A DNA stretch of 64,000 nt from Kiritimatiellia bacterium (GTDB lineage: Bacteria; Verrucomicrobiota; Kiritimatiellia; RFP12; JBMNHG01). The translations under genes and the position numbers were made by a program. The DNA is taken from positions 760,654 through 824,653 of the forward strand of contig JBMNHG010000002.1 of the NCBI GenBank assembly GCA_050950285.1, given 5' to 3'. The notes under the pieces are model-generated. The model made no database searches. It worked only from the letters and a program-made list of their open reading frames with translations, and was not told the origin of the DNA. Shown here in pieces: positions 1-64,000 of the stretch (the first letter of the stretch is position 1; each line of letters starts with the position of its first letter).

Positions 1-1
1 C

Positions 2-733
2 GAGCATGTGCGCATCGCCGATCGCGCGAACTCCAAGCCCAACCAGCTCTCCGGCGGACAACAGCAGCGCGTGGCCCTCGCCCGCGCCCTCGTGATCGAG
101 CCGAAATGCCTGCTCCTCGACGAGCCCCTCTCGAACCTCGACGCCAAGCTCCGCCTGGAGATGCGCATCGAAATCCGCCGCATCTGCAAGGAGGCCGGTC
201 TCACCGCGCTCTATGTCACGCACGACCAGAAGGAGGCCCTCGCCATCGCGGACCGGCTCGCGGTGATGCGCGACGGCGTCATCGAGCAGGTCGGGGGCCC
301 CGCGGAGGTCTATCGCACGCCGCGCAACCGTTTCGTCGCCGGCTTCATCGGCGAGGCGAACTTCCTCGAAGGGCATCTTCGCTCCCTCTCCGGCGACCGC
401 GCCGCGGTCGAGACCCCCATGGGCGTTTTCGAGACGCGCCCCCCCGCCACCTCCGTGGAATCCGGTTCCCCCGCCGCCGTGTGCGTGCGCCCCGAGGGCC
501 TGACCCTGCTTCCCGCCGACACGGGCCAGCAGGGCAACGTGCTCAAAGGACGCATCGTCCAATCGGTGTACCAAGGCGAAATCGCCCAGCACGTCGTGGC
601 CGTGGATGTCCCCGGCGGCGCGCCGCTGGAGCTCAAGGTGTGCGAACTCGCGCCCGTGGCCGGCTCCTCCGAACGCACCGGCGCCAGCGTGTCCCTCCAC
701 TTCGCCCCCGACCAGGCCATCGCGGTCTGCTAG
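2..733 (+). CDS. ABC transporter ATP-binding subunit, 5'-partial (PotA/FbpC/MalK-type with C-terminal TOBE-like domain)
   Basis: ABC signature [15 protein letters not shown], Walker [13 protein letters not shown]-loop YVTHDQ; C-terminal ~100 aa regulatory/TOBE-like extension; gene begins upstream of window. Confidence 0.8.
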
Positions 734-962
734 TACGTTGTTGCGCTTGTAACACAGCGAATAACACGTATTCCATTCCCAGGCCGCACGAATCGGCCCC
801 GTGTTCCTGTACCCGGTTGTCCCCCCCTGGATGGCGAAGGCATAGCGACATTCGCAAAGGATTCATGAAACCCAAGAGAGGTGAAGGTTCAACGGCTCTT
901 TTGGGGTTAAGCGCAAACGTCGCGAACGGTGCGGAGCCCGACCCAAGCGGACGGGCGGTCGG

Positions 963-1428
963 TCACGGGGCGGGGAACAGGAGGCGTTCCAGATTGGCAA
1001 GGCCGTGGCGGATGGGCACCAGGCGGATCCCGTCCTCCATCTCCTCGTGCTCTCCCCCATACAGCATGATCCTCCGGGCTTCGGGGTATTCCGTGGCGAA
1101 GGCCTTGAGGCCGTTGAAATCGCGGGAGCCCGGCGAGCGCTTCCGCTTGACCTCGATCGCCGTGAAGGAGTCCCTGGCATAGACGACAAAATCAACCTCC
1201 AGTCCCGTGGTCGGCCGCCAATGCATTGAAGGTACGCGCCTCCAGCAGGTCGACATACACCGCCTGCGGATAGAGCTTGTGCAGCCAGTAGGTCTTTCCG
1301 GTGCCCCTTGGCCCTAGCAGGAAGCATGAAACACCCGGACTGAAAGTGTAGTTTCTGGAGAACATAACTCCATTATGCATCGCTTTTTGGAGTTTACAAC
1401 TCCTGTTTTGAGACAGGAGGGACGACAT
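963..1428 (-). pseudogene. Remnant of AAA+ ATPase (DUF4143-family ATP-binding protein), internally deleted and frameshifted
   Basis: ORF 1192..1428 has P-loop LLGPRGTGKTYWL then a stop; overlapping ORF 963..1256 in another frame carries the typical C-terminal end (FTAIEVKRKRSPGSRDFNGLKAF...). Together ~130 aa versus ~380 aa for intact family members. Confidence 0.45.
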
Positions 1429-1666
1429 GACATAAGTCCCGGGAAGAAGGGTTGTCCGCCGAATGACGACAGGGCGGCATTTTCACCATTCGCCGTCCCG
1501 GCATCCTTCCGCATCATCAGCACGCCCCTTGTTTCACGGCATGTGGAAAAAAATTGCCGGAAAAATTACCGGGCCAAGCCGGGGATGCTTGACACCCCCA
1601 AAGGATTTTGCTACGTTTCCCTGACTTTCGGCGGACAAGACAACCGCCGTTCCTGATTCCTCCCTT

Positions 1667-1742
<76 letters not shown>

Positions 1743-2285
1743 TCAGGGGACAGGAAACCACGGACGACCCGCCCCATGCCGCATGGTGCGGGTTTTTCGT
1801 TTCGCGTGAAAACCCGGGAACCGTCTTCGTTTGGCACGGCGAAGGCGTCCCCGCCGCATGCGTGGACGCTTCTAACCCGGCCACAAATAGCGTTTCTCGC
1901 GGAGATTCAGGCATTGGGAGCTGGAATTTGGAGTTGGGAAAGGGGCATGGACATTCCTGTCCGTGTCACGGGTTGGAAAACCCATGCCCCTGTTTTGCAG
2001 TATGAATTGTGGCCGAGTTAGTAGTCCATTTCCGATTCCGGGAAACGCGGCGCGCCGCGTCTGCGCCGGGCCAGGGAACCCGTAGCGAAATCGGCGAGGG
2101 CGTAGAGCCCGGTCTATCCCATCGAGAACAAGGCGTCTTTCCCGCAAAGACGGTTTTGCTTGAAACCGTATCTGCAAAAAGGATGGCGGTGGCAGTAGGC
2201 AGTGAGCAGTGGGCAGCATCGACGATGTCCCTCCAACACCTGCTCCAAGCTTGCGGAAACAAGGGGTTCCTGTCACAATCGGCCC

Positions 2286-3752
2286 ATGCAGAACCAGGAC
2301 ACGAACAAGGGGAACGACGGGGTTCCGTCACAGGGACATCCCGCAACCCGCGAATCGAAACCTCCGTTGATCGAGCGGCTGCGCGACCGGCTTTGGGCGA
2401 TCGAGTGCGACGAGCTGCCCTGGTGGTTGCGGCAGCTCGTGAAACTCGCGCGGATCGTCTGCCTGGTGATCAACGGCTTCCTCCAGGACGAGTGCGCGGT
2501 GCGCGCTTCCGGACTGGCCTACTACACGATGATTTCCCTGGTGCCCGTGCTCGTGATCGCGCTGGCGCTCGCACGGCTCTTCGGCGGCGAGAGCATCGCC
2601 CGCGACGCCATCCTCCGGCAGATCGACCTCTGGGCGGCGCAGTCCACCACCACGGCGACCTCCCCCGAATCCACGGCGGCCTTCCTCTCGCTCGTGGAGC
2701 GAATCAAAACGATCCTCGACACCATCTTCGTCCGCATCGGGGAGATTCGGTTCGGCACGCTGGGCGGCATCGGCCTCGTGTTGTTGCTGTGGTCGGCCGT
2801 CGAGATGATGGCCCGCGTGGAGGCGAGCTTCAACCACATCTGGGGCGTCTCCGGACGCACGCTCTGGCGGCGCTTCGCGGATTATCTCACCGTGATGCTG
2901 ATTGTGCCGTTCCTCCTTTTGGCGGCGACCACCCTGCCGATGGTGGAATGGATCTCCACCAGCCCCTTCTTTGCGTCGGCCTGGAGCCTGACCGCCTTCA
3001 ACTTCTCCATCCACCTCCCGGAGCTGGGCACGGTGGTATCGATCCTGATGCTCACGGTCCTCTTCACCTTCATCCTCATCTTCATGCCGAACACGCGCGT
3101 GCGGTTGATTCCGGGAATCACGGGGGGGCTTGTCACCGCGATCGTCCTGATGGCGTGGCTGCACCTCTGCGCCGCGCTGCAAATCGGCGTCGCGAAATAC
3201 GGAAGGCTCTACGGGGGCTTCGCCGCCGCCCCGATCCTCCTGGCCTGGATCTACGTGAGCTGGGAGATCGTCCTCCTCGGCGAGGAGGTGGCGTTCGCCG
3301 TGCAGAACGTGCGGACCTATGGGCTGGAGGACGGCGGACGCCACGCCAGCGCCAGGGCTCGCGCCGCCCTCGCGCTGGAAATCGCCACCGCGATGGCGCA
3401 CGCCTTCTCCGGCGGCGTGCTGCCCTTCGATCCCGAAGAGTTCGCCGCGCGCCGCCGGATTTCCATCCGCTACCTGAACGAAGTGGTGGACGCCCTCGTC
3501 CGCGCCGGCATCGCGGCCGAACTCGCCGGGGGGCGCCAACGGCGCCACGTGCTCCTGCGCTCGCCGGAACGGGTGACCGTCCAGGAGGTGCTTTCCGCCG
3601 TGATCGACCAGGGGATCTCCCACGAAAAGGTCGGCCTCCATTCCCTCGCCCCCGGCGTGGAGAAGTGGATCCAGCAATTCCTCTCCGACGCGGACGCCCA
3701 CCTCTCCGCCACCCTCGCGGATCTGCTTGAAGCGCCGCGCGCAGACCCCTAG
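2286..3752 (+). CDS. yihY: YihY/BrkB (RNase BN-like) family inner-membrane protein with C-terminal extension
   Basis: Multi-TM protein with YihY-like conserved blocks (ISLVPVLVIALAL, FNHIWGV, YGGFAAAPILLAWIYVSW); ATG at 2286 chosen inside ORF 2202..3752. Confidence 0.7.
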   Translation: MQNQDTNKGNDGVPSQGHPATRESKPPLIERLRDRLWAIECDELPWWLRQLVKLARIVCLVINGFLQDECAVRASGLAYYTMISLVPVLVIALALARLFGGESIARDAILRQIDLWAAQSTTTATSPESTAAFLSLVERIKTILDTIFVRIGEIRFGTLGGIGLVLLLWSAVEMMARVEASFNHIWGVSGRTLWRRFADYLTVMLIVPFLLLAATTLPMVEWISTSPFFASAWSLTAFNFSIHLPELGTVVSILMLTVLFTFILIFMPNTRVRLIPGITGGLVTAIVLMAWLHLCAALQIGVAKYGRLYGGFAAAPILLAWIYVSWEIVLLGEEVAFAVQNVRTYGLEDGGRHASARARAALALEIATAMAHAFSGGVLPFDPEEFAARRRISIRYLNEVVDALVRAGIAAELAGGRQRRHVLLRSPERVTVQEVLSAVIDQGISHEKVGLHSLAPGVEKWIQQFLSDADAHLSATLADLLEAPRADP

Positions 3753-3767
3753 CCTCCCTCCCCGTCC

Positions 3768-5708
3768 ATGACCGACTTCGAGCGCCTTCTCAATCCCGAG
3801 CAGTTCGACGCCGCCACTTCCGGCGACGGGCCTCTTCTCGTGCTCGCCGCCGCAGGCACCGGCAAGACGCGCACGCTCGTCTTCCGTGTCGCCTACCTCC
3901 TCGAGAAGGGCGTTTCCCCGTGGAACCTCCTGCTCCTCACCTTCACCAACCGCGCCGCGCGCGAGATGCTCGACCGCGCGGAACAGGTTGCCGGGCCGAT
4001 GGCCCGGAACGTCTGGGGCGGCACCTTCCACCATGTCTGCCACCGCCTCCTGCGCCGCCACGCCTCGTACCTGGGCTATCCGGACAACTTCTCCATCCTC
4101 GACCGCGAAGACTCCCGCTGTCTCGTCGGTACCTGCATGAAGCAGCTCAACCTCCAGGGCAAGGACTTCCCCAAGCGCGACGTCATCGCCTCCATCATCG
4201 GGCTCGCCGTCAACCGCCAGCTCCCCGTGGAAGAGGTCGTTGCCGGCCGCCTCGACAGCCTCTCCGTCGACCCCGCGGACATCGTGCGCGTCTGCCGCGC
4301 CTACGAGGAGGCCAAGCTCAAGGGCGGGTACATGGATTTCGACGATCTCCTCGTGAACGGGCTCCGCCTCCTCGAGGAGGTCCCCGACGTGCGCGAGCGC
4401 TACCAGGGCCAGTTCCAGCACGTGCTCGTGGACGAATACCAGGACACCAATCTCCTCCAGGCCCGTTTCGTGGACCTCATCGGCGCCCGCCACCGCAACG
4501 TGATGGTCGTGGGCGACGATTTCCAGTGCATCTACTCCTGGCGCGGCGCGAACTTCCGCAACATCATGGACTTCCCGAAGCGCTATCCGGACGCCCGCAT
4601 CGTCAAGCTCGAACGCAACTACCGCTCGACCCCCGAGGTGCTCGAGGTGGCCAACGCCTGCATCGCCGGGAACCCCGACCAGTTCCAAAAGACCCTCCGC
4701 CCCACCCGGCCCGCCAGCGGCAAGCCGCGAATCTGCTACCTGCGGGACGGCGAGGAGCAAGCCGACCTCGTGGTGGACGTCGTCCGGGACGCACTTTCCG
4801 AGGGCTACTCGCTCGGCGACATCGCCGTGCTCTACCGCGCCCACTTCCACTCCATCGAGCTCCAGATGGCGCTCTCCCGCGCCGGCGTCCCCTACCAGGT
4901 CGTCTCCGGCACGGGCGTCTTCGAACAGGCCCATTCCAAGGACGTGCTCGCCTTCCTGCGCGTGGCGGAAGGCCCGGCCGACCGCCTCTCCTTCGAGCGG
5001 CTGCTCGGCCTTCTCCATGGCCTCGGGCCGCGCGGCATCTCCGTTGCCTGGGAGAAGACGGGCGGCGCCTTCGACAGCCGCGACCCCGCATCCCGCGAGC
5101 GCCTGCTCGCGGCGCTCAAGCCCTCCGTGCGCTCCCAGTGGGCCGCTCTCGATGCGCTCCTCGGCGAATACCACGCCCTGGGCTGGTCGCACAACGGCGC
5201 CGAAGCCATCGGCCGTTTCACCAACGTCTTCTACGGCGCCTACCTCGAGCGCACCTTCGACAATCCGCAAATCCGCCTGGAGGACGTCCACGAACTCGGC
5301 ATGCAAATCGACCGCGCACCTTCCGTCCGCGACTTCCTGGACGAGGTGGCGCTCTGGTCGAACGTCGAGGCCGAATATGCCCGGCACGGCGAAGAACGCC
5401 GCCCGGCCCTCCGGCTCTCCACCATACACCAGGCCAAGGGTCTCGAATGGCCCATCGTGATCCTCCTCTGGGCCTGCGAAGGCATGTTCCCCTCCGGGAA
5501 GGCCACCGAAGAGTCCGACGACGATTCGGAGGAGCGCCGCCTCTTCTACGTGACCGTGACCCGGGCGAAGGACCACCTCCTCGTGCTCGCCCCCGAATGG
5601 CGCGAGTTGCGCAACGGCGGGACCTTCTACTGCAAGCCCTCGCGCTTCGTCACCGAAATCCCTTCGTCCCTCGTCCAGCCCGTCTACGGGCGCCGCAGGA
5701 TACGATAG
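3768..5708 (+). CDS. UvrD/Rep/PcrA-type superfamily-1 ATP-dependent DNA helicase
   Basis: Motif I AAAGTGKTRTL, motif II VLVDEYQDTN, NYRST, VTRAKDHLLV C-terminal helicase motifs; 646 aa. Confidence 0.85.
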   Translation: MTDFERLLNPEQFDAATSGDGPLLVLAAAGTGKTRTLVFRVAYLLEKGVSPWNLLLLTFTNRAAREMLDRAEQVAGPMARNVWGGTFHHVCHRLLRRHASYLGYPDNFSILDREDSRCLVGTCMKQLNLQGKDFPKRDVIASIIGLAVNRQLPVEEVVAGRLDSLSVDPADIVRVCRAYEEAKLKGGYMDFDDLLVNGLRLLEEVPDVRERYQGQFQHVLVDEYQDTNLLQARFVDLIGARHRNVMVVGDDFQCIYSWRGANFRNIMDFPKRYPDARIVKLERNYRSTPEVLEVANACIAGNPDQFQKTLRPTRPASGKPRICYLRDGEEQADLVVDVVRDALSEGYSLGDIAVLYRAHFHSIELQMALSRAGVPYQVVSGTGVFEQAHSKDVLAFLRVAEGPADRLSFERLLGLLHGLGPRGISVAWEKTGGAFDSRDPASRERLLAALKPSVRSQWAALDALLGEYHALGWSHNGAEAIGRFTNVFYGAYLERTFDNPQIRLEDVHELGMQIDRAPSVRDFLDEVALWSNVEAEYARHGEERRPALRLSTIHQAKGLEWPIVILLWACEGMFPSGKATEESDDDSEERRLFYVTVTRAKDHLLVLAPEWRELRNGGTFYCKPSRFVTEIPSSLVQPVYGRRRIR

Positions 5709-5898
5709 GGGGGCCTTCGAATCGATTTGCGCCCGAGCGGGGCGCACGAGGCGCAGGCTCGCCTCCAGTTCGTCGGGCAAGGCGCGGCGTCCCGCGTCGG
5801 AATCGTTCTCCCGAAGACGGAGATCCGCGTGATCGCCGAAACAACCGAAGGGAGCGGCGGAGGATGTCATGGATGCCGATGCCGGCCGTCGCGCTCCG

Positions 5899-8800
5899 TC
5901 AGCGGCCGCCGCCATGCTTCTCCTGGAGGGTGCGGAGAAGGTTGTCCAGCACCTCTTGACCCTCCTGGACGGCGGTGGAACGGAGGACGTCCGAGACGAG
6001 CTTCGAGATGCCGGCGCGAAGGGAATGCGTATCGATGCGAGGATGGCCCACCGTCCCGACAACCCCGACGCGGACGACCTTCCCCTCGACGTATTTCGCA
6101 TAGTCCTTGCCCACCGCCTCGGACACCGGGACCTCGATCGCGTAGTCGACGTCGCCCCCCAGCGTCACCGCGCCGCCGAACCGGATCGGGAATCGCCACA
6201 CGCGGAATTCGTGCGTCCCCGTGGAGACGCGCCCCTTCTCGCAGACGACGTCCACTTCCTGCCGATCGAGCACGAGGGTTCGGCCGGAAAGTTTCGCGAT
6301 TTCCAGCACGGTGCCGAGCTCCCCCGCCGGCGCAAGCTCCAGGTTCTTCCCCTCCAGATGCGCCTGGAAGGATGCCTGCTTGATGAGTTCCTTGTCCAAC
6401 GGGATGTCGAAGGGCATCAGCGAAAGGCTCATCGTGCCGCTCTGGATCCTGCATTGCGTCAGCAGCGGATTCACATAGCCCAGCAGGTCGCGAAGCATCG
6501 CCTGGGTGATGCCCACCTCGTCCAGCAGGAAAAGCCGGCGGGAGGAGCGGACGCGGCGGGGGGTTTCGGCGAAGACGACGTCGCACGCGACGTCCGCCTT
6601 CCCGCCGTTCACGGCGGGCGCGTAGCGAACGTGCGCGACGCCCTCCCCGAAGGTCGCCTCCACGTCGGCTGCCGCCGCTTGGAGCCCATAGGCATCCAGC
6701 GACGAGAGATGCGTGGCGCATTCGCCTTCCGCGCGGGCCAGGAAACCGGCGGTCCCGTCGCCGAGCGGGCCCGACACGCGGAAGGGGCGCGCCGAGCGGC
6801 CCGCGAAGGAGACCTTCCCGAGCCCCCCGTCCGCAAGGTACTTCGAGACACGCCCCCAGTCGATCGCGACATTGCCCGAGGCCGAGAGCATGCGCTCCCG
6901 CCCCGTTCCGGACAGCACGGCCTGCAGCGCGTCGCCGTCGCCCCACGAACTCTTCAGCGTCCCCCGGGAAACCTCCAGCGCCCCCTCTGCGGGCGTCCAG
7001 CCGAAATTCGCCGCGAGCCGGGCGGAAGGCTCCGTGAAGGGGGTCTTCAATCCGGACGCCTCGAAGCGGAACGAACGGATCGCCGCATCGACGCCGACAA
7101 GCACCTTCCCGGATTGCGCGAGAACGGAGATTCCAGGAAGGAGGCGCCCCTGGAGACGGGTCGTCTCCGGCATCCGGACCCAGGGTGAAGCCAGGGACAG
7201 CAGGCCCGCAAGGTCGAGATCGCCCTGGACCACCCCTCCCTTCACGCCCAGCGACGCCGGCGAGAACGCCTCCCCTCCCGTCGGCCAGGAGACGCGTTCG
7301 AACCGGCCCGAGACGACACCCGCCGGAACATGGATCCGAAGGGCGAGGTCCGCGAGCGCGTCGTGCGTTTCCGGCATCGTCCCGGAAACGTGGAGTTCGC
7401 CGGCATCCAGGCGGAAGGCGGGGGCATTGGAGACCGCGACCGAAAGCCCTTCGGCCTTCGCGGAAAGGGCGGCGGAGATGTCGCCGGCGGCGCGAAAGGC
7501 CAGGGAGCCATCGAAGCCGACGGAGCCCGCCATCTCGGGCAGGCCTTGGAAGACGCGCCCGCAGTCGCGCCGGAAGGCGGCGAGATCGAGAGAGCCGAGG
7601 AAACGCGCCCCGGCCGCGTCCCCCGCGCCGTCGAGGCGGCCGAACGAGGTGACGAGGCTCAGGCGGTCGATCGCGATCGGCGCATCCGCACCCTCCTCTC
7701 GCAGGGCGAACTCCACCGAAGGGGCGGACAGCTCGAAGGGATCGCCCTCGAACGCGAGCACCAGCGGCCCCGACACGGACGCCTTCCCCTGGAACAGCGT
7801 GGTCTCGCCGTCGGAGGAAAGGTCCAGGCCCGCGCCCAGCAGCCCCTGGCGGATCTCCACGCCTTCGCGCAATCCGGCCCACGCGCCGAAATCGCGGGCA
7901 AGGCCCGGGAGGCTCGCGTTGATGTTGGCCTGGAGATGTCCCGTCGGCAAGGCGCCGGCGGCCGAGGGGGACAGGTCTCCCGCCACGGAGGCGGAGACCC
8001 AGGGGGAGGCCAGCGCGCCGTCGGAGATCGCGAGGCGCCCGTCTCTCCAGGCGAAGGAAACGGAACACCGGGCGTCGGCCGCAGGGGCGGGGCTTCCGGC
8101 GACGTGGAGATCCGAAACGTCGATGGCGACGTCGGCGGAAACCGCTTCCGCGGAGTCGGCCTGGAATTCGCATCGCCCGGACAGGATGCCCGAATCGATT
8201 CGCGGCGCGCCGTTTTCCGCGGGGAGCAGCATCGAAAGCGCGGCGAGGTCCAACGACTCGACGAGCGCCGATCCGGAGCCCGCCCGGCTGTCTTCCAGGA
8301 TCCAGGCGAGGGGATCGGGGATGCGGGCGTCCGCCGAAAAGCGCCCGGACGGAGCGTCGTCCCGCAGGAGGGCGGCCGAAAGTTTCGCGGTGGCGGGCGA
8401 CCGGAGCGAAGGCAGGGCGACCTCGCACGCGATGCCCGTGAGCCGCACGGCGGTCGCGGAGGCGGCATCCGACACATGGAGGCTCCCCTGCTCCACCACG
8501 AGCGTGCCGGAGAGATCGGCCATGGGCAGTGAAACCGGGCCGTCGGCGGCGGGCGAAGACGGCGATCCGGGCGGGGGCTCCGCCGGGGAGGGAGCCGCAG
8601 GCGCGGGCGCAGCGGGCGCAGGGACCACGACGGATTCCAGGCGCAGGAATTCCGCGGCGGGCCGCGACACGGTCACCTTGCCGGCGCGGAGGCGGGAGAA
8701 GGGAAGCAGCCCCCAGAGGGACGCCTCCACCGTCGCCTCCGGCACCGCGACGAAGCCGCGGAGGGAGGGCGTCGCGATGTCGGCGCGCATGCCGTGCAGT

Positions 8801-9123
8801 TCCTGGGGCCCCGCCCAGCGGAGGCGCCAGGAGTCGGCGGAAAGCACGACGCCCTGCCCCTCGAGCGAACGGTTCGCACGGGCGAGGATCGACGCCCGCG
8901 CAGCGGGCAGCGAAAGGATTCGCGGCAGCAGGGCAATCGCCGCGGCCAGCGCCAGCAGGAGCCCGAACCCCACCGAACGGCGGCGGCGGCGGCGGCGGCG
9001 CGCGATGTCGCGGTCGATCGCCGCGACGCGGTCCGCGCCGGCGCCGATCAGGGGAGTCGGCGAGAGGGGGGGATGATTCGACGTGGCCATGTTCTCGGAG
9101 GATGTGGGCTTGGTTTCGGACAC
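5899..9123 (-). CDS. AsmA/TamB-like large envelope protein (translocation and assembly module-like)
   Basis: 1074 aa; N-terminal signal-anchor after an R-rich stretch, long Ala/Gly/Ser-rich beta-rich body, conserved C-terminal region resembling the AsmA/TamB DUF490 end. Confidence 0.5.
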   Translation of the reverse strand: MSETKPTSSENMATSNHPPLSPTPLIGAGADRVAAIDRDIARRRRRRRRSVGFGLLLALAAAIALLPRILSLPAARASILARANRSLEGQGVVLSADSWRLRWAGPQELHGMRADIATPSLRGFVAVPEATVEASLWGLLPFSRLRAGKVTVSRPAAEFLRLESVVVPAPAAPAPAAPSPAEPPPGSPSSPAADGPVSLPMADLSGTLVVEQGSLHVSDAASATAVRLTGIACEVALPSLRSPATAKLSAALLRDDAPSGRFSADARIPDPLAWILEDSRAGSGSALVESLDLAALSMLLPAENGAPRIDSGILSGRCEFQADSAEAVSADVAIDVSDLHVAGSPAPAADARCSVSFAWRDGRLAISDGALASPWVSASVAGDLSPSAAGALPTGHLQANINASLPGLARDFGAWAGLREGVEIRQGLLGAGLDLSSDGETTLFQGKASVSGPLVLAFEGDPFELSAPSVEFALREEGADAPIAIDRLSLVTSFGRLDGAGDAAGARFLGSLDLAAFRRDCGRVFQGLPEMAGSVGFDGSLAFRAAGDISAALSAKAEGLSVAVSNAPAFRLDAGELHVSGTMPETHDALADLALRIHVPAGVVSGRFERVSWPTGGEAFSPASLGVKGGVVQGDLDLAGLLSLASPWVRMPETTRLQGRLLPGISVLAQSGKVLVGVDAAIRSFRFEASGLKTPFTEPSARLAANFGWTPAEGALEVSRGTLKSSWGDGDALQAVLSGTGRERMLSASGNVAIDWGRVSKYLADGGLGKVSFAGRSARPFRVSGPLGDGTAGFLARAEGECATHLSSLDAYGLQAAAADVEATFGEGVAHVRYAPAVNGGKADVACDVVFAETPRRVRSSRRLFLLDEVGITQAMLRDLLGYVNPLLTQCRIQSGTMSLSLMPFDIPLDKELIKQASFQAHLEGKNLELAPAGELGTVLEIAKLSGRTLVLDRQEVDVVCEKGRVSTGTHEFRVWRFPIRFGGAVTLGGDVDYAIEVPVSEAVGKDYAKYVEGKVVRVGVVGTVGHPRIDTHSLRAGISKLVSDVLRSTAVQEGQEVLDNLLRTLQEKHGGGR

Positions 9124-9145
9124 GGGCGATTCCGGGGCGGATGGA

Positions 9146-10486
<1,341 letters not shown>

Positions 10487-10633
10487 GACTGGAACCTTTC
10501 TGGGGAATTCGGAACGCAGGAGCCTGCCTCCGCCATCGCCCGGCCTTTCGCCGGCCGCAACGGATTCAAGCCGGCTATATCGTACCATTCCCTGGCGAGA
10601 CGGGCAAACGAAAAGGAACGCCGGGCCCGGCCG

Positions 10634-10969
10634 TCATCGAAACGGATTTCCTGGCTGCGCGGGTGCGGATCCGAAACGATAGAGGCGCGCGGGATCGGCC
10701 AGGCGGCCGGCGGCGTCGAACGGCACGCCCTCGTTGCGCAGCAGCTCCAGCTTCCGCTGGATGGCCGGCCCCGTGCGCTGTCCCTGGAAGCCCCCGATCG
10801 TCCGGTCGGAGGCGATCACGCGATGGCAGGGCACCCCGGGCGCGAAGGGATTGTTCCGCAGGGCGCCGCCAACCGCCTGCGCCGAACCGCACCCGATCCG
10901 CCGTGCCAGAAGACCGTAGGTGGTGACGTACCCGCGCGGCACCTCGCGGAGCGCGTCATAGACACGCAT
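10634..10969 (-). CDS. ogt: methylated-DNA--protein-cysteine methyltransferase, stand-alone C-terminal domain type
   Basis: Active-site PCHRVI motif, HTH region GYVTTYGLLARRIG; ~111 aa from MRVYDAL. Confidence 0.8.
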   Translation of the reverse strand: MRVYDALREVPRGYVTTYGLLARRIGCGSAQAVGGALRNNPFAPGVPCHRVIASDRTIGGFQGQRTGPAIQRKLELLRNEGVPFDAAGRLADPARLYRFGSAPAQPGNPFR

Positions 10970-11174
10970 CTGGAACGCGCTTGCCCCTGCGCCTCGCGGC
11001 CCCGCATGCGGGGCGGGGGCGCCTGGGCGTCCTTCCGGGCAAGCCGGCGCCCGCCCCTCCCGTACGGTGTGTCTTGGTTTACCGGCGCAACGCATTCGGA
11101 ACCTCCGCAAAGGGCCATTCGCCTGCAACCCCGGCCCATCCTCGGCGAAGAAGAGGGTGCCGCGCGCAGTCCGA

Positions 11175-12152
11175 TCATCCCATCAGCCGGGCGACGTCGT
11201 CGGGCGAGACGACCAAGGGGGATTCGGGGATGGTTTCGAGGGTGAAGCGCGGCACGAGGTCGGCGGGGAGGAGTTCTTCGCCGGGGGCGGCCCATCCAAG
11301 GCTTCGGGCGAGGAAGCCGACGATTCGGGCGGCGGGGACGCCGGCCTGTCGGAAGGCGGAGAGACGGGTGTCGCCGTGGCGTTTGGCCAGCCGGCGTCCG
11401 TCGGGTCCGACCACGAGCGGGACGTGCAGGTACGCGGGAGAGGGAAGCCCCAGCGCCGCGTGCAGGAGGAGCTGCCGGTGCGTCGCGGGAAGGAGGTCGC
11501 CGCCGCGGACGACCTCCGTCACGCCCATGGCGGCGTCGTCCACGACCACGGCGAGCATGTATCCTGCGCCGGCGGGGTGGCGGGCCAGGACGAAGTCGCC
11601 GGTTTCGCGGGCGACGCACTGGCGCTGCGGGCCGCAAAGGAGGTCGATGAAACGGCCTGCCGCGTTGTCGGGCGCACGGAAGCGCCAGGCGGGGAGGCGG
11701 TCCGGGGGAAGGGCGGACCGGGCTTCCGCATAGGAGGCGAAACGTCCCCGGCAGGTTCCGGGATAGAAGAGGCCGTCCTCGGAGGCGTGGGGCGCGGACT
11801 GGCCGGCTTCGACGTCGCGGCGGGCGCAGATGCAGGGATAGACGAGGCCGGCGGCGCGGAGGCGTTCCAGCGCGGAGGCGTAGAGGTCGAGGCGCCGCGT
11901 TTGGACGTAGGGGCCATGGCCGCCTCCGATGTCGGGCCCTTCATCCCAGTCCAGGCCCATCCAGCGGAGGTCGTCGAGAATCTGCGCGGCGGAGCCGGGC
12001 TTGACCTTCGGGTGGTCGAGATCCTCGATGCGCAGGATCAAGCGTCCGCCGGAGGCACGGGCGCGAAGCCAGGCGACGAGGAACGACCGTGCATTGCCGA
12101 GGTGGAGGGCCCCGGTGGGGCTGGGGGCGAGTCTGCCAACGTATCCTGACAT
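11175..12152 (-). CDS. gluQ: tRNA glutamyl-Q(34) synthetase (GluQRS; truncated GluRS paralog)
   Basis: Class-I HIGH-like PSPTGALHLGNARSF, no anticodon-binding domain, 325 aa. Confidence 0.8.
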   Translation of the reverse strand: MSGYVGRLAPSPTGALHLGNARSFLVAWLRARASGGRLILRIEDLDHPKVKPGSAAQILDDLRWMGLDWDEGPDIGGGHGPYVQTRRLDLYASALERLRAAGLVYPCICARRDVEAGQSAPHASEDGLFYPGTCRGRFASYAEARSALPPDRLPAWRFRAPDNAAGRFIDLLCGPQRQCVARETGDFVLARHPAGAGYMLAVVVDDAAMGVTEVVRGGDLLPATHRQLLLHAALGLPSPAYLHVPLVVGPDGRRLAKRHGDTRLSAFRQAGVPAARIVGFLARSLGWAAPGEELLPADLVPRFTLETIPESPLVVSPDDVARLMG

Positions 12153-12182
12153 GGCACGGGCCTTGAACCGCCAGGCAAAAGG

Positions 12183-13430
12183 CTAGTTCTTGTAGAAGAT
12201 GACCGTGTTGACCGGGATCTTCGTGGGGTTGATGCGGTCGCCGGCATGAAGCGACTTGTCCGGGAAGAGGAAGTAGGTGTCGGGTGCGCGCCAGCTGGCG
12301 CCGCAGATGTCGTAGGCGGCGCATCGCGCGGTGACCGGGCCTCCCACGACGTAGCCGGAGAAAACGCGCGTGCCTTTCGGGAGGGCGGCGAGCCGCGTGG
12401 CGTCCAGTGCGCTGCCCCGCAGGTATTGTCCGTTGGGAAGGAGGTAGATGGTGGTTTCGGCGAGGGCGGCCTCGCCGGCGGCATCGGAGGCGGCCAGCCC
12501 GCCCTCGCCGATGACCTGGGGGGTCTCGGGCCCGCTGCCCGAATCGGCGGGGGAAGCGCCGAGAAGCACCGTCGTCCCGGCCTTCAGTCCCTTCCAGTTG
12601 GTGATGGTGTCGCCGGGATGGCGCGTCCCGTCGGGGTAGATGTAGAGGGTGGTGGGCTTGTTGTACCGTTCGCGGGCGATGTCCCATGCCGAGCGGGTGG
12701 CGGAAATCACGTTCTGTCCGGCGACCTGCGAATAGGTGGCGGCGGCCTGTTCCTGCTCCTTGGCGGAGCGGGCGTAGAGCACCCTGGCGAGGTAGGGGTC
12801 GCCCACGACGAGGCGCTTCGCCGCAACGTCGGGATCGGAGGCCGGCGCCGGTCCGAGGCCGAGTTTCGCCCGGACGGACGAGATGGCGAAGCGCATCCCG
12901 CACCGCTTGCGGCCGCGGTGGCTCCTTCGCTGCCAGCGGTTCGGCGCGCCGTAGGCCACCATCGAATGGGGGAGGATGCGCGAGTCGGGCACCTTGTATT
13001 TGGCCTTGAGGGTCGCGAGCAGCGCTCTCACGGACGCATACTGCGCCGCCGTGATGTCCTTGTTGTGGTAGCCGGCGATTTCGACGCCGACGGAGACATC
13101 GTCGAGTCCGCGCTGGTTGTTCCACATGCTGCGCCCGCAGTGGTAGGCCACGCGGCGGTCGTCGATGATGCGGTAGATCTTCCCGTTTTCCGCCACGAGA
13201 TAGTTCGCCTCGCCGCGCTGCTTCAGCTTTTCGGCGGCGCCGCGCCACGAGCCCTCGGTGGTGTGGAGGATGATGAACCGCGTGGACTTCCGGATGGGGC
13301 GCTCCTTGTTGCGCGGACTGTAGTAGGCGTCGGAGACGGCAACCGAGGCCGACGCGAACTGCGCGACGGCGGACAGCGCGATCGCAAGGGCGGCGCATCG
13401 CGCCCGGAGGATGGGTGCGGCAAATCGCAT
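12183..13430 (-). CDS. secreted N-acetylmuramoyl-L-alanine amidase (amidase_2/PGRP fold) with three C-terminal ~35-aa repeats
   Basis: Signal peptide MRFAAPILRARCAALAIALSAVAQFASA; FIILHTTEG...AYHCG amidase_2 motifs; C-terminal repeats TLYIYPDGTRHPGDTI / TIYLLPNGQYLRGSAL / TYFLFPDKSLHAGDRI. Only the last 415 codons of track ORF 12183..14981 are real; the upstream part overlaps gpmI out of frame. Confidence 0.75.
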   Translation of the reverse strand: MRFAAPILRARCAALAIALSAVAQFASASVAVSDAYYSPRNKERPIRKSTRFIILHTTEGSWRGAAEKLKQRGEANYLVAENGKIYRIIDDRRVAYHCGRSMWNNQRGLDDVSVGVEIAGYHNKDITAAQYASVRALLATLKAKYKVPDSRILPHSMVAYGAPNRWQRRSHRGRKRCGMRFAISSVRAKLGLGPAPASDPDVAAKRLVVGDPYLARVLYARSAKEQEQAAATYSQVAGQNVISATRSAWDIARERYNKPTTLYIYPDGTRHPGDTITNWKGLKAGTTVLLGASPADSGSGPETPQVIGEGGLAASDAAGEAALAETTIYLLPNGQYLRGSALDATRLAALPKGTRVFSGYVVGGPVTARCAAYDICGASWRAPDTYFLFPDKSLHAGDRINPTKIPVNTVIFYKN

Positions 13431-15019
13431 CAGGGCTTGGACTCCGTGATCCAGTCCGGACCGCCTTCGATGAGGTTCCGCCCGGTCATTTCGTCGGGGA
13501 TGGGCAGGCCGAGAAGGTGGAGGATCGTGGGGGCGATGTCGCAAAGTCTGCCGGTCGGCGCCATTTTCACGCCCACGGAGTCGCGCGCGACGTAGATGCA
13601 TTCGACATCGTTCAGCGTGTGGCTGGTCTTCACCAGGCCGGAGGCGTAATCCACCATCTGCTCCGAGTTGCCGTGGTCGGCCGTGATGAGCGCGTGGGCG
13701 TCGAGCTCCCCGAGGCGCTCCAGCAGCCGACCGATCTGCGCATCGACGATCTCGACGGCCCTGCGGGCGGCATCGAAGACGCCGGTATGGCCCACCATGT
13801 CGCCGTTCGCGTAGTTCACGACGATGAAGGCGTAGGGGTTGTCCTCCAGGCGCTCCAGCAGGGCGTCGGTGACGTTCCCGGCCTCCATCTCGGGGTGGCT
13901 CGCGAAGGTGGCGGGGTCGAAGCGGCTGGGGATGTCCACCTGTTCCTCGCCTGCGAAGGGCTGGGTGGACTTGCCGTTGAAGAAGCTGGTCACATGGCGG
14001 AACTTCTGCGTCTCGGCGATGCGCAGCTGGCGCAAGCCGGCGCGGCTCACGACTTCGCCCAGCAGGTTGTCCATGCCGCCCCCCGCGCCCATCGCGCCAA
14101 GGAGGTAGTTGTCGAACTCGTCCCAGTAGCGGGTGAAGCCGAGGTAGCCGACCTTGGGGCGCGCCTTGCGGTGTCCGGGGTACGCGTCGCAGACGAAGGC
14201 CTGCGTAAGCTGGATGGCGCGGTCCTGCCGGTAGTTGAAGTGCATCACGACGTCCCCGTCGCGGATGCCTTCGTAGCCGGCGATCACGTGGCAGGGGATG
14301 TACTCGTCGGTCATCTCCGCGCCGTCCGGGGTGAGATCGTTCGCGTAGGAGGCCTTGACGGCGTCCTCGGCGGAGGCGGCGGGGCGGCCTTCGGCGAGCA
14401 CGAGGCAGTGGAAGGCTTCGTCGGTGAGGGCGTAGTTCTTCGAGCGATCCATGCCGTAGTAGCGGCCCATGACGGTGCCGATGCGGCAGTTCCCCGTATC
14501 CGCCATCTCGCGGTCGAGCCGCGCGAGGTATTCGAGCGTGGAGCGCGGCGGCGTGTCGCGGCCGTCGAGGAAGGGATGGATCACGATCGCGCCGGAGGGG
14601 TTCTCCTGGCGGGCCCGACGCATCAGCTTGAAGAGGTGCTCCTGATGGGCGTGGACGCCCTCGTCCTGCAACAGCCCCATGAAGTGCAGCGTGCTGTCGT
14701 TCCGCTTCCAGTTCGCGATCAGCCCCTCCCACTTCGGCGAGGCGAACAGCTCGCCGGTGCTCAGGCCGTCGTCGATTCGCTTCAACTCCTGCACCACCAC
14801 GCGTCCCGCGCCCATGTTGAGGTGGCCGACTTCGCTCGAGCCCTGATAGCCGTCGGGCAGCCCCACCGCCTCGCCGCTGCACGCCAGGCGAGACCACGGA
14901 TAGCGCGCCTTCAGGCGGTCGATGACCGGCGTCTGCGCGGCAAAGACGGCGTTGCCGTCGTCGCGGGGGTTGATCCCCCATCCATCACGAATAATCAAAA
15001 CAACGGGTCGAAGGCTCAT
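13430..15019 (-). CDS. gpmI: 2,3-bisphosphoglycerate-independent phosphoglycerate mutase
   Basis: VVLIIRDGWG, EVGHLNMGAGR, ADHGN motifs; stop TGA overlaps amidase ATG (ATGA). Confidence 0.85.
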   Translation of the reverse strand: MSLRPVVLIIRDGWGINPRDDGNAVFAAQTPVIDRLKARYPWSRLACSGEAVGLPDGYQGSSEVGHLNMGAGRVVVQELKRIDDGLSTGELFASPKWEGLIANWKRNDSTLHFMGLLQDEGVHAHQEHLFKLMRRARQENPSGAIVIHPFLDGRDTPPRSTLEYLARLDREMADTGNCRIGTVMGRYYGMDRSKNYALTDEAFHCLVLAEGRPAASAEDAVKASYANDLTPDGAEMTDEYIPCHVIAGYEGIRDGDVVMHFNYRQDRAIQLTQAFVCDAYPGHRKARPKVGYLGFTRYWDEFDNYLLGAMGAGGGMDNLLGEVVSRAGLRQLRIAETQKFRHVTSFFNGKSTQPFAGEEQVDIPSRFDPATFASHPEMEAGNVTDALLERLEDNPYAFIVVNYANGDMVGHTGVFDAARRAVEIVDAQIGRLLERLGELDAHALITADHGNSEQMVDYASGLVKTSHTLNDVECIYVARDSVGVKMAPTGRLCDIAPTILHLLGLPIPDEMTGRNLIEGGPDWITESKP

Positions 15020-15214
15020 GGGGTTCCTTGGGAAAGAGGGCTTCATCAAGCGTTATAAGGGAGAAGGGGAAGTGTAGCAGACCTTCCCCTGGAAGGGAAG
15101 GGCGCGTTGCCTCACAATCCATGACACCGGAATTGCGCGAGGACCCGGCCTGCGTGCCGCGAGGATCCGATGGGAAGCGGCGATGCGGCCGGCGCGGTCG
15201 GCGGGCGGGCGGGC

Positions 15215-16126
15215 CTAGGAGGTGCGCTTGGCGTCGGCACGGGCGCGGCGGATGCGTTCGGCCTGTTCCAGCAGGAAGTCGCCGAAGGGCTCCCGCAAAT
15301 CCTCGCGTTCGAGGGCATAGAGCACGTTCGTGGTGAGGAAGCCGAGCTTGTTGCCGGCGTCATGCCGCACGGAATCCACGCGGCACCCGTAGATGGCACG
15401 GTTGCGCACCTGGCGGCGGAGCGCGTCCGTCAACTGGATCTCGCCGCCCTTGCCCGGCGGAATCGCGTCGAGGTGCGCGAAGATCTCCGGCGTGAGGACG
15501 TAGCGGCTCGCCACCACGAGGTTCGACGGCGCCTCTTCGGGAGCAGGCTTCTCGACCAGGTCGTCCACCCGGTACGTCCGGTCGCATACGGGGCGTGCCG
15601 ACACCACGCCGTAGCGGCTCACGCGCTCCATCGGCACCTCCTCCAGCGCCACCACGGATTCGCCGTAGCGTTCGTACACGTCCAGCAGCTGCGCGGTGGC
15701 GGGCTTCTCGCCCTGCATGAGCGTATCCCCCAGCAGCACGGCGAAGGGTTCGCCGCCCACGTGCTGGCGGGCGCAGCGGATCGCGTCGCCCAGGCCCAGC
15801 ATCTGCTTCTGCCAGATGAAGTGGATGTTCGCGAGGTCCGAAATCCGGCGCACCACCTCAAGCTCGGCAAGCTTCTTCTTCGCCTCGAGCTCGATCTCCA
15901 ATTCGAAACTGCGATCGAAGTGCTCCTCGATCGCCCGCTTGCCGCGTCCGATCACCATGAGGATGTCCGTGATGCCCGAAGCGACAGCCTCCTCGACCAC
16001 GTACTGGATGACGGGCTGGTCGACAATCGGAAGCATCTCCTTCGGCTGCGACTTGGTGGCCGGAAGGAAGCGCGTGCCGAAACCGGCGGCGGGGATGACG
16101 GCTTTTGAAATCATGGGAATCACCAT
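15215..16126 (-). CDS. galU: UTP--glucose-1-phosphate uridylyltransferase
   Basis: KAVIPAAGFGTRFLPATKSQPKEMLPIVDQPVIQYVVEEA N-terminal signature; ~300 aa. Confidence 0.85.
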   Translation of the reverse strand: MVIPMISKAVIPAAGFGTRFLPATKSQPKEMLPIVDQPVIQYVVEEAVASGITDILMVIGRGKRAIEEHFDRSFELEIELEAKKKLAELEVVRRISDLANIHFIWQKQMLGLGDAIRCARQHVGGEPFAVLLGDTLMQGEKPATAQLLDVYERYGESVVALEEVPMERVSRYGVVSARPVCDRTYRVDDLVEKPAPEEAPSNLVVASRYVLTPEIFAHLDAIPPGKGGEIQLTDALRRQVRNRAIYGCRVDSVRHDAGNKLGFLTTNVLYALEREDLREPFGDFLLEQAERIRRARADAKRTS

Positions 16127-16326
16127 ATCGCGAACGTTTTCAAAAGAGCAAGCCCAATCCGGAGGCGCGCTTCCGGCGGGCTTCCCGCGGCCTGGTTCGC
16201 GGGCTTTCGCGCGGGCTTTCGCGCGGGGATACCGCTGGTGGAATCCCGCCAACGCGCTATACTGGATTTTTTTTTCCCGCCCGCCCCCTACCCTACCCGG
16301 CCCGGCCCGGCCCCCTGCCCCGCACC

Positions 16327-17721
16327 ATGAAGAACGGCATCATCCGCGATTACACGAAAGGACCGCTTTTCGGTCCTCTTGTGCGATTTTCGCTGCCGTT
16401 CATGCTCTCGAACGCGCTGCAGGTGCTCTACACCACGGTGGACATGTTCGTGGTGGGAAACTGCGTGGGCGTGAACGGCCTTTCCGCCGTAACGAACGCG
16501 GGGCGCCTCGTGGACTTCTTCATCGTGCTCTGCATCGGCCTGTCGATGAGCGGGCAGATCTACATCGCGCAGCTGATCGGCCAAGGACGCCGCCAGGAAC
16601 TGAACCGCACCATCGGGACGCTCTTCACCTTCCTCCTCGCCATGGGCGCCGTCATGAGCGTGCTGGGCGTGGCCAGCGCGCGCACCCTGATCCGCTGGAT
16701 CCGCGTCCCCGCCGGCACGGAACGCGACGCGCTCTCCTATCTCACCTGCTGTTCCTCCGGCCTTCTCTTCTCCTACGGCTACAACATGGTCTCCTCCGTG
16801 TTGCGCGGCATGGGGGATTCGAAACGCCCCTTCCTTTTCGTGGCCATCGCCTCGATCGCGAACCTGGTACTGGACATCGCATTCGTGAAGTACCTGGGCA
16901 TGGGCGTCTTCGGCGCCGCCCTCGCCACGGTCCTCGCGCAGGCCCTCTCGTTCCTCTTCGCCCTCGCCCACCTCTATCGCAGGCGCGATGCGTTCGGCTT
17001 CGACTTCCGCCCCCGCAGCTTCCGGATGGATCGCGCCATCCTCCGCGCCCTCCTCCGGGTGGGGATCCCGATTGCCATCCGCTTTTCCGCCATCAACATC
17101 TCGATGATGTACGTCCTCTCCCTCGTGAACGGCGTCGGGATCGCCGCCTCCGCCCTCTTCGGAACGGGCGTGAAGCTGGACGACATCGTCACCAAGATCA
17201 CCATGGGCATCATGCAGGCCACCACCGTCGTGGTCGGCCAGAACTACGGCGCGCACCAGTTCGGCCGCATCCGGCGCGCCGTGGTCTACGCCTGGATCCT
17301 CAGCTTCGGCTTCTACGCCGTCTACACCTTCTTCCTGCTGCGCTATCCCGAAACGATGTTCGGCTTCTTCCTGAAGGACAACCCGGAGTTCCCCGGCCTG
17401 CGCGAGGAGGTGCTGGCCCTCGCGCCGCTCTTCGCGCGCACCATCGTCTGGCAGTTCCCGGGGCTGGTGATCATGCGCGGCACCAACGGATTCATCAACG
17501 GGATCGGGCACACCCGCCTCTCGCTGCTCTTCGGACTGTTCGACGGCGTCGTCCTCCGCATCGGCTGCAGCTGGTTCCTGGGCGACGTCGTGGGGCTGGG
17601 CCTCCAAGGCTACATCCTGGGCTTCGCCGTGGCCTGCTACGGCACGGGAATCCCCTCGCTGGTCTACTTCTTCTTCTTCCCATGGGAGAAGCGGAAGGCG
17701 GTCACCGTTCTTGAAGGTTGA
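16327..17721 (+). CDS. MATE-family multidrug/oligosaccharidyl-lipid efflux transporter
   Basis: 12-TM protein, MATE N-terminal block LPFMLSNALQVLYTTVDMFVVG and second-half repeat; ATG at 16327. Confidence 0.85.
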   Translation: MKNGIIRDYTKGPLFGPLVRFSLPFMLSNALQVLYTTVDMFVVGNCVGVNGLSAVTNAGRLVDFFIVLCIGLSMSGQIYIAQLIGQGRRQELNRTIGTLFTFLLAMGAVMSVLGVASARTLIRWIRVPAGTERDALSYLTCCSSGLLFSYGYNMVSSVLRGMGDSKRPFLFVAIASIANLVLDIAFVKYLGMGVFGAALATVLAQALSFLFALAHLYRRRDAFGFDFRPRSFRMDRAILRALLRVGIPIAIRFSAINISMMYVLSLVNGVGIAASALFGTGVKLDDIVTKITMGIMQATTVVVGQNYGAHQFGRIRRAVVYAWILSFGFYAVYTFFLLRYPETMFGFFLKDNPEFPGLREEVLALAPLFARTIVWQFPGLVIMRGTNGFINGIGHTRLSLLFGLFDGVVLRIGCSWFLGDVVGLGLQGYILGFAVACYGTGIPSLVYFFFFPWEKRKAVTVLEG

Positions 17722-17813
17722 CCCAGGATTCGATTCGTGGGATACTTTCCGCGAATGGTCAAGACGGTCCAACCCGATCTCCGTCTCTCCTCCTCCCCCA
17801 CCCCCAAACCCGG

Positions 17814-20800
17814 ATGGTTCCCATGCACATGAAACGCCACCTCCTCGCCGCATGGTTCGCCGCAAGCGTGATTCCCGCGCTGGCGGGCACCCAGTTCGTT
17901 TCCTTGGACGCGTCTGTCCAGCGTATCGATATCGGCAGCACGTCCGTCTACGTCTTCACGAACACGGCGGCGACCGTCACCCTCGCGCCGGCCATCCCCC
18001 TCAACGTGGTGCGCGCGCTGGTGGTCGGCGGCGGCGGCGCCGGCGGATGGACCATCGGCGGCGGCGGTGGCGGCGGCGGCGTGATCGACTTCACGCCCGC
18101 GGCCGGCGCAAACGTCCCGCTCCTTCCCGGCACGGACTACACCCTTTCGGTCGGCGCGGGCGGCTACGACCAGTCTTCGCCCCAGACGGAGTGGCCCGAC
18201 GGCGGCGACGGCGAGAACTCCACCCTCGACCTCGGCACGACGAACCTCGTGGCCTTCGGCGGCGGAGGAGGCGCCGGCTGGCACGGAGTGAGCGGCACAA
18301 GCGCCGGCCACGATGGCGGATGCGGCGGCGGTTCCTGCAACCGCCGCGAACGCGGCACGGCGGCCGAATACCAGGCGGTGGGCCTGCAAGGCGGAAGCGG
18401 AGGCGCCTCGCTCGCGGCGGGCGGCACGGACAGCTGCCCCGGCGGCGGCGGAGGCGGCGGCGGCAACGGCGCGGACGGCCAAAGCGGCCATGCCGGCAAC
18501 GGCGGCATCGGCTACCTCTGCGACATCACGGGCGTCGCGACCTACTATGCGGGCGGCGGCGGCGGCGGCGCCGGAAACGACTGCAACACGGCAGGCAGCG
18601 GCGGCCTCGGCGGCGGCGGAGACGGCTCCGCAATCAACTCGAACCTCCCCGGCACGCCCGGCGCGGACGGCCTCGGCGGAGGCGGCGGAGGCGGCTCGTA
18701 CAACGGACCGACCCATGGCGGCGCAGGCGGCAGCGGCGTCGTCATCCTCGCCGTGACCCCCGCGACCGACGCTCCCGTGCTCTCGGCCTCCGCCGCCGCC
18801 ACGGGCCTTTCCACCGCCACGCTCTCCGCTTCGCCCGTCTTCGCGGGCCTCGACGCGTCGACGGTCGACTTCTCCTACCGCGTCTGGATCGACGGCCAGG
18901 CCGCCCCCGCGTTCGCGAAGGGCGCGACCGGCGTCGCGACCGGCTCCACCTGGAGCCAGAACCTCACCAATCTGATCGCCGACGTCCTCTACCGCTTCGA
19001 AGTGACGGCCACGAACGACCTCGGCGTCGCGGCCGATGAAAACGTCGCCGGCACCTTCCGCACCTGGGTCGTCCCCGTGGCCGAGTCCGCGTTCTCCACG
19101 TCGGACGCCTCCGTGCGCCGCCTGGAAACCTCCCAGGGGGCAACCTACGTCTTCACGAACACCGCAGGCACCCTCACCTTCACGCCCCTCACCGACCTCG
19201 TGCTCGAACAGGCCCTCGTCGTGGGCGGCGGCGGCGGCGGCGGCTGGACCATCGGCGGCGGCGGCGGCGGCGGCGGCGTGATCGACTTCGCCCCCGAATC
19301 CGGGCTTCGCCTCCTCGCCAACCAGACCTACTCCATCGTCGTCGGCGCCGGCGGAAGCAACCAGGCGAATGTCGGCAACTGGCCCAACGGGCTCAACGGC
19401 GGCGACTCGTCCCTCGACCTGCTCTCCACCAACCTCGTCGCGCTGGGCGGCGGCGGCGGCGGCTCCTGGAATTCCTCGGCCGGTCTCGCCGGCGGCTGCG
19501 GCGGCGGATCCTCCAACCGCAACGCCACCGAAGCCGAAGGCGGCCAGGGCGGCAACGGCGGCCCATCCGTCGGCGAATGCCCCGGCGGCGGCGGCGGCGC
19601 GGGCGGCAACGGCCAGCCCGGACAGAACGCCGCGCAGACGGCCGGCCAGGGCGGCATCGGCTATCTCTCCGACATCACCGGAACCCCCGCCTACTACGCG
19701 GGCGGCGGCGGCGGCGGTGGCGGCAACTCCTGCCACTACGGCGGCCAGGGCGGCCTCGGAGGCGGCGGCGACGGCCGCGACGCCAACTCCCCCGTTCCCG
19801 CCGGCGCCGGCACCGACGGCCTCGGCGGCGGCGGCGCGGGCGGCTCGCACGCCAGCGCCAACTGCGGCGGCCGCGGCGGATCCGGCACCGTCATCCTCGC
19901 CCTCCGCTATCCCGATTCCATCACCCCCACGGCCACATTCGAGGCGGCAACCCTCTCCACCTCCTCCGTCTCCGTGACCGGCACCCTCGCCTCCCCCGGC
20001 ACCGGCGCCCTCTCCGCCGACCTCTATTTCACCTGCGGCCCGAACACGAACAACCTTCCCGCCGCAACCCTCGTGCGCTCCGGCTGGACCGCCGGAACCT
20101 CGTGGTCCACCAACCTCTTCAACCTCCCGCCCGGCAAGCCCGTCTACTTCCAAGCGACCCTCGTGAACGACCTCGGCGAAGCGTCCACCTTCACGGGCTC
20201 GGCCCGTCCCGCCCTCGGCGTCTCGACCGACCCCGGCGCGACCGTCATCATCGACGGCGACCGCATCGTCTACGTCTTCGACAACCCCTCCGCCGGAAGC
20301 GTCACCTTCACGCCGGCGGCGGCGGTCTCGTTCGACCGCGCCCTCCTCGTGGGCGGCGGCGGCGCAGGCGGCTGGACCATCGGCGGCGGAGGCGGAGGCG
20401 GAGGCGTCGTCTCCTTCACCCCCGCCGAGGAGCTGCTCCTCGCGGCGAACGAACCCATCTCCCTTTCCGTGGGCGCAGGCGGCGACAACATGCCCGCCTA
20501 CGGATGGACCTACGGACGCAACGGCGGCAACTCGACCCTCGCGTTCGGCAACGTCTCCCTCGCCGCGATCGGCGGCGGCGGCGGCGGAAGCTGGAGCGAA
20601 CGCAACCAGGGCGGCGACGGCGGCTGCGGCGGCGGCTCCGCCAACAACGGGAACGCCCGCGCCGCAGGCTCGCAGGGCGGCAACGGCGGCATCAACAACG
20701 GCGACAAGCCGGGCGGCGGCGGCGGCGCGGGCGGCAACGGCCAGGACGGCAACACCGTCGCCGACACCGCCGGCAAGGGCGGCGACGGCATCCTCTCCGA

Positions 20801-23800
20801 CATCACCGGCACCCCCGCCTACTACGCCGGCGGAGGCGGCGGCGCAGGCGGCAACTCCTGCCTCTACGGCGCACCGGGCGGCCTCGGCGGCGGCGGCCGC
20901 GGATACGACAAGGACAGCAACAGGACCGGCCAAGACGGCGCCGACGGCCTCGGCGGCGGAGGCGGAGGCGGCGCCTATGGCGGCGGCTGCCCCGGCGGCC
21001 GAGGCGGAAACGGCACCGTCATCCTCGCCTTCTCCCTCCTCTCCGGAACCCATCCCATCGCCAGCGTGACACCCTTGGTGTCCTCTCCGGGAAGCGTCTC
21101 CTTCACCGGACTCCTCGCAATCCCCGGCGACGGCGCCGACACCGCGGAAGCCACCCTGTCCTACGCGCCCGTCGGGCAGCAGCTCCCCGCAGGAACCGTC
21201 GTGAAGACCGGCTGGACGGAGAACGAATCCTTTACCGTCTCCTACTCCGGACTCACCCCCGGCATCCCCTACGCCTACGTCGTGGGCGTCACCAACAACA
21301 TCGGCAACGGCATCGTCCTGGAAGGCACCTTCAGCACCGCCGAGGCCCTCGGCGCCTATGTCGCCGAAACCGGAAACGACACCACCGGCAACGGAACCCA
21401 GGCGAACCCCTTCCGTACCGTCACGCGCGCCTTCGCGTGCACCGCGGCCGGCGCCACCATCCATGTCGCGCCCGGCACCTACGACGTCGAAGCCGGCGAA
21501 CGGTTCCCGCTCGATGCCACCGGCTACGCCATCCTCGGCTCCGGCGACATCGGCGAATACGCCATCCTCGACGGCGGAAACGCCTCCGAGAACCTCTTCA
21601 CCGTGACGAACGGCTCCTTCGCCCTCTCGAACCTCTGGCTGCGCGAAACCACCAACGCCATCTTCTGGACCCGCAACGCCACGCTGGACGTCGCAGACTG
21701 CCGCTTCACGCAGAGCTTCGAAAACTACCTCAACTCCAACACCTCCGAAGACGGCATCACCCTCGCGGACGTCGGCGTGGGCGTCCTCGAGTCGCGCATC
21801 ACGACCGACGCCACCTTCGACCGCTGCGATTTCGTCGGCATGAAACGCTTCTCCATCTTCGAATCGCTCTACCACTGCATGACCGTCACGCTGAACGACT
21901 CGCTCGTCGCAAGCAACAACGTCATCAACGGCGTCTTCTCCTCCGCCTGCTGGGGCAACGTCGCCGCGATGCGCCTCTTCTTCAACCGGACGGACTTCAT
22001 CGAGAACGTCGGCGACTACGGCTACCGCCACGACTGCGCGAACTGTTCGATCGCCTACGTCTGCGGCAACAGCGCGAACGGCCCGGCCGAGATCCGAAGC
22101 ATGATCGCCATCGACGCATGCCGCTTCCTCGCGAACCGCGGCGGCAACCTCGTCGGCCTCGACTACTGCTCCCCCAACCTCTCCACCATCCGCAACTCGC
22201 TCTTCGTGGACAACTACGCCCACCAGGCGATGTTCCAGGGCCATGACGCCGAGATGCGGACCTACAACTCGACCTTCATCCGGAACTCCGGCAACTACTC
22301 CGCCTTCAACATGCCCCATACGCTCTACGACTGCGTGATCTCCGACGGCGGGCCCATGGGCTTCTGGATGCCGAACTATGGCGACCGAAGCAACGCCGGA
22401 GCCACGAGGCTGGAGAACTGCCTTCTCTGGAACACGCCCGATGGGACAGGCTGGAACCGCGTGGGAAGCACCCTCGTCGAAGCCGACCCCATCCTCGAAA
22501 ACGCAGGCGCGGCATGGAGCGACCCCGCCTTCGACGCCTCGCCCCGCCCGTACTCGCCCGCCATCGACGCCGGCGTCAACGGCCGCATCGACTCGACCGG
22601 GGACCTCGCAGGCAACCCGCGCATCGCCGACAACGACGGCGACGGGACCCCCGTCATCGACCTCGGCGCCTACGAGTCGCCCTACGGCGATTCCGACACG
22701 CCCGCCTTCCTCATGCCCTTCCCGGGCGTGACGAACGCCATCCGCGGGACAACGGTCGATATCCCCATCACGATCTCGCCCGCCGCCGAAGGACCGGTCA
22801 CCGCGTCCGTCGCCTATCCCGACGACGCGACCGGCCCCGCCACCCTCGTGTTCGCGGACGGCACGGGCCCCGTCATCCTGCCGGTCACCTTCCCCGTCGA
22901 AGGCACCGGCAGCTGGACGCGCGTGGTCGTCTCCGATGCCGCCGACCCCGCCGGCGTCCTCCCGCTGAACGTGGACGCCTACCTCTCCGGCTTCCTCGTG
23001 AACGCCGGCCACAACAGCCTGGTGTATGTCCGCGAAGGCGAAACCATCACCCTCCCCGTGCGGCTCGACCTCGACGGCGTCGTCGCCCCCGCGGCCATCC
23101 CCGTGGAACTCGTTTCGACGGCCGGCGCCGGCTCGAACACCCTCTCGTGGAACGGCGGGGCGGGCATCGCAAAGGGCGCCGCCTCCACCGTCGGCGGACT
23201 CGTCCTCGCCGGCCACGCGGGCGTCAACACCGCCACCCTGAGGGCCGGCGCAGGATACTCCTTCGCCGAGACCGAGTCCGACACCTTCACCATCACCGTG
23301 GTGGGCTATCCCGGATGGATGGCTGTCGACCCCTCGACCGGCGACGACGACCAGTACGTCGGTTCCATGGCCTCGCCCTTCCGCACCGTCACCCGCGCTC
23401 TCGAGGTGCTCCGCGACGGCGACACCGTCCGCCTGCTCCCCGGCACCTACACCGCCGCCACGCAGACCTTCCCGTGGAATCCCGGAAACGTCGCGCTCGT
23501 GGGCTACGACGCCAACGGCCCGGCCGATCCGGCCGACGTCGTGATCGACGGCGGAGGCACCGTCGCGACGCTGGTCTGCATCGGCAACCTCGACGGATCG
23601 GCCACCAACGCCATCCTCGAGAACCTCACCCTGCGCGACACCGCCTCCGCGGCGGTTCAAGTGGACTGGAACACCGTCTCCATCCGCAACTGCGCCTTCA
23701 CGCAGGCCGCCGAAAACGCCGACGCGTACGGCGCGATCCTCATGCGCGACAACGCCCGCGCCACCGCCGAACGCTGCTCCTTCACCGGCATCCGCCGCCA

Positions 23801-24692
23801 CGCCGTCGTGGCGATGGCCCAGCACCTGATCGAGGACGACTTCGCCTTCACCGCGCGCCAGTGCGTCTTCGCCGACAACGCAAGCGGACTGGCGGCCATC
23901 GCCGGCTACTCCCGCGGGAAGGCCTGGCTCTACGACTGCGACTTCCTCGGGAACACCGTCCTCCCGAACGACTGCCAGCGCTACCAGGGCAGCGAAGTCT
24001 TCCGCTCCCCCGTCGCCGTGATCCGCCAGGGAACCCTCGATGTCGAACGCTGCCGATTCCTCGGCAACAGCGGTGGCCCCGTCTTCTGCACCACCTACTT
24101 CTGGGCGCACGTCTACGACTCGCTCTTCGCCGGCAACGACGCCACGCTGGGAATCGTCGAAGGCGTTCCGGCCGTCACCGGCATCTTCCACGGCTACGGC
24201 GCCTACATGCAGTTCTTCAACTGCACGCTCGCCGGCAACTCCGGCGGCTACAACGGCTGCAACTGCGAGCCCTACTTCTACAACTCGATCCTCGCGGACG
24301 ACGGCCCGTTCAGCGTCATGCCCTACGGGGGCTGGATGGACAAGAGGCCCATCCGCCTCTACAACGTCATCGCCTACGACATGGCCGAAGGCGTCACCGG
24401 CTTCAACACCAACGAAAGCTCGAACGTGTGGTTCGACGATCCGAAGTTCCGGAACGTCTCGGTGCCGTGGAACCATCCGGCCTTCGACGCCCGCCTGAAG
24501 GGGGACAGCCCCGCGCGCGACGCCGGGCGGAACGACCTCGTCCAGCCCGTGCAGCGGACCGACCTCTGCGGGGACGCCCGTGTCGCCTACGGGACGCCGG
24601 CCAACGCGAAGGCCGCCGGCGACCCGGTCGTCGACCTCGGCTGCTACGAGTGCCCGCCCGTCTACGCCGGCACCATCCTCATCGTGAGGTAG
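17814..24692 (+). CDS. giant secreted protein: signal peptide, 3 tandem ALK/LTK-like glycine-rich (poly-Gly helix) domains, 2 right-handed parallel beta-helix (pectin-lyase-fold) modules
   Basis: Signal peptide MKRHLLAAWFAASVIPALAG; three ~370-aa modules each with VVGGGGAGGWTIGGGGGGGGV, GGCGGGSxN, CPGGGGG(A/G)GGNG, YYAGGGGG(G/A)GN, DGLGGGG(G/A)GG blocks; C-terminal modules begin (E/D)TGNDTTGNGTQANPFRTVTRA and VGSMASPFRTVTRAL followed by NxxF/N-rich beta-helix repeats. Confidence 0.7.
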   Translation: MVPMHMKRHLLAAWFAASVIPALAGTQFVSLDASVQRIDIGSTSVYVFTNTAATVTLAPAIPLNVVRALVVGGGGAGGWTIGGGGGGGGVIDFTPAAGANVPLLPGTDYTLSVGAGGYDQSSPQTEWPDGGDGENSTLDLGTTNLVAFGGGGGAGWHGVSGTSAGHDGGCGGGSCNRRERGTAAEYQAVGLQGGSGGASLAAGGTDSCPGGGGGGGGNGADGQSGHAGNGGIGYLCDITGVATYYAGGGGGGAGNDCNTAGSGGLGGGGDGSAINSNLPGTPGADGLGGGGGGGSYNGPTHGGAGGSGVVILAVTPATDAPVLSASAAATGLSTATLSASPVFAGLDASTVDFSYRVWIDGQAAPAFAKGATGVATGSTWSQNLTNLIADVLYRFEVTATNDLGVAADENVAGTFRTWVVPVAESAFSTSDASVRRLETSQGATYVFTNTAGTLTFTPLTDLVLEQALVVGGGGGGGWTIGGGGGGGGVIDFAPESGLRLLANQTYSIVVGAGGSNQANVGNWPNGLNGGDSSLDLLSTNLVALGGGGGGSWNSSAGLAGGCGGGSSNRNATEAEGGQGGNGGPSVGECPGGGGGAGGNGQPGQNAAQTAGQGGIGYLSDITGTPAYYAGGGGGGGGNSCHYGGQGGLGGGGDGRDANSPVPAGAGTDGLGGGGAGGSHASANCGGRGGSGTVILALRYPDSITPTATFEAATLSTSSVSVTGTLASPGTGALSADLYFTCGPNTNNLPAATLVRSGWTAGTSWSTNLFNLPPGKPVYFQATLVNDLGEASTFTGSARPALGVSTDPGATVIIDGDRIVYVFDNPSAGSVTFTPAAAVSFDRALLVGGGGAGGWTIGGGGGGGGVVSFTPAEELLLAANEPISLSVGAGGDNMPAYGWTYGRNGGNSTLAFGNVSLAAIGGGGGGSWSERNQGGDGGCGGGSANNGNARAAGSQGGNGGINNGDKPGGGGGAGGNGQDGNTVADTAGKGGDGILSDITGTPAYYAGGGGGAGGNSCLYGAPGGLGGGGRGYDKDSNRTGQDGADGLGGGGGGGAYGGGCPGGRGGNGTVILAFSLLSGTHPIASVTPLVSSPGSVSFTGLLAIPGDGADTAEATLSYAPVGQQLPAGTVVKTGWTENESFTVSYSGLTPGIPYAYVVGVTNNIGNGIVLEGTFSTAEALGAYVAETGNDTTGNGTQANPFRTVTRAFACTAAGATIHVAPGTYDVEAGERFPLDATGYAILGSGDIGEYAILDGGNASENLFTVTNGSFALSNLWLRETTNAIFWTRNATLDVADCRFTQSFENYLNSNTSEDGITLADVGVGVLESRITTDATFDRCDFVGMKRFSIFESLYHCMTVTLNDSLVASNNVINGVFSSACWGNVAAMRLFFNRTDFIENVGDYGYRHDCANCSIAYVCGNSANGPAEIRSMIAIDACRFLANRGGNLVGLDYCSPNLSTIRNSLFVDNYAHQAMFQGHDAEMRTYNSTFIRNSGNYSAFNMPHTLYDCVISDGGPMGFWMPNYGDRSNAGATRLENCLLWNTPDGTGWNRVGSTLVEADPILENAGAAWSDPAFDASPRPYSPAIDAGVNGRIDSTGDLAGNPRIADNDGDGTPVIDLGAYESPYGDSDTPAFLMPFPGVTNAIRGTTVDIPITISPAAEGPVTASVAYPDDATGPATLVFADGTGPVILPVTFPVEGTGSWTRVVVSDAADPAGVLPLNVDAYLSGFLVNAGHNSLVYVREGETITLPVRLDLDGVVAPAAIPVELVSTAGAGSNTLSWNGGAGIAKGAASTVGGLVLAGHAGVNTATLRAGAGYSFAETESDTFTITVVGYPGWMAVDPSTGDDDQYVGSMASPFRTVTRALEVLRDGDTVRLLPGTYTAATQTFPWNPGNVALVGYDANGPADPADVVIDGGGTVATLVCIGNLDGSATNAILENLTLRDTASAAVQVDWNTVSIRNCAFTQAAENADAYGAILMRDNARATAERCSFTGIRRHAVVAMAQHLIEDDFAFTARQCVFADNASGLAAIAGYSRGKAWLYDCDFLGNTVLPNDCQRYQGSEVFRSPVAVIRQGTLDVERCRFLGNSGGPVFCTTYFWAHVYDSLFAGNDATLGIVEGVPAVTGIFHGYGAYMQFFNCTLAGNSGGYNGCNCEPYFYNSILADDGPFSVMPYGGWMDKRPIRLYNVIAYDMAEGVTGFNTNESSNVWFDDPKFRNVSVPWNHPAFDARLKGDSPARDAGRNDLVQPVQRTDLCGDARVAYGTPANAKAAGDPVVDLGCYECPPVYAGTILIVR

Positions 24693-24711
24693 CGTCTGCA
24701 CGACCCCGGAA

Positions 24712-24758
24712 AACGGCGCGCCGCGAATTCGGAGGAATTTCGCGGCGCGCCGCTTTTC
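24712..24758. terminator. rho-independent terminator between convergent genes
   Basis: ~16-bp stem (CGGCGCGCCGCGAATTC / GAATTTCGCGGCGCGCCG), loop GGAGG, then CTTTTCC; 20 nt after the giant-gene stop. Confidence 0.5.
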
Positions 24759-24786
24759 CAGGGGGGCCGGCGGCAGGCCCTGTCCG

Positions 24787-26595
24787 CTACTCCGGCAGGG
24801 TGGAGAGGATGTCGTCGGACGAAGGGGCGTCGCGCTGGCGCGCCTTGAGCGGTTCGAGGACGACCTGGAGGACGATGTCCTGCAAGAGCTTGCTCTGGGT
24901 GGAGAAGATGCGGTGGAGGGTGGAGGCCTCCAGCGTCGTAAGGCGCGCGTTCCAGCGGATGCGTCCGGGCGAGGTGGTCTGGGAAACCGCGTAGCCGTCG
25001 CCGCCAACCTGGAGGATGGCGATCTGCCTTTCGGCCATGTCGGGGGCCAGCGCGGCGAGGGCGCGGATGTAGGCGGAGGGCGCGTAGACCGAAGCCCCGC
25101 CGGGCTCGAAGGCGGCATCCGAGGCCGACGAAACCAGGATGGACTTGGCACGGCGGGCGGTGTCGCCGGAACGTTTCCGGGCCACCAGCGCGGGGAGGAG
25201 CGCCTCCAGGCTCCCCTCCGGACCCTGGACCAGCACGAGCAGGTTGCCCGCGACGGCCATTTCGAGATGGGTCTTCTTCGACAGGTGGTCGATCACGGCG
25301 TCGAGATCGAAGCGCCCGTCGGCCGGCGGGTCCCCGGAACCCGTCCCGGCGCGGGCGAGGAGGATGCGGTGGGCCGTGTGCCCGCACGCATCGAAATCGT
25401 CGCAGACGGTTCCGGGGAAATCCGCTGCCGCGCGGAAGGAGGCGACCCGTTCCGAGAGCATCTCGGCCATGGCTTCCGGGTCTTTTACCGGGAAGGACTG
25501 GAGATGGACGATGCCCTCGAGGCCGGGCGGGGACACCAGCGCCTCCAGCCGGTCGCCCGCGAGCTTCGGGAGGATGCCGTCCATCCACTTCCGTTGCAGC
25601 GGGCCGATGCGGAAGCCGAGGATGCCCCACGAGTCGGCCAACAGGTCCGCCCAGTCCAGGTATTCGTCGCCCGCCATTTGAAGGAAGTTCGGGAACGAAT
25701 CGTGCCGGAGGAGGAAGACCTTTCCGGGGAGGGAGGTGTCGAGGCCCGGGGCGGGCGGGGGGAGAGAGTGGACGGCCCGCGAGAACGGCGAGCCGGGCGT
25801 GCCCAGGACCGCAGCCTCGATGTCCAGCCCGGCGGCCCCGGCGGAAAGGGCGAGATCGATGGACCGCAGCGGGCGGACGATTCCCGCAGTCGAGCCAAGA
25901 TGGCCGCGCAGGGCCTCCATGGCGCCCGTGCGAAGTTTCTTCTCCAGCGCCGGCGAATCCCGGAGCGCCTCCAGGGCGTCGGCAAGGGTCTCCGGCACGA
26001 TGGAGATGCGGAGGGGAAGGGAGGAGGGCGCGACGACGGGGAGGTCGCGGTTGCGGATGCGCCCGGCCACCCAGCGGACGGCGTCGTAGTCCTGCGAGGC
26101 GATGATGTTCGGCCCCGTCGCCGCGAAGAAGACGATGGGCGGAAGGGCCTCGTGCTTCGGATATTCCGCCGTGGTCACCGCGCCGCTCGTCTGCACCTCC
26201 TGGTAGTCGAAGCGGATGGCGTCCAGAAAGGGCTTCCCCCTCCCCACCACGGGAATCATCGAGACCCTGGTGGTCTGGAGGCTCCCGTTCCCGTCGGCAA
26301 GGTAGAAGACGCGGAGAGGACGTTTGGGGTCCATGCCCTGCTGGGTCGACGAACAGCAGTGCGCCTGCAGCGCGGACCGGACACGGGGGATGGAGTCGAT
26401 GAACCCCGTGGCCTGGAGAAAGGCCGAGGCGCGCGTCCGGAAGAAGCCGAGATCGTCGAGTTCCACCGCGGCCAGAAGGCGGAGCCTCCTTTCTCCTGCG
26501 ACGGCGTCCGCGCCGGCGATGGCGTCCGCGCCGGCCTGGGCGGAAAGGACGCCGGGAAGCGAAAGCGCCAGGAGGACGGAAAGCGCCGGGACCAT
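24787..26595 (-). CDS. hypothetical secreted protein (~600 aa)
   Basis: Signal peptide MVPALSVLLALSLPGVLSAQA; no recognisable catalytic motif. Confidence 0.5.
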   Translation of the reverse strand: MVPALSVLLALSLPGVLSAQAGADAIAGADAVAGERRLRLLAAVELDDLGFFRTRASAFLQATGFIDSIPRVRSALQAHCCSSTQQGMDPKRPLRVFYLADGNGSLQTTRVSMIPVVGRGKPFLDAIRFDYQEVQTSGAVTTAEYPKHEALPPIVFFAATGPNIIASQDYDAVRWVAGRIRNRDLPVVAPSSLPLRISIVPETLADALEALRDSPALEKKLRTGAMEALRGHLGSTAGIVRPLRSIDLALSAGAAGLDIEAAVLGTPGSPFSRAVHSLPPPAPGLDTSLPGKVFLLRHDSFPNFLQMAGDEYLDWADLLADSWGILGFRIGPLQRKWMDGILPKLAGDRLEALVSPPGLEGIVHLQSFPVKDPEAMAEMLSERVASFRAAADFPGTVCDDFDACGHTAHRILLARAGTGSGDPPADGRFDLDAVIDHLSKKTHLEMAVAGNLLVLVQGPEGSLEALLPALVARKRSGDTARRAKSILVSSASDAAFEPGGASVYAPSAYIRALAALAPDMAERQIAILQVGGDGYAVSQTTSPGRIRWNARLTTLEASTLHRIFSTQSKLLQDIVLQVVLEPLKARQRDAPSSDDILSTLPE

Positions 26596-26633
26596 CCGCA
26601 GGCGGCCCGGACGGGGCGAGGACAATCCGTGCG

Positions 26634-27143
26634 TCATTCCATCTCCTGCATCTCGACCCAGCGGACGAGCCGCTCGACCATGCCGACCAGTTTGGCGTCG
26701 GCGGTGGCGCGGCGGTAGGACCGCCCGGCCTTGAACTTGGAGGTCAGGACGACGAAGGCCCGCCCGGGAAGCACGCCCTCCTTCCTGTCCGACCGGGGCG
26801 AATCCAGCGCGCCGGCGTCGAGGAAGGACTGGAAGACCTGCCGCATCTCGGAGGGAGGAATCGATGCCACGAAGGTCGAGACATCGTTCCAGCCCGGATG
26901 GGCGACGTCCGTCGAAAAGCTGTCGGCAAGCTGCGGGCTGATCCCTTTGCGAAGGGAGATGGAGCCGGTCCCGAGGAGCTTCAGCTGGCAGGGTTCCATC
27001 GCCGGGTCGGACGGACGATAGGCGATTTCAAGCCAGTTCAGCTGCGACTCGTCGACGGCGAATCGCGGGCCGCGCCCGGAAGCGCACCCCGCGGCGATCG
27101 CGCCAAAGAGCAGGACGACCGAAAGTCGGAAGAAAATGTGCAT
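26634..27143 (-). CDS. hypothetical lipoprotein
   Basis: Signal peptide with lipobox LLFGAIAAGC; 169 aa. Confidence 0.5.
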   Translation of the reverse strand: MHIFFRLSVVLLFGAIAAGCASGRGPRFAVDESQLNWLEIAYRPSDPAMEPCQLKLLGTGSISLRKGISPQLADSFSTDVAHPGWNDVSTFVASIPPSEMRQVFQSFLDAGALDSPRSDRKEGVLPGRAFVVLTSKFKAGRSYRRATADAKLVGMVERLVRWVEMQEME

Positions 27144-27279
27144 GGCAGTTCAAGGATACCAAAAAACGCCTTTCGTTCCACGATTTTCGCCTTGTCCCGG
27201 AAACAGCCGCCCACGCTCCGAAGGGACCCCGGGCGATGGTGGACATCCCCGCCCGAATCCGGTATCCTTCCGGCCTGTC

Positions 27280-28311
27280 ATGACGTCCGCCCCCTTCCAT
27301 GCGAGCAACCTGCTGCTGTACGCCCCCAATTGGCTTGGGGACGCGGTGATGGCGCTGCCCTCCCTGCTGGCGTGGCGGGAGGCAAACCCGGAGGCGGAGG
27401 TGACGCTTCTCACCCGGCCCGGCCTCGTTCCGCTGTGGGGGCTCTGCCCTGCGGCGGCGGACGAGGTGGTTGCGCTGGAAGCGGGCACGCCGGGCACCTG
27501 CCGTGCCGCCCGCGCCGCGCGCGCCCGCCGCCACGACGCCTCGCTGTCGATGCCGAACTCCTTCCGTTCCGCGCTGCTCCCGTGGCTTGCGCGCATTCCG
27601 CGGCGCCGCGGTTCGGCCATGCACGCCCGCAGCCTGTTGCTCACGGACCGCATCCCTTGCTCCGCGCTGGCGGGCGGGCATCAAGCCTGCGCGAACTTCG
27701 TCCTCTTCGGCCTGCCGCGTCCCGATTCCCCGGCGAAGCTTCCCTCGCCGCTCTTGCGCATGCCGGAAGAAGAAACCGCTTCGGCCCGAATCCGTGCCGG
27801 AGCCAAAGACGGCGCGCCGCTCCTGGCGCTCATCCCAGGGGCCGCCCGCGGCTCGTCCAAGCGTTGGCCGGCCGCCCATTTCGTCTCCGCGGCGCTTCTC
27901 GTCGCCGGGCGGATCCCGGGGCTGCGCTTCGTGGTCTGCGGCGCGAAGAACGAAGCCGACGCCTGCGGCGAGGTCGCGGCGGGCCTTCCCGCCGGGCGCA
28001 CCGTCAACCTTGCAGGCAAAACGGATTTGCGTGGACTGGCGGCCGTGCTCGCGGCCTGCGGCGGCGTCTGCTGCAACGACAGCGGCGGGATGCATCTCGC
28101 GGCGGCGGTGGGAACGCCCTTGGCGGCGGTCTTCGGCCTTACCGACGCCGTCCGGACCGGACCGCTCGGCCCGACGAGCCGCGTCGTCCAGCGCAACGAT
28201 GTGCGGCATGATTCCGCCATCGCGCGCCGCTCGGCGGAGGCCTCCGCCGTCCTTGCGTCGATCGCGCCGGAGCGCGTCGCCTCCGCGTTGCTGGAGGTGA
28301 TCCGCCCGTGA
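27280..28311 (+). CDS. ADP-heptose:LPS heptosyltransferase (glycosyltransferase family 9)
   Basis: YAPNWLGDAVMALP N-terminal GT9 block; C-terminal CNDSGGMHLAAAVGTPLAAVFGLTD. Confidence 0.75.
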   Translation: MTSAPFHASNLLLYAPNWLGDAVMALPSLLAWREANPEAEVTLLTRPGLVPLWGLCPAAADEVVALEAGTPGTCRAARAARARRHDASLSMPNSFRSALLPWLARIPRRRGSAMHARSLLLTDRIPCSALAGGHQACANFVLFGLPRPDSPAKLPSPLLRMPEEETASARIRAGAKDGAPLLALIPGAARGSSKRWPAAHFVSAALLVAGRIPGLRFVVCGAKNEADACGEVAAGLPAGRTVNLAGKTDLRGLAAVLAACGGVCCNDSGGMHLAAAVGTPLAAVFGLTDAVRTGPLGPTSRVVQRNDVRHDSAIARRSAEASAVLASIAPERVASALLEVIRP

Positions 28312-29993
28312 ACGGGGAGAAGAGTCCTCCGGCCTCCGGCCGATCGGTGGGGCGGACCGCCTTCATCGTGGCCGCCATGACGCTCGTGAGCCGCGTGGGA
28401 GGGCTGATCCGCGAGCAATTGATGGGCTATTTCTTCGGCACGGGCATGGAGAAGTCCGCGCTGGACGTGGCCTTCCGCATCCCCAACCTCTTCCGGCGCC
28501 TCTTCGGCGAAGGCGCCCTTTCGGCGGCGCTGATCCCGGTCTACACCGAAACCCTCCGGAACGACGGGAAGGCCGAGGCGGACCGCCTCGCCGCCGGCGT
28601 CGCGGGCACGATGGTGGGCTTCCTGTCGCTTGTGACGGTGGCGGGCATCGCCCTCACCTATCCGCTGGCCCGTCTCCTGAAATCGGGCCTTCTCCAGAAC
28701 TGGCCCGCCCTGGCCAGGCACTTCCCGCTGGACGATCGCTGGGAGCAGATCCTGACGCTCCTGCGCATCCTCTTCCCCTATGCGCCGCTGATTTGCCTTG
28801 CGGCGCTGATCATGGGCGTCCTGAATTCGCTCAAATCCTTCGCCATCCCCGCGCTTGCCCCCGCCTTCCTGAACCTTTGCTGGATTCTTGCCCTGGTGTT
28901 CGTGTGCCCCTTCCTTCCCGCGGAAGGGAACTCCCGGATCCAGGCGGTGGCCTGGGCGATTCTCCTGTCCGGAGTGGTGCAGGTGGCGGTGCAATTGCCC
29001 GTTCTCGCAAAACACGGCGTGCCGCGGCGCCTCCTCTTCGGGATGACGCGCCACCCGAAGGTGCGGCGCGTCTTCCGGCTCATGTTCCCGATGGCGATCG
29101 CCGCCGGCGTCGTGCAAGTGAACGTCTGCCTCGACAGCTTCCTCGCGATGGTTGCGGGCGAATGGGGCCCCTCCGTGCTCGGCTTCGCCGACCGGCTGAT
29201 CTACTTCCCCCTGGCCATCTTCGGAACCGCCTTCGCGACCGTGCTCCTGCCCACCTTCTCCTCCTCCGCGGCGGCGGGGGACTTCCAGAGCTTCCACGGG
29301 GACCTCCAGCGTTCGATGGCGACAATGTGCGCGATCCTCCTTCCCTCCACTGCGGGGTTGATGGCGTTGGCGGTACCGCTGGTCTCGCTCATCTACGAGA
29401 TGGGCGCCTTCGATGCGCTCTCCACCACCCGCACCGCCCGCGCCCTCCTGGCCTACGCCGTCGGACTGGTCGCCGCAGGAGGCGCGAAGATCGCCCCGCA
29501 GGCCTTCTATGCGCTGAAAGAGACGAAGACGCCTGTGAACATCGGCCTCGGCTGCGTGGGCCTGAACCTCTTCCTGAACCTCTTCTTCCTTTGGATCCTG
29601 CCGTTCGAATGGAAGCCGATCGGCATCGCTTTCGCGACCTCCATCAGCAGTTTCGTCCAGTGCGTCGTGCTGCTGCATCTGCTGTCGCGCCGCGAGTACG
29701 GCTCCATCCGCCTCTTCCGCTGGAAGCCGTTCATGCGCCCCTTCCTGTCGTCCCTCGCCGCCTCTGCGGGGATGGGGGTGTGCACCTGGAAAGGATACGG
29801 CTGGATCGGGCGGGCGGTGGCGGCCCTGCTCCCGGCGGCCCCGGGAAAACTTCTCGAGGCCATCGCCGTGGCGGCAGCCATTGGTGCCGCCGTGGCGCTC
29901 TACTCCCTGCTGTTGTACCTGCTCTGCCCTTCGCTGCTGCGCGATGCTGCCGGGATGCTGCGGCGGCGGAAGAGGCGTCCGCCTCCTTCTTGA
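28308..29993 (+). CDS. murJ: lipid II flippase MurJ (MviN)
   Basis: FRIPNLFRRLFGEGALSAALIPVY and 14-TM architecture; GTG start overlaps heptosyltransferase stop (GTGA). Confidence 0.85.
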   Translation: MNGEKSPPASGRSVGRTAFIVAAMTLVSRVGGLIREQLMGYFFGTGMEKSALDVAFRIPNLFRRLFGEGALSAALIPVYTETLRNDGKAEADRLAAGVAGTMVGFLSLVTVAGIALTYPLARLLKSGLLQNWPALARHFPLDDRWEQILTLLRILFPYAPLICLAALIMGVLNSLKSFAIPALAPAFLNLCWILALVFVCPFLPAEGNSRIQAVAWAILLSGVVQVAVQLPVLAKHGVPRRLLFGMTRHPKVRRVFRLMFPMAIAAGVVQVNVCLDSFLAMVAGEWGPSVLGFADRLIYFPLAIFGTAFATVLLPTFSSSAAAGDFQSFHGDLQRSMATMCAILLPSTAGLMALAVPLVSLIYEMGAFDALSTTRTARALLAYAVGLVAAGGAKIAPQAFYALKETKTPVNIGLGCVGLNLFLNLFFLWILPFEWKPIGIAFATSISSFVQCVVLLHLLSRREYGSIRLFRWKPFMRPFLSSLAASAGMGVCTWKGYGWIGRAVAALLPAAPGKLLEAIAVAAAIGAAVALYSLLLYLLCPSLLRDAAGMLRRRKRRPPPS

Positions 29994-30030
29994 GCGCTGC
30001 GTGGCATAAAATCTGCATGGTTCCCACGGC

Positions 30031-32295
30031 ATGGATTTCCTCTTTCCCGCGATGTTGGCCGGATTGGCCGGGCTGTCGATTCCGGTGGCGCTCCACTTGA
30101 TTGCGCGCCACCGCTTCCCCGTGCGCGACTTCCCCTCGATCCGCCTGATCCGCGAAGAGCGCCGCAACAACGTCTTCGCCTGGAGGCTGGTGGATCCGCT
30201 CCAGCTCGTCCTGCGCCTCGCCGTGCTCGCCCTCGCCGTCTTCGCCATGGCGCGAATCTTCCTGCCCGGCCTGGGCGCGCGCCCCGCGCCGCGCAACGTC
30301 GCGGTGGTGCTCGATGCGTCGGCCAGCATGACGCGCAAGGCCCCCTCCGGCGCACACCCCGACGACGCAACCGTCTTCGACGTGGCCGTGCGCGAGGCCG
30401 CCGCGCTCCTGCGCGACGTGCCTCCCCCCGGCCAAGCCACGCTCCTGGTGGCGGGCGACGACCTCCGCGTGCTCCGCCACGTGGAGGACGACCCCGAAGC
30501 CCTGCGCGCCTTCCTCGCTTCGCTCCGGCCCGCCGGCGGAGCCGGCGTGGGGCTCGTGCATGCCGTCGCCGAAGCCTGCGCCCTCCTGCGCGGGCGCCAC
30601 GAGGCCCATTCGCAGGTGATCGTGGTGGGAGATGGCCGCGCCACCGCCTTCGAGGCACGCGCCGCCGACGACCTCGCCGCCATCGACGCCGCCCGCGAGG
30701 CGATGGGAAGCCGTCTCGAAATCCGCCTGCTCGACGTCTCCGGCGCCGGTCCGGACAATGTGTCCGTTTCCGATGCCGCCTTGCGCAAGGGCGCCGTGCG
30801 CATGGGCGGCGATGCCCACGTGCTCGCCCGTGTCCGGAACCACGGCACGAACGCCGTCCAAGCGCAACTCCGCCTCACCGTGCTCGGCCGCGAAGCCCCC
30901 GCGCTCCCGCCCGTGCCCCTCGCCCCGGGCGGCGAGGCCGTGATCGATCTCGCAACGCCCGTGAATCGCGCCGCCAGCGGCTTCGCGGAGGTCGCCCTCC
31001 GCACGGACGACGCCTATCCCGCCGACGACCGCGCCCTGCTCCCCTTCCAGGTGACCGACCCCACGCGCGTGCTCATCGTCCATGACTCCGCCCCGCCGGA
31101 GACCTCCGCCTTCGACAAACTCGGCTCCGCCGCCCCAGGCACCCTCCAGGGGGGCGAGGAGGATTCCCGCATCGACGGCGCCCGCATCCTGCGCTTCGTG
31201 CTCAATCCCGCCCGCGAAAGCGGCGGCACCGCCTCCACCGGCATCGACACCACCATGGTCACCCCGGACGCCTTCCAGACCCAGCCCCTCGGCAGGTTCG
31301 ATTTCGTGGTACTGTACGACGTCGACACCCTCCCCGAATCCGCCATCCGGGACCTCGAAGGGTTCGTGGAACAGGGGAAGGCGCTCCTTTGCTTCGCCTC
31401 CGCGCAGTGCAATCCCGTGCGCTTCAATCGAAACTTTTCGGCCATGCTCCCTGCCGACCTCGGCAACGAGCGCCCCCTCCAGTCCCCCGTGGGCGTGGAC
31501 ACCGCGAAGCTCTCCCATCCCGCCGTGTCCGTCTTCTCCGATCGCGGCCGCGGCGACCTCGGCGACTTCCGCTTCCTGGCCTTGCGCGACCTCGCGCCGC
31601 GCGAGGGGGCCGTCGTCGTGCTTTCCGACGAGTCCGGATCGCCCCTTCTCGTGGAGGGTCCCTTCGGCTTCGGCCGCGTGATGGTCGCCGCCTTCGGCCT
31701 CGAACTGGAGCGCGGCACCATGGCCCGCTCGCGCACCTTCCCCGTGTTGATGTGGCGCATCGCCGACGACCTCGCGGGACGCCTGCGCCCCAAGCCGCCG
31801 GACGTCCTGCCCGTGGGGCGCCCCGCCGTGCTCGACGCCGGGGAACCCCCCTTCGCCTTCGAAACCACCCTCGAACTCGTGGACACCGCCGCCACCTCCA
31901 CCGTGCGGCGCGTGATGGAGATTTCCCCCTCCCGCACCGTGATGGTGGACGCCTCGCCCGATCCGCTCGAAGTGGGCGCCTACCGCCTGCGCAAGGCCTC
32001 GACGGCCGGCGATTCCACCGCCGCCTGGGGCTACCATCGCGGCATCGTGGTGAACCCCGACCCGCGCGAAAGCCGCACGGAGGCGCTGGGGGAGGAAACC
32101 CTCCGATCCCTCTTCGGCCCGGATGCCCGGGCGCTGGCCCTCGACGATCCGGCGGACACCGCCCCGCGCGGCGTCGAACTCTTCCACCTCCTCCTGATCC
32201 TCCTCCTCTGCACCTACCTCTCGGAGGCCGTCTGCAGCTGGTTCTTCAGCGCACAGCGCGAAAAGGCCCGCCGCCAGGCCGGGTACACCGCATGA
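30031..32295 (+). CDS. N-terminal double-transmembrane-domain / von Willebrand factor A (BatA-like) protein
   Basis: LALHLIARHRFPVRDFPSIRLI double-TM motif, VAVVLDASASM vWA MIDAS start, C-terminal TM helix. Confidence 0.6.
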   Translation: MDFLFPAMLAGLAGLSIPVALHLIARHRFPVRDFPSIRLIREERRNNVFAWRLVDPLQLVLRLAVLALAVFAMARIFLPGLGARPAPRNVAVVLDASASMTRKAPSGAHPDDATVFDVAVREAAALLRDVPPPGQATLLVAGDDLRVLRHVEDDPEALRAFLASLRPAGGAGVGLVHAVAEACALLRGRHEAHSQVIVVGDGRATAFEARAADDLAAIDAAREAMGSRLEIRLLDVSGAGPDNVSVSDAALRKGAVRMGGDAHVLARVRNHGTNAVQAQLRLTVLGREAPALPPVPLAPGGEAVIDLATPVNRAASGFAEVALRTDDAYPADDRALLPFQVTDPTRVLIVHDSAPPETSAFDKLGSAAPGTLQGGEEDSRIDGARILRFVLNPARESGGTASTGIDTTMVTPDAFQTQPLGRFDFVVLYDVDTLPESAIRDLEGFVEQGKALLCFASAQCNPVRFNRNFSAMLPADLGNERPLQSPVGVDTAKLSHPAVSVFSDRGRGDLGDFRFLALRDLAPREGAVVVLSDESGSPLLVEGPFGFGRVMVAAFGLELERGTMARSRTFPVLMWRIADDLAGRLRPKPPDVLPVGRPAVLDAGEPPFAFETTLELVDTAATSTVRRVMEISPSRTVMVDASPDPLEVGAYRLRKASTAGDSTAAWGYHRGIVVNPDPRESRTEALGEETLRSLFGPDARALALDDPADTAPRGVELFHLLLILLLCTYLSEAVCSWFFSAQREKARRQAGYTA

Positions 32296-33929
32296 AACGA
32301 CTCCCCGCCCTTCTCCTCGCCCTTCTCTCGGGCGGACTGCTGTTCCTCGCCTTCCCCCCCGCCGGAAAAGCGGATGCCGCCTGGATCGCGCTCGTCCCCC
32401 TGCTGCTCGCCCTGCGCGGCGCCTCCCCGCGGCGCGGCGCGCTGCTCGGCGCCATCACCGGCTTCGCCTTCTGGACAGGCAACCTCTCGTGGCTGATCGC
32501 GCTCGGCTCGAACGGGGGGCCCACCTGGCTCATCGCGGTGGGCCTTCTCGCGCTTTCCGCCTATTGCGCGCTCTATCTCGCCTGGTACGGCGCGCTGGTG
32601 GCCTGGTCGTGGCGCGCCCTCCCGCTTGGCCGGAATGGCTGGACGCGCGCCCTCGCCGCCCTGCTCATGGAGCCCCTGCTGTGGGTCGGCTGCGAGTTCG
32701 CCCGCGGCTGGTTCTTCACGGGCTTCCCGTGGAATTCGCTCGGCGTGAGCCAGTACCGGAACCTTCCCCTCGCCCAGGCCGCCGCGCTCGGCGGCCTGCC
32801 GCTCCTTTCGCTGCTGCTCGCCATGACGAATGGCGCGATCGCCTCCCTGATCCAGCGCATGGCCGAGGTCTTCCGCGCGACAACCCGCCGGCAGACGGGC
32901 CCGAAGGTGCGCTTTCGCGCCGCCGAACTCCTCGTGGCCGTCATCGTCCTTTGCGCCGCCAGCCTCTGGGGCGCGAAGCGGATCCGGGCATGGCGCGCCG
33001 CCGAACCGGACCTGCCCGCCTGGACGGTCGCCATCGTGCAACCCTACACGCCGTCCATCTTCGAAATCGACGCCGCCGCGCTGGACGCCTCCATCGCCGA
33101 AGCCCTCGGCCACACCGCCTGCGCGGGCATCGCGCGCCCCCATCTCGTGGTCTGGCCGGAATCCTCCCTCCCCGGAACGCTCCCGTACGACCCCGCCGCA
33201 GACGCCGTGGCCAGCAACATCGCCGCCGCCGCGAACGCCCCCGCGCTCGTGGGCGCCGTGGAATACCACCCCGGCCCCGGACCGGACCCGCGCGAAGGGG
33301 CGCGCTGCTACAACTCGTCGGTCCTCTACGGCGCCGACGGCGCCGCCCGCGCCATCTATCGCAAACAGCACCTCGTGCCCTTCGGCGAGTACATCCCCTT
33401 CGAAACCCTCTTCCCGTCGCTGAAACAGCTCCTCCCCATAGGCGAAAGCTGCCTCCCCGGAGAACCCTGCGTGCCGATGGAGGTCGACGGGCTCCTCTTC
33501 TCGCCCCTCATCTGCTTCGAGGACATCTTCCCCTACCTCGCACGGCGCGCCGTGGCCGGAGGCGCCCGCCTTCTCGTGAACCAGACGAACGACGCCTGGT
33601 TCGACGGCTCCAGCGAGCCCTGCCAGCACCTCGCCCAGTCGGTCTTCCGCGCCATCGAAAACGGCGTGCCGCTCGTCCGTTCCGCGAACGGCGGCGTGTC
33701 GGGCCTGATCGATCCCGTGGGACGAACCACCCTGCTCGCCTCGGATGGCCGCGACTCGGGATTCAGCGGCTTCCTCGTGACCCGCGCCGTGCCGCCGCCG
33801 TCCACGTGCCCCGCCACCCCCTACACGCGCTTCGGCGACTGGACCTGCGGACTCCCCGCCCTTTGCGTGACGCTTCTCGCCACGCTGGGCCTCTCCTGGC
33901 GCAAGCGCACGCCGCCTGCCGACCCTTGA
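32292..33929 (+). CDS. lnt: apolipoprotein N-acyltransferase
   Basis: N-terminal polytopic domain plus CN-hydrolase domain with E (VVWPESSLPG), K (YRKQHLVPFGEY), C (LICFEDIFP) triad; ATG overlaps upstream stop (ATGA). Confidence 0.85.
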   Translation: MKRLPALLLALLSGGLLFLAFPPAGKADAAWIALVPLLLALRGASPRRGALLGAITGFAFWTGNLSWLIALGSNGGPTWLIAVGLLALSAYCALYLAWYGALVAWSWRALPLGRNGWTRALAALLMEPLLWVGCEFARGWFFTGFPWNSLGVSQYRNLPLAQAAALGGLPLLSLLLAMTNGAIASLIQRMAEVFRATTRRQTGPKVRFRAAELLVAVIVLCAASLWGAKRIRAWRAAEPDLPAWTVAIVQPYTPSIFEIDAAALDASIAEALGHTACAGIARPHLVVWPESSLPGTLPYDPAADAVASNIAAAANAPALVGAVEYHPGPGPDPREGARCYNSSVLYGADGAARAIYRKQHLVPFGEYIPFETLFPSLKQLLPIGESCLPGEPCVPMEVDGLLFSPLICFEDIFPYLARRAVAGGARLLVNQTNDAWFDGSSEPCQHLAQSVFRAIENGVPLVRSANGGVSGLIDPVGRTTLLASDGRDSGFSGFLVTRAVPPPSTCPATPYTRFGDWTCGLPALCVTLLATLGLSWRKRTPPADP

Positions 33930-34378
33930 CGGCCCGGAGGTTCCCGGGCAATTCGCCGATCCGTCCGATCCGACCGATTCCGCCAACCCGCCCGCCGCGA
34001 TCGATTCCGTCCGCACCGGGTCGTGCCACCTCGTCCGCGACGGCTTCAAGACCCTTCGCCCCGCCGAGACCGGCACCGACTTCCCCTGCTATGCCATCGA
34101 AGAGGAGTCGCTTGCCCAGGGCGCAAGGATGCGCCCGACAAAGTTTTGGCATTGTTTTTTTGCATCGACATCCTGTATCCTTGGCTACGTCGCTATTGTG
34201 TTGTTTTGTTTTCCATTCCGCGTTCCATTCCAAGATGGCGCTTCATGTCATTCCAACCACTCTTCCCATGGAAAACGATTGACTTTTCACTTCTGGCGCG
34301 GTGCGTCGCCGCGCAGAAAACAAAACGAAAAACAACCCTGCAAAGCCACGTCCCCTGCCGGGGAGAAAGGAGCCAGCA

Positions 34379-36769
34379 ATGAAAAAACTGCTCTGCCTGG
34401 GGCTGATGATGGCCCTGATCGGCAACGCCGGGGCTGGAAACTGGTATTTCAGTCCGGATGGCGACGATGGAAACTATGGGAATGTGCTGTCCGCGCCGCG
34501 GCGGTCGGTCAATGCCTGGTTGGGGCTCTACCGCTTCAGATCCGGCGACACGATCTACCTCCTGCCCGGTACGCACGACCGGATCGACTGGGGGTTTCAC
34601 GGTGATTACCTGCTCAAAATCACGTTCGTCGGCATCAAGGCGGACGGCTCGCCGGCCGATCCGGGCGAGGTCGTCCTCACCGGCGGCGGCACGAACACCT
34701 GCTGCCGGATGGTTCGCCTAAAGGACTTCTCCTTCCGGAACATCACCTTCCGCGACGGTTGGGGCGATGGTTGCCGCGGTGGCGCCCTGAACGGACAGGA
34801 TGGATCGTATACCGGAACCGCGACGTTGGTCTCGAACTGCGTTTTCGAAAGCTGTTCCTCCACGCTTTCCGGCGGAGCCATCTGGTTTTCCGGCGGTTCG
34901 CCGACGTTCATGGACTGCACGTTCCGGAACTGCAAGGCGAAGGCGGTCGGCGCGGTCGATCTTTCGAGCTGCACGTCCGCGGTTTCGTTCGTGCGCTGCA
35001 CGTTCGACTCCAACGCCGCGACGAACGGCGCGGCCGGCGCGGTCTCGTTCGGGCACAACGGCAACGAAACCGTGACGTTCGGCGCGCGTCTGGACGGCTG
35101 CCTCTTCACGAACAACACGGCGACGACGACCGGCGGCGCCTTCGTGGGACTCGTCGAAAACGCCACGGACACGTCCTTCGTCGCGAACCGGGCGGGGACG
35201 CACGGCGGCGTCTGGTACTACAGCGGCTATGCGAGCGGGCTCGCCGGCGACTACGCGCTCACGAACACCTTCGTCGACTGCACGTTCGCCGGGAACCATG
35301 CCGTCGGCAAAGGCGGCGTGTTCAGCCACGCCTATCCGAAACGCTTCCGATTCACCGATTGCGAATTCATCGCGAACGGGTCCGATTCCTCGGGAGGCAT
35401 TCTGCAGCCGGAGGATACCGGCCATCGTGAATGGCTTCGGGCGGAGGGCTGCCGGTTCGAACGGAACCAGGCGAAGGGGAACGGCGTCTTCGGGCTTGGG
35501 AGCACATTCGAGGACACGGTCCTCAGCCGGTGCGCGTTCGTCAACAACGCCGCGACGAACGGTTCCTTCGGCGTGATGTCCGCGGGGTATGCGGAAAAAG
35601 AGATCAGCACCTGCGGTTTCGTGATGGCGGACTGCGTGTTCTCGAACAACACGGCGACGGCCGATGGCGGCGTGTTCGGCGGCCTGGTGAAGTCCGCGAC
35701 GAACTGCGTGTTCCACGGGAACCATGCCGCGAACGGCGGCGTCTACTCGTTCAACGGGTATGCGTCGGGGACGTATTCGGGCCATTACACGCTGACGAAC
35801 ACGTTCGAGGACTGCCGGTTCGAGCGGAACACGGCGGGCAACGGGGCGGTCTTCGAAACGACATGGACGAAGCGCTTCCGTCTGGACCGGTGCACGATCG
35901 CCTCGAACACCGCCTCCGCGAACGGCACCCTCTACTACGGCAGGGACATCTTCGACTACAACTTCAGGCTGGTCGACTGCGATGTGGCCGGGAACGGCGG
36001 AGCGTCGATGTTCGCGAAGGCGAACGAGAATTTCAGTGGCGTTCCCGGCGGCTATACGCAGGACGGCCCCGTCTTCGCCGGAACGGCGTTCCGCGACAAC
36101 ACCGTCACCGTCTATTCCTGTAGCGGTCTGCCCGGCCGCTTCGAGCGCTGCCGGTTCACGGGCAACAGCGGCGCACGCGTCCTCGATTTGGTCGGCAGTC
36201 AGGTCTACATCATCCGGAACTGCCTGTTCGCGGAAAACCAGGGAACCCACGCGGACGGAGGCGTTGTCGGCCTCGAGTGGCAGGTGGCGTCGCGCGTCAA
36301 ATTCGAGAACAACACGCTCGTCGACAATGTCGCCGCAACGGCGCCCTACGCCGTCTGGACGGACGGCTGGTGTACGACCGACAATGGTTGTTCCTACAAG
36401 AACAACGTCTTCTACGGGAACGCCGGCGCGGGCGGAACCCCCGGCAGCCAGGTGCCGCCGATGATCAACACGCATGCCGCCAACTGCTGGTTCCAGACCG
36501 GCGCCAGCTCGATCGCGAACGGAACGCGCGGAAACATCGTGGGGACGGATCCCGGCTTCGTCCCGCCCGAGCAGATCGCGCGCCACGGCGTGCCGAAGTA
36601 CATGCCCCGCCGCTCGTCCGTGCTGCGCCGGAACGGGGCGGTCCTCGACTGGATGGACGCCGCCGCGCTTGATCTCGCGGGGAACCCGCGCGTCGAGGAC
36701 GGGACGGTCGCCATCGGCTGCTACCAGTGCGCGGTGCCGCAGGACGGAACGGCTGTCATCGTCCGCTAG
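34379..36769 (+). CDS. secreted right-handed beta-helix protein with chlamydial Pmp-type FxxN / GGA[IV] repeats
   Basis: Signal peptide MKKLLCLGLMMALIGNAGAG; >12 FxxN motifs (FRNC, FDSN, FTNN, FVAN, FAGN, FIAN, FERN, FVNN, FSNN, FHGN) alternating with GGAI/GGAF/GGV; SD-like GGAGAAAGGAG upstream. Confidence 0.7.
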   Translation: MKKLLCLGLMMALIGNAGAGNWYFSPDGDDGNYGNVLSAPRRSVNAWLGLYRFRSGDTIYLLPGTHDRIDWGFHGDYLLKITFVGIKADGSPADPGEVVLTGGGTNTCCRMVRLKDFSFRNITFRDGWGDGCRGGALNGQDGSYTGTATLVSNCVFESCSSTLSGGAIWFSGGSPTFMDCTFRNCKAKAVGAVDLSSCTSAVSFVRCTFDSNAATNGAAGAVSFGHNGNETVTFGARLDGCLFTNNTATTTGGAFVGLVENATDTSFVANRAGTHGGVWYYSGYASGLAGDYALTNTFVDCTFAGNHAVGKGGVFSHAYPKRFRFTDCEFIANGSDSSGGILQPEDTGHREWLRAEGCRFERNQAKGNGVFGLGSTFEDTVLSRCAFVNNAATNGSFGVMSAGYAEKEISTCGFVMADCVFSNNTATADGGVFGGLVKSATNCVFHGNHAANGGVYSFNGYASGTYSGHYTLTNTFEDCRFERNTAGNGAVFETTWTKRFRLDRCTIASNTASANGTLYYGRDIFDYNFRLVDCDVAGNGGASMFAKANENFSGVPGGYTQDGPVFAGTAFRDNTVTVYSCSGLPGRFERCRFTGNSGARVLDLVGSQVYIIRNCLFAENQGTHADGGVVGLEWQVASRVKFENNTLVDNVAATAPYAVWTDGWCTTDNGCSYKNNVFYGNAGAGGTPGSQVPPMINTHAANCWFQTGASSIANGTRGNIVGTDPGFVPPEQIARHGVPKYMPRRSSVLRRNGAVLDWMDAAALDLAGNPRVEDGTVAIGCYQCAVPQDGTAVIVR

Positions 36770-36780
36770 GGAGGGAATCC

Positions 36781-39393
36781 GTGAGAAAGCTTGCCCTCGC
36801 CCTTGCCTGGACATGGTCGGGCGCTCTGCCCCTGTTCGCCGCGCCCGCGCTGACGGGCGAGACGTCCAATCCCGCCAACAACTGCTTTGCGCGCGGGACG
36901 CCCGTCGTCATGACGCTGAAGGCGTCGGGGCTTCCCGCGGAAAGCCGGCGTCCGTTCGTGCTGGGGGTCTACGACCACAAGGATCGGCGGGTTGGCGAGG
37001 TGAAGGGCGACATCGTCGCGGACGCGGAAGGTGCCTGGACGGGCGGCTTTTCCTTGCCGTCCGAACGGTACGGGTTCTACCGCGTCCGCGTCGACGACGC
37101 GGGCGGGCTCGAGTTCCCCAAGGTCGGTTCGCGTCCCGCGAACTGCATCACCTACGCGGTCCTCGCCGATCCGGCGTCGCGTCCGGTCCTCTCGCAGGAA
37201 GAGGCGTTCTTCGGCCTGCACGGCAACGCCTCGGGCGCGGCCGACCTGGCGCCCTGGCTGGGCGCCCGGCAGCAGATGGGCGGAATCGACCCGCGGAAGC
37301 CGCCGTCCGACGCGGCCTGGCCGCGCTACGGCTATCTCGTCTGTTCGCGGCTCGAGCCCTGGCAACCGCTGTTCGCCTGTTTCGAGCCCGCCTTCCAGAA
37401 AGACGTCCTCCAGGCGAAGAAGATCACGTGGACGGTGCCTCTCGTGGACATGGAGGGCGGGGCCGAGGCCCTGGACCGGGCGATGCGAAACTATGCGGAG
37501 CTCGCCAAGGAGAACTGGCCGCCGAACATGCCCCGGCGCGTCTACGAGATCTTCTGGGAGCCGGATCTGACGATGGCGTCGCCCGGGCAGCTGGTGCGCG
37601 CGGCCAAGGTCGTCCATGCGGCGATCCACGCCGTGGATCCGCAGGCGATCGTCGCGGCGCCGTCGTTCTCGAACGCCAGGTCGCACAAGCTCTTGCGCGA
37701 GTGCCTCGAGGCGGGGCTCGGGGACTGCATGGAAGCCCTGTCGGTCCACTGCTACAACGCCTTTCCGCCCGAAGCCAACGCCTTCGTGGACAACATCCGC
37801 CGCACGAAGGCCCTTCTTCGCGAATACCTTGGAAAGGACATTCCGCTCGTCGGGACGGAAAACGGCTATCTGGCCGTCGCCACGCAAGACGAGGAATACC
37901 TGCAAATGACGGGCCACGTCCGCGTCCAGCTCATCCTGCTGGGCGAGGGCTTCTGGTTCAACTGCCCGTTCTACGGGTACGACCACCATGCCACCTGCCA
38001 GGGCGATTACGGATTGACGTACAATCTCGAGAACACGCCCGGAAAAACCGTCTGGGGCCCCCATCGCGTGTCCCCGCGCCCGGCGCTTGCGGCGCTTTCC
38101 GCCGCCAGCCATCTGTTGGACGGGTATCGCCCCACCTGCACGATCGAGTGGCTCGGCGAGACCGTCCTGGGCTATGCCTACCAGAACGGAGCCGGCGATT
38201 GCAGGCTGGCGCTCTGGGACTTCGGCGGCACGAGCGAGGTGGAGATTCCGATCGGCGGCGGCCCGGTCGAGCTCGCGGACATGATGGGCAACCGCCGCAC
38301 CGTCCAGGCGAACGACGGCCAGCTCAAGCTGGCGCTCGGCGCCGAGCCCGTGTACGTCCTCGGCGTCGATCCCTCTATCTGGGGCAAGGCGGCGCAGGCG
38401 GAACTCAAGTGGAGCGATCGCAAGTTCAAGAGGGCCGACGCCGATGCGCCCGTGCAGATCGCGCGCGTGCTGCCTTCGTTCGAACGCGGCGAGCCCGGCG
38501 TCTCCGTCGCGCTGGAGAACGGGGCCGACGCCCGCATCGAAGGCGAGCTCGAAGTGCGCATCCGCGGCATTCCCGAGGCGCGGCAGGCCGTTCGCTTCGA
38601 TGTCGAGGCGGGTGGCGCCGCAACCGTCCGCCTGGCGATGCCGGATTTCACGCCGGATCCGTTCGCCTCCTACGACGTCGAGACGACCGTCGCCCCGGAA
38701 AAGGCCAAGTCCGCGCGGAAGGCCGTCCGCCTGAACTTCCTGCCGGCCCGGAAAATGGAGACGTGGGACGAGCTGGTCCTCGAGAAGGCGCCGGCGACGA
38801 AAGGGCGCAACGGCTACACGATCGCCGACGACAACGACTGCTCGGTGGCCTTGGGGCTGGGATGGAACGAACGCTGGTTCTTCCTGGGCTTCACGGTGAC
38901 GGACGACGAGTTCTCAAACACCAGCACCGGCGCCATGTCCTGGCAGGGCGATGCCATCCAGGTCGGCCTTGCGAAGGATCCCTTCGTCAAGCCCACGCCG
39001 AACTCCTATGCGGACGACCTCAACCGGGCCCTCACGGAGACGACCCTGGCCCTGACGCCCGAGGGGCCGACGGCCTGGCGGACCATGACCTTCGACGATG
39101 AAACGCTGCCCTGCGGCAAAAACGGCCGGATCGACGCTTCCGAGTGTCCTTTGGAAATCGTCAACGAAAAGACGGACGTTGGCGTTCTGACGCACTACCG
39201 CGTGGCAATCCCCTGGAAGTTCCTGAACATGAATGCGGCAAAAGCCGGCGACGTCGTCTGGTTCGCGGCGATGGTCAACGACCAGGACGCCGACACCCTG
39301 GCGACGGAACTGAAGTCCTGCTCGATCGACATCTTCGACCTCAAGCAGGCCATGCCGAAGAATTTTGGAGCCGTCACGCTATGTGCGGACTGA
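36781..39393 (+). CDS. putative secreted glycoside hydrolase (TIM-barrel-like) with C-terminal CBM9/DOMON-like sugar-binding domain
   Basis: GTG start then signal peptide RKLALALAWTWSGALPLFAAPA; central YEIFWEPD / VGTENGY blocks suggestive of a retaining GH; C-terminal GLGWNERWFFLGFTVTDDE...WQGDAIQVGL resembles CBM9-like domains. Confidence 0.45.
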   Translation: MRKLALALAWTWSGALPLFAAPALTGETSNPANNCFARGTPVVMTLKASGLPAESRRPFVLGVYDHKDRRVGEVKGDIVADAEGAWTGGFSLPSERYGFYRVRVDDAGGLEFPKVGSRPANCITYAVLADPASRPVLSQEEAFFGLHGNASGAADLAPWLGARQQMGGIDPRKPPSDAAWPRYGYLVCSRLEPWQPLFACFEPAFQKDVLQAKKITWTVPLVDMEGGAEALDRAMRNYAELAKENWPPNMPRRVYEIFWEPDLTMASPGQLVRAAKVVHAAIHAVDPQAIVAAPSFSNARSHKLLRECLEAGLGDCMEALSVHCYNAFPPEANAFVDNIRRTKALLREYLGKDIPLVGTENGYLAVATQDEEYLQMTGHVRVQLILLGEGFWFNCPFYGYDHHATCQGDYGLTYNLENTPGKTVWGPHRVSPRPALAALSAASHLLDGYRPTCTIEWLGETVLGYAYQNGAGDCRLALWDFGGTSEVEIPIGGGPVELADMMGNRRTVQANDGQLKLALGAEPVYVLGVDPSIWGKAAQAELKWSDRKFKRADADAPVQIARVLPSFERGEPGVSVALENGADARIEGELEVRIRGIPEARQAVRFDVEAGGAATVRLAMPDFTPDPFASYDVETTVAPEKAKSARKAVRLNFLPARKMETWDELVLEKAPATKGRNGYTIADDNDCSVALGLGWNERWFFLGFTVTDDEFSNTSTGAMSWQGDAIQVGLAKDPFVKPTPNSYADDLNRALTETTLALTPEGPTAWRTMTFDDETLPCGKNGRIDASECPLEIVNEKTDVGVLTHYRVAIPWKFLNMNAAKAGDVVWFAAMVNDQDADTLATELKSCSIDIFDLKQAMPKNFGAVTLCAD

Positions 39394-40427
39394 TTTTGCA
39401 GGCGGCGCTTTCGGTTTGCGGGGTCCTGGGGCAGAGCCAGGGCCTCACCAACGAGCCGATCGCCTGGTGTTCCTGCGCCTGGATCGCCGACGACGGCAAC
39501 GGGAACGTGTATCTGCCGGACGGCTGGATGATCCCGGCCGGGACGACCCGGGCGGTCCGGTCGGAGACGACGCGCTCCCCGCCGCCCGCGCTTGTCGGCA
39601 CCCCGCCGGACGTGTCGGCGTTCGACTGGGGGGGCAACGTCCTGGCGACAGGGACGCTGCCGAACAGCGGGGACTACGTCTTCTCGACGAAGCATCCCGA
39701 TTCGAAAATCCACCGCGTGACGCCGGAGGGCCGGGAGATCCGGGATGGATTCTGGCCGCGCAAGACGTATGCCGAGCGGTTCTGCGTCGCGGACGGGGAT
39801 CTCTGGGCGCTTGCGGGCCGTGCCGTGCGCCTCTCGGAGCGGCTCCGTCTTGGGGAAGGCGCGACGATCGGCGGCGGCTACGATTCGAGCGTGTACGGCG
39901 TCGCCCGGGGCAACGACGGCTGGTGGCTGGCGACCTCGCAGGGGGCGCACTATTATCCGGATGACGAGGGCGGACTTTATCTTCGCCGCATCGGCGGGCT
40001 CGCCCAGCCGACGGCGCTGGCGCTTTCGCGCGGACGCGTCGTCGCCGTGTTCGGGTGCCGCATCATGATGTTCGACCTCGACGACCGGGCCGACGAGCAG
40101 GTCAAAGGCGGCCGGACCGAGTGGAACTGGTTCGTCGGCGCGAGTTGGAAAACGCATGTGGACGGCATCGACGTCATCGACGGCGTGTTCTATCTGCATG
40201 ACGCGGTGAAGGACGAGACCTGGCGGTTCGACCCGACATACGGCGACGACGACTACGCGCGTCGCGCCAAACGGATGTGCCGGTCCGACGTCGTCGTCAC
40301 GAACCGCACGTGTGGCGGAACCATCGGCGGCTTGGAGGCGACGGCCATCGCCCATGAGGGGGCGTGGGCGGTTGCGTACGTGCCCGGGAAGAAGGCGATC
40401 GTCGTCTTCAAGGAGACCGGGCCCTGA
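39381..40427 (+). CDS. hypothetical secreted protein (overlaps upstream gene by 13 nt)
   Basis: Signal-like MCGLILQAALSVCGVLG; 348 aa; no identifiable domain. Confidence 0.4.
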   Translation: MCGLILQAALSVCGVLGQSQGLTNEPIAWCSCAWIADDGNGNVYLPDGWMIPAGTTRAVRSETTRSPPPALVGTPPDVSAFDWGGNVLATGTLPNSGDYVFSTKHPDSKIHRVTPEGREIRDGFWPRKTYAERFCVADGDLWALAGRAVRLSERLRLGEGATIGGGYDSSVYGVARGNDGWWLATSQGAHYYPDDEGGLYLRRIGGLAQPTALALSRGRVVAVFGCRIMMFDLDDRADEQVKGGRTEWNWFVGASWKTHVDGIDVIDGVFYLHDAVKDETWRFDPTYGDDDYARRAKRMCRSDVVVTNRTCGGTIGGLEATAIAHEGAWAVAYVPGKKAIVVFKETGP

Positions 40428-40517
40428 CCCCTCGTGCCTTTGCGATCCCACTTGAGCCGGAACCGCCGCAAGCGCAAGGACGGCAGCGTTTACGTCTCGC
40501 CGGAACACTACGCCTTC

Positions 40518-43500
40518 GTGTTGGCAATGTGGGTGGCGATCTGCGGGAACCGTGTATACGGGCCTTCTGCACGGTGGCCACCCCGCCCTTTGCGTGACGT
40601 TCCTCGCCACGCTGGGCCTCTCCTGGCGCAAGCGCAAGCGCACGCCGCCTGCCGGCCCTTGATGGTCCCCGCAAACGCCCCTCCATCCGGAACCGCTTCT
40701 GCTCCGGTGTCATGAATCTTGCGCTACAGGGGTGGATCAAACAAGGCTTGCCGCCGCCGTTGGCCCGTGCTACGTTCCCCACCATGGATACAAGTTGCAT
40801 TTCCTCCCTTGGGCCGCAGTTCCGGCGGCGCGCCGTTTTTCTCCGGGGCATTGCCGCCTGTGCCGCCGACGGCGCCGTGATCCTTCTGCGGTAGAGCCAT
40901 GGGACTCCTGCAGTCGATACGCCATTGGATGTTCGCGGGCGCCTGCCTGCTGGCCGGCGTGCCGCTGCTCTTCTGCATCGGCGCCTGGGCCGGGACGTCG
41001 CCCGGCCTGCGCCGCCTCTTCCGCGCTCTCGGCGACCGGTTCCGCTCGCTTGCGCCCTCCGTCAGGGCGGCGCTCTCCGCCCTCCTGGCGGTCGCCACCC
41101 TGCACGGCGTCCCGAAGGTGCCGCCCGGAAGCAACGCCCCGTCTTCCGGCCCTCCCCCGGCGGGCATGGTTTCCGGCGGCCTCCCGGCGCGGCCCGCGCG
41201 CGGCCCCTCCTCCGGCCCCCGCCTGACCGCCGGCCAGTACCGGGCCGGCTTCGCGCTCGCGCGCGTCGCCACCAATCCGTCTCCCGCCCTGGCCTCCGTC
41301 CCGTCGAACGCCGTCGTCCACGCCCCCTGGGCCCGCTACGGGGTGGCCGAGGACACCTTCTGGCTTCCCGCCACCAACTGGTCCTTCACCCTCGGCACCA
41401 ACCGCGTCGGGGGGCTGCACGTCTCCAGCAGCGGCACGCTCTCCTTCGGTTGGCCCAAGGGCTCGCCCCGCGCCCGCCGGATGCCCGACGGCTCGGGCCT
41501 CGACTTCCTCGCCCCCTTGCAGACCTCCCTCGGCATCGTCCCGCCGGCCGGACGCTTCTGGCACGCCCCGACCGCCTCCAACAGCCTGCTGCTCGCCTGG
41601 CAGGACGTCTTCGCCGGCCGCGACGCCGGCCTCCCCGTCACCTTCCAGGCCGAACTCTTCCCCTCCGGCGACTTCGTCTACCGCTACGACCTGTCCCGGC
41701 TGTCCGCCACCAACGCGCCGCCCGCCACCAACTGGGTCGTCGGCGCCCAGCACGGCGGCGGCGGCGAGACCTTCGCCTTCGGCGGCACGGGCGTCCTCGT
41801 CCACGGCCTCGAACTCCACTGGCGCGCCTTCGGCATGCTCGATCCGGACATCGCCGACCACGACGGCGACGGACTCTCCACCTGCGACGAGGTGATGGTC
41901 CACGGCACCGACCCCCGCCTGCCCGACATCGACCTCGACGGCCTCGCGGACCCGGACGAACTGGCCCTCGGAACCGGCCCGCGCAATCCCGACGCCGACG
42001 GCGACGGGCTGCCGGACGGCATCGACCCGGAGCCGTTTGCCTGGAACGATCCCGACGCCGACGCCGACGGCGACGGCTGCCCCCTCTGGCAGGAACTGCT
42101 CCATGGGACCAGCGACGCGGTCCCCGGCGACGTGGCACGACTCCTGGCCGACGGCTTCCGCACCGTCGTCTTCACCGTCGCCGGCACGCCCGGCCCCGGC
42201 ACGGTGCTGGCGCTTGGCGGCCGTCCCCTCCTGCTGGAGGGACGGGAAGAGTTCAGCCTCGACCTGCCCGACGGCTCGTCCATCCCCCTCGCGCTCGGCA
42301 ACGCCCCCGGCGTCTCGGTGTCGGCCGCCTCGACCGGCTGCATCGTCCTGGCCGGCCGCACCGGCGGCCTGGCGCCCGGCGGGAAGGGCGCGGGCGCGGC
42401 GACCCTGGTGTTGCCGGCCGTCACCGTCGGTTCCGGCGGGATCGTCTGCCTGCACGATGCGCATCAGCCGATCGTGGCCAGCGTCACGGACGGCCTTCCG
42501 GGAACCTACAACTGGGAGTGGATCAACGGCGCCATCTATGGCGGCAGAAGCCCCGTGATATCGCCATCGTGGATCCTGCCCGGCCGGCTCACGGTGCGGT
42601 TCCTGCCCGACGACGGGAACGGGGTCGGGTGCGGGACGTCCGCGATGGTCGAGCAGTGCCACCGCTTCTATTGCGACCATGGCCGGCCGGCGCGCGAGTG
42701 CGGCATCTGCACGGGCGGAAGTCCGGAGGAGTGGTGTTCGCTTCACGGCGAGTGGAAATGCGTCTGCGCCTGCCTGACGCTGGGCGGCGGCGGGATGCTG
42801 GCGCCGGGTGGCGAAGCCGGCTTCATGCTTGGCTCCGAAAATGACGGTTGCATGCGCCACATCCACCACGCGCGCTGCTGCGCCTGTCCCGGGCACATGG
42901 CGCTGGGCGGCTGGTGGGCGGAGAAGAAGACCAACGTGGTCCGCCGGATCTCGGCGCGCCTCGATGTGCGGCGCGACGGCGTCCCGGTCGCGGCCGGCGA
43001 CCGCTTCGCCGGCCCGGCCCCGCTGACGGCCGGGGGGCTGGTTCCCAGCACGGCGTTCGGCGACGCCCAAGTCGTCGCCAGCCACGAGCTGCATCCGTCG
43101 CACACGGCCACCTCGTCCTGGACGGTGGCCGCCATCGGCCTCGACGCGGCGGGCACTGCCGGCGGGCACTGCCGCATCCGCGGCGGCACCGGCTGCGTCT
43201 CGCGCGTGGCGGTCCTCACCGAGTCGGCGCTGGCGGAGGGAAGCCTGCGGCTCGCCGCCTCCGCGGGGTTGCGCTTCAGCGTTGTCGAGGGCGCGCCCTG
43301 GGCCGCCGCACGGTCGGCCCTCACGAACACGCCCCCCGCCTCGGTCGCGGCCAGCCGCGACTTCTGGCTAAGCGCCCAGGTTGGCGGTGATTACGAGCTG
43401 GGCTACAAGCTGCTCGATCCCGCGCAAAGGGTCCGCCTCTCGACCAACCTCCTCGTCGAGGCCATCGTCGCCAGACTGGCGACGAACGCCTACTACACCG

Positions 43501-43720
43501 CCTGCGGGAGCACCGCCGGGATCACCGTCAACCTCGCGCCCTCCAGCCACGACCCCGAAGGCTACACGCTCAGCCTCGACGGCACTCCCATCGCCGACGG
43601 CCAGCCGCCCTGGCCGGTGTCCGTCGGCAACCTCGCCGTCGGCGCGCACTCCCTGACGGTGCAGTCCGCCACCTTCCCCGACCTCGCGGACGAGGCCACG
43701 CTGTATGTCGTGAGAGTAGA
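40518..43720 (+). repeat. direct repeat copy A (~3.2 kb, >99% identical to 45419..48620): promoter region plus 5' 2.8 kb of toxin gene
   Basis: Base-for-base comparison of the two regions shows only ~10 substitutions; identity ends right after codons ...ATLYVVRVD. Confidence 0.8.
40577..40653 (+). repeat. ~75-bp copy of the 3' end of lnt (incl. stop codon) at left edge of toxin unit A
   Basis: CCCGCCCTTTGCGTGACGTTCCTCGCCACGCTGGGCCTCTCCTGGCGCAAGCGCAAGCGCACGCCGCCTGCCGGCCCTTGA versus lnt 33853..33929 (CCCGCCCTTTGCGTGACGCTTCTCGCCACGCTGGGCCTCTCCTGGCGCAAGCGCACGCCGCCTGCCGACCCTTGA). Confidence 0.55.
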
Positions 43721-44699
43721 CACCATTGAAGCCTCATCTCCGGTTGCCACCAATTCGCCGCAGCTTTTTGATGGTCACAAGACCAACTTTGGTAATCCGT
43801 GTTCCGCTGTTTCACCTGGCCAAGCGCTCATCATATTCTATGACGCCGTTATCGACGCTAGCTATAATGTTCAAGACTTCGATATCACACTCAAAGCAAA
43901 TGTCCTGCCAACAAGTCTAACGGCCAACCAACTTAATGAAAGCTGGGCCAAGGTAGAAGGTCCATCTTCTGGTAACCTGAACCGGACAGACACCTTCGAG
44001 GTCAAATTCCAGAACCCGAAAGTGGGTGGGTTGTATCAGTTTGAATTTGATCTAGGGTTGACTGGTTGCGCCAAGAGTGGAGCGAATGTGGACTTGCCGC
44101 TTGCAGGTGCTGATATGACCACATGGCTTGACACAGAGACCAAGGCTGTTGGTACTTGGGCAACCATGCACCGTGCTTTAACAGAGATGGCCAACTACAG
44201 TGCGATTCCTGGTGTTACCAAATACAATGTTTATCGAACATGGTGTTTGATATCCAGTTCGGACTTCGACTACACATTTGATCCTGTTGATGCTCAGCGA
44301 CAAGCACCATGTAGGCGTTTCCAACCACCGGCGGGCTCATATGGTTATGTCACTGTCAACGGCGTTGTTGTTCACGGCAGCAAACTCAACAATATGATGT
44401 GGGCGCTTTTTGGTAGATATTGGGGATACAGCGAAACTAGTCTCCGCATGGGCGCGCATTTGAACCAACTTGGACGAAACCTGAGAATTGACGGTGCAAC
44501 ATCACAGAATTCCATTGGCCTGGGTTCTGACATCCACAACAATCCTGCAGCCAACATCACGAACATATTGACGCATACAAGCCTTCGATCACTGCAAGAC
44601 CCATCGTCACTGATCGAAGAAAGGCTCTGGCCATCACCATATCCTGCAGAAGCCGGAAATTCATTTTTTAATCGACCAACGCTGTCAACAACGCCATAG
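40899..44699 (+). CDS. polymorphic toxin candidate A (1266 aa): signal/TM N-terminus, TSP3-like Ca-binding repeats, Cys/His-rich module, conserved pre-toxin junction, unique low-GC C-terminal domain (~340 aa)
   Basis: MGLLQSIRHWMFAGACLLAGVPLLFCIGAWAG signal-like N-terminus; DPDIADHDGDGLSTCDEV / DIDLDGLADPDE / NPDADGDGLPDGIDPEPF / DPDADADGDGCPLWQE repeats; CHRFYCDHGRPARECGICTGG...CMRHIHHARCCACPGH; junction PDLADEATLYVVRVD then divergent tail at ~47% GC. Confidence 0.7.
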   Translation: MGLLQSIRHWMFAGACLLAGVPLLFCIGAWAGTSPGLRRLFRALGDRFRSLAPSVRAALSALLAVATLHGVPKVPPGSNAPSSGPPPAGMVSGGLPARPARGPSSGPRLTAGQYRAGFALARVATNPSPALASVPSNAVVHAPWARYGVAEDTFWLPATNWSFTLGTNRVGGLHVSSSGTLSFGWPKGSPRARRMPDGSGLDFLAPLQTSLGIVPPAGRFWHAPTASNSLLLAWQDVFAGRDAGLPVTFQAELFPSGDFVYRYDLSRLSATNAPPATNWVVGAQHGGGGETFAFGGTGVLVHGLELHWRAFGMLDPDIADHDGDGLSTCDEVMVHGTDPRLPDIDLDGLADPDELALGTGPRNPDADGDGLPDGIDPEPFAWNDPDADADGDGCPLWQELLHGTSDAVPGDVARLLADGFRTVVFTVAGTPGPGTVLALGGRPLLLEGREEFSLDLPDGSSIPLALGNAPGVSVSAASTGCIVLAGRTGGLAPGGKGAGAATLVLPAVTVGSGGIVCLHDAHQPIVASVTDGLPGTYNWEWINGAIYGGRSPVISPSWILPGRLTVRFLPDDGNGVGCGTSAMVEQCHRFYCDHGRPARECGICTGGSPEEWCSLHGEWKCVCACLTLGGGGMLAPGGEAGFMLGSENDGCMRHIHHARCCACPGHMALGGWWAEKKTNVVRRISARLDVRRDGVPVAAGDRFAGPAPLTAGGLVPSTAFGDAQVVASHELHPSHTATSSWTVAAIGLDAAGTAGGHCRIRGGTGCVSRVAVLTESALAEGSLRLAASAGLRFSVVEGAPWAAARSALTNTPPASVAASRDFWLSAQVGGDYELGYKLLDPAQRVRLSTNLLVEAIVARLATNAYYTACGSTAGITVNLAPSSHDPEGYTLSLDGTPIADGQPPWPVSVGNLAVGAHSLTVQSATFPDLADEATLYVVRVDTIEASSPVATNSPQLFDGHKTNFGNPCSAVSPGQALIIFYDAVIDASYNVQDFDITLKANVLPTSLTANQLNESWAKVEGPSSGNLNRTDTFEVKFQNPKVGGLYQFEFDLGLTGCAKSGANVDLPLAGADMTTWLDTETKAVGTWATMHRALTEMANYSAIPGVTKYNVYRTWCLISSSDFDYTFDPVDAQRQAPCRRFQPPAGSYGYVTVNGVVVHGSKLNNMMWALFGRYWGYSETSLRMGAHLNQLGRNLRIDGATSQNSIGLGSDIHNNPAANITNILTHTSLRSLQDPSSLIEERLWPSPYPAEAGNSFFNRPTLSTTP

Positions 44700-44717
44700 C
44701 AAGGTAGGGAGAACATC

Positions 44718-45212
44718 ATGAAGCGAATCGTATCAGCATTGTCATTTGCGCTGCTGTTTGCCTTGGCAAACGCCATGGCCCAGAAGCCGCCGGAACCAAT
44801 AGAAGTTGCCAATAGCGTCTCCAACCTGTGGATGGCGCAAGACTTCAGCGGGATGAGCACATACGTGTCTAATCTCTACAACACATGTTCTAACTACGTG
44901 CCCGCCATCTTGGCGGCAAGTTTTCATGACGGTGTCTATTTGGGTAAACTGTCTCAGGCCTTCGACAAGCTAGCCCGTGTCAGGGGATGTGTTACTAATA
45001 ACCCGCAGAGTTTTACGGTCGAGTTTCGAGATCTTCTTGGAGAATTGCAATCCGAAACGAAGAGGGAAATTGATCTCCATGCCAGAATGGGCACATCGCC
45101 CCAGGCCTTGGAATCCAATGCGTCCCCACAAACTGTTCGCAGTTTATGGGGCACCGAGCTTTTGCCTGAAATTAATATTCTCTATTACGCACCTGCCACC
45201 AATGTGCCATGA
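44718..45212 (+). CDS. small secreted protein, candidate immunity protein for toxin A C-terminal domain
   Basis: Starts 19 nt after toxin A stop with SD AGGGAG; signal peptide MKRIVSALSFALLFALANAMA; low GC like the toxin tail. Confidence 0.5.
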   Translation: MKRIVSALSFALLFALANAMAQKPPEPIEVANSVSNLWMAQDFSGMSTYVSNLYNTCSNYVPAILAASFHDGVYLGKLSQAFDKLARVRGCVTNNPQSFTVEFRDLLGELQSETKREIDLHARMGTSPQALESNASPQTVRSLWGTELLPEINILYYAPATNVP

Positions 45213-45274
45213 GGTGAACATGCGTAAATTTTTGCCTGCCGTGACAACGAATGATGTGGCGCAATGGGTACAGA

Positions 45275-45410
45275 AAGGCGAGCATAACCAACAAGCCCAT
45301 GACCTACAGGCGTTTTCTGAAAGCTATCGAAGACGACGGACTGCTAGGCAATTAGCACCGTCCAAAAAGAGTCACAATGAGCCGTATTCACACTGCTGCG
45401 TGTTTGTTCA
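45275..45410 (+). repeat. junction remnant: duplicate of 52546..52683 (3' end of gene 52164..52634 plus 5' start of gene 52656..53021)
   Basis: Identical run AAAGGCGAGCATAACCAACAAGCCCATGACCTACAGGCG...GGCAATTAGCACCGTCCAAAAAGAGTCACAATGAGCCGTATTCACACTGCTGCGTGTTTGTT in both places; at 45.4 kb it ends abruptly where repeat copy B begins. Confidence 0.65.
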
Positions 45411-45418
45411 TGTTTGTA

Positions 45419-48400
45419 AGTGTTGGCAATGTGGGTGGCGATCTGCGGGAACCGTGTATACGGGCCTTCTGCACGGTGGCCACCCCGCCCTTTGCGTGAC
45501 GTTCCTCGCCACGCTGGGCCTCTCCTGGCGCAAGCGCAAGCGCACGCCGCCTGCCGACCCTTGATGGTCCCCGCAAACGCCCCTCCATCCGGAACCGCTT
45601 CTGCTCCGGCGTCATGAATCTTGCGCTACAGGGGTGGATCAAACAAGGCTTGCCGCCGCCGTTGCCCCGTGCTACGTTCCCCACCATGGATGCAAGTTGC
45701 ATTTCCTCCCTTGGGCCGCAGTTCCGGCGGCGCGCCGTTTTTCTCCGGGCCGTCGCCGCCTGTCTTGTCGCGGCGCCGTGATCCTTCCGAGGTAGAGCCA
45801 TGGGACTCCTGCAGTCGATACGCCATTGGATGTTCGCGGGCGCCTGCCTGCTGGCCGGCGTGCCGCTGCTCTTCTGCCTCGGCGCCTGGGCCGGGACGTC
45901 GCCCGGCCTGCGCCGCCTCTTCCGCGCTCTCGGCGACCGGTTCCGCTCGCTTTCGCCCTCCGTCAGGGCGGCGCTCTCCGCCCTCCTGGCGGTCGCCACC
46001 CTGCACGGCGTCCCGAAGGTGCCGCCCGGAAGCAACGCCCCGTCTTCCGGCCCTCCCCCGGCGGGCATGGTCTCCGGCGGCCTCCCGGCGCGGCCCGCGC
46101 GCGGCCCCTCCTCCGGCCCCCGCCTGACCGCCGGCCAGTACCGGGCCGGCTTCGCGCTCGCGCGCGTCGCCACCAATCCGTCTCCCGCCCTGGCCTCCGT
46201 CCCGTCGAACGCCGTCGTCCACGCCCCCTGGACCCGCTACGGGGTGGCCGAGGACACCTTCTGGCTCCCCGCCACCAACTGGTCCTTCACCCTCGGCACC
46301 AACCGCGTCGGGGGGCTGCACGTCTCCAGCAGCGGCACGCTCTCCTTCGGTTGGCCCAAGGGCTCGCCCCGTGCCCGCCGGATGCCCGACGGCTCGGGCC
46401 TCGACTTCCTCGCCCCCCTGCAGACCTCCCTCGGCATCGTCCCGCCGGCCGGACGCTTCTGGCACGCCCCGACCGCCTCCAACAGCCTGCTCCTCGCCTG
46501 GCAGGACGTCTTCGCCGGCCGCGACGCCGGCCTCCCCGTCACCTTCCAGGCCGAACTCTTCCCCTCCGGCGACTTCGTCTACCGCTACGACCTGTCACGG
46601 CTGTCCGCCACCAACGCGCTGCCGGCCGCCAACTGGGTCGTCGGCGCCCAGCACGGCGGCGGCGGCGAGACCTTCGCCTTCGGCGGCACGGGCGTCCTCG
46701 TCCACGGCCTCGAACTCCACTGGCGCGCCTTCGGCATGCTCGACCCGGACATCGCCGACCACGACGGCGACGGACTCTCCACCTGCGACGAGGTGATGGT
46801 CCACGGCACCGACCCCCGCCTGCCCGACACCGACCTCGACGGCCTCGCGGACCCGGACGAACTGGCCCTCGGAACCGGCCCGCGCAATCCCGACGCCGAC
46901 GGCGACGGGCTGCCGGACGGCATCGACCCGGAGCCGTTTGCCTGGAACGATCCCGACGCCGACGCCGACGGCGACGGCTGCCCCCTCTGGCAGGAACTGC
47001 TCCATGGGACCAGCGACGCGGTCCCCGGCGACGTGGCACGACTCCTGGCCGACGGCTTCCGCACCGTCGTCTTCACCGTCGCCGGCACGCCCGGCCCCGG
47101 CACGGTGCTGGCGCTTGGCGGCCGTCCCCTCCTGCTGGAGGGACGGGAAGAGTTCAGCCTCGACCTGCCCGACGGCTCGTCCATCCCCCTCGCGCTCGGC
47201 AACGCCCCCGGCGTCTCGGTGTCGGCCGCCTCGACCGGCTGCATCGTCCTGGCCGGCCGCACCGGCGGCCTGGCGCCCGGCGGGAAGGGCGCGGGCGCGG
47301 CGACCCTGGTGTTGCCGGCCGTCACCGTCGGTTCCGGCGGGATCGTCTGCCTGCACGATGCGCATCAGCCGATCGTGGCCAGCGTCACGGACGGCCTTCC
47401 GGGAACCTACAACTGGGAGTGGATCAACGGCGCCATCTATGGCGGCAGAAGCCCCGTGATATCGCCATCGTGGATCCTGCCCGGCCGGCTCACGGTGCGG
47501 TTCCTGCCCGACGACGGGAACGGGGTCGGGTGCGGGACGTCCGCGATGGTCGAGCAGTGCCACCGCTTCTATTGCGACCATGGCCGGCCGGCGCGCGAGT
47601 GCGGCATCTGCACGGGCGGAAGTCCGGAGGAGTGGTGTTCGCTTCACGGCGAGTGGAAATGCGTCTGCGCCTGCCTGACGCTGGGCGGCGGCGGGATGCT
47701 GGCGCCGGGTGGCGAAGCCGGCTTCATGCTTGGCTCCGAAAATGACGGTTGCATGCGCCACATCCACCACGCGCGCTGCTGCGCCTGTCCCGGGCACATG
47801 GCGCTGGGCGGCTGGTGGGCGGAGAAGAAGACCAACGTGGTCCGTCGGATCTCGGCGCGCCTCGATGTGCGGCGCGACGGCGCCCCGGTCGCGGCCGGCG
47901 ACCGCTTCGCCGGCCCGGCCCCGCTGACGGCCGGGGGGCTGGTTCCCAGCACGGCGTTCGGCGACGCCCAAGTCGTCGCCAGCCACGAGCTGCATCCGTC
48001 GCACACGGCCACCTCGTCCTGGACGGTGGCCGCCATCGGCCTCGACGCGGCGGGCACTGCCGGCGGGCACTGCCGCATCCGCGGCGGCACCGGCTGCGTC
48101 TCGCGCGTGGCGGTCCTCACCGAGTCGGCGCTGGCGGAGGGAAGCCTGCGGCTCGCCGCCTCCGCGGGGTTGCGCTTCAGCGTTGTCGAGGGCGCGCCCT
48201 GGGCCGCCGCACGGTCGGCCCTCACGAACACGCCCCCCGCCTCGGTCGCGGCCAGCCGCGACTTCTGGCTAAGCGCCCAGGTTGGCGGTGATTACGAGCT
48301 GGGCTACAAGCTGCTCGATCCCGCGCAAAGGGTCCGCCTCTCGACCAACCTCCTCGTCGAGGCCATCGTCGCCAGACTGGCGACGAACGCCTACTACACC

Positions 48401-48620
48401 GCCTGCGGGAGCACCGCCGGGATCACCGTCAACCTCGCGCCCTCCAGCCACGACCCCGAAGGCTACACGCTCAGGCTCGACGGCACTCCCATCGCCGACG
48501 GCCAGCCGCCCTGGCCGGTGTCCGTCAGCAACCTCGCCGCCGGCGCGCACTCCCTGACGCTTCAATCCAACACCTTCCCCGACCTCGCGGACGAGGCCAC
48601 GCTGTATGTCGTGAGAGTTG
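45419..48620 (+). repeat. direct repeat copy B (~3.2 kb) of 40518..43720
   Basis: See copy A; includes second lnt-3'-like element at 45478..45554. Confidence 0.8.
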
Positions 48621-49378
48621 ATTCTGTTGAGCCGGACTCCATGGCAAATCTTCAGGAGATCGATGACGGTGACGGCAATTCCAGGACGCGTGTTTTTGTC
48701 GTTCCTGTGGAACAGGCCTTGGAGTTTCCCTCAACTCCTGTTACGGTGCGGGCAAACCTGGTGCCGACCATTTCCGAGAGCCAGCTTCCCGCCGGCTGGA
48801 CTATTGAGGGTGGCACAGGCTCTGGAAAACTGACCAGAATTATTTGGCGGTACGTTTCAACGGGAGCTTCCAAAACAGAATTCACTTTTTCGTGCGGCGG
48901 CACAGACTCGGGATTTAAGACAACCGTCTATGTCTATGATGCAAGGGTGGCTCTTTTCGCTGACGAGGGGGACTTGCAGAATCTTGAGGTTGGACATAGC
49001 TGGGGGCGCTACAGCATAGATGACGACACATGTACGGATCTAATTGACTCCGATTACTGGGACTATTTTCAAGAGATAGGCTTCTGGCCTTCCATAGCGG
49101 GAAATGCAGACTGTGCAGGAGACGTTCGCTTGGGGGGTGATGCGGTAGGGGCACATTTGCCGACAGGCTGGAAGGAATATCCTATCAGCTTAATTCCCCT
49201 GTTGCTTGCCTTGCCACAGGTGAAAGCCAGCGATGACGCTCCGCCTTGGTACAACCTTTTCAACTATAACTGCACGGACTACGCCATTGGCATTGGCGAG
49301 GCCGTCAACATCTACACGATGGACGCTTCCGGCTTGAGCACTCCCTGGGCCTTCTCGGGCTGGTTGAATGCGCATTGA
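45800..49378 (+). CDS. polymorphic toxin candidate B (1192 aa): same core as A, different low-GC C-terminal domain (~250 aa)
   Basis: First ~940 aa >99% identical to toxin A; after PDLADEATLYVVRVD the tail is SVEPDSMANLQEIDDGDGNSRTRVFVV... with HSWGRY and NYNCTDYAIGIGEA motifs (possible His/Cys enzyme; speculative). Confidence 0.7.
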   Translation: MGLLQSIRHWMFAGACLLAGVPLLFCLGAWAGTSPGLRRLFRALGDRFRSLSPSVRAALSALLAVATLHGVPKVPPGSNAPSSGPPPAGMVSGGLPARPARGPSSGPRLTAGQYRAGFALARVATNPSPALASVPSNAVVHAPWTRYGVAEDTFWLPATNWSFTLGTNRVGGLHVSSSGTLSFGWPKGSPRARRMPDGSGLDFLAPLQTSLGIVPPAGRFWHAPTASNSLLLAWQDVFAGRDAGLPVTFQAELFPSGDFVYRYDLSRLSATNALPAANWVVGAQHGGGGETFAFGGTGVLVHGLELHWRAFGMLDPDIADHDGDGLSTCDEVMVHGTDPRLPDTDLDGLADPDELALGTGPRNPDADGDGLPDGIDPEPFAWNDPDADADGDGCPLWQELLHGTSDAVPGDVARLLADGFRTVVFTVAGTPGPGTVLALGGRPLLLEGREEFSLDLPDGSSIPLALGNAPGVSVSAASTGCIVLAGRTGGLAPGGKGAGAATLVLPAVTVGSGGIVCLHDAHQPIVASVTDGLPGTYNWEWINGAIYGGRSPVISPSWILPGRLTVRFLPDDGNGVGCGTSAMVEQCHRFYCDHGRPARECGICTGGSPEEWCSLHGEWKCVCACLTLGGGGMLAPGGEAGFMLGSENDGCMRHIHHARCCACPGHMALGGWWAEKKTNVVRRISARLDVRRDGAPVAAGDRFAGPAPLTAGGLVPSTAFGDAQVVASHELHPSHTATSSWTVAAIGLDAAGTAGGHCRIRGGTGCVSRVAVLTESALAEGSLRLAASAGLRFSVVEGAPWAAARSALTNTPPASVAASRDFWLSAQVGGDYELGYKLLDPAQRVRLSTNLLVEAIVARLATNAYYTACGSTAGITVNLAPSSHDPEGYTLRLDGTPIADGQPPWPVSVSNLAAGAHSLTLQSNTFPDLADEATLYVVRVDSVEPDSMANLQEIDDGDGNSRTRVFVVPVEQALEFPSTPVTVRANLVPTISESQLPAGWTIEGGTGSGKLTRIIWRYVSTGASKTEFTFSCGGTDSGFKTTVYVYDARVALFADEGDLQNLEVGHSWGRYSIDDDTCTDLIDSDYWDYFQEIGFWPSIAGNADCAGDVRLGGDAVGAHLPTGWKEYPISLIPLLLALPQVKASDDAPPWYNLFNYNCTDYAIGIGEAVNIYTMDASGLSTPWAFSGWLNAH

Positions 49379-49386
49379 GGTTTTTG

Positions 49387-50238
49387 ATGAGAGGCAAATT
49401 GAAATCATCCGCAGTCGTCTGGCTCCTGGCGGGGCTTCTGCTGGCGGCCTTTCTTATGTGGAGTACGCATAGAAAACAGACTGCACGTCTTCCGGCTGCT
49501 CCGCATGAACGGGCGGCGGTCGAGGGCGTCCCGGCTGTCGCGCCGGAAGTTACCGGCATAACCTCTACGGAGAACGATTCTTTAGGATTCACTACTCATA
49601 CTCAGGGCGTTTCCACGGTGCGAAAGACCCAGTGGAAGGCGGCACTGCCCACCGGAATCACATTCACTGCCGGCGCATTAGGCGTTGAAAGGCCAGTGTT
49701 GCTTCCGCTCGTCGATGCCGTGAGCAATGCCGTCCTCTCAACAGACCGGATCCTGAAGGCGGGGGATTATCAGGTGAACGAGTTCGGCCGCTCTGTCTGG
49801 CTGACGTCCGAGGACAAGGAGCGATTAATCGTTTGGACCATCTTTCCGTACAGGACGAACAACGTGGTAGGCTCCGTTGAGGCGACAGCTTATCAGGACG
49901 CTACACTTACGCTGAAAGACCCTTCGCGCAGTTTCCGGATGAGTTTCCATCCTGAGACAGGAGCATTGCTCAGTTTTTCATGGGCAGATAAGCATGAAGT
50001 ATTGATTGTTCGGACAAACAACTGGGCAGTAAACTACGCTAGACATCTGAAAGATAAGAAACGCCTTGTTATGCGATGGGATGCCCAGGGAAATCTTGTT
50101 TCAAGCAATGTCTATGACTGGGCCAAACGTGGACGTGTCATTGGTGGCTCGCCGCAGTCGAACAAGACGGCCTACCGCATTGGGCCGACTTCTTCCGTGG
50201 AAGCCGCAACTGAGTCATGGCGTCGCAAGAATGAATAA
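49387..50238 (+). CDS. membrane-anchored small protein (284 aa), immunity candidate for toxin B tail
   Basis: ATG 9 nt after toxin B stop; N-terminal signal-anchor MRGKLKSSAVVWLLAGLLLAAFLMW; ~50% GC. Confidence 0.5.
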   Translation: MRGKLKSSAVVWLLAGLLLAAFLMWSTHRKQTARLPAAPHERAAVEGVPAVAPEVTGITSTENDSLGFTTHTQGVSTVRKTQWKAALPTGITFTAGALGVERPVLLPLVDAVSNAVLSTDRILKAGDYQVNEFGRSVWLTSEDKERLIVWTIFPYRTNNVVGSVEATAYQDATLTLKDPSRSFRMSFHPETGALLSFSWADKHEVLIVRTNNWAVNYARHLKDKKRLVMRWDAQGNLVSSNVYDWAKRGRVIGGSPQSNKTAYRIGPTSSVEAATESWRRKNE

Positions 50239-50345
50239 CGGTCGGATGTCTGGAAAGGCCAAGCAGGGGACAGGGAGTCGCCTTGAGTGGCAGAGGAACA
50301 GCGTTTTCTGCCTGTCTGTCTGAACACACATTAAGGGGTTTTTTG

Positions 50346-51170
50346 ATGAGAGGCAAATTGAAATCATCCGCGGTCGTCTGGTTTCTGGCGGGGCTACTGC
50401 TGGCGGCCTTTCTTATGTGGAGTACGCATAGAAAACAGACTGCGCGTCTTCCGGCTGCTCCGCATGAACGGGCAGCGGTCGAGGGCGTCCCGGCTGTCGC
50501 GCCGGAAATCACCGGCAAAACCTCTACGGAGAACGATTCTTTAGGATCCACTACTCATACTCAGGGCGTTTCCACGGTGCGAAAGACCCAGTGGAAGGCG
50601 GCGGCGCTGCCCACCGGAATCACATTCACTGCCGGCGCATTAGGCGTTGAAAGGCCAGTGTTGCTTCCGCTCGTCGATGCCGTGAGCAATGCCGTCCTCT
50701 CAACAGACCGGATCCTGAAGGCGGGGGATTATCAGGTGAACGAGTTCGGCCGCTCTGTCTGGCTGACGTCCGAGGACAGGGAGCGATTAATCGTTTGGAC
50801 CATCTTTCCATACAGGACGAACAACGTGGTAGGCTCCGTTGAGGCGACAGCTTATCAGGACGCTACACTCACGCTGAAAGACCCTTCGCGCAGTTTCCGG
50901 ATGAGTTTCTATCCGAACAGCGGAGAACTGCGCGACTTCTGTTGGGCTGATTCCCGTGAGGTTTTATTTGTTTATACTAACGGTCCTTTCTCTGTTGACT
51001 ATGCAAGACGCATCAAAGGGACGGTATCATTAGAGATGCGATGGGATGGGATGCTCAGGGAAATCTTGTTTCAAGCAATGTCTATGACTGGGCCAAACGT
51101 GGACGTGTCATTGGTGGCTCGCCGCAGCCGAACAAGACGGCCTACCGCATTGGGCCGACTTCTTCCGTAG
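50346..51170 (+). CDS. paralog of 49387..50238 with divergent C-terminal third and a 5-nt insertion frameshift near the 3' end (possibly decaying)
   Basis: First ~190 codons ~95% identical at nucleotide level; at ~51040 CGATGGGATGGGATGCTCAGGG versus CGATGGGATGCCCAGGG in the paralog puts the rest into the frame of spurious ORF 50066..50323. Confidence 0.45.
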   Translation: MRGKLKSSAVVWFLAGLLLAAFLMWSTHRKQTARLPAAPHERAAVEGVPAVAPEITGKTSTENDSLGSTTHTQGVSTVRKTQWKAAALPTGITFTAGALGVERPVLLPLVDAVSNAVLSTDRILKAGDYQVNEFGRSVWLTSEDRERLIVWTIFPYRTNNVVGSVEATAYQDATLTLKDPSRSFRMSFYPNSGELRDFCWADSREVLFVYTNGPFSVDYARRIKGTVSLEMRWDGMLREILFQAMSMTGPNVDVSLVARRSRTRRPTALGRLLP

Positions 51171-51229
51171 AAGCCGCAACTGAGTCATGGCGTCGCAAGG
51201 ACAAGCCAGATTAACAAGGAGAATTCGCG

Positions 51230-51703
51230 ATGCATCGTTATTTGTTTGTTTCAATATGCTGGCTTTTGGGTGCGTCTGTCGCATATGCGGGCGACACGAA
51301 TTTTGTGGCGGCTTTTAATGTGCGATGGCAAAGCAAAGACGCTTCGAACATTCTGGTTTTCATGGAAAATCAGGTTAACAGCAATCGGAATGTAGAGACA
51401 TTATGCGCCCGCGGCATTGTCGCTGCGGCTCTCCAGGAGTGGGGACGTGGAGCAACGAATTATCTTGGCCAGGCTATTAGTGCAACAGAGACCAGCCCTT
51501 TATATTCAACATCAGGGAAAGCGCGCATAGTCCGCCTGATCGGTAACGTCAAAGGATGTTTCGAGGCGCTTGCAGATGATACAGGTGAAGCGTCAAACTC
51601 CCAGCCATCGTGGAATACAAGCAGCCATGCCGCAATCTTCAATGAACTTGGCGCAGAAGTTCCCTTCCTTGATGTTCTGCAGGAAATTTCAACGGTGGAG
51701 TAA
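51230..51703 (+). CDS. small secreted protein (157 aa), immunity-array member
   Basis: Signal peptide MHRYLFVSICWLLGASVAYA; low GC. Confidence 0.45.
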   Translation: MHRYLFVSICWLLGASVAYAGDTNFVAAFNVRWQSKDASNILVFMENQVNSNRNVETLCARGIVAAALQEWGRGATNYLGQAISATETSPLYSTSGKARIVRLIGNVKGCFEALADDTGEASNSQPSWNTSSHAAIFNELGAEVPFLDVLQEISTVE

Positions 51704-51705
51704 AA

Positions 51706-51921
51706 ATGCGCTGGTTAGGGGTTATTGTGTTTTCGATCTTGTCGTTCGTGGTTCTCCTTTATGCGTTTCTGGTCATTGCAAAATACATGGCCAATTCTTC
51801 TGGCGGAGCACCAGCTTTGGGTTTCGGTATCCTCGCCATTGCGATACCCTTCGCGGTTTTAATAGGGATACCTCTTGTGTTTGTTTTGTTTTATGCAGTA
51901 TTGCGATCACGGAAAAAATGA
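51706..51921 (+). CDS. 71-aa two-TM membrane mini-protein
   Basis: MRWLGVIVFSILSFVVLLYAFLVIAKY...ILAIAIPFAVLIGIPLVFVLFYAV; starts 3 nt after previous stop. Confidence 0.4.
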   Translation: MRWLGVIVFSILSFVVLLYAFLVIAKYMANSSGGAPALGFGILAIAIPFAVLIGIPLVFVLFYAVLRSRKK

Positions 51922-52151
51922 GAGAATGGAGCTGGGACGCTGGCTGGGCTGTCGGCGGTGGTGCCGCTTATGGAACCACCGTCTCCAATCTCGTGGTGGA
52001 CATATGGGACGAGCACAAGAACGACGACAAGAACCAGAAGCTATGGCCCAACCATGCCCCGTTCGACAACTATGTCGCCCCGCAGTTCTTCTTTGGCGAA
52101 CAGGACGAGCGCTTCACCTCGCCCACTTTTCTTTACATGCCCATTCCCTGA
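51918..52151 (+). CDS. 77-aa Trp/Gly-rich mini-protein, translationally coupled (ATGA) to previous ORF
   Basis: MREWSWDAGWAVGGGAAYGTTVSNLVVDIWDEHKNDD...; ATG overlaps TGA of 51706..51921. Confidence 0.35.
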   Translation: MREWSWDAGWAVGGGAAYGTTVSNLVVDIWDEHKNDDKNQKLWPNHAPFDNYVAPQFFFGEQDERFTSPTFLYMPIP

Positions 52152-52163
52152 AAGGAGCAAGAC

Positions 52164-52634
52164 ATGAGAACTCACACCCACACCGCCATGCTTTCCACCT
52201 TTTGCCTTCTGGCATGGATGCATTTCGCGCCGCCGCTGCGAGCGCAGACCAACTTCTATGACCACGTCACGCGCATGTGGCTGAACGGACAGAAGCAGGA
52301 AGTGTACTGCATAGCAACCAACCGTCTGGCTGTCGCTTCAAACGATATTGCAGGTTTGGTGTTAAAGATGGAATACGAGCTTGCGCTCTGCGATTTTAAT
52401 CTTACCAATACATTGGCAAAGGCAGTTGCAGTCGGAAGTAATATTACAACAACCAACTTTGTCCAATTATATCCACTTCTCCAGCTTGAAGCATCAGACT
52501 TGCTGGTTTTTCTCGCAAGCTACTCGACCAATTGTCTCGCGGAAGACAGGGCAAAGGCGAGCATAACCAACAAGCCCATGACCTACAGGCGTTTTCTGAA
52601 AGCTATCGAAGACGACGGACTGCTAGGCAATTAG
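52164..52634 (+). CDS. small secreted protein (156 aa), immunity-array member
   Basis: Signal peptide MRTHTHTAMLSTFCLLAWMHFAPPLRAQ; its last 25 codons are duplicated at 45275..45353. Confidence 0.5.
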   Translation: MRTHTHTAMLSTFCLLAWMHFAPPLRAQTNFYDHVTRMWLNGQKQEVYCIATNRLAVASNDIAGLVLKMEYELALCDFNLTNTLAKAVAVGSNITTTNFVQLYPLLQLEASDLLVFLASYSTNCLAEDRAKASITNKPMTYRRFLKAIEDDGLLGN

Positions 52635-52655
52635 CACCGTCCAAAAAGAGTCACA

Positions 52656-53021
52656 ATGAGCCGTATTCACACTGCTGCGTGTTTGTTCGTTTTTGTAGGC
52701 GCTAGTTTCGCGTTCGGGGATGATGCACAATTCTCCGAACGGCGTTTATTGCTGGCGTCAAACTGTGTTCATTTGACAGAAAACAGTTATATTCCTTTGC
52801 GTACCGAACTCAGCAACTATACTGCTGTGTGTACCAATGTCGACAATCTGGCCGAGAGTCGCCTTCTCCTTGCGACGATCCTGACGGAATCCAGCAAAAC
52901 CAATGATTTATATCAGGCGATTGATTTATGCATGGCGATAACACAACAAGCCACCCAAGAGTGGCAGCGAGCGCTAGGTCATTTCGGGCTTTCTCATGCG
53001 CATGGGTGTGCCAAGAACTAG
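52656..53021 (+). CDS. small secreted protein (121 aa), immunity-array member
   Basis: Signal peptide MSRIHTAACLFVFVGASFAFG; its first ~19 codons are duplicated at 45376..45420, where the paralogous copy is truncated by repeat copy B. Confidence 0.5.
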   Translation: MSRIHTAACLFVFVGASFAFGDDAQFSERRLLLASNCVHLTENSYIPLRTELSNYTAVCTNVDNLAESRLLLATILTESSKTNDLYQAIDLCMAITQQATQEWQRALGHFGLSHAHGCAKN

Positions 53022-53057
53022 GAGCAGCAAATCATTGTTGCAAGTAATGCCGTTCAT

Positions 53058-53279
53058 TTGTTTTCTACTAACGTAATGGTGCAATCAGATAATGCATTGT
53101 TGACATATCTGCGCTCAAGCGGCCAGAACTACTCTTATCATGATGGTTTGCGTTGCATGATTGTTCAGGGATTATGCGGCAAACGGCAATTCGATGACGC
53201 TAGAACGGCAGCAGCCTTGATCGAGAACATCAATTTACGTGTACTCATTGAACAATCAATTGATTTTTACGACAAATAG
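53058..53279 (+). CDS. 73-aa hypothetical cytoplasmic protein
   Basis: ORF only; low GC; MFSTNVMVQSDNALLTYLRSSGQNYSYHDGLRCMIVQGLCGK... Confidence 0.3.
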   Translation: MFSTNVMVQSDNALLTYLRSSGQNYSYHDGLRCMIVQGLCGKRQFDDARTAAALIENINLRVLIEQSIDFYDK

Positions 53280-53283
53280 CCAT

Positions 53284-53694
53284 ATGTGTTTCCATGAAGC
53301 GGAGGCCATCGTCGCCAGACTGGCGACGAACGCCTACTACACCGCCTGCGGGAGCACCGCCGGGATCACCGTCAACCTCGCGCCCTCCAGCCACGACCCC
53401 GAAGGCTACACGCTCAGCCTCGACGGCACTCCCATCGCCGACGGCCAGCCGCCCTGGCCGGTGTCCGTCAGCAACCTCGCCGCCGGCGCGCACTCCCTGA
53501 CGCTTCAATCCAACACCTTCCCCGACCTCGCGGACGAGGCCACGCTGTATGTCGTAGGAGTAGATCTCGACATTGACGCCAACCATGACGGCATCATAGA
53601 CGACGATGACGATGATCCGCTGGAGGAGGATGAGGGAGGCTATGTCTGTGCCAGCACAAACCGCCTTCGCGCAATCGCGGCAAAATCTTCATAG
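53284..53694 (+). other. orphan toxin C-terminal cassette: third copy of the pre-toxin junction (~88 aa) fused to a short novel poly-acidic tail; 5'-truncated relative to full toxin genes
   Basis: 53303..53563 ~identical to 48361..48621 (copy-B-type SVSNLAAGAHSLTLQSNTF); junction reads ATLYVVGVD then LDIDANHDGIIDDDDDDPLEEDEGGYVCASTNRLRAIAAKSS; in-frame ATG at 53284. Confidence 0.55.
53303..53563 (+). repeat. third copy of toxin junction segment (matches 48361..48621 and 43460..43720)
   Basis: ~260-bp near-identity, begins inside codons EAIVARLATNAYY. Confidence 0.7.
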
Positions 53695-53731
53695 ATCGCA
53701 TCGAGTTTAACAAGCTTTACACGGAGTTGCC

Positions 53732-54880
53732 ATGAACAGGCTTATTGTCAGCATTACCCTTCTTACCTGTTTCTGTTCTTTGGCCCATGCACAAGAACCG
53801 TCCGGGATGGACTGCGTTCGCGGATTGGATGCCGCCCTGCAAAAGGACGGGCTTTCCGGCCTGCTGGTTGCCGCGCGCGAACACCGGTGGCAGGCGCCGC
53901 GCATGCCTTCGAAGTGGAGTGTCGGGCATCGTCCGGGAACGGACGAACAGACAAGGGTTGATCTTGCCGCCAGGGAGTTCGGGCGGGAAATGGCCGTGCA
54001 ACTGGAAGCCGTTGCCACCTTGCTTCAACAGCTGCCGCCAGGCGATGAACTGCACCGGCAGGCGCTCCTGCTTTGCGACTTGTCCGACTGGTGCGCCTCG
54101 ACTCCGGGATACGGCAACCTTTTCCTCGCCCAGCGCTGCCTTGATCTCGCCGCCGTCGGTCTGGCGCGGCTTGCCGCGTCCCTGGACTTCCCGCTTGCCG
54201 GGTGCGGGAAGCTGGCCGCACGCATGACCCCGGCGTGGATGGGCGTCGAGGCAAGGGCGCTGACGTTGAACGGCGAGGCGGGAACGAACCTTTTCGCGGT
54301 CGGCGGCACGCAAGCGGACCTGGAGAAGACATGGGGCTCCGGCGGTTTCCTGATGCGGGAGAAGCGATCCGGCAGAACCCGGCCCGAAGGGCAGGCGCCG
54401 GGACGTGGCTTTGTCGAGACTCCGGCGCTCAAGGCCAATCTCGACTTCTTCGAGCGCGACGAGCCGGGGACGGAACCCCTGACGCTTGTCAACTCGTGGG
54501 ATGCCAGACGATACGAGCGGATCGTCAACGGATTGGAGTTGCAAAATGTAAACAAGGCTCTGGCACTCCTGAAGTTCCGCACAGTAATTGGTTGTTTTCC
54601 TGAAAAGATTGAATTCACCGAAGAGCAACTTCGTAAGCGGGACGAGGAAAGAGCCGCATATGCCAGGATGGGCATCAAGGTCAGTAGCATGTATGATGAT
54701 ATGCAGCCTGGTGCCGCCGCCTTTGAACAAGCATGGGATCAGCGAAAAGATAGGAACCCCAAAGACCACAACTTGGATGCGCGGGCATGGCAGGCCTATA
54801 GCGAGGTGAAGAGCGGTCAGTTCTTGGATCAGGACACGCGGGCGGTACGCATGGCCTTGCCGGCCACGAAGGTTCAATGA
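53732..54880 (+). CDS. secreted hypothetical protein (382 aa) downstream of orphan cassette
   Basis: Signal peptide MNRLIVSITLLTCFCSLAHA; no recognisable domain. Confidence 0.45.
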   Translation: MNRLIVSITLLTCFCSLAHAQEPSGMDCVRGLDAALQKDGLSGLLVAAREHRWQAPRMPSKWSVGHRPGTDEQTRVDLAAREFGREMAVQLEAVATLLQQLPPGDELHRQALLLCDLSDWCASTPGYGNLFLAQRCLDLAAVGLARLAASLDFPLAGCGKLAARMTPAWMGVEARALTLNGEAGTNLFAVGGTQADLEKTWGSGGFLMREKRSGRTRPEGQAPGRGFVETPALKANLDFFERDEPGTEPLTLVNSWDARRYERIVNGLELQNVNKALALLKFRTVIGCFPEKIEFTEEQLRKRDEERAAYARMGIKVSSMYDDMQPGAAAFEQAWDQRKDRNPKDHNLDARAWQAYSEVKSGQFLDQDTRAVRMALPATKVQ

Positions 54881-55097
54881 GCGAAGCAACCGCCATGAGC
54901 TTTGCCATGCGGTTGCGATCGGCATTCGTGCACCTCCCGTCCCAACGGATATCCTTGCTTTTCCCGCGTGGATGGAGACAATGTGTTCCCATGGAAACAA
55001 CCGGGTCCGTCGCGGGGCGACGGTGCGGTCTTCGTGCCCGTCCCCCTTTCCAGCTTCCTTCCCATCCGTCTTCCCCCAAGGAGAATCGCCCGTGAAA

Positions 55098-56090
55098 ATG
55101 AATCGGCTCGGCCGTACCGACATCGAGATCAGCCAAATCGCGCTCGGCGGTCTTTTCGTCGCCTCGTTCGCCTCGCAGTTCGAAGACGCGCGCAACGCGG
55201 TTTCCCGCGCCCTCGACCTGGGCGTGACCCACATCGACACCGCGCCCACCTACGGCAACAGCGAGGAGGTGCTCGGCAGGATCTTCGCCACGGAGAAGCG
55301 TCCGTTCACCCTTTCCACCAAGCTGGGCGGCCGCCCCGAACCCTTCCGTCCGCAAGACAAGGCGTGCCTGCGCACCAGTCTCGAGGAGAGCCTGCGGCTG
55401 ATGGGCAAGGACCATGTGGACCTGCTCATGATCCACGAGCCCGACCGTCCCGGCCAATACGACTGGTGGACCGACCGTCTCGCGGTGGAAGGGCCGGTGC
55501 TCGAGTTCCTCGAGGAGGTCAAAGCCGAAGGGCTCGTGCGATACACCGGCATCGGCGGGACGACCACCGCCGAGATGGCCCACATCTGCTCCACCGGCAA
55601 GTTCGACGTCGTCCTCACCGCCTTCAACTACAGCCTGCTCTACCGCGAGGCCGAACTGGAAGTCATCCCCGCCGCCGTGGCCGCGGGCATGGGCATCATC
55701 GTCGGCTCGCCGCTGCAGCAGGGCGCCCTCGCGCGCCGCTTCGACAGGCAACTCGACGATCCGGCGTGCTTCTGGGTTTCGAAGGTTCGCAAGGAGCAGT
55801 TCAAGGCGCTCTACGCGCTGTGCGACGAGACGGGCATCCCGCTCCCCGAGATGGGCATCCGCTTCGTGCTCAGCAACCCCGCGGTCCATTGCACGCTCAT
55901 GGGCGCAAAGGCGCCGGGCGAAGTCGAGCAGAACGTGGCCGCAGCCAACGCCGGCCCGCTCCCGGCGGACATCCTGAAGCGCCTCGACGAAATCTATGCC
56001 ATGGTGCCCTTCCGTCCCTTCGGCGAGCCCGCCGGACTCGGATGGGTCCTCGGCGACCCGGCCTCCTACGGCGGCCAGGGCACGCTGTAG
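55098..56090 (+). CDS. aldo/keto reductase
   Basis: LDLGVTHIDTAPTYGNSEEVLG, IHEPD, 330 aa. Confidence 0.8.
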   Translation: MNRLGRTDIEISQIALGGLFVASFASQFEDARNAVSRALDLGVTHIDTAPTYGNSEEVLGRIFATEKRPFTLSTKLGGRPEPFRPQDKACLRTSLEESLRLMGKDHVDLLMIHEPDRPGQYDWWTDRLAVEGPVLEFLEEVKAEGLVRYTGIGGTTTAEMAHICSTGKFDVVLTAFNYSLLYREAELEVIPAAVAAGMGIIVGSPLQQGALARRFDRQLDDPACFWVSKVRKEQFKALYALCDETGIPLPEMGIRFVLSNPAVHCTLMGAKAPGEVEQNVAAANAGPLPADILKRLDEIYAMVPFRPFGEPAGLGWVLGDPASYGGQGTL

Positions 56091-56128
56091 GCGGACCTTC
56101 CGCGGCCATCCGCGCCCGGACATTCGCA

Positions 56129-57109
56129 ATGGCGACCAACGCCACAGCCAACCCGACGCCGCGCGAGCGGTTCATCAACGCCCTCGAACGGCGCACGCCG
56201 TTCCCCGGCCCCGTCCCGCACTTCGAACTCGTCTTCTTCCTCACCATGGAGGCCTTCGGGCGCCTCCATCCCAGCCAGCGCATCTATGGCCAGTGGGATC
56301 AGATGGAGGAAAAGGAGCGCCGGCTCCACCGCGCCGACCAGGCGGATCTCTACATCCAGACCGCCAGGCGGTACGGCCACCATGCCATCTTCCTCCATCC
56401 GAACCCCGGCGATTTCGAGGAGACCTGCCGTCTCGTCGACCTCGTCCGCGAGCGCTCGGGCGACCGCTACTTCCTGATGATGCACGGCGACGCCACCTTC
56501 GGCATTCCGGACGGCACATCGATGGAAGCCTTCGCCTGCCGCATCGCGGACGATCTCGAAGGCCTCAAGCGCGACGCCGCCCGCAGCGTGGATCACGCCA
56601 TCGAGACCGCCGGGCGCCTCCGCGAGCGCACGGGGCTCGACGGCTTCGCCCTCTGCTCCGACTACTGCCTGAACACCGGGCCCTTCCTGAGCCCCTCGCA
56701 GTTCTCCGAGCTCGTCACCCCCTACCTCGCGCGCCTCATCCGGGCCTATCGCGACATGGGCTTCTACACCATCAAGCACACCGACGGCAACATCCTCCCC
56801 ATCCTCGACCAGCTGGTCCAGGCCAACCCCCACGCCCTGCACTCCATCGACCCGCAGGCCGGAGTCGACCTGGCCGACGTGAAACGCCGCTACGGCGACC
56901 GGGTCTGCCTCTGCGGCAACGTGAACTGCGGCCTGCTCCAGACCGGCACCGACGAGCAGGTCGTCGAAGACACGAAACGCGCGCTGCGCGACGGAATGCC
57001 CGGCGGCGGATACGTCTTCTGCACCAGCAACTGCATCTACACCGGCATGGCGCTTTCGCGGTACGACCTCATGCTCGACACCTATCGCAACTTCGGCAAC
57101 TACGCCTGA
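56129..57109 (+). CDS. uroporphyrinogen decarboxylase (URO-D) family protein (MtaA/CmuA-like methyltransferase fold)
   Basis: 326 aa; C-terminal DPQAGVDLADVKRRYGDRVCLCGNVN and TKRALRDGMPGGGYVFCTSNCIYTGMA typical of the URO-D/MtaA family. Confidence 0.65.
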   Translation: MATNATANPTPRERFINALERRTPFPGPVPHFELVFFLTMEAFGRLHPSQRIYGQWDQMEEKERRLHRADQADLYIQTARRYGHHAIFLHPNPGDFEETCRLVDLVRERSGDRYFLMMHGDATFGIPDGTSMEAFACRIADDLEGLKRDAARSVDHAIETAGRLRERTGLDGFALCSDYCLNTGPFLSPSQFSELVTPYLARLIRAYRDMGFYTIKHTDGNILPILDQLVQANPHALHSIDPQAGVDLADVKRRYGDRVCLCGNVNCGLLQTGTDEQVVEDTKRALRDGMPGGGYVFCTSNCIYTGMALSRYDLMLDTYRNFGNYA

Positions 57110-57130
57110 AAAACGGCGCGCCGTTTTTTC
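57110..57130. terminator. rho-independent terminator
   Basis: AAAACGGCGCGCCGTTTTTTCC directly after TGA of the URO-D-like gene. Confidence 0.55.
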
Positions 57131-57159
57131 CGGCCTCCATCGATTTCCCCTCCCCCGCA

Positions 57160-57918
57160 ATGCTTCATTTCGTCGCGACGCCGATCGGCAACCTCTCCGA
57201 CTTGACGCCCCGCGCCCGCGAGGCGCTGGAGCGCGCGGACCTGCTCGCCTGCGAAGACACGCGCCGGACGTGGGCGCTGCTCTCGTCGTGCGGGATCCGC
57301 CGCCCCGAGATGATTTCCTACCGGCAGGGCAACGAAGAGCGCGCCGGACGCATCATCGCGGATGCCGTGCGCGCCGGGCGCGAGGTGGCCTTCTGCACCG
57401 ACGGCGGCTATCCCGGCATCAGCGACCCCGGATACCGGATGGTCCGCCAGGCCGTGGACGAAGGGCTCCCCTTCGACATCCTCCCAGGCGCCTCGGCGCC
57501 CGAGCTGGCGCTCCTCTACTCGGGGCTGCCCACGTCCAGCTACACCTTCAAGGGCTTCCCCCCGCGCAAGCCCGGCGCGCTCCGCCGCTTCTTCGCCGAC
57601 GAGGCGGAAGCGCCGCATACGCTCGTCTTCTTCGAATCCCCCTTCCGCGTGGGACACTCCCTCCGTGCGGCCCTCGAGGCCCTGGGCGACCGACAGGCCG
57701 CAGTGTGCATCGAACTCACCAAGAAGTTCGAGCGCATCCACCGCGGCTTCCTGGGCGAGCTCCTCCCGCAGTTCGAGGGCCGCCCCGTGAAGGGGGAAGT
57801 CACCATCGTCGTGGCCGGCTCAAACCCCAAGTTTGCGCAGGAGAGCCCGGATGGCGAAGCGGACGAAACGACCTCCTCGCGAAAACCGCTGCGGCGGACG
57901 CCGTGTCGCGCGCCGTGA
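57160..57918 (+). CDS. rsmI: 16S rRNA (cytidine1402-2'-O)-methyltransferase
   Basis: LHFVATPIGNLSDLTPRAREAL...LLACEDTRRT tetrapyrrole-methylase-fold motifs. Confidence 0.8.
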   Translation: MLHFVATPIGNLSDLTPRAREALERADLLACEDTRRTWALLSSCGIRRPEMISYRQGNEERAGRIIADAVRAGREVAFCTDGGYPGISDPGYRMVRQAVDEGLPFDILPGASAPELALLYSGLPTSSYTFKGFPPRKPGALRRFFADEAEAPHTLVFFESPFRVGHSLRAALEALGDRQAAVCIELTKKFERIHRGFLGELLPQFEGRPVKGEVTIVVAGSNPKFAQESPDGEADETTSSRKPLRRTPCRAP

Positions 57919-58208
57919 AGGAAACCCCGTGTCTCGCGAAGAAAGGCGGCGGGAGAGTGCGCCCACAGGAGGCCCATGGCTTTTGCTTGCGAAGCCGGGG
58001 GAGCGGATGATATGGTGGATCGGCTGTTTTCCATGTACTGCCCTTGACCTGCCTTTTCACACCCCATCGATCGTGCCGGCGTGGATGAACAAGAAACCTT
58101 TTCGTTCCGGAATCTTCCGGCGGGACGGGGAAGCGCCCCGGACGGTTGTCGCCGGCGAAGGTGCGATGCCAATGCCGAGGGCGGGCGAAACATAGACTGG
58201 ACGATTCC

Positions 58209-59195
58209 ATGGCCGACACCAAGAAACCCATTCCATTCGGGCGCAAGGTCCTCTATGGCGCCGAGTATGTGCTGTGCGCGTCGGCCCTGGCCGTGTTCCG
58301 CGTCCTTCCCGTCGCCGTGGCGAGCCGCATTGCGGGGGGAGCCGGGAACCTGGCCTTCCGGGTGCTCTCCCGCCGCCGCGCCCTGGCCGTGGGGAACATC
58401 CTCTCCGCCGGCATCGCGGACTCCCCGCGCGAGGCCCGCAGGATCGCCCGGGCCTCGTTCCGCAACTTCGCCCACACGATCGTGGGGACGTTCCTGCTCG
58501 CCGGGATCAAGCACAAGAGCCTCAAAGAGCACTTCGACATCGAAATCCCGCCCGCCACACAGGAGCTTTTCCGCGACGGGAAGCGCGGCGTCATCCTCGT
58601 CAGCGGGCACATCGGCAACTGGGAGGCCGCAGCCATCGTCACCTCGTTTTTCAAGCCGCTCACCGTCATCCAGCGCCCGATGAACAACCCGTACATCCAG
58701 CGTCTCCTCGTAAGCAAGCGGCTGCGCAGCGCCTTCGCGACCATGGACAAACACGTGGCGAACCCCCACCGCCTGGTGACCGTCCTCCGTTCCGGCGGCG
58801 TCCTCGCCATCCTTCCGGACCAGCACGCCACCAGCGGCAACATCTGGATCGACTTCTTCGGGCGGCCGGCGTCGACGTACGTGACCCCCGCCGTACTCCA
58901 TCTGCTCACCCGGGCGCCGATCGTGATGTGCGTCTGCTTGAACACGCCCCGCCCCCTCCACTATGCGTACACGCTCTCGGAACCCATGGTCTTCGAACGC
59001 ACGAAAGACCGCGCGGCGGACACCGAAGCCATCACCCGCATCCTCTCCCGGAAGCTGGAGGAGATCATCCGCGCCAACCCCGAACAGTACCTCTGGGCCC
59101 ACAGGCGCTGGCGCACCCCGCCCGCCGAAGCGGACGAAACCCCCAAGAGCCCGAAGAAACCGAATCCTTCCAAGACCGAGGAATCCCATGTCTGA
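58209..59195 (+). CDS. lipid A biosynthesis lauroyl/myristoyl acyltransferase (LpxL/HtrB family)
   Basis: VSGHIGNWE HX4D-type acyltransferase motif in LpxL-like context, 328 aa. Confidence 0.7.
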   Translation: MADTKKPIPFGRKVLYGAEYVLCASALAVFRVLPVAVASRIAGGAGNLAFRVLSRRRALAVGNILSAGIADSPREARRIARASFRNFAHTIVGTFLLAGIKHKSLKEHFDIEIPPATQELFRDGKRGVILVSGHIGNWEAAAIVTSFFKPLTVIQRPMNNPYIQRLLVSKRLRSAFATMDKHVANPHRLVTVLRSGGVLAILPDQHATSGNIWIDFFGRPASTYVTPAVLHLLTRAPIVMCVCLNTPRPLHYAYTLSEPMVFERTKDRAADTEAITRILSRKLEEIIRANPEQYLWAHRRWRTPPAEADETPKSPKKPNPSKTEESHV

Positions 59196-59943
59196 CGCGG
59201 ACGATTTCCAGAACGGCGACGACATCCTCCGCAAGGTGGCGGAGGCCCGGGCGCGCATCGGCTCCGCCTGCGCCAAGGCACGCCGCTCGCCGGACGAGGT
59301 CGAGATTGTCGCCATCACCAAGACCCACGGCCCCGACGTGGTGCGCGACGCCTGGAACGCCGGGCTTCGCCGCTTCGGCGAGAATCGCGTGCAAGAGGCG
59401 GCCTGGAAGATTCCCGAGGCCCCCCCCGGCCCCGAATGGCACTTCGTCGGCCATCTCCAGCGCAACAAGGTCCCGCATGCGCTGGCCCTGTTCCCCGTGA
59501 TCGAAGCGGTCGATTCCGAACGCCTCCTCGACGCCATTGTCCATGCCGCCAAACTCTCCGGGAACCGCCCCGAAATCCTCTTCGAGGTGAACATCTCCGG
59601 CGAAGCGAGCAAGTTCGGCCTCCGCCCCGAGGCCGTGGACCCGCTTCTGGAGAAGGCGCTCGGAACCCCCGAAGTGACCGTGGCCGGGCTGATGACGATG
59701 GCGCCTTTCCAGCCCGACCCGGAAAAGACGCGTCCCGTTTTCGCGGGGTTGCGCGAGTTGCGCGATCGTCTGGAGCGCGATTTCGGGATCGGTCTTCCCC
59801 GTCTCTCGATGGGCATGAGCAACGATTTCGAAGTCGCCGTGGAAGAAGGCGCCACCTGGGTGCGGCTCGGCACCTGCCTGTTCGGGCAGCGCCCCAAGTG
59901 GAAGCCCGTCTTCGAGAACTCCTTCGATGACGAGAACGGCTGA
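59188..59943 (+). CDS. yggS: YggS-family pyridoxal-phosphate homeostasis protein
   Basis: VAITKTHGPD...FGENRVQE...HFVGHLQRNK motifs; ATG overlaps upstream stop (ATGTCTGA). Confidence 0.8.
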   Translation: MSDADDFQNGDDILRKVAEARARIGSACAKARRSPDEVEIVAITKTHGPDVVRDAWNAGLRRFGENRVQEAAWKIPEAPPGPEWHFVGHLQRNKVPHALALFPVIEAVDSERLLDAIVHAAKLSGNRPEILFEVNISGEASKFGLRPEAVDPLLEKALGTPEVTVAGLMTMAPFQPDPEKTRPVFAGLRELRDRLERDFGIGLPRLSMGMSNDFEVAVEEGATWVRLGTCLFGQRPKWKPVFENSFDDENG

Positions 59944-59965
59944 TCCCGTGAAGGATCCGCGCACC

Positions 59966-60562
59966 ATGGCGTCCCGTTTCGATTGCGTAGCGAATCCAGG
60001 CCCCTCCCGCGATGCGGCGGCGGACGTCCTGCTCTCCGGCGGCGTCGCGCTGGTTCCCACGGACACGGTCTACGGGCTCGCGGCCCATCCGGACCACCCC
60101 GACGCCGTCGCCCGCCTCGCCGGCATGAAGCGGCGCGATCCGGGGAAGCCGATCGCCCTGCTCGCCAGCGGCATCGCCGCCGTGGAGGCGCGGACGGGCG
60201 CACCCCTCCCGCCCGCAGCCCGCGCCCTCGCGGCCCGCTTCTGGCCCGGCGCCCTCACGCTGGTGGTGCGTTGCGCGGACGGCGTGGAGGAGGGATTCCG
60301 CGTTCCCGGCCATCCCTTCGTCCTCGACCTGCTCGAAGCCTGCGGAGGGCTCCTGCGCGTGACCAGCGCGAACCGCAGCGGCGAGCCGCCCGCCGTGGAC
60401 GCCCCCGGCGCACTCGAAGGCGCGAAGCTCGTGCCGGACATCGCCATCGATGGCGGACCCTGCGCGGGCGGCGTCGCCAGCTCGGTCGTGCGCGTGAACG
60501 CCGACGGCTCGCTCGACCTTCTCCGCGCCGGCGCCATCCCGGAGGACGATCTCCATGGATAA
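59966..60562 (+). CDS. tsaC: L-threonylcarbamoyladenylate synthase (YrdC/TsaC)
   Basis: VALVPTDTVYGLAA, RVTSANRSGEPP; ~199 aa. Confidence 0.75.
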   Translation: MASRFDCVANPGPSRDAAADVLLSGGVALVPTDTVYGLAAHPDHPDAVARLAGMKRRDPGKPIALLASGIAAVEARTGAPLPPAARALAARFWPGALTLVVRCADGVEEGFRVPGHPFVLDLLEACGGLLRVTSANRSGEPPAVDAPGALEGAKLVPDIAIDGGPCAGGVASSVVRVNADGSLDLLRAGAIPEDDLHG

Positions 60563-61022
60563 GCGGCGCCTTCTCTTCGTCTGCAGCGGGAACACCTGCC
60601 GAAGCCCCATGGCGGAACACCTCCTGCGCGCCGCGCTCCCCGCCGATTGCGGCTGGATCGTGGAGTCCGCCGGGACGATGGCCGTCCCCGGCGAACCCGC
60701 CAACCCCTTCGCCATCGCCGTCCTCTCGGAAGAGGGGATCGACCTCTCCCCCCACCGAAGCCGCATCGCCACCCCCGCGCTCCTCCATGCGATGGACCTC
60801 GTGGTTCCGATGACCCGCTCGCACCGCGAGGAGCTCGCCGCTCTTGCCCCGTCCCTTCCCATCCCGTCTTCCCTTCTCTCCTCCTTCCTCCCCGGACCCC
60901 CCCGCGACGCCGACCTCCCCGATCCCATCGGCGGCCCCCTCGAAACCTATCGCGCCTGCCGGGACGCCATCCGACAGTGCCTCCCCGGATTGATCGGCGC
61001 CCTTCTCCATGGGAGGCGCTGA
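60555..61022 (+). CDS. low-molecular-weight protein-tyrosine phosphatase
   Basis: P-loop LLFVCSGNTCRSPMAE (CX5R), 155 aa; overlaps tsaC by 8 nt. Confidence 0.8.
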   Translation: MDKRRLLFVCSGNTCRSPMAEHLLRAALPADCGWIVESAGTMAVPGEPANPFAIAVLSEEGIDLSPHRSRIATPALLHAMDLVVPMTRSHREELAALAPSLPIPSSLLSSFLPGPPRDADLPDPIGGPLETYRACRDAIRQCLPGLIGALLHGRR

Positions 61023-61042
61023 CCCCCGCCCCCTTCCGCACC

Positions 61043-64000
61043 ATGTCCCTCCCCTTCACCCGGAAACAAATCGCCTCCTGGGGCGGCATGGCCGTTTTCC
61101 AGGAGGCCGACGCACTCGCCAAACGCGGCGGCGTGCTGCGCGTCGACTACTCGCATCCGGAGGTCACCGGCTCCATCGCGCGCCCGGCCGGTCCCATCCG
61201 GACGGGCTTCACGCTCCTCGACGACGGCACCATCGAAAGCCATTGCCCCTGTTACGCGAACCGCGAGCAAGGGCTGGTCTGCTGCCACGTCACGGCGCTC
61301 GCCATCGCCCTCTTCCAGCGCTTCGCCGACCCCGAGCGCGACCGCCGGCAACTCGAGGAGCAGCGCCGCGCCCGGCGCATCGAACGGCAGGCCGCGCAAC
61401 AGGGGCTCCTCCGTTCGGAGCGGGGAACCCCCTGCCGCCTGGACCTGCGCCTTCCCGGAGACTGGAAGACGCAGTTCGCGGCAGGCCGCGTTTGCGTCGA
61501 CGTCCTCCTCCGCTCCACGGGCGGGAACATCGTCGCCACGAATCCGCCCCCTCCGCGCTTCGCCGCCCGGTTCGACGCCGCCGACGAAAACCTCTGCTGC
61601 GTCATCGAGGACATCGCCGAAGGATTCGTCCCGCCGCGACTGCTGGTCGGCCCCGACGACTTCCTGAACCTCCTCGACGTGCGGCGCGGCCGGTGCATCC
61701 CCGTGGAAAACGGCGCGCCGCTGGAAATCCACGACGAGACGGTCCCCTCGCACCTCCAGGTGGACCTCGACCGCGAGAACGGCGAGCTGCTGGTCTTCCT
61801 CCACACCGACCTCCCCTCCCTCCCCGCCGGCGAGTTCCCCGAGTACTTCGTGGCCGGACGGCGCGCCTACGCGCTCGGGTCGGGCCACCTCTGGCCCCTC
61901 CGGCACACGCTGCCGCTTCCCTACCACTCCATCTACCGCGAGCCCGTCGCCCTGCCGCGCCTGTCCGTGCTGTCCTTCTTCCGCCTGGAACTCCCCACGC
62001 TCGAGGCCAGCCTGCCCGTCGCGTGCGAAGTCGGCGAAGACCTCTTCACCTGCATCCCCGGAAAACCGCTCTTCCGCCTGCGCGTGCGCGGCAGCCAGGC
62101 CTCGCTCGCGGCTTCGCTCGACGCCGTCTACGGCGACCGCGTCTTCCCCGCCGGCTCGCCCGTGATCCCCGGCGAGATCGTCCGCCCCGACCCCGACGAC
62201 ATCCTGCGCTTCTTCACGCGGAACGAAGCCGCCGAAGCCGCCGCCGTGGAGCTCGTGTGCCGGTGCGGCTTCCCCGGCCGCCGCGGCGACGACCTCGCCC
62301 ACATCGTCGGCTGCGAGGCCGTGCTCGGATTCCTCGCCAACGGGATGCCCACCCTCCGCCGCCATGGCTGGCAGGTCGAGTTCGAGGGCACCATCGCGCC
62401 GTTCGTCGAAACGGCCCGCATCGTCACCCCCGTGGTCTCCATCCGCGAGGCCGGGCGGCGGGGCTTTTTCGACGCCTCCATCACCTTCGAGGACGGCGCC
62501 GGCGGCAAGCTGCCCGCCCCCGTGGTGCAGCATGCCCTCCAGATGCGCCACTCGCACATCGAGAACGCCGACGGCTCCATCCTGCTCTTCGATCGCGCCG
62601 TCATCGAGGCCGCGCGCTCCGTCTTCGACGATTGCGACACGAGGGAGAGCCCCCTCCCCGGACACTTCCTCGTCTCGTCCATCCACGCCCCGTTCGTGCG
62701 CTCCGCCCTCGGCGCCCTCGACGGCGTCGACATCGAGGAGCCGCCCGACTGGCGCCTCCGCGCCGAACGCCAGAACCGCGACGCCCGCCTCGAACCCGTC
62801 CCCCTCGAAGGCGGCCTCGAGAAGGTCCTGCGCCCCTACCAGAAGGAGGGCGTCTCCTGGCTCCGCTTCCTCGAACGCGGCGGCTTCGGCGGCATCCTCG
62901 CCGACGAAATGGGCCTCGGCAAAACGCTCCAAACCCTCGCCTGGCTCCGCCTCGAACGCGAAGACCCCGATGCCCGCGGCCTGCCTTCCATCGTCGTCTG
63001 CCCCACCAGCCTCGTGGAGAACTGGGCGCGCGAGGCGAAAAAGTTCACCCCCGACCAACGCGTGCTCGTCATCGACGGCCCCAACCGCGAGAAGCTCTGG
63101 GCCTCGGCGGGCGACTACGACCTCGTGCTCGTCTCCTACGGCCTCGTCCGCCGCGACATCGACCTCTGCGACTCCATCCCCTTCGCCGCGGCCGTGCTCG
63201 ACGAAGCCCACAACATCAAGAACCGCGAGACACAAAGCGCCGCGGCCGTGAAACGCCTCCGCGCCTCCGCGAAACTCGTCCTCACCGGCACCCCCATCGA
63301 GAACAGCGTGGCCGACCTCTGGTCGATCATGGACTTCCTCATGCCCGGCTACCTCCAGGACTACCTGAGCTTCCGCGATCGCTTCGAGGTGCCCATCATC
63401 GCGGGCGGCAGCGCAGCCGACGCCGCCCAGGACCGCCTCCGCCGCAAGCTCCATCCCTTCCTTCTCCGCCGCGTCAAGCGCGACGTCGCCAAGGATCTCC
63501 CCGAAAAGATCGTCAACACCTCCTTCTGCACCCTCACGGAGGATCAGCAACGCGTCTACAACCAGGTGCTGCAGAACGCCCGCTCGCGCCTGGGGAGCCT
63601 TGTTGCCGCCAAGGGATTCGACCGCTGCCGCATGGAGATCCTCGCGGTCCTCCTGCGCCTGCGGCAGGTCTGCTGCCACCTCGATCTGCTGCCCGAGGCG
63701 ATGCGCCCGAAGGACGCCGTCGAGCGCTCCGCGAAGCTCGACCAGTTCCTGGAACTCTTCGACGAGGCCGTCGCCGGCGGCCATCGCCTGCTCGTCTTCA
63801 GCCAGTTCACCTCGATGCTCGCCATCCTTCGCCGCACCCTCGAGGAGCGCGGGCAACCCTTCTGCTACCTCGACGGCTCCACGACGAACCGCCTCGACGA
63901 GGTCCAGCGCTACAACCGCGACCCCTCCATCCCCGCCTTCCTCATCTCCCTCAAGGCCGGCGGCGTGGGCCTGAACCTCACCGGCGCGGACATGGTGGTG
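61043..64000 (+). CDS. SNF2-family helicase with N-terminal SWIM zinc finger, 3'-partial
   Basis: Manual translation gives one uninterrupted frame from ATG ~61043 to window end (not in ORF track because no stop). SWIM motif HCPCYANREQGLVCCHVTA; LRPYQKEGVSWLRFL...ILADEMGLGKTLQ; DEAH box VLDEAHNIKN; LTGTPIENS. Start coordinate +/-1. Confidence 0.75.
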   Translation, partial: MSLPFTRKQIASWGGMAVFQEADALAKRGGVLRVDYSHPEVTGSIARPAGPIRTGFTLLDDGTIESHCPCYANREQGLVCCHVTALAIALFQRFADPERDRRQLEEQRRARRIERQAAQQGLLRSERGTPCRLDLRLPGDWKTQFAAGRVCVDVLLRSTGGNIVATNPPPPRFAARFDAADENLCCVIEDIAEGFVPPRLLVGPDDFLNLLDVRRGRCIPVENGAPLEIHDETVPSHLQVDLDRENGELLVFLHTDLPSLPAGEFPEYFVAGRRAYALGSGHLWPLRHTLPLPYHSIYREPVALPRLSVLSFFRLELPTLEASLPVACEVGEDLFTCIPGKPLFRLRVRGSQASLAASLDAVYGDRVFPAGSPVIPGEIVRPDPDDILRFFTRNEAAEAAAVELVCRCGFPGRRGDDLAHIVGCEAVLGFLANGMPTLRRHGWQVEFEGTIAPFVETARIVTPVVSIREAGRRGFFDASITFEDGAGGKLPAPVVQHALQMRHSHIENADGSILLFDRAVIEAARSVFDDCDTRESPLPGHFLVSSIHAPFVRSALGALDGVDIEEPPDWRLRAERQNRDARLEPVPLEGGLEKVLRPYQKEGVSWLRFLERGGFGGILADEMGLGKTLQTLAWLRLEREDPDARGLPSIVVCPTSLVENWAREAKKFTPDQRVLVIDGPNREKLWASAGDYDLVLVSYGLVRRDIDLCDSIPFAAAVLDEAHNIKNRETQSAAAVKRLRASAKLVLTGTPIENSVADLWSIMDFLMPGYLQDYLSFRDRFEVPIIAGGSAADAAQDRLRRKLHPFLLRRVKRDVAKDLPEKIVNTSFCTLTEDQQRVYNQVLQNARSRLGSLVAAKGFDRCRMEILAVLLRLRQVCCHLDLLPEAMRPKDAVERSAKLDQFLELFDEAVAGGHRLLVFSQFTSMLAILRRTLEERGQPFCYLDGSTTNRLDEVQRYNRDPSIPAFLISLKAGGVGLNLTGADMVV

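Follow-up and report, generated by a model that had tools for sequence, protein, structure and literature searches.

Organization of the locus

The window, by which we mean the whole 64-kb stretch of DNA that was analysed, contains two paralogous genes, toxin A and toxin B, and all the parts of the toxin locus described below lie on the forward strand. The open reading frames of toxin A (40899-44699, 1266 aa) and of the gene that follows it, the partner gene (44718-45212, 164 aa), are found where an earlier note on this DNA had placed them. The first 940 aa of toxin A (40899-43718) form a core, or carrier, that is shared with toxin B (45800-49378). Self-comparison by blastn showed that 40518-43717 is repeated at 45420-48618, and the 3200-nt repeat, with 98.8% identity, includes both the core and its upstream region (40518-40898). 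Beyond the repeat the tails of the two paralogues are unrelated, and an arm of the core farther downstream is joined to a third tail. The upstream region holds an 89-nt copy (40581-40669) of the 3' end of an lnt-like gene; it aligns to 33854-33935, and the open reading frame ending at 33929 resembles apolipoprotein N-acyltransferase.

The core comprises an N-terminal hydrophobic segment, TSP3-like Asp-rich repeats, a Cys/His-rich stretch and Ig-like domains. Its family matches are limited to TSP3-type profiles (CglD/MtsD) far below the cutoff and weak PKD/PEGA hits. Pfam/NCBIfam scans found no Rhs, PAAR, VgrG, LXG or TPS domain in the core, and no recognised trafficking domain (Rhs, PAAR, LXG and the like) in the core or in the carriers of its relatives. 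The 64-kb window contains no T5SS, T6SS or T7SS genes, and the genes neighbouring the toxin locus are envelope housekeeping genes. The carrier would be exported by the Sec pathway via the N-terminal hydrophobic segment. Rfam scanning of the window returned only a tRNA (1667-1739), the promoter and terminator scan stayed at chance level, and the other small open reading frames of the window had no significant match in Pfam/NCBIfam scans.

Base composition and the tail breakpoint

The base composition changes abruptly at the end of the repeat. The core of toxin A has a GC content of 0.735 and a GC3 of 0.921, compared with 0.484 and 0.468 for tail A (43719-44699) and 0.499 and 0.552 for the partner gene; the housekeeping genes of the window (MurJ and aldo-keto reductase) have values of 0.67 and 0.87. 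In sliding segments of 300 nt, the GC content is 0.66-0.80 over the core and 0.48-0.52 over 43650-45450. Segments of 1493 nt have a mean GC content of 0.668 over the 64 kb (s.d. 0.058, minimum 0.485), and values below 0.55 occur only for segments starting at 43-44 kb and 48-52 kb, all of which correspond to the tails and cassettes of this single locus. The recalculation by sliding GC and GC3 thus bears out the earlier description of a low-GC tail and partner in a high-GC core and window.

The GC drop coincides with the end of the repeat, which is the base at which the paralogues diverge (43717/43718), and GC3 falls from 0.92 to 0.47 within a few bases of the recombination breakpoint. The break at the start of tail A is therefore real, but the codon boundary lies at 43719 and not at 43720 as first annotated. 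The junction motif VVRVD|TIEASS straddles the breakpoint, and 90 family members give the junction consensus T-V-x-K-V-D/E-x-I-E. Homologous recombination within the conserved end of the core, breaking at VVRVD|, may be the way in which tails are swapped.

Structure and family of tail A

The AlphaFold model of tail A (pLDDT 96.1, pTM 0.91) shows two domains, a PKD/Ig-like domain that packs against a helical domain of ~200 aa. The PKD/Ig-like beta domain (tail residues 1-126, 43719-44096), assigned from the model and from family matches, makes up the beginning of the exchangeable cassette; its beta strands span residues 2-126 with a pLDDT of 87-98, and K319L-like_PKD is matched in 28 of 49 family members. 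The helical domain (residues 127-326 and the stop codon, 44097-44699) was delimited using secondary structure, conservation and Ntox44 profiles, and the C-terminus of the tail is an extended strand with a conserved W304-P305. Foldseek matched the Ig-like domain only to the Ig domains of intimin, invasin, filamin and titin, and comparison of the tail model with the PDB and BFVD showed no structural neighbour for the helical domain. The structural search proposed earlier thus gave a high-confidence two-domain model, but relatives for the Ig-like domain alone. Both tail peptides quoted at that time, one of them GAHLNQLGRN, are present in the toxin A translation. Direct scanning of tail A gave no significant Pfam/NCBIfam match, and the family profile had no meaningful match among PDB sequences. 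From the order of its secondary-structure elements, the helical domain was considered as a possible lysozyme-like fold, but this was dropped, with no tool result in its support.

The tail-A family comprises at least 482 sequence-cluster representatives at E<=1e-3, of which 207 match at E<=1e-30. In the best 150 matches listed, the aligned stretch is at or near the C-terminal end of proteins of up to 1940 aa. The N-terminal parts of family members vary (TSP3_bac, Laminin_G_3, NHL, Glucodextran_B, Transglut_core), and the carriers, rich in TSP3 and Ig domains, come from Kiritimatiellia, Lentisphaerae and Verrucomicrobia. The candidate conserved polar residues are D184 (44268-44270), Y185, T212, K222, N225 (44391-44393) and D258. 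None of the polar residues is strictly invariant across 178 sequences, the highest conservation being that of T212 (99%), and a catalytic mechanism can thus not be assigned. Cys28 and Cys198 are both present in 66 sequences, both absent in 77 and present singly in only 7, and their co-occurrence tracks the subfamily boundaries. This pattern suggests an inter-domain disulfide between Cys28 and Cys198 that would form outside the cytoplasm.

Relation of the helical domain to Ntox44

The Ntox44 family (PF15607) is matched by 8 of 49 family members. All seven cropped domains of subfamily 3 match PF15607, three of which exceed the gathering score of 24 bits (27.5, 25.7 and 24.9 bits), and alignment of the helical domain of the tail-A subfamily with subfamily 3 by hhalign gave 99.1% with an E-value of 4.5e-19 over 165 columns. 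The core of the similarity in tail A covers approximately residues 185-275 (44271-44543). Tail A itself remains below the gathering score: 44196-44600 gave nothing at E<=1 against Pfam Ntox44, and the full protein gave nothing at E<=0.1. The motifs described for Ntox44 are DxK, GNxxxG and DxxxD (PMC3482391), and their counterparts in tail A are D184-Y-T, N224-N225-MMW-A and D258-GAT-S262. Tail A therefore keeps D184, N225 and D258, but has none of the three motifs intact, as the K of DxK is replaced (T), as are the glycines G224/G229 of GNxxxG and the second D of DxxxD (S). Judged by its profile homology to bona fide members, the helical domain of tail A can be placed in the Ntox44 superfamily as a divergent member.

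Ntox44 was listed among predicted RNases, with no immunity family given for it (Zhang et al. 2012, PMC3482391). The sole characterised Ntox44 toxin, the PAAR-Ntox44 protein TseR of Yersinia pseudotuberculosis, has been reported to be a cation-dependent RNase (PMC13577199; also 10.64898/2026.05.10.723254). Literature searches found no usable information on the TseR immunity protein or on DUF6973.

The partner gene

The ATG of the partner gene lies 19 nt past the last base of the toxin stop codon and is preceded, at a distance of 6 nt, by the Shine-Dalgarno-like sequence AGGGAG (44706-44711), in agreement with the earlier description. The signal peptide noted there also holds: by sequence inspection and a hydropathy scan the N-terminus, MKRIVSALSFALLFALANAMA|Q, resembles a classical Sec signal peptide, which would comprise residues 1-21 (44718-44780). 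The designation of the gene as a putative immunity gene draws on this signal peptide, on the fold model and on its adjacency to the toxin in other loci. The mature partner is modelled with moderate confidence (pLDDT 74.5) as an all-helical, weakly TPR-like bundle. The best Foldseek matches of this model are TPR proteins (3ma5, probability 0.98, TM score 0.76 on the target), with E-values of 0.4-3, and the nearest folds include, without significance, the TPR chaperones IpgC and PcrH; a chaperone role would thus also fit. The partner has no Pfam TPR match and no significant Pfam/NCBIfam match. The other small signal-peptide-bearing open reading frames of the window were considered as paralogues of the partner, but an identity of 15-16% and hhalign probabilities of at most 35% that cover only the signal peptide and the first helix do not demonstrate common ancestry.

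Linkage and exchange of the cassette

Of the 19 informative loci found in other organisms, 17 have the toxin and the partner next to each other. In the earlier note, absence or lack of linkage of the partner in all homologous loci had been named in advance as grounds for rejecting the module, and the loci show the opposite. The partner lies 12-60 nt downstream of the tail-A homologue in L001-L007, and it also follows the tail-A homologue of L012, where the toxin identity is 41%. Among the informative metagenome loci, 9 of 11 have the partner next to a tail-A homologue; the locus fragments in metagenome assemblies because of its repeats. One of the two exception loci has an IS256-type transposase where the toxin would be. 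A strict scan of genome contigs, seeded by an exact pattern, returned one locus.

Local mutational or selective pressure on a long-resident, fast-evolving region could also lower the GC content without horizontal transfer. In line with this, in most loci the partner gene has a higher AT content than its toxin, and the L001 module has the composition of its host (0.56-0.57 vs. 0.57-0.59), so composition alone cannot identify a donor. However, such pressure would have to produce the GC3 step within a few bases of the breakpoint. Moreover, homologues with 77-81% identity are attached to cores whose sole similarity to core A is in the TSP3-type repeats, a second high-GC host also has a low-GC island (L012, module 0.51-0.52 vs. 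flanks 0.67-0.68), and the orphan arm described below points to a mechanism of exchange. Local pressure is thus quite an unlikely cause of the low GC content.

The region downstream of the partner gene contains further parts of cassettes. A remnant at 45274-45418, a 145-nt repeat of 52553-52697 with 98.6% identity, joins the end of a partner gene of the type at 52164 to the start of a gene of the type at 52656. It is followed by the second copy of the upstream region and core (45420-48618) and by tail B (48620-49378, GC 0.534), which comprises an Ig-like domain and a domain with an invariant GHsW...H...NCTD motif. In this motif the His precedes the Cys; tail B belongs to a different cassette family and has no Pfam or PDB match. 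A TM-anchored partner gene follows tail B in two tandem copies of ~91% identity (49375-51214), recognised from repeats and translations: the first copy is at 49375-50238, and the second, at 50283-51170, has a frame-shifted end within 51041-51214. An orphan partner gene with a signal peptide (51230-51703, 157 aa) belongs to the type found after P0038 and P0042, two Ntox44-like toxins of subfamily 3, and its blastp matches to L009_993 and L011_3085 have 34-35% identity (E-value 1e-29).

Next to it lies a C-terminal remnant of a tail-A-family toxin from subfamily 2 (51855-52151, ~98 aa and the stop codon), with 50-66% identity to P0055, P0065 and P0067 by tblastn. This remnant has been retained beside a partner gene of the type cognate to subfamily-2 toxins (52164-52634, 156 aa, with a signal peptide), which shows 46% identity (E-value 2e-38) to the gene downstream of P0055; L020 shows the same pairing. 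A small open reading frame with a signal peptide, recognised from its translation and hydropathy (52656-53021, 121 aa), precedes the orphan cassette C (53302-53694), in which self-blastn resolved a homology arm (53302-53565), whose 264 nt are identical to the 3' end of the core, and a 43-codon tail. The orphan cassette is followed by a 382-aa open reading frame with a signal peptide (53732-54880, GC 0.61) that has no family match. Orphan partner genes are also present in L023 and L027 and five partner paralogues stand in tandem in L008; truncated tails persist beside intact partners. Alternative junctions, which may be real recombinants, are seen in L013 (45418 to 52553) and L032 (53565 to 48359).

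These gene arrangements also bear on whether the tail is a toxin at all. The variable module could be an adhesin or ligand-binding head, with the partner as a periplasmic TPR-type chaperone or export adaptor: the carriers have adhesin-like domains (TSP3, Ig/PKD, Laminin_G, NHL), the nearest folds of the partner are TPR proteins that include, again without significance, the type III secretion chaperones IpgC and PcrH, and there is no clear invariant catalytic constellation. However, tail A is homologous to a toxin family, and a single carrier takes three unrelated tails. The orphan partners without tails, the five tandem paralogues and the truncated tails beside intact partners follow the pattern of immunity genes rather than that expected for dedicated chaperones, and the adhesin reading is highly unlikely.

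The proposal in the earlier note of a horizontally exchanged C-terminal toxin/immunity module is thus upheld by the occurrence of the pair behind unrelated carriers, the low-GC island of L012, and the orphan arm, remnant and spare partners. We conclude that 43719-45212 is probably a mobile toxin-immunity cassette of a Kiritimatiellia bacterium, composed of the 3' end of a gene for an exported, 1266-aa polymorphic toxin and of the next gene, in which the tail would be toxic and the partner would be its cognate immunity protein. A phage vector and a plasmid vector were both considered and set aside: no relatives were found in IMG/VR, and an Ntox44-like domain had no tblastn match in PLSDB.

Site of action

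Each of the other subfamilies of the tail-A family has its own small downstream gene. The four partner families have no detectable homology to one another, and every one is exported or anchored in the membrane, with a signal peptide or two TM helices. As all partner types are periplasmic or membrane-tethered, the toxin is probably encountered and neutralised in the periplasm. The four unrelated extracytoplasmic partner families and the co-varying Cys pair agree with the earlier suggestion that the tail acts in the periplasm or cell envelope, but the homology to Ntox44, whose one characterised member is reported to be an RNase, argues for a cytoplasmic target and fits awkwardly with a periplasmic putative immunity protein. 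We give about an even chance to an envelope or periplasmic site of action, for which D184, Y185, T212, K222, N225 and D258 would form the candidate active site.

Alternatively, the tail of the same cassette could be an RNase that reaches the cytoplasm of the target, with the exported partner capturing the toxin in the periplasm. Capture could take place as the toxin leaves the producer or as it enters sibling cells. Apart from the Ntox44 homology, the reported RNase activity of TseR (PMC13577199) and the prediction for the family (PMC3482391), this reading gains from subfamily 3, which retains the GN and DxPDDQ motifs and still has signal-peptide partners; the location of the partner is thus uncoupled from the loss of the motifs. 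However, an RNase would be paired with four unrelated partner families that are all extracytoplasmic, family scans recognised no membrane-translocation domain in the carriers, and two motif residues, the DxK lysine and the final Asp of DxxxD, are missing from the tail-A subfamily. The probable inter-domain disulfide would also need to be reduced on entry. The immunity proteins known for nuclease toxins are, to our knowledge, cytoplasmic. A cytoplasmic RNase is thus somewhat unlikely.

A broader reading, somewhat less likely than not, is that a large PVC-superphylum clade of Ntox44-derived toxins, always Ig-fused, has shifted its site of conflict to the periplasm: the fold would have been retargeted from RNA to an envelope substrate, or the toxin would still be a nuclease that is intercepted in the periplasm. 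With either variant, at least four unrelated exported immunity families would have been recruited convergently, and delivery would require no known secretion machine other than Sec. The locus would be evidence of polymorphic toxin warfare among Kiritimatiellia and related PVC bacteria, a little-studied and mostly uncultured group, with a carrier type and a junction that are absent from the standard catalogues. In addition, two families that have no Pfam model are defined here, the Ig-fused Ntox44-related toxin module and the signal-peptide-bearing partner. The extracytoplasmic partners raise the question of whether Ntox44-type toxins are always cytoplasmic RNases or whether periplasmic immunity is possible.

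Comparison with known systems

Tail A resembles Ntox44 in its central hairpin, the xN motif helix, the D-containing helix and its C-terminal position in polymorphic toxins. In contrast to Ntox44, it carries additional N-terminal helices together with a fused Ig-like domain and ends in a conserved W-P strand, it scores below the Pfam threshold, and the partners of its family are extracytoplasmic.

Several pairs of effectors and immunity proteins act in the periplasm, including T6SS Tse1/Tsi1, Tse3/Tsi3 and Tle/Tli, colicin M/Cmi and pesticin/Pim. Their immunity proteins carry a signal peptide, a lipobox or a membrane anchor, and helical-repeat ones are known. The present pair resembles them in its extracytoplasmic partner, but no similarity of the toxin in sequence or fold to amidases, muramidases, lipases or colicin M was found.

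The closest description among polymorphic toxin systems is the signal-peptide-only class labelled 'T2SS' (PMC3482391), in which a large exported protein has a conserved N-terminal part and variable C-terminal toxins. As in polymorphic toxin systems generally, alternative C-termini are placed on a conserved N-terminal region, the small adjoining downstream gene, of predicted immunity function, co-varies with the toxin type, orphan cassettes with a homology arm and orphan immunity-type genes lie downstream (the arm, the remnant and the orphan partners), and the module is exchanged across carriers. Unlike in those systems (PMC3482391), there is no Rhs/YD, filamentous haemagglutinin, PAAR, LXG, MafB or pre-toxin domain, and neither the core and carriers nor the 64 kb provide a trafficking domain or a dedicated secretion system. 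The swappable unit includes the Ig-like domain, and the junction is neither VENN nor PxxxxDPxGL. Compared with Rhs and CdiA proteins in particular, YD/Rhs repeats with PxxxxDPxGL and FHA repeats with VENN are both missing, with no Pfam matches to either. The carriers and the secretion route also differ from those of CdiA-CT/CdiI and Rhs-CT/RhsI, whose immunity proteins CdiI and RhsI are cytoplasmic. However, as in these two systems, orphan modules keep a conserved stretch through which they can recombine, and the tail and its partner stay paired.

Composition and breakpoint of the tail A module

The 300-nt sliding-window GC of the large ORF is 0.66–0.80 in the core, the N-terminal carrier part shared by toxins A and B, and drops abruptly to 0.48–0.52 from ~43650 to 45450. 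Core A (40899–43718) has a GC of 0.735 and a GC3 of 0.921, tail A (43719–44699) has 0.484 and 0.468, and the 164-aa partner ORF (44718–45212) has 0.499 and 0.552; the MurJ and aldo-keto reductase genes within the window have 0.67 and 0.87. The mean GC of all 1493-nt windows of the 64 kb is 0.668 ± 0.058, and values below 0.55 are restricted to 43–44 kb and 48–52 kb, both within the toxin locus, with low GC throughout from 48.6 to 54.5 kb. The low GC that the earlier note had claimed for the tail and the partner is borne out by these values, and the ORFs, the AGGGAG (44706–44711) and the peptide motifs that it quoted were all found in the sequence.

Self-blastn showed 98.8% identity across 3200 nt (380 nt of upstream sequence and 2820 nt of coding sequence) between 40518–43717 and 45420–48618, stopping abruptly at 43717/48618. 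The DNA alignment of copies A and B places the divergence directly 3' of the V-V-R-V-D codons, and thus the first codon of tail A is at 43719. Position 43720, previously taken as the start, is out of frame. The module has a foreign composition and is bounded by a recombination breakpoint; it codes for a domain of a toxin family together with an exported partner closely linked to it. In 90 family members the junction, with the consensus T-V-(V/L/I)-(K/R)-V-(D/E)-x-I-E-A-S-S, bridges carrier and cassette, and the tail-B family, although unrelated, shows it again as V-x-K-V-E-S-I-E-P-D. This consensus may be no more than a strand joining two Ig-like domains.

Toxin genes and stored cassettes

Toxin A (40899–44699, 1266 aa) and toxin B (45800–49378, 1192 aa) have a 940-aa core in common but tails of their own. 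A third copy, limited to the final 264 nt of the core (53302–53565), matches copy B at 98.5% identity and runs into another, short tail; it is a typical orphan arm. Between toxin B and the arm lie, in order, a tandem pair of TM-anchored genes 3' of tail B (49375–51214, ~91% mutual identity), a 157-aa ORF (51230–51703), a toxin C-terminus remnant of ~98 codons (51855–52148), a 156-aa ORF (52164–52634) and a 121-aa ORF (52656–53021), the three ORFs each with a signal peptide. A frameshift near 51040 interrupts the second TM-anchored copy, whose C-terminal part runs on in ORF 51041–51214; thus, this copy is probably a pseudogene. Alternative modules are kept in reserve in the locus, behind a homology arm. 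Orphan tail C (53566–53694) consists of only 43 codons with an acidic DxDxNxDG-like start and then a stop, and is followed by a 382-aa ORF (53732–54880) with a signal peptide, an intermediate GC of 0.61 and no family match; the two are probably a degraded cassette with its partner.

Tail B (48620–49378) defines a separate family of 18 members with an Ig-like domain and the invariants G-H126-s-W, H179, Y211 and N217-C218-T-D. It has no Pfam or PDB match, and its order of His before Cys recalls permuted papain-like hydrolases. The shared core holds a Cys/His-rich stretch at 42620–42900 (core residues ~575–665; CHRFYCDHG...CGICTGG...CVCAC...HIHHARCCACPGH) with no family match, which may bind metal or form a disulfide knot. 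Genes for envelope housekeeping flank the locus: heptosyltransferase, MurJ, BatA/VWA, lipid A acyltransferase and an lnt-like (apolipoprotein N-acyltransferase) gene. The 3' end of the last of these (33854–33935), which encodes a C-terminal TM helix and a basic tail, has an 89-nt copy of 88–89% identity 5' of both toxin copies (40581–40669 and 45483–45571), probably the trace of an old rearrangement or insertion site. A 2324-aa ORF (17718–24692) with three Gly_rich_2 domains and DUF1565 encodes a very large protein of secreted or surface type, which apparently has no relation to the toxin locus.

Structure and ancestry of tail A

A single-sequence search found 48 relatives of tail A in Kiritimatiellae, Lentisphaerae and Verrucomicrobiota metagenome bins. 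Searched with a profile, 1.84 billion cluster representatives yielded 482 matches at E<=1e-3, of which 207 reached E<=1e-30. Among the best 150 matches listed, in proteins of up to 1940 aa, the aligned stretch extends to the C terminus or almost to it. The N-terminal parts are diverse (TSP3_bac repeats, Laminin_G_3, NHL propellers, Glucodextran_B or a transglutaminase core), and some members, such as P0029 and P0047, consist of a signal peptide and the module alone. The module passes between carrier proteins that are unrelated to one another.

The AlphaFold model of tail A (49 sequences; pLDDT 96.1, pTM 0.91) shows a beta domain (residues 1–126 from the tail start), helices 134–158 and 166–182, a small sheet including the hairpin 210–219, helices 220–235, 239–254 and 260–274, and an extended C-terminal segment. 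The beta domain is of the PKD/Ig-like type: in the Pfam scan 28 of 49 family members matched K319L-like_PKD, and Foldseek matched intimin, invasin, filamin and titin. The C terminus of toxin A is Pro/Thr-rich (RPTLSTTP, 44670–44696), as is that of the partner (APATNVP, 45186–45209; low pLDDT), and both endings are conserved in their respective families; the likeness may be coincidence.

The same scan matched Ntox44 (PF15607) in 8 of 49 members (best E 9.5e-4), the match in P0042 spanning model positions 13–102 of 104. The family falls into four motif subfamilies, and subfamily 3, with the pattern MNHK ... TVTISGYVFGKDHIGNFLFSY ... PDNPDDQAAY, bears the DxK, GNxxxG and DxxxD motifs listed for Ntox44 by Zhang et al. 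(PMC3482391). All seven cropped subfamily-3 domains match Ntox44, three of them (27.5, 25.7 and 24.9 bits) above the gathering score of 24 bits. Tail A itself has no match to Pfam Ntox44. Profile-profile comparison (hhalign) of the helical domains alone linked the tail-A subfamily to subfamily 3 (99.1% probability, E 4.5e-19, 165 columns), subfamily 2 (97.9%, E 3.5e-13, 161 columns) and subfamily 4 (99.9%, E 5.5e-36, 170 columns). By these links and the subfamily-3 matches, tail A is homologous to Ntox44, yet it is no Pfam-level member and departs from the motifs, with D184-Y-T for DxK, N224-N225 for GN and D258-GAT-S for DxxxD. Among 178 sequences, the polar residues with the highest conservation are T212 (99%), N225 (93%), K222 (85%), D184 (84%), Y185 (81%) and D258 (64%, N in another 30%); G269 and W304-P305 reach 97–98%. 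Cys28 of the Ig-like domain and Cys198 of the helical domain are both present in 66 sequences, both absent in 77 and present singly in 7, a co-occurrence that tracks subfamily lines and is compatible with an inter-domain disulfide.

Partner proteins

The 164-aa partner has 22 relatives of 54–82% identity, which contain no Pfam domain and all have a signal-peptide-like segment at the N terminus; an identical NCBI protein is named from a Kiritimatiellia bacterium MAG. Its AlphaFold model is an all-helical bundle (pLDDT 74.5, pTM 0.70) with a C-terminal tail of low confidence and high conservation. The closest PDB folds, none significant, are TPR proteins (3ma5, IpgC, PcrH) and 14-3-3.

An ORF absent or unlinked in all homologous loci would have spoken against the reading of the earlier note, but the pairing with tail A recurs. 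In seven loci (L001–L007), whose cores share only TSP3-type repeats with that of the window, the partner lies 12–60 nt 3' of a tail-A homologue of 53–81% identity, and the pair is retained in a Verrucomicrobia MAG (L012) despite only 41% toxin identity. Eleven of 13 further metagenome loci include upstream sequence, and in nine the tail is directly upstream of the partner; of the exceptions (L023 and L027), L023 has an IS256-type transposase at the position of the toxin.

Every tail-A-family gene examined has a small gene 10–18 nt downstream. The partners of the subfamily-3 toxins P0038 and P0042 resemble window 51230–51703 (34–35% identity, E 1e-29), and that of the subfamily-2 toxin P0055 resembles 52164–52634 (46%, E 2e-38), which sits directly 3' of the subfamily-2 toxin remnant 51855–52148. 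The same two pairs stand in tandem in L020. In L008, a 4-Mb genome of ~35% GC, five tandem paralogues (7424–9710) of 47–92% mutual identity follow the toxin P0047; each has two N-terminal TM helices with a basic loop between them, which under the positive-inside rule would put the C-terminal domain on the periplasmic side. Beyond this array there is a second 468-aa gene. Homology among the partner families was not detectable (hhalign <=35%, limited to leader and first helix), and all are exported or membrane-tethered. Orphan partners, tandem arrays and partners kept beside truncated toxins are the behaviour of immunity genes.

Orphan arrays of other genomes also hold DUF6973 (PF22322) cassettes (L006, 2498–5800; L011, 4854–7090). 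A 186-aa lipoprotein-type partner with an L-A-S-C lipobox follows in two of three cases (L006, 2498–3999; L011, 4854–7090), and a 201-aa signal-peptide protein without this lipobox in the third. DUF6973, for which no literature was found, thereby adds to loci of this sort a further type of tail whose partner is exported.

Site of action and exchange of modules

Tail A is putatively toxic and the partner would be its immunity protein; a non-toxic adhesin or chaperone is very improbable. The carrier may be exported by Sec via its N-terminal hydrophobic segment, and toxin and immunity protein would meet in the periplasm. There are no T5SS, T6SS or T7SS components among the genes of the window. 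The action in the periplasm or envelope proposed earlier is favoured by the probable disulfide and by the convergence of four unrelated partner families on an extracytoplasmic location. However, the Ntox44 ancestry favours RNA as the target, as TseR, the Ntox44 toxin of Yersinia pseudotuberculosis, is reported to be a cation-dependent RNase (PMC13577199); TseR has no solved structure (10.64898/2026.05.10.723254). A periplasmic or envelope target has about an even chance, and action on RNA is rather unlikely.

Modules would be exchanged by homologous recombination via the conserved 3' end of the core. In L012 the module again forms a low-GC island (0.51–0.52 vs. 0.67–0.68 in the flanks), and it matches its host in L001 (0.56–0.57 vs. 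0.57–0.59); therefore, lineages of ~55% GC are plausible cassette reservoirs, although no donor can be named. No relatives were found in viral contigs. IS elements (ISL3, Y1 transposase, IS256) adjoin cassettes in several other loci, and none does so in the window. Two metagenome contigs of the same population show alternative junctions via 145-nt and 264-nt repeats. L013 matches 41238–45418 and then 52553–53428, skipping 45420–52552. L032 matches 49839–53565 and then 48359–49740, placing tail B after the orphan arm, an order that a tandem or circular unit of 4943 nt could explain. These junctions are either real recombinants or assembly paths through the repeats.

Comparison with polymorphic toxin systems

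The locus has C-termini that vary, a neighbouring partner that varies with them and orphan cassettes, as polymorphic toxin systems do, but it has no recognised trafficking or pre-toxin domain. Its toxin is a divergent offshoot of a known family, and the partner family, the Ig fusion and the putative periplasmic immunity are new features. In its working, the locus is like the signal-peptide-only class of polymorphic toxin system.

Follow-up and report, generated by a model that had tools for sequence, protein, structure and literature searches.

Head-to-tail junction of a duplicated toxin unit in a Kiritimatiellia bacterium

How does a bacterial toxin–immunity array acquire a second toxin? The growth of such arrays has so far mostly been deduced from gene order. 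In the locus analyzed here, which lies in a 64,000-nt stretch of DNA (the window) from a Kiritimatiellia bacterium, the actual breakpoints are preserved. A joint left by duplication, a replacement breakpoint within a presumed immunity gene and the tail that remains of a displaced toxin allow the steps to be read base by base. In addition, natural variants of the locus show the array shrinking again. The window belongs to a 1.08-Mb contig of a highly contiguous NCBI Kiritimatiellia metagenome-assembled genome, in which toxA, immA and toxB are consecutive genes (ACOX5G_03010/03015/03020; Table 1).

The duplication joint and its scar

Repeat search and self-BLAST of the window revealed that 45274–45418 matches 52553–52697 over 145 nt with 2 mismatches (98.6% identity, E 2e-68), and the match is exact over the 136 nt 45274–45409. 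The sole mismatches, at 45410 (A vs G) and 45412 (G vs T), lie 7–9 nt from the match end, beside the joint. A sequence-only reading of this DNA had proposed that such a two-gene junction is repeated here, and the repeat is neither absent nor much shorter than it had read. The proposed content, the end of gene 52164, the spacer and the start of gene 52656, is also borne out, with the codon counts corrected: the 25 codons given for the first gene were one short (26), and the roughly 19 given for the second were too many (14). The scar head of gene 52656 encodes MSRIHTAACLFMFV, in which V12M arises from both mismatches. As the same reading had stated, the homology stops where repeat copy B starts: it ends at 45418, and copy B begins at 45420 (GTGTTGGCAATGTGGG), the counterpart of 40518. 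The one base between them, 45419 (A), is equal to neither parent and represents a single untemplated nucleotide.

Three-way alignment shows the unit end (Y, ...TTTGTAG/GCGCTAG) fused to the unit start (X, ...CGCCTTC/GTGTTGG), with microhomology of at most 1 nt. Copy 1 has only a truncated gene 52656, which is whole in copy 2, and units A and B close with the same gene 52164/gene 52656 junction, as had been suggested. The proposed unit boundaries are likewise correct, the two copies of the 3203-nt repeat R that open the units being 98.8% identical. Because unit A leads straight into unit B, end to start, and gene 52656 is truncated in one copy and intact in the other, the arrangement carries the signature of the tandem duplication that had been proposed: head-to-tail copies, a novel end-to-start joint, a terminal gene truncated in copy 1 only, and breakpoints without extended homology. 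The 145-nt stretch is thus the head-to-tail junction of a duplicated toxin unit. It is probably non-functional, the seam of a tandem segmental duplication in a polymorphic-toxin locus. Exact look-up returned no called gene for the 40-aa junction ORF or for toxA, and an Rfam search gave a distant tRNA only.

An lnt-like element was correctly placed at the left end of both units. The last 89 nt of lnt are copied at 40581–40669 and 45483–45571, with 87–88% identity between 33854–33935 and 40581–40669. Extension of this homology over breakpoint X was considered and rejected, its significance being confined to 40581–40669. The promoter that had been listed in the unit was an assumption, and scans for consensus promoters and for terminators gave nothing above chance.

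It is very unlikely that the unit was moved by a site-specific or transposition mechanism, such as an integron-like cassette or composite transposon, with the 145 nt as a recognition end. An insertion sequence in one variant contig (L001), an integrase beside the toxin of a related locus (L020) and the lnt 3' direct repeats that flank 33936–40580 would all suit dedicated mobility, but the unit has no terminal inverted repeats, target-site duplication or recombinase gene. Furthermore, its ends X and Y have at most 1 nt in common, the 145 nt consists of pieces of two ordinary genes, and the repeat search of the window gave no recurring motif at other cassette borders.

Table 1. Features of the duplicated toxin locus, in window coordinates
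Feature	Position	Strand	Description
lnt (apolipoprotein N-acyltransferase)	32310..33929, start approximate	+	Pfam LNT_N 6.9e-33, CN_hydrolase 3.8e-24
Repeat R, copy A	40518..43720	+	381 nt upstream region and toxA codons 1–940; self-BLAST
toxA, ACOX5G_03010	40899..44699	+	1266 aa; conserved scaffold and CT-A (43721–44699)
immA	44718..45212	+	164 aa, signal peptide; presumed CT-A immunity partner
Putative start of a neighboring gene	45220..45273	+	RBS-like AGGTG, ATG and 18 codons; read from the sequence
Scar part 1	45274..45355	+	Final 26 codons of gene 52164–52634 (...KASITNKPMTYRRFLKAIEDDGLLGN) and stop TAG
Scar part 2	45356..45418	+	21-nt intergenic spacer (45356–45376), then codons 1–14 of gene 52656–53021 (45377–45418)
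Duplication joint Y/X	45419..45420	+	Unit end (= 52697) fused to unit start (= 40518); three-way alignment
Repeat R, copy B	45420..48621	+	Upstream region and toxB codons 1–940; self-BLAST
toxB, ACOX5G_03020	45800..49378	+	1192 aa; CT-B = 48622–49378
immB1 and immB2	49375..51170	+	Membrane-anchored tandem pair, 87% identical at the protein level
Small cassette gene	51230–51703	+	157 aa, signal peptide; no family match
Small cassette gene	51706–51921	+	71 aa, two transmembrane helices; no family match
Remnant of displaced older toxin tip	51924..52151	+	Final 75 codons, P0003-type toxin domain
Gene 52164	52164..52634	+	156 aa, signal peptide; source of scar part 1
Gene 52656	52656..53021	+	121 aa, signal peptide; intact, codons 1–14 close the duplicated unit
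Orphan module C	53239..53694	+	Third copy of the last 264 nt of R (53302–53565), then only 43 codons of another tip

Independent assemblies and single-unit variants

The joint 45418/45420 is crossed by four independent metagenome contigs, L010 (ENA ERZ21942150) and L012, L013 and L014 (three JGI samples), and its sequence is identical in all of them. L012 is 100% identical to window positions 43499–45895 and links the 5' haplotype of copy B to the joint. L010, from a strain that has diverged (3 events in 1.7 kb relative to the window), carries an extra 1-nt deletion, in scar part 1, and a substitution within the scar; these private mutations indicate that the scar has the behavior of decaying DNA in a lineage of its own. 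A gapped-pattern scan for scar-crossing JGI metagenome contigs found none, in a collection from which these samples may be absent.

The junction is not an assembly artefact. It is barely conceivable that the tandem array or the 145-nt repeat arose from collapsed or mis-joined strain variants: the region is repeat-rich, short-read contigs break at R, and the contigs L004 and L005 take paths unlike the window, but mixing alleles could not have created the Y/X joint, which is new sequence, and the joint is present in four assemblies from two data sources, one with private mutations, as well as in the 1.08-Mb contig. L004, which has unit A followed by the full gene 52656, and L005 may themselves be assembly chimeras, because each passes through an exact repeat (136 nt in L004, about 130 nt in L005) of a length near the k-mer sizes assumed to be typical of short-read assembly.

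By comparison, L001 contains one unit only (unit B) and is 100% identical to the window across 11 kb of flanks, with 1 differing site in 15.6 kb of unique sequence. Its repeat R is chimeric, with an A-type 5' end and a B-type 3' end. This chimerism together with the near-identity to the window suggests secondary deletion, and L001 looks more like a recent deletion derivative formed between the A and B copies of R than like an ancestor. A dating comparison of L001 with L010 is suggestive only (p = 0.0035 with the scar, 0.17 without it). The chimeric R of L001 and the alternative paths of L004 and L005 point to ongoing recombination at the locus.

An unlikely alternative to duplication in place is that two single-unit alleles, one from an A strain and one from a B strain, were joined, the import proceeding through a circular or linear Y/X intermediate and homologous recombination in R. 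Both single-unit paths are seen, in L001 (B) and L004 (A). Consistent with import, copies A and B differ toward the 5' end at 17 sites in about 520 nt (40655–41171, about 3% divergence), copy B differs from L001 at these sites too, and many of the B-type variants, including most of a cluster just before the start codon, recur in a paralogue elsewhere (L019, alignable only from 40740). Given this divergence and likeness, unit B could have been imported. However, the illegitimate Y/X joint must still have formed first, L001 is better read as a recent deletion within R (compare its 1 site in 15.6 kb with the 3 events in 1.7 kb of L010), and L004 may be a chimera over the 136-nt exact repeat. The scar copies agree at every one of 136 nt, an outcome with P = 0.011 under a true divergence of 3.3%, and for this reason our analysis favors gene conversion that later overwrote part of the 5' history of copy B, following duplication in place.

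Variable, probably exchanged toxin tips on a conserved scaffold

Our comparison of toxA, toxB and a third homologue, P0002, reveals 96–99% identity up to residue 940 and no relationship beyond it. More distant family members match only the N-terminal 20–75%, and the C-termini are variable family-wide. Of the features by which polymorphic toxin systems are defined (Zhang et al. 2012; Jamet and Nassif 2015, PMC4436062), the locus has a conserved N-terminus with an abruptly variable C-terminus, a co-varying small 3' gene, and the same tip on different scaffolds. The small downstream genes that co-vary with the tips carry signal peptides, the GC content of the cassettes is 0.47–0.53 (0.49 in the A cassette) vs 0.73 in R, and orphan modules are also present in relatives. 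The low-GC tips and their 3' genes thus appear to be swappable cassettes of predicted toxicity and immunity.

CT-A comprises an Ig-like subdomain followed by a putative toxin domain of about 190 aa. In five loci (L054–L058), TSP3 proteins that are otherwise unrelated have C-termini with 69–74% identity to it, and CT-A occurs on proteins of 815 aa and 1392 aa, with TSP3 repeats as their sole commonality with toxA. Homologues of immA (164–165 aa, 69–79% identity) lie directly 3' of a CT-A-type C-terminus in 5/5 loci examined, and immA is presumed to be the CT-A immunity gene. The right-hand breakpoint of the A-cassette replacement is 45273/45274. The gene start just before it, which has no counterpart 3' of the immA homologues in the loci examined, may have come in with the A cassette. 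A further candidate, the A cassette as a diverged copy of the old pair, was rejected, immA and gene 52164 having no detectable relationship.

CT-B comprises an Ig-like subdomain and a His/Cys hydrolase-like domain, with GHSW and NCTDY conserved in 18 homologues whose N-termini are diverse and unrelated. AlphaFold2 modeled it with a pLDDT of 91.9 from an alignment of 18 sequences and of 32 from single-sequence input. The best PDB match for its putative catalytic half is the T6SS effector TseH (6v98; probability 0.98, E 0.026, TM 0.33/0.44, 13% identity), a weak match, and the predicted fold is toxin-like and TseH-like. From position only, immB1 and immB2 are presumed to provide CT-B immunity.

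The older tip whose tail remains at the end of unit B encodes a product 86% identical over 73 aa to residues 1192–1264 of the toxin P0003, with nucleotide homology to its locus L020 too. Gene 52164 is 72% identical to the 153-aa gene directly 3' of P0003 in L020, and is presumed to be the partner, probably the immunity gene, of the displaced P0003-type tip. Because unit B holds the tail of this older tip before gene 52164, the ancestral interior was apparently neither CT-A nor CT-B, and both units appear to have been remodeled; the adjacency of P0003 and the gene 52164 homologue in L020 further suggests that both units derive from one ancestral unit and were remodeled separately. The sequence-only reading had described replacement of the internal tip and immunity segment; the interiors are indeed unrelated low-GC tip/immunity cassettes, but the remodeling affected both units, not one.

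The scaffold consists of an N-terminal hydrophobic segment, a domain of about 230 aa, bacterial TSP3 repeats, a Cys/His-rich region and Ig-like modules, and ends in the pre-toxin junction motif ...FPDLADEATLYV. Sequence searches against Pfam, NCBIfam and PDB assigned no family to the scaffold, to CT-A or to any small gene, and a PDB search with the family profile of the scaffold gave no relative. Only TSP3-like repeats were matched in Pfam/NCBIfam, and no secretion or trafficking domain (PAAR, RHS, TPS, LXG, WXG, MafB-N or similar) was found. A single-protein query of GTDB genomes returned no relative, and an alignment query was needed instead. The N-proximal domain forms 441 representative clusters and has no name; this sizeable unnamed protein family in Kiritimatiellia of anaerobic digesters is a probable interbacterial weapon. 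We tentatively suggest that the scaffold might be a previously undescribed polymorphic-toxin delivery family of Kiritimatiellia and related PVC bacteria, with export unlike T5SS, T6SS or T7SS, whose arsenal may be enlarged by duplication of whole promoter-bearing genes and not only by stacking of orphan tips.

Proposed history and related systems

The history as a whole is likely to have been tandem duplication of an ancestral unit and then separate tip replacement. The ancestral unit would have contained the lnt 3' fragment, the 5' region, the scaffold of about 940 codons, a P0003-type tip, gene 52164 as its immunity gene and the start of gene 52656. Illegitimate recombination would have joined Y, 42 nt into gene 52656, to X, 381 nt before the toxin start codon, and so copied the unit head-to-tail. 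Since the duplication took in the entire 5' region, each copy is a complete gene and is predicted to be independently expressible. The tips would then have been swapped through cassette replacement, with the conserved pre-toxin segment as the anchor. In copy 1, CT-A, immA and the neighboring gene start would have taken the place of all sequence up to codon 130 of gene 52164, leaving the scar; in copy 2, CT-B and its immunity genes would have displaced the old tip, of which the last 75 codons were left before the intact gene 52164. At present the 3.2-kb, 264-nt and 145-nt repeats may feed gene conversion as well as deletions that restore single-unit forms. Direct observation covers the joint with its scar, the tail left by the displaced tip, tips that co-vary with the genes behind them, and the variant contigs; we infer toxicity and immunity, the order of the steps and their selective benefit, a second toxin without loss of any immunity gene. 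Of the original proposal of duplication followed by replacement, the duplication stands and the order is only a candidate, as L004 and L001 could each arise from a two-unit array when homologous copies recombine and delete what lies between.

Mechanistically, this growth belongs to a class already known from Rhs, CDI and T6SS arrays, and the toxin scaffold is new. For Salmonella rhs, a duplication-then-recombination model was put forward by Koskiniemi et al. 2014 (PMC3967940). The main and orphan Rhs loci of Salmonella and E. coli, like the present locus, combine a conserved delivery region, a variable C-terminal tip and an immunity gene, and their orphan modules keep a conserved stretch, 264 nt here vs 522 bp in Salmonella (PMC3967940). 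In both, duplication is proposed to gain a tip without losing the old immunity, and homologous recombination can reverse it (PMC3967940). Unlike Rhs, the locus has no YD/RHS repeats with their PxxxxDPxGL core end (no RHS or YD Pfam match on toxA, toxB, P0002 or P0003), PAAR or T6SS context. Whereas Rhs systems have a main gene and fragments, both copies here are full-length with their own 5' regions, and the duplication is fixed in nature with its non-homologous joint preserved. The locus is thus a fixed natural counterpart of the Salmonella model of duplicating first and then swapping the tip with immunity kept.

The CdiA-CT/CdiI orphan modules (Poole et al. 2011, PMC3150448) are similarly displaced tip/immunity pairs 3' of a full-length gene. 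Their tip border is marked by VENN, by comparison with ...FPDLADEATLYV here, and unlike CdiA the present system lacks a TPS domain, FHA repeats and a CdiB partner, none of these features nor VENN giving a Pfam match in the toxins or the neighboring genes scanned. In T6SS module displacement of Vibrio cholerae (Kirchberger et al. 2017, PMC5361080), the effector is replaced, the old immunity is kept and remnants are left, as at 51924–52634. The V. cholerae arrays involve displacement only, whereas whole-unit tandem duplication is added here and T6SS genes were not found nearby. Unit duplication is a clear yet expected route by which a bacterial toxin arsenal grows, and the two copies now have different tips and presumed protection genes. 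The structural match of CT-B to TseH (6v98) is weak and a relationship at the sequence level is undetectable; on the side of likeness, CT-B conserves a His and a Cys (GHSW and NCTDY), and the membrane-anchored or exported downstream proteins would fit an envelope target.

Anatomy of the duplication joint

The scar that closes unit A, directly to the left of unit B, is the 145-nt segment 45274–45418, which matches 52553–52697 with 98.6% identity (E 2e-68) by direct reading, a repeat finder and a self-BLAST of 36–58 kb. The two copies agree at each of the first 136 nt; both mismatches, 45410 and 45412, lie 7–9 nt before the end. The sequence-only reading had claimed an exact repeat of the end of gene 52164, the spacer and the start of gene 52656, and had asked for a self-comparison of the array; the repeat finder and self-BLAST bear this repeat out, the latter returning the full 145-nt match and not a shorter one. 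The three-piece content also stands, although the codon counts of 25 and about 19 were slightly off (26 and 14 by translation).

The large repeat R, comprising the upstream region and the first 940 codons of toxA (copy A) or toxB (copy B), occupies 40518–43720 and 45420–48621 (3203 nt, 98.8% identity by self-BLAST). In a three-way alignment, the scar stops at 45418, the A at 45419 belongs to neither side and copy B of R runs from 45420, in agreement with the claim that homology ends where this copy starts. The parental breakpoints, ...CGCCTTC/GTGTTGG at the unit start (X, 40518) and ...TTTGTAG/GCGCTAG at the unit end (Y, 52697/8), have at most one base in common, and gene 52656 is truncated in the first copy and whole in the second. 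This anatomy is that of a head-to-tail duplication via illegitimate joining.

Coordinates of the toxin genes and orphan module, and content of the scar
Feature	Position	Content or length	Basis
toxA	40899–44699	1266 aa	
toxB	45800–49378	1192 aa	
orphan C	53302–53694	third copy of last 264 nt of R, then truncated different tip	
scar piece 1		last 26 codons and stop of gene 52164–52634	translation
scar piece 2		21-nt spacer	translation
scar piece 3		first 14 codons of gene 52656–53021	translation

Among related contigs gathered through exact-protein look-ups, the junction sequence is identical in four independent assemblies, namely three JGI samples (L012, L013 and L014, 100% identical across the junction) and one from ENA (L010). 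L010 has private changes here: the gene-52164 remnant has lost 1 nt, and one base of the gene-52656 remnant is substituted. Two of the three L010 differences fall inside the scar, which makes up 8.5% of the compared length (p = 0.02). In this separate lineage, the scar thus decays like DNA under no constraint. The contig that holds the window is 1.08 Mb long and belongs to a Kiritimatiellia MAG at NCBI, in which toxA, the presumed immunity gene immA and toxB are the consecutive loci ACOX5G_03010/03015/03020 and the scar carries no annotation. An assembly artefact as the source of the junction is excluded, with four assemblies crossing it and the 1.08-Mb contig carrying it.

A 114-aa open frame at 45220–45564, called as a gene in L012, combines pieces of four genes (the start of an unknown gene, the gene-52164 tail out of frame, the gene-52656 head and the lnt-like tail in frame) and is almost certainly meaningless.

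Ancestry of the two units and order of events

The gene ending at 33929 is lnt, and its last 89 nt (33854–33935) recur at 40581–40669 and 45483–45571 (87–88% identity, 6-nt indel), with breakpoint X lying 63 nt upstream of the fragment; an lnt-like element had been correctly placed in the unit, and it heads both units. The lnt-3' direct repeats bracket 33936–40580, a segment where three genes match no family and GC falls to 0.60, a pattern that would fit an island inserted at the lnt 3' end. Directly upstream of the start codons, 40848–40889 and 45750–45790 show eleven differences in 42 nt, and most copy-B states of this cluster are common to a paralogue at another locus, on contig L019. A GC hairpin with a T-run (40823–40845, 45725–45747), 65 nt upstream of the ATG, is kept in all three copies and may be a regulatory leader.

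Traces of an older tip are found in the array. In L020, a relative with ~76% nucleotide identity, the next gene after the toxin P0003 encodes 153 aa and has 72% identity to gene 52164, and window positions 51924–52151, just upstream of gene 52164, encode 75 residues 86% identical to the P0003 end. Gene 52164 thus belongs with an older tip, which has been displaced from unit B. In unit A, the old tip is missing, as are codons 1–130 of gene 52164, and their place is taken by the unit's own tip CT-A, immA and apparently the first 18 codons of another gene (45220–45273); immA and gene 52164 showed no relationship when compared. Both units therefore come from one unit ending with old tip, gene 52164 and gene 52656. 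Each has been reshaped by an incoming cassette of its own, whose left boundary falls at the conserved ...FPDLADEATLYV segment and whose right boundary follows no fixed position. The proposed duplicated unit with a replaced interior agrees with this common descent, but neither present interior is ancestral.

Duplication followed by replacement had been proposed; the junction supports the duplication step. L001, a 106-kb contig from another sample, carries a single unit, in which the upstream flank leads straight into a unit with the tip CT-B, unit A being absent; its R is chimeric (5' end A-type, 3' end B-type), no position of its flanks differs from the window over 11 kb (100% identity), and one difference occurs in 15.6 kb of unique sequence. 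By comparison, the junction-bearing L010 shows three events in 1.7 kb (p = 0.0035 with the scar, 0.17 without it). The chimeric R and this near-identity suggest, but only suggest, that L001 is more simply a recent deletion between the two R copies than a pre-duplication ancestor. The order in L004 (immA, scar, full gene 52656) is the expected product of recombination between the two 145-nt copies, and in L005 (3464–4845) the orphan 264-nt repeat (53302–53565) is joined to CT-B and the presumed immunity gene immB1 (48622–49740). The latter join reflects either an unequal crossover that amplified the whole cassette block in tandem or a chimera made in assembly over ~130 exact bases. Since each crosses a long exact repeat (136 nt and about 130 nt), both contigs may be chimeras.

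In its 5' part, copy B differs from copy A at 17 sites, with many B-type variants common to the L019 paralogue, whereas the scar copies are identical over 136 nt (P = 0.011 for a divergence of 3.3%). Together, these two observations favour gene conversion among paralogues over an old duplication. The data fit both a duplication before the two replacements and a duplication in the B state followed by replacement in A; that two alleles were instead joined after transfer appears unlikely.

L001 also carries an insertion sequence (10574–12145) with a 425-aa DDE transposase in the small gene 53058–53279 (window 53219–53228), with a 10-bp target duplication GATCGAGAAC and inverted ends CACTAGCATCCCATAGGC; the window is without it.

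Toxin tips, partner genes and scaffold family

ToxA and toxB are near-identical through 940 residues and then unrelated, and their variable ends behave as cassettes. CT-A and its 164–165 aa partner recur at 69–79% identity on otherwise unrelated TSP3 proteins, and the 18 homologues of CT-B vary at the N-terminus and conserve the motifs GHSW and NCTDY. The GC content is 0.47–0.53 in the cassettes, 0.73 in R and 0.67 in the flanks. In an AlphaFold2 model of CT-B built from the 18-homologue alignment (pLDDT 91.9), the predicted catalytic half best matches the T6SS effector TseH in the PDB (prob 0.98, E 0.026), which is a sensible lead, if a weak one. Most small downstream proteins (among immA, immB1/B2, g51230, g51706, g52164, g52656 and g53732) have a signal peptide or a membrane anchor, suggesting that the toxins act on the envelope. 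The tandem membrane-anchored pair 3' of CT-B (49365–50229 and 50321–51199, ~90% nucleotide identity) is a local duplication of a presumed immunity gene. Orphan C retains only 43 codons of its own tip, ahead of gene 53732–54880; comparable main/orphan pairs occur in relatives.

Against Pfam and NCBIfam, toxA and toxB match no family beyond TSP3-like calcium-binding repeats, and scanning the toxins and neighbouring genes revealed none of the defining domains of Rhs, CdiA or T6SS effectors. A database search yielded ~160 relatives of the scaffold, nearly all from Kiritimatiellia and related PVC MAGs, with homology confined to the N-terminal part and, in some, varied C-terminal Pfam domains (e.g. 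arginine deiminase-like, alpha/beta hydrolase). An exhaustive search with residues 100–330 gave 441 representative clusters, a profile of the family recovered no solved structural relative, and our literature search found no paper linking Kiritimatiellia to polymorphic toxins. In structure, the locus is that of a polymorphic toxin and includes orphan modules; its toxicity, immunity and secretion route are presumed.

The array logic matches that of Rhs and CDI orphan arrays (PMC3150448) and of T6SS effector displacement in V. cholerae (PMC5361080). It also matches a proposed model in which an rhs locus is duplicated before main and orphan copies recombine, sparing every immunity gene (PMC3967940). 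The overall interpretation of the sequence-only reading largely holds, its observation being confirmed by the repeat finder, self-BLAST and junction-crossing assemblies. In kind, the evolution of this array is familiar; its breakpoints are unusually easy to read, and the uncharacterised, unnamed scaffold family is the more novel aspect.

A third near-identical scaffold gene, P0002 (L019, 9843–16512; 96% over 940 aa, different tip), adjoins batD in the same sample as L001; after it come two copies of a gene homologous to 53732–54880 (90%). The toxin locus of L020 (1–9100) has as neighbours a tyrosine integrase, AbiEii, a GpA-type nuclease and an ISL3 fragment, a setting that suggests a mobile island. 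Elsewhere in the window, the 2324-aa product of 17718–24692 contains a Glycine-rich domain (PF21722) and DUF1565 and has a 104-aa stretch in common with gene 34301–36769 (37% identity).
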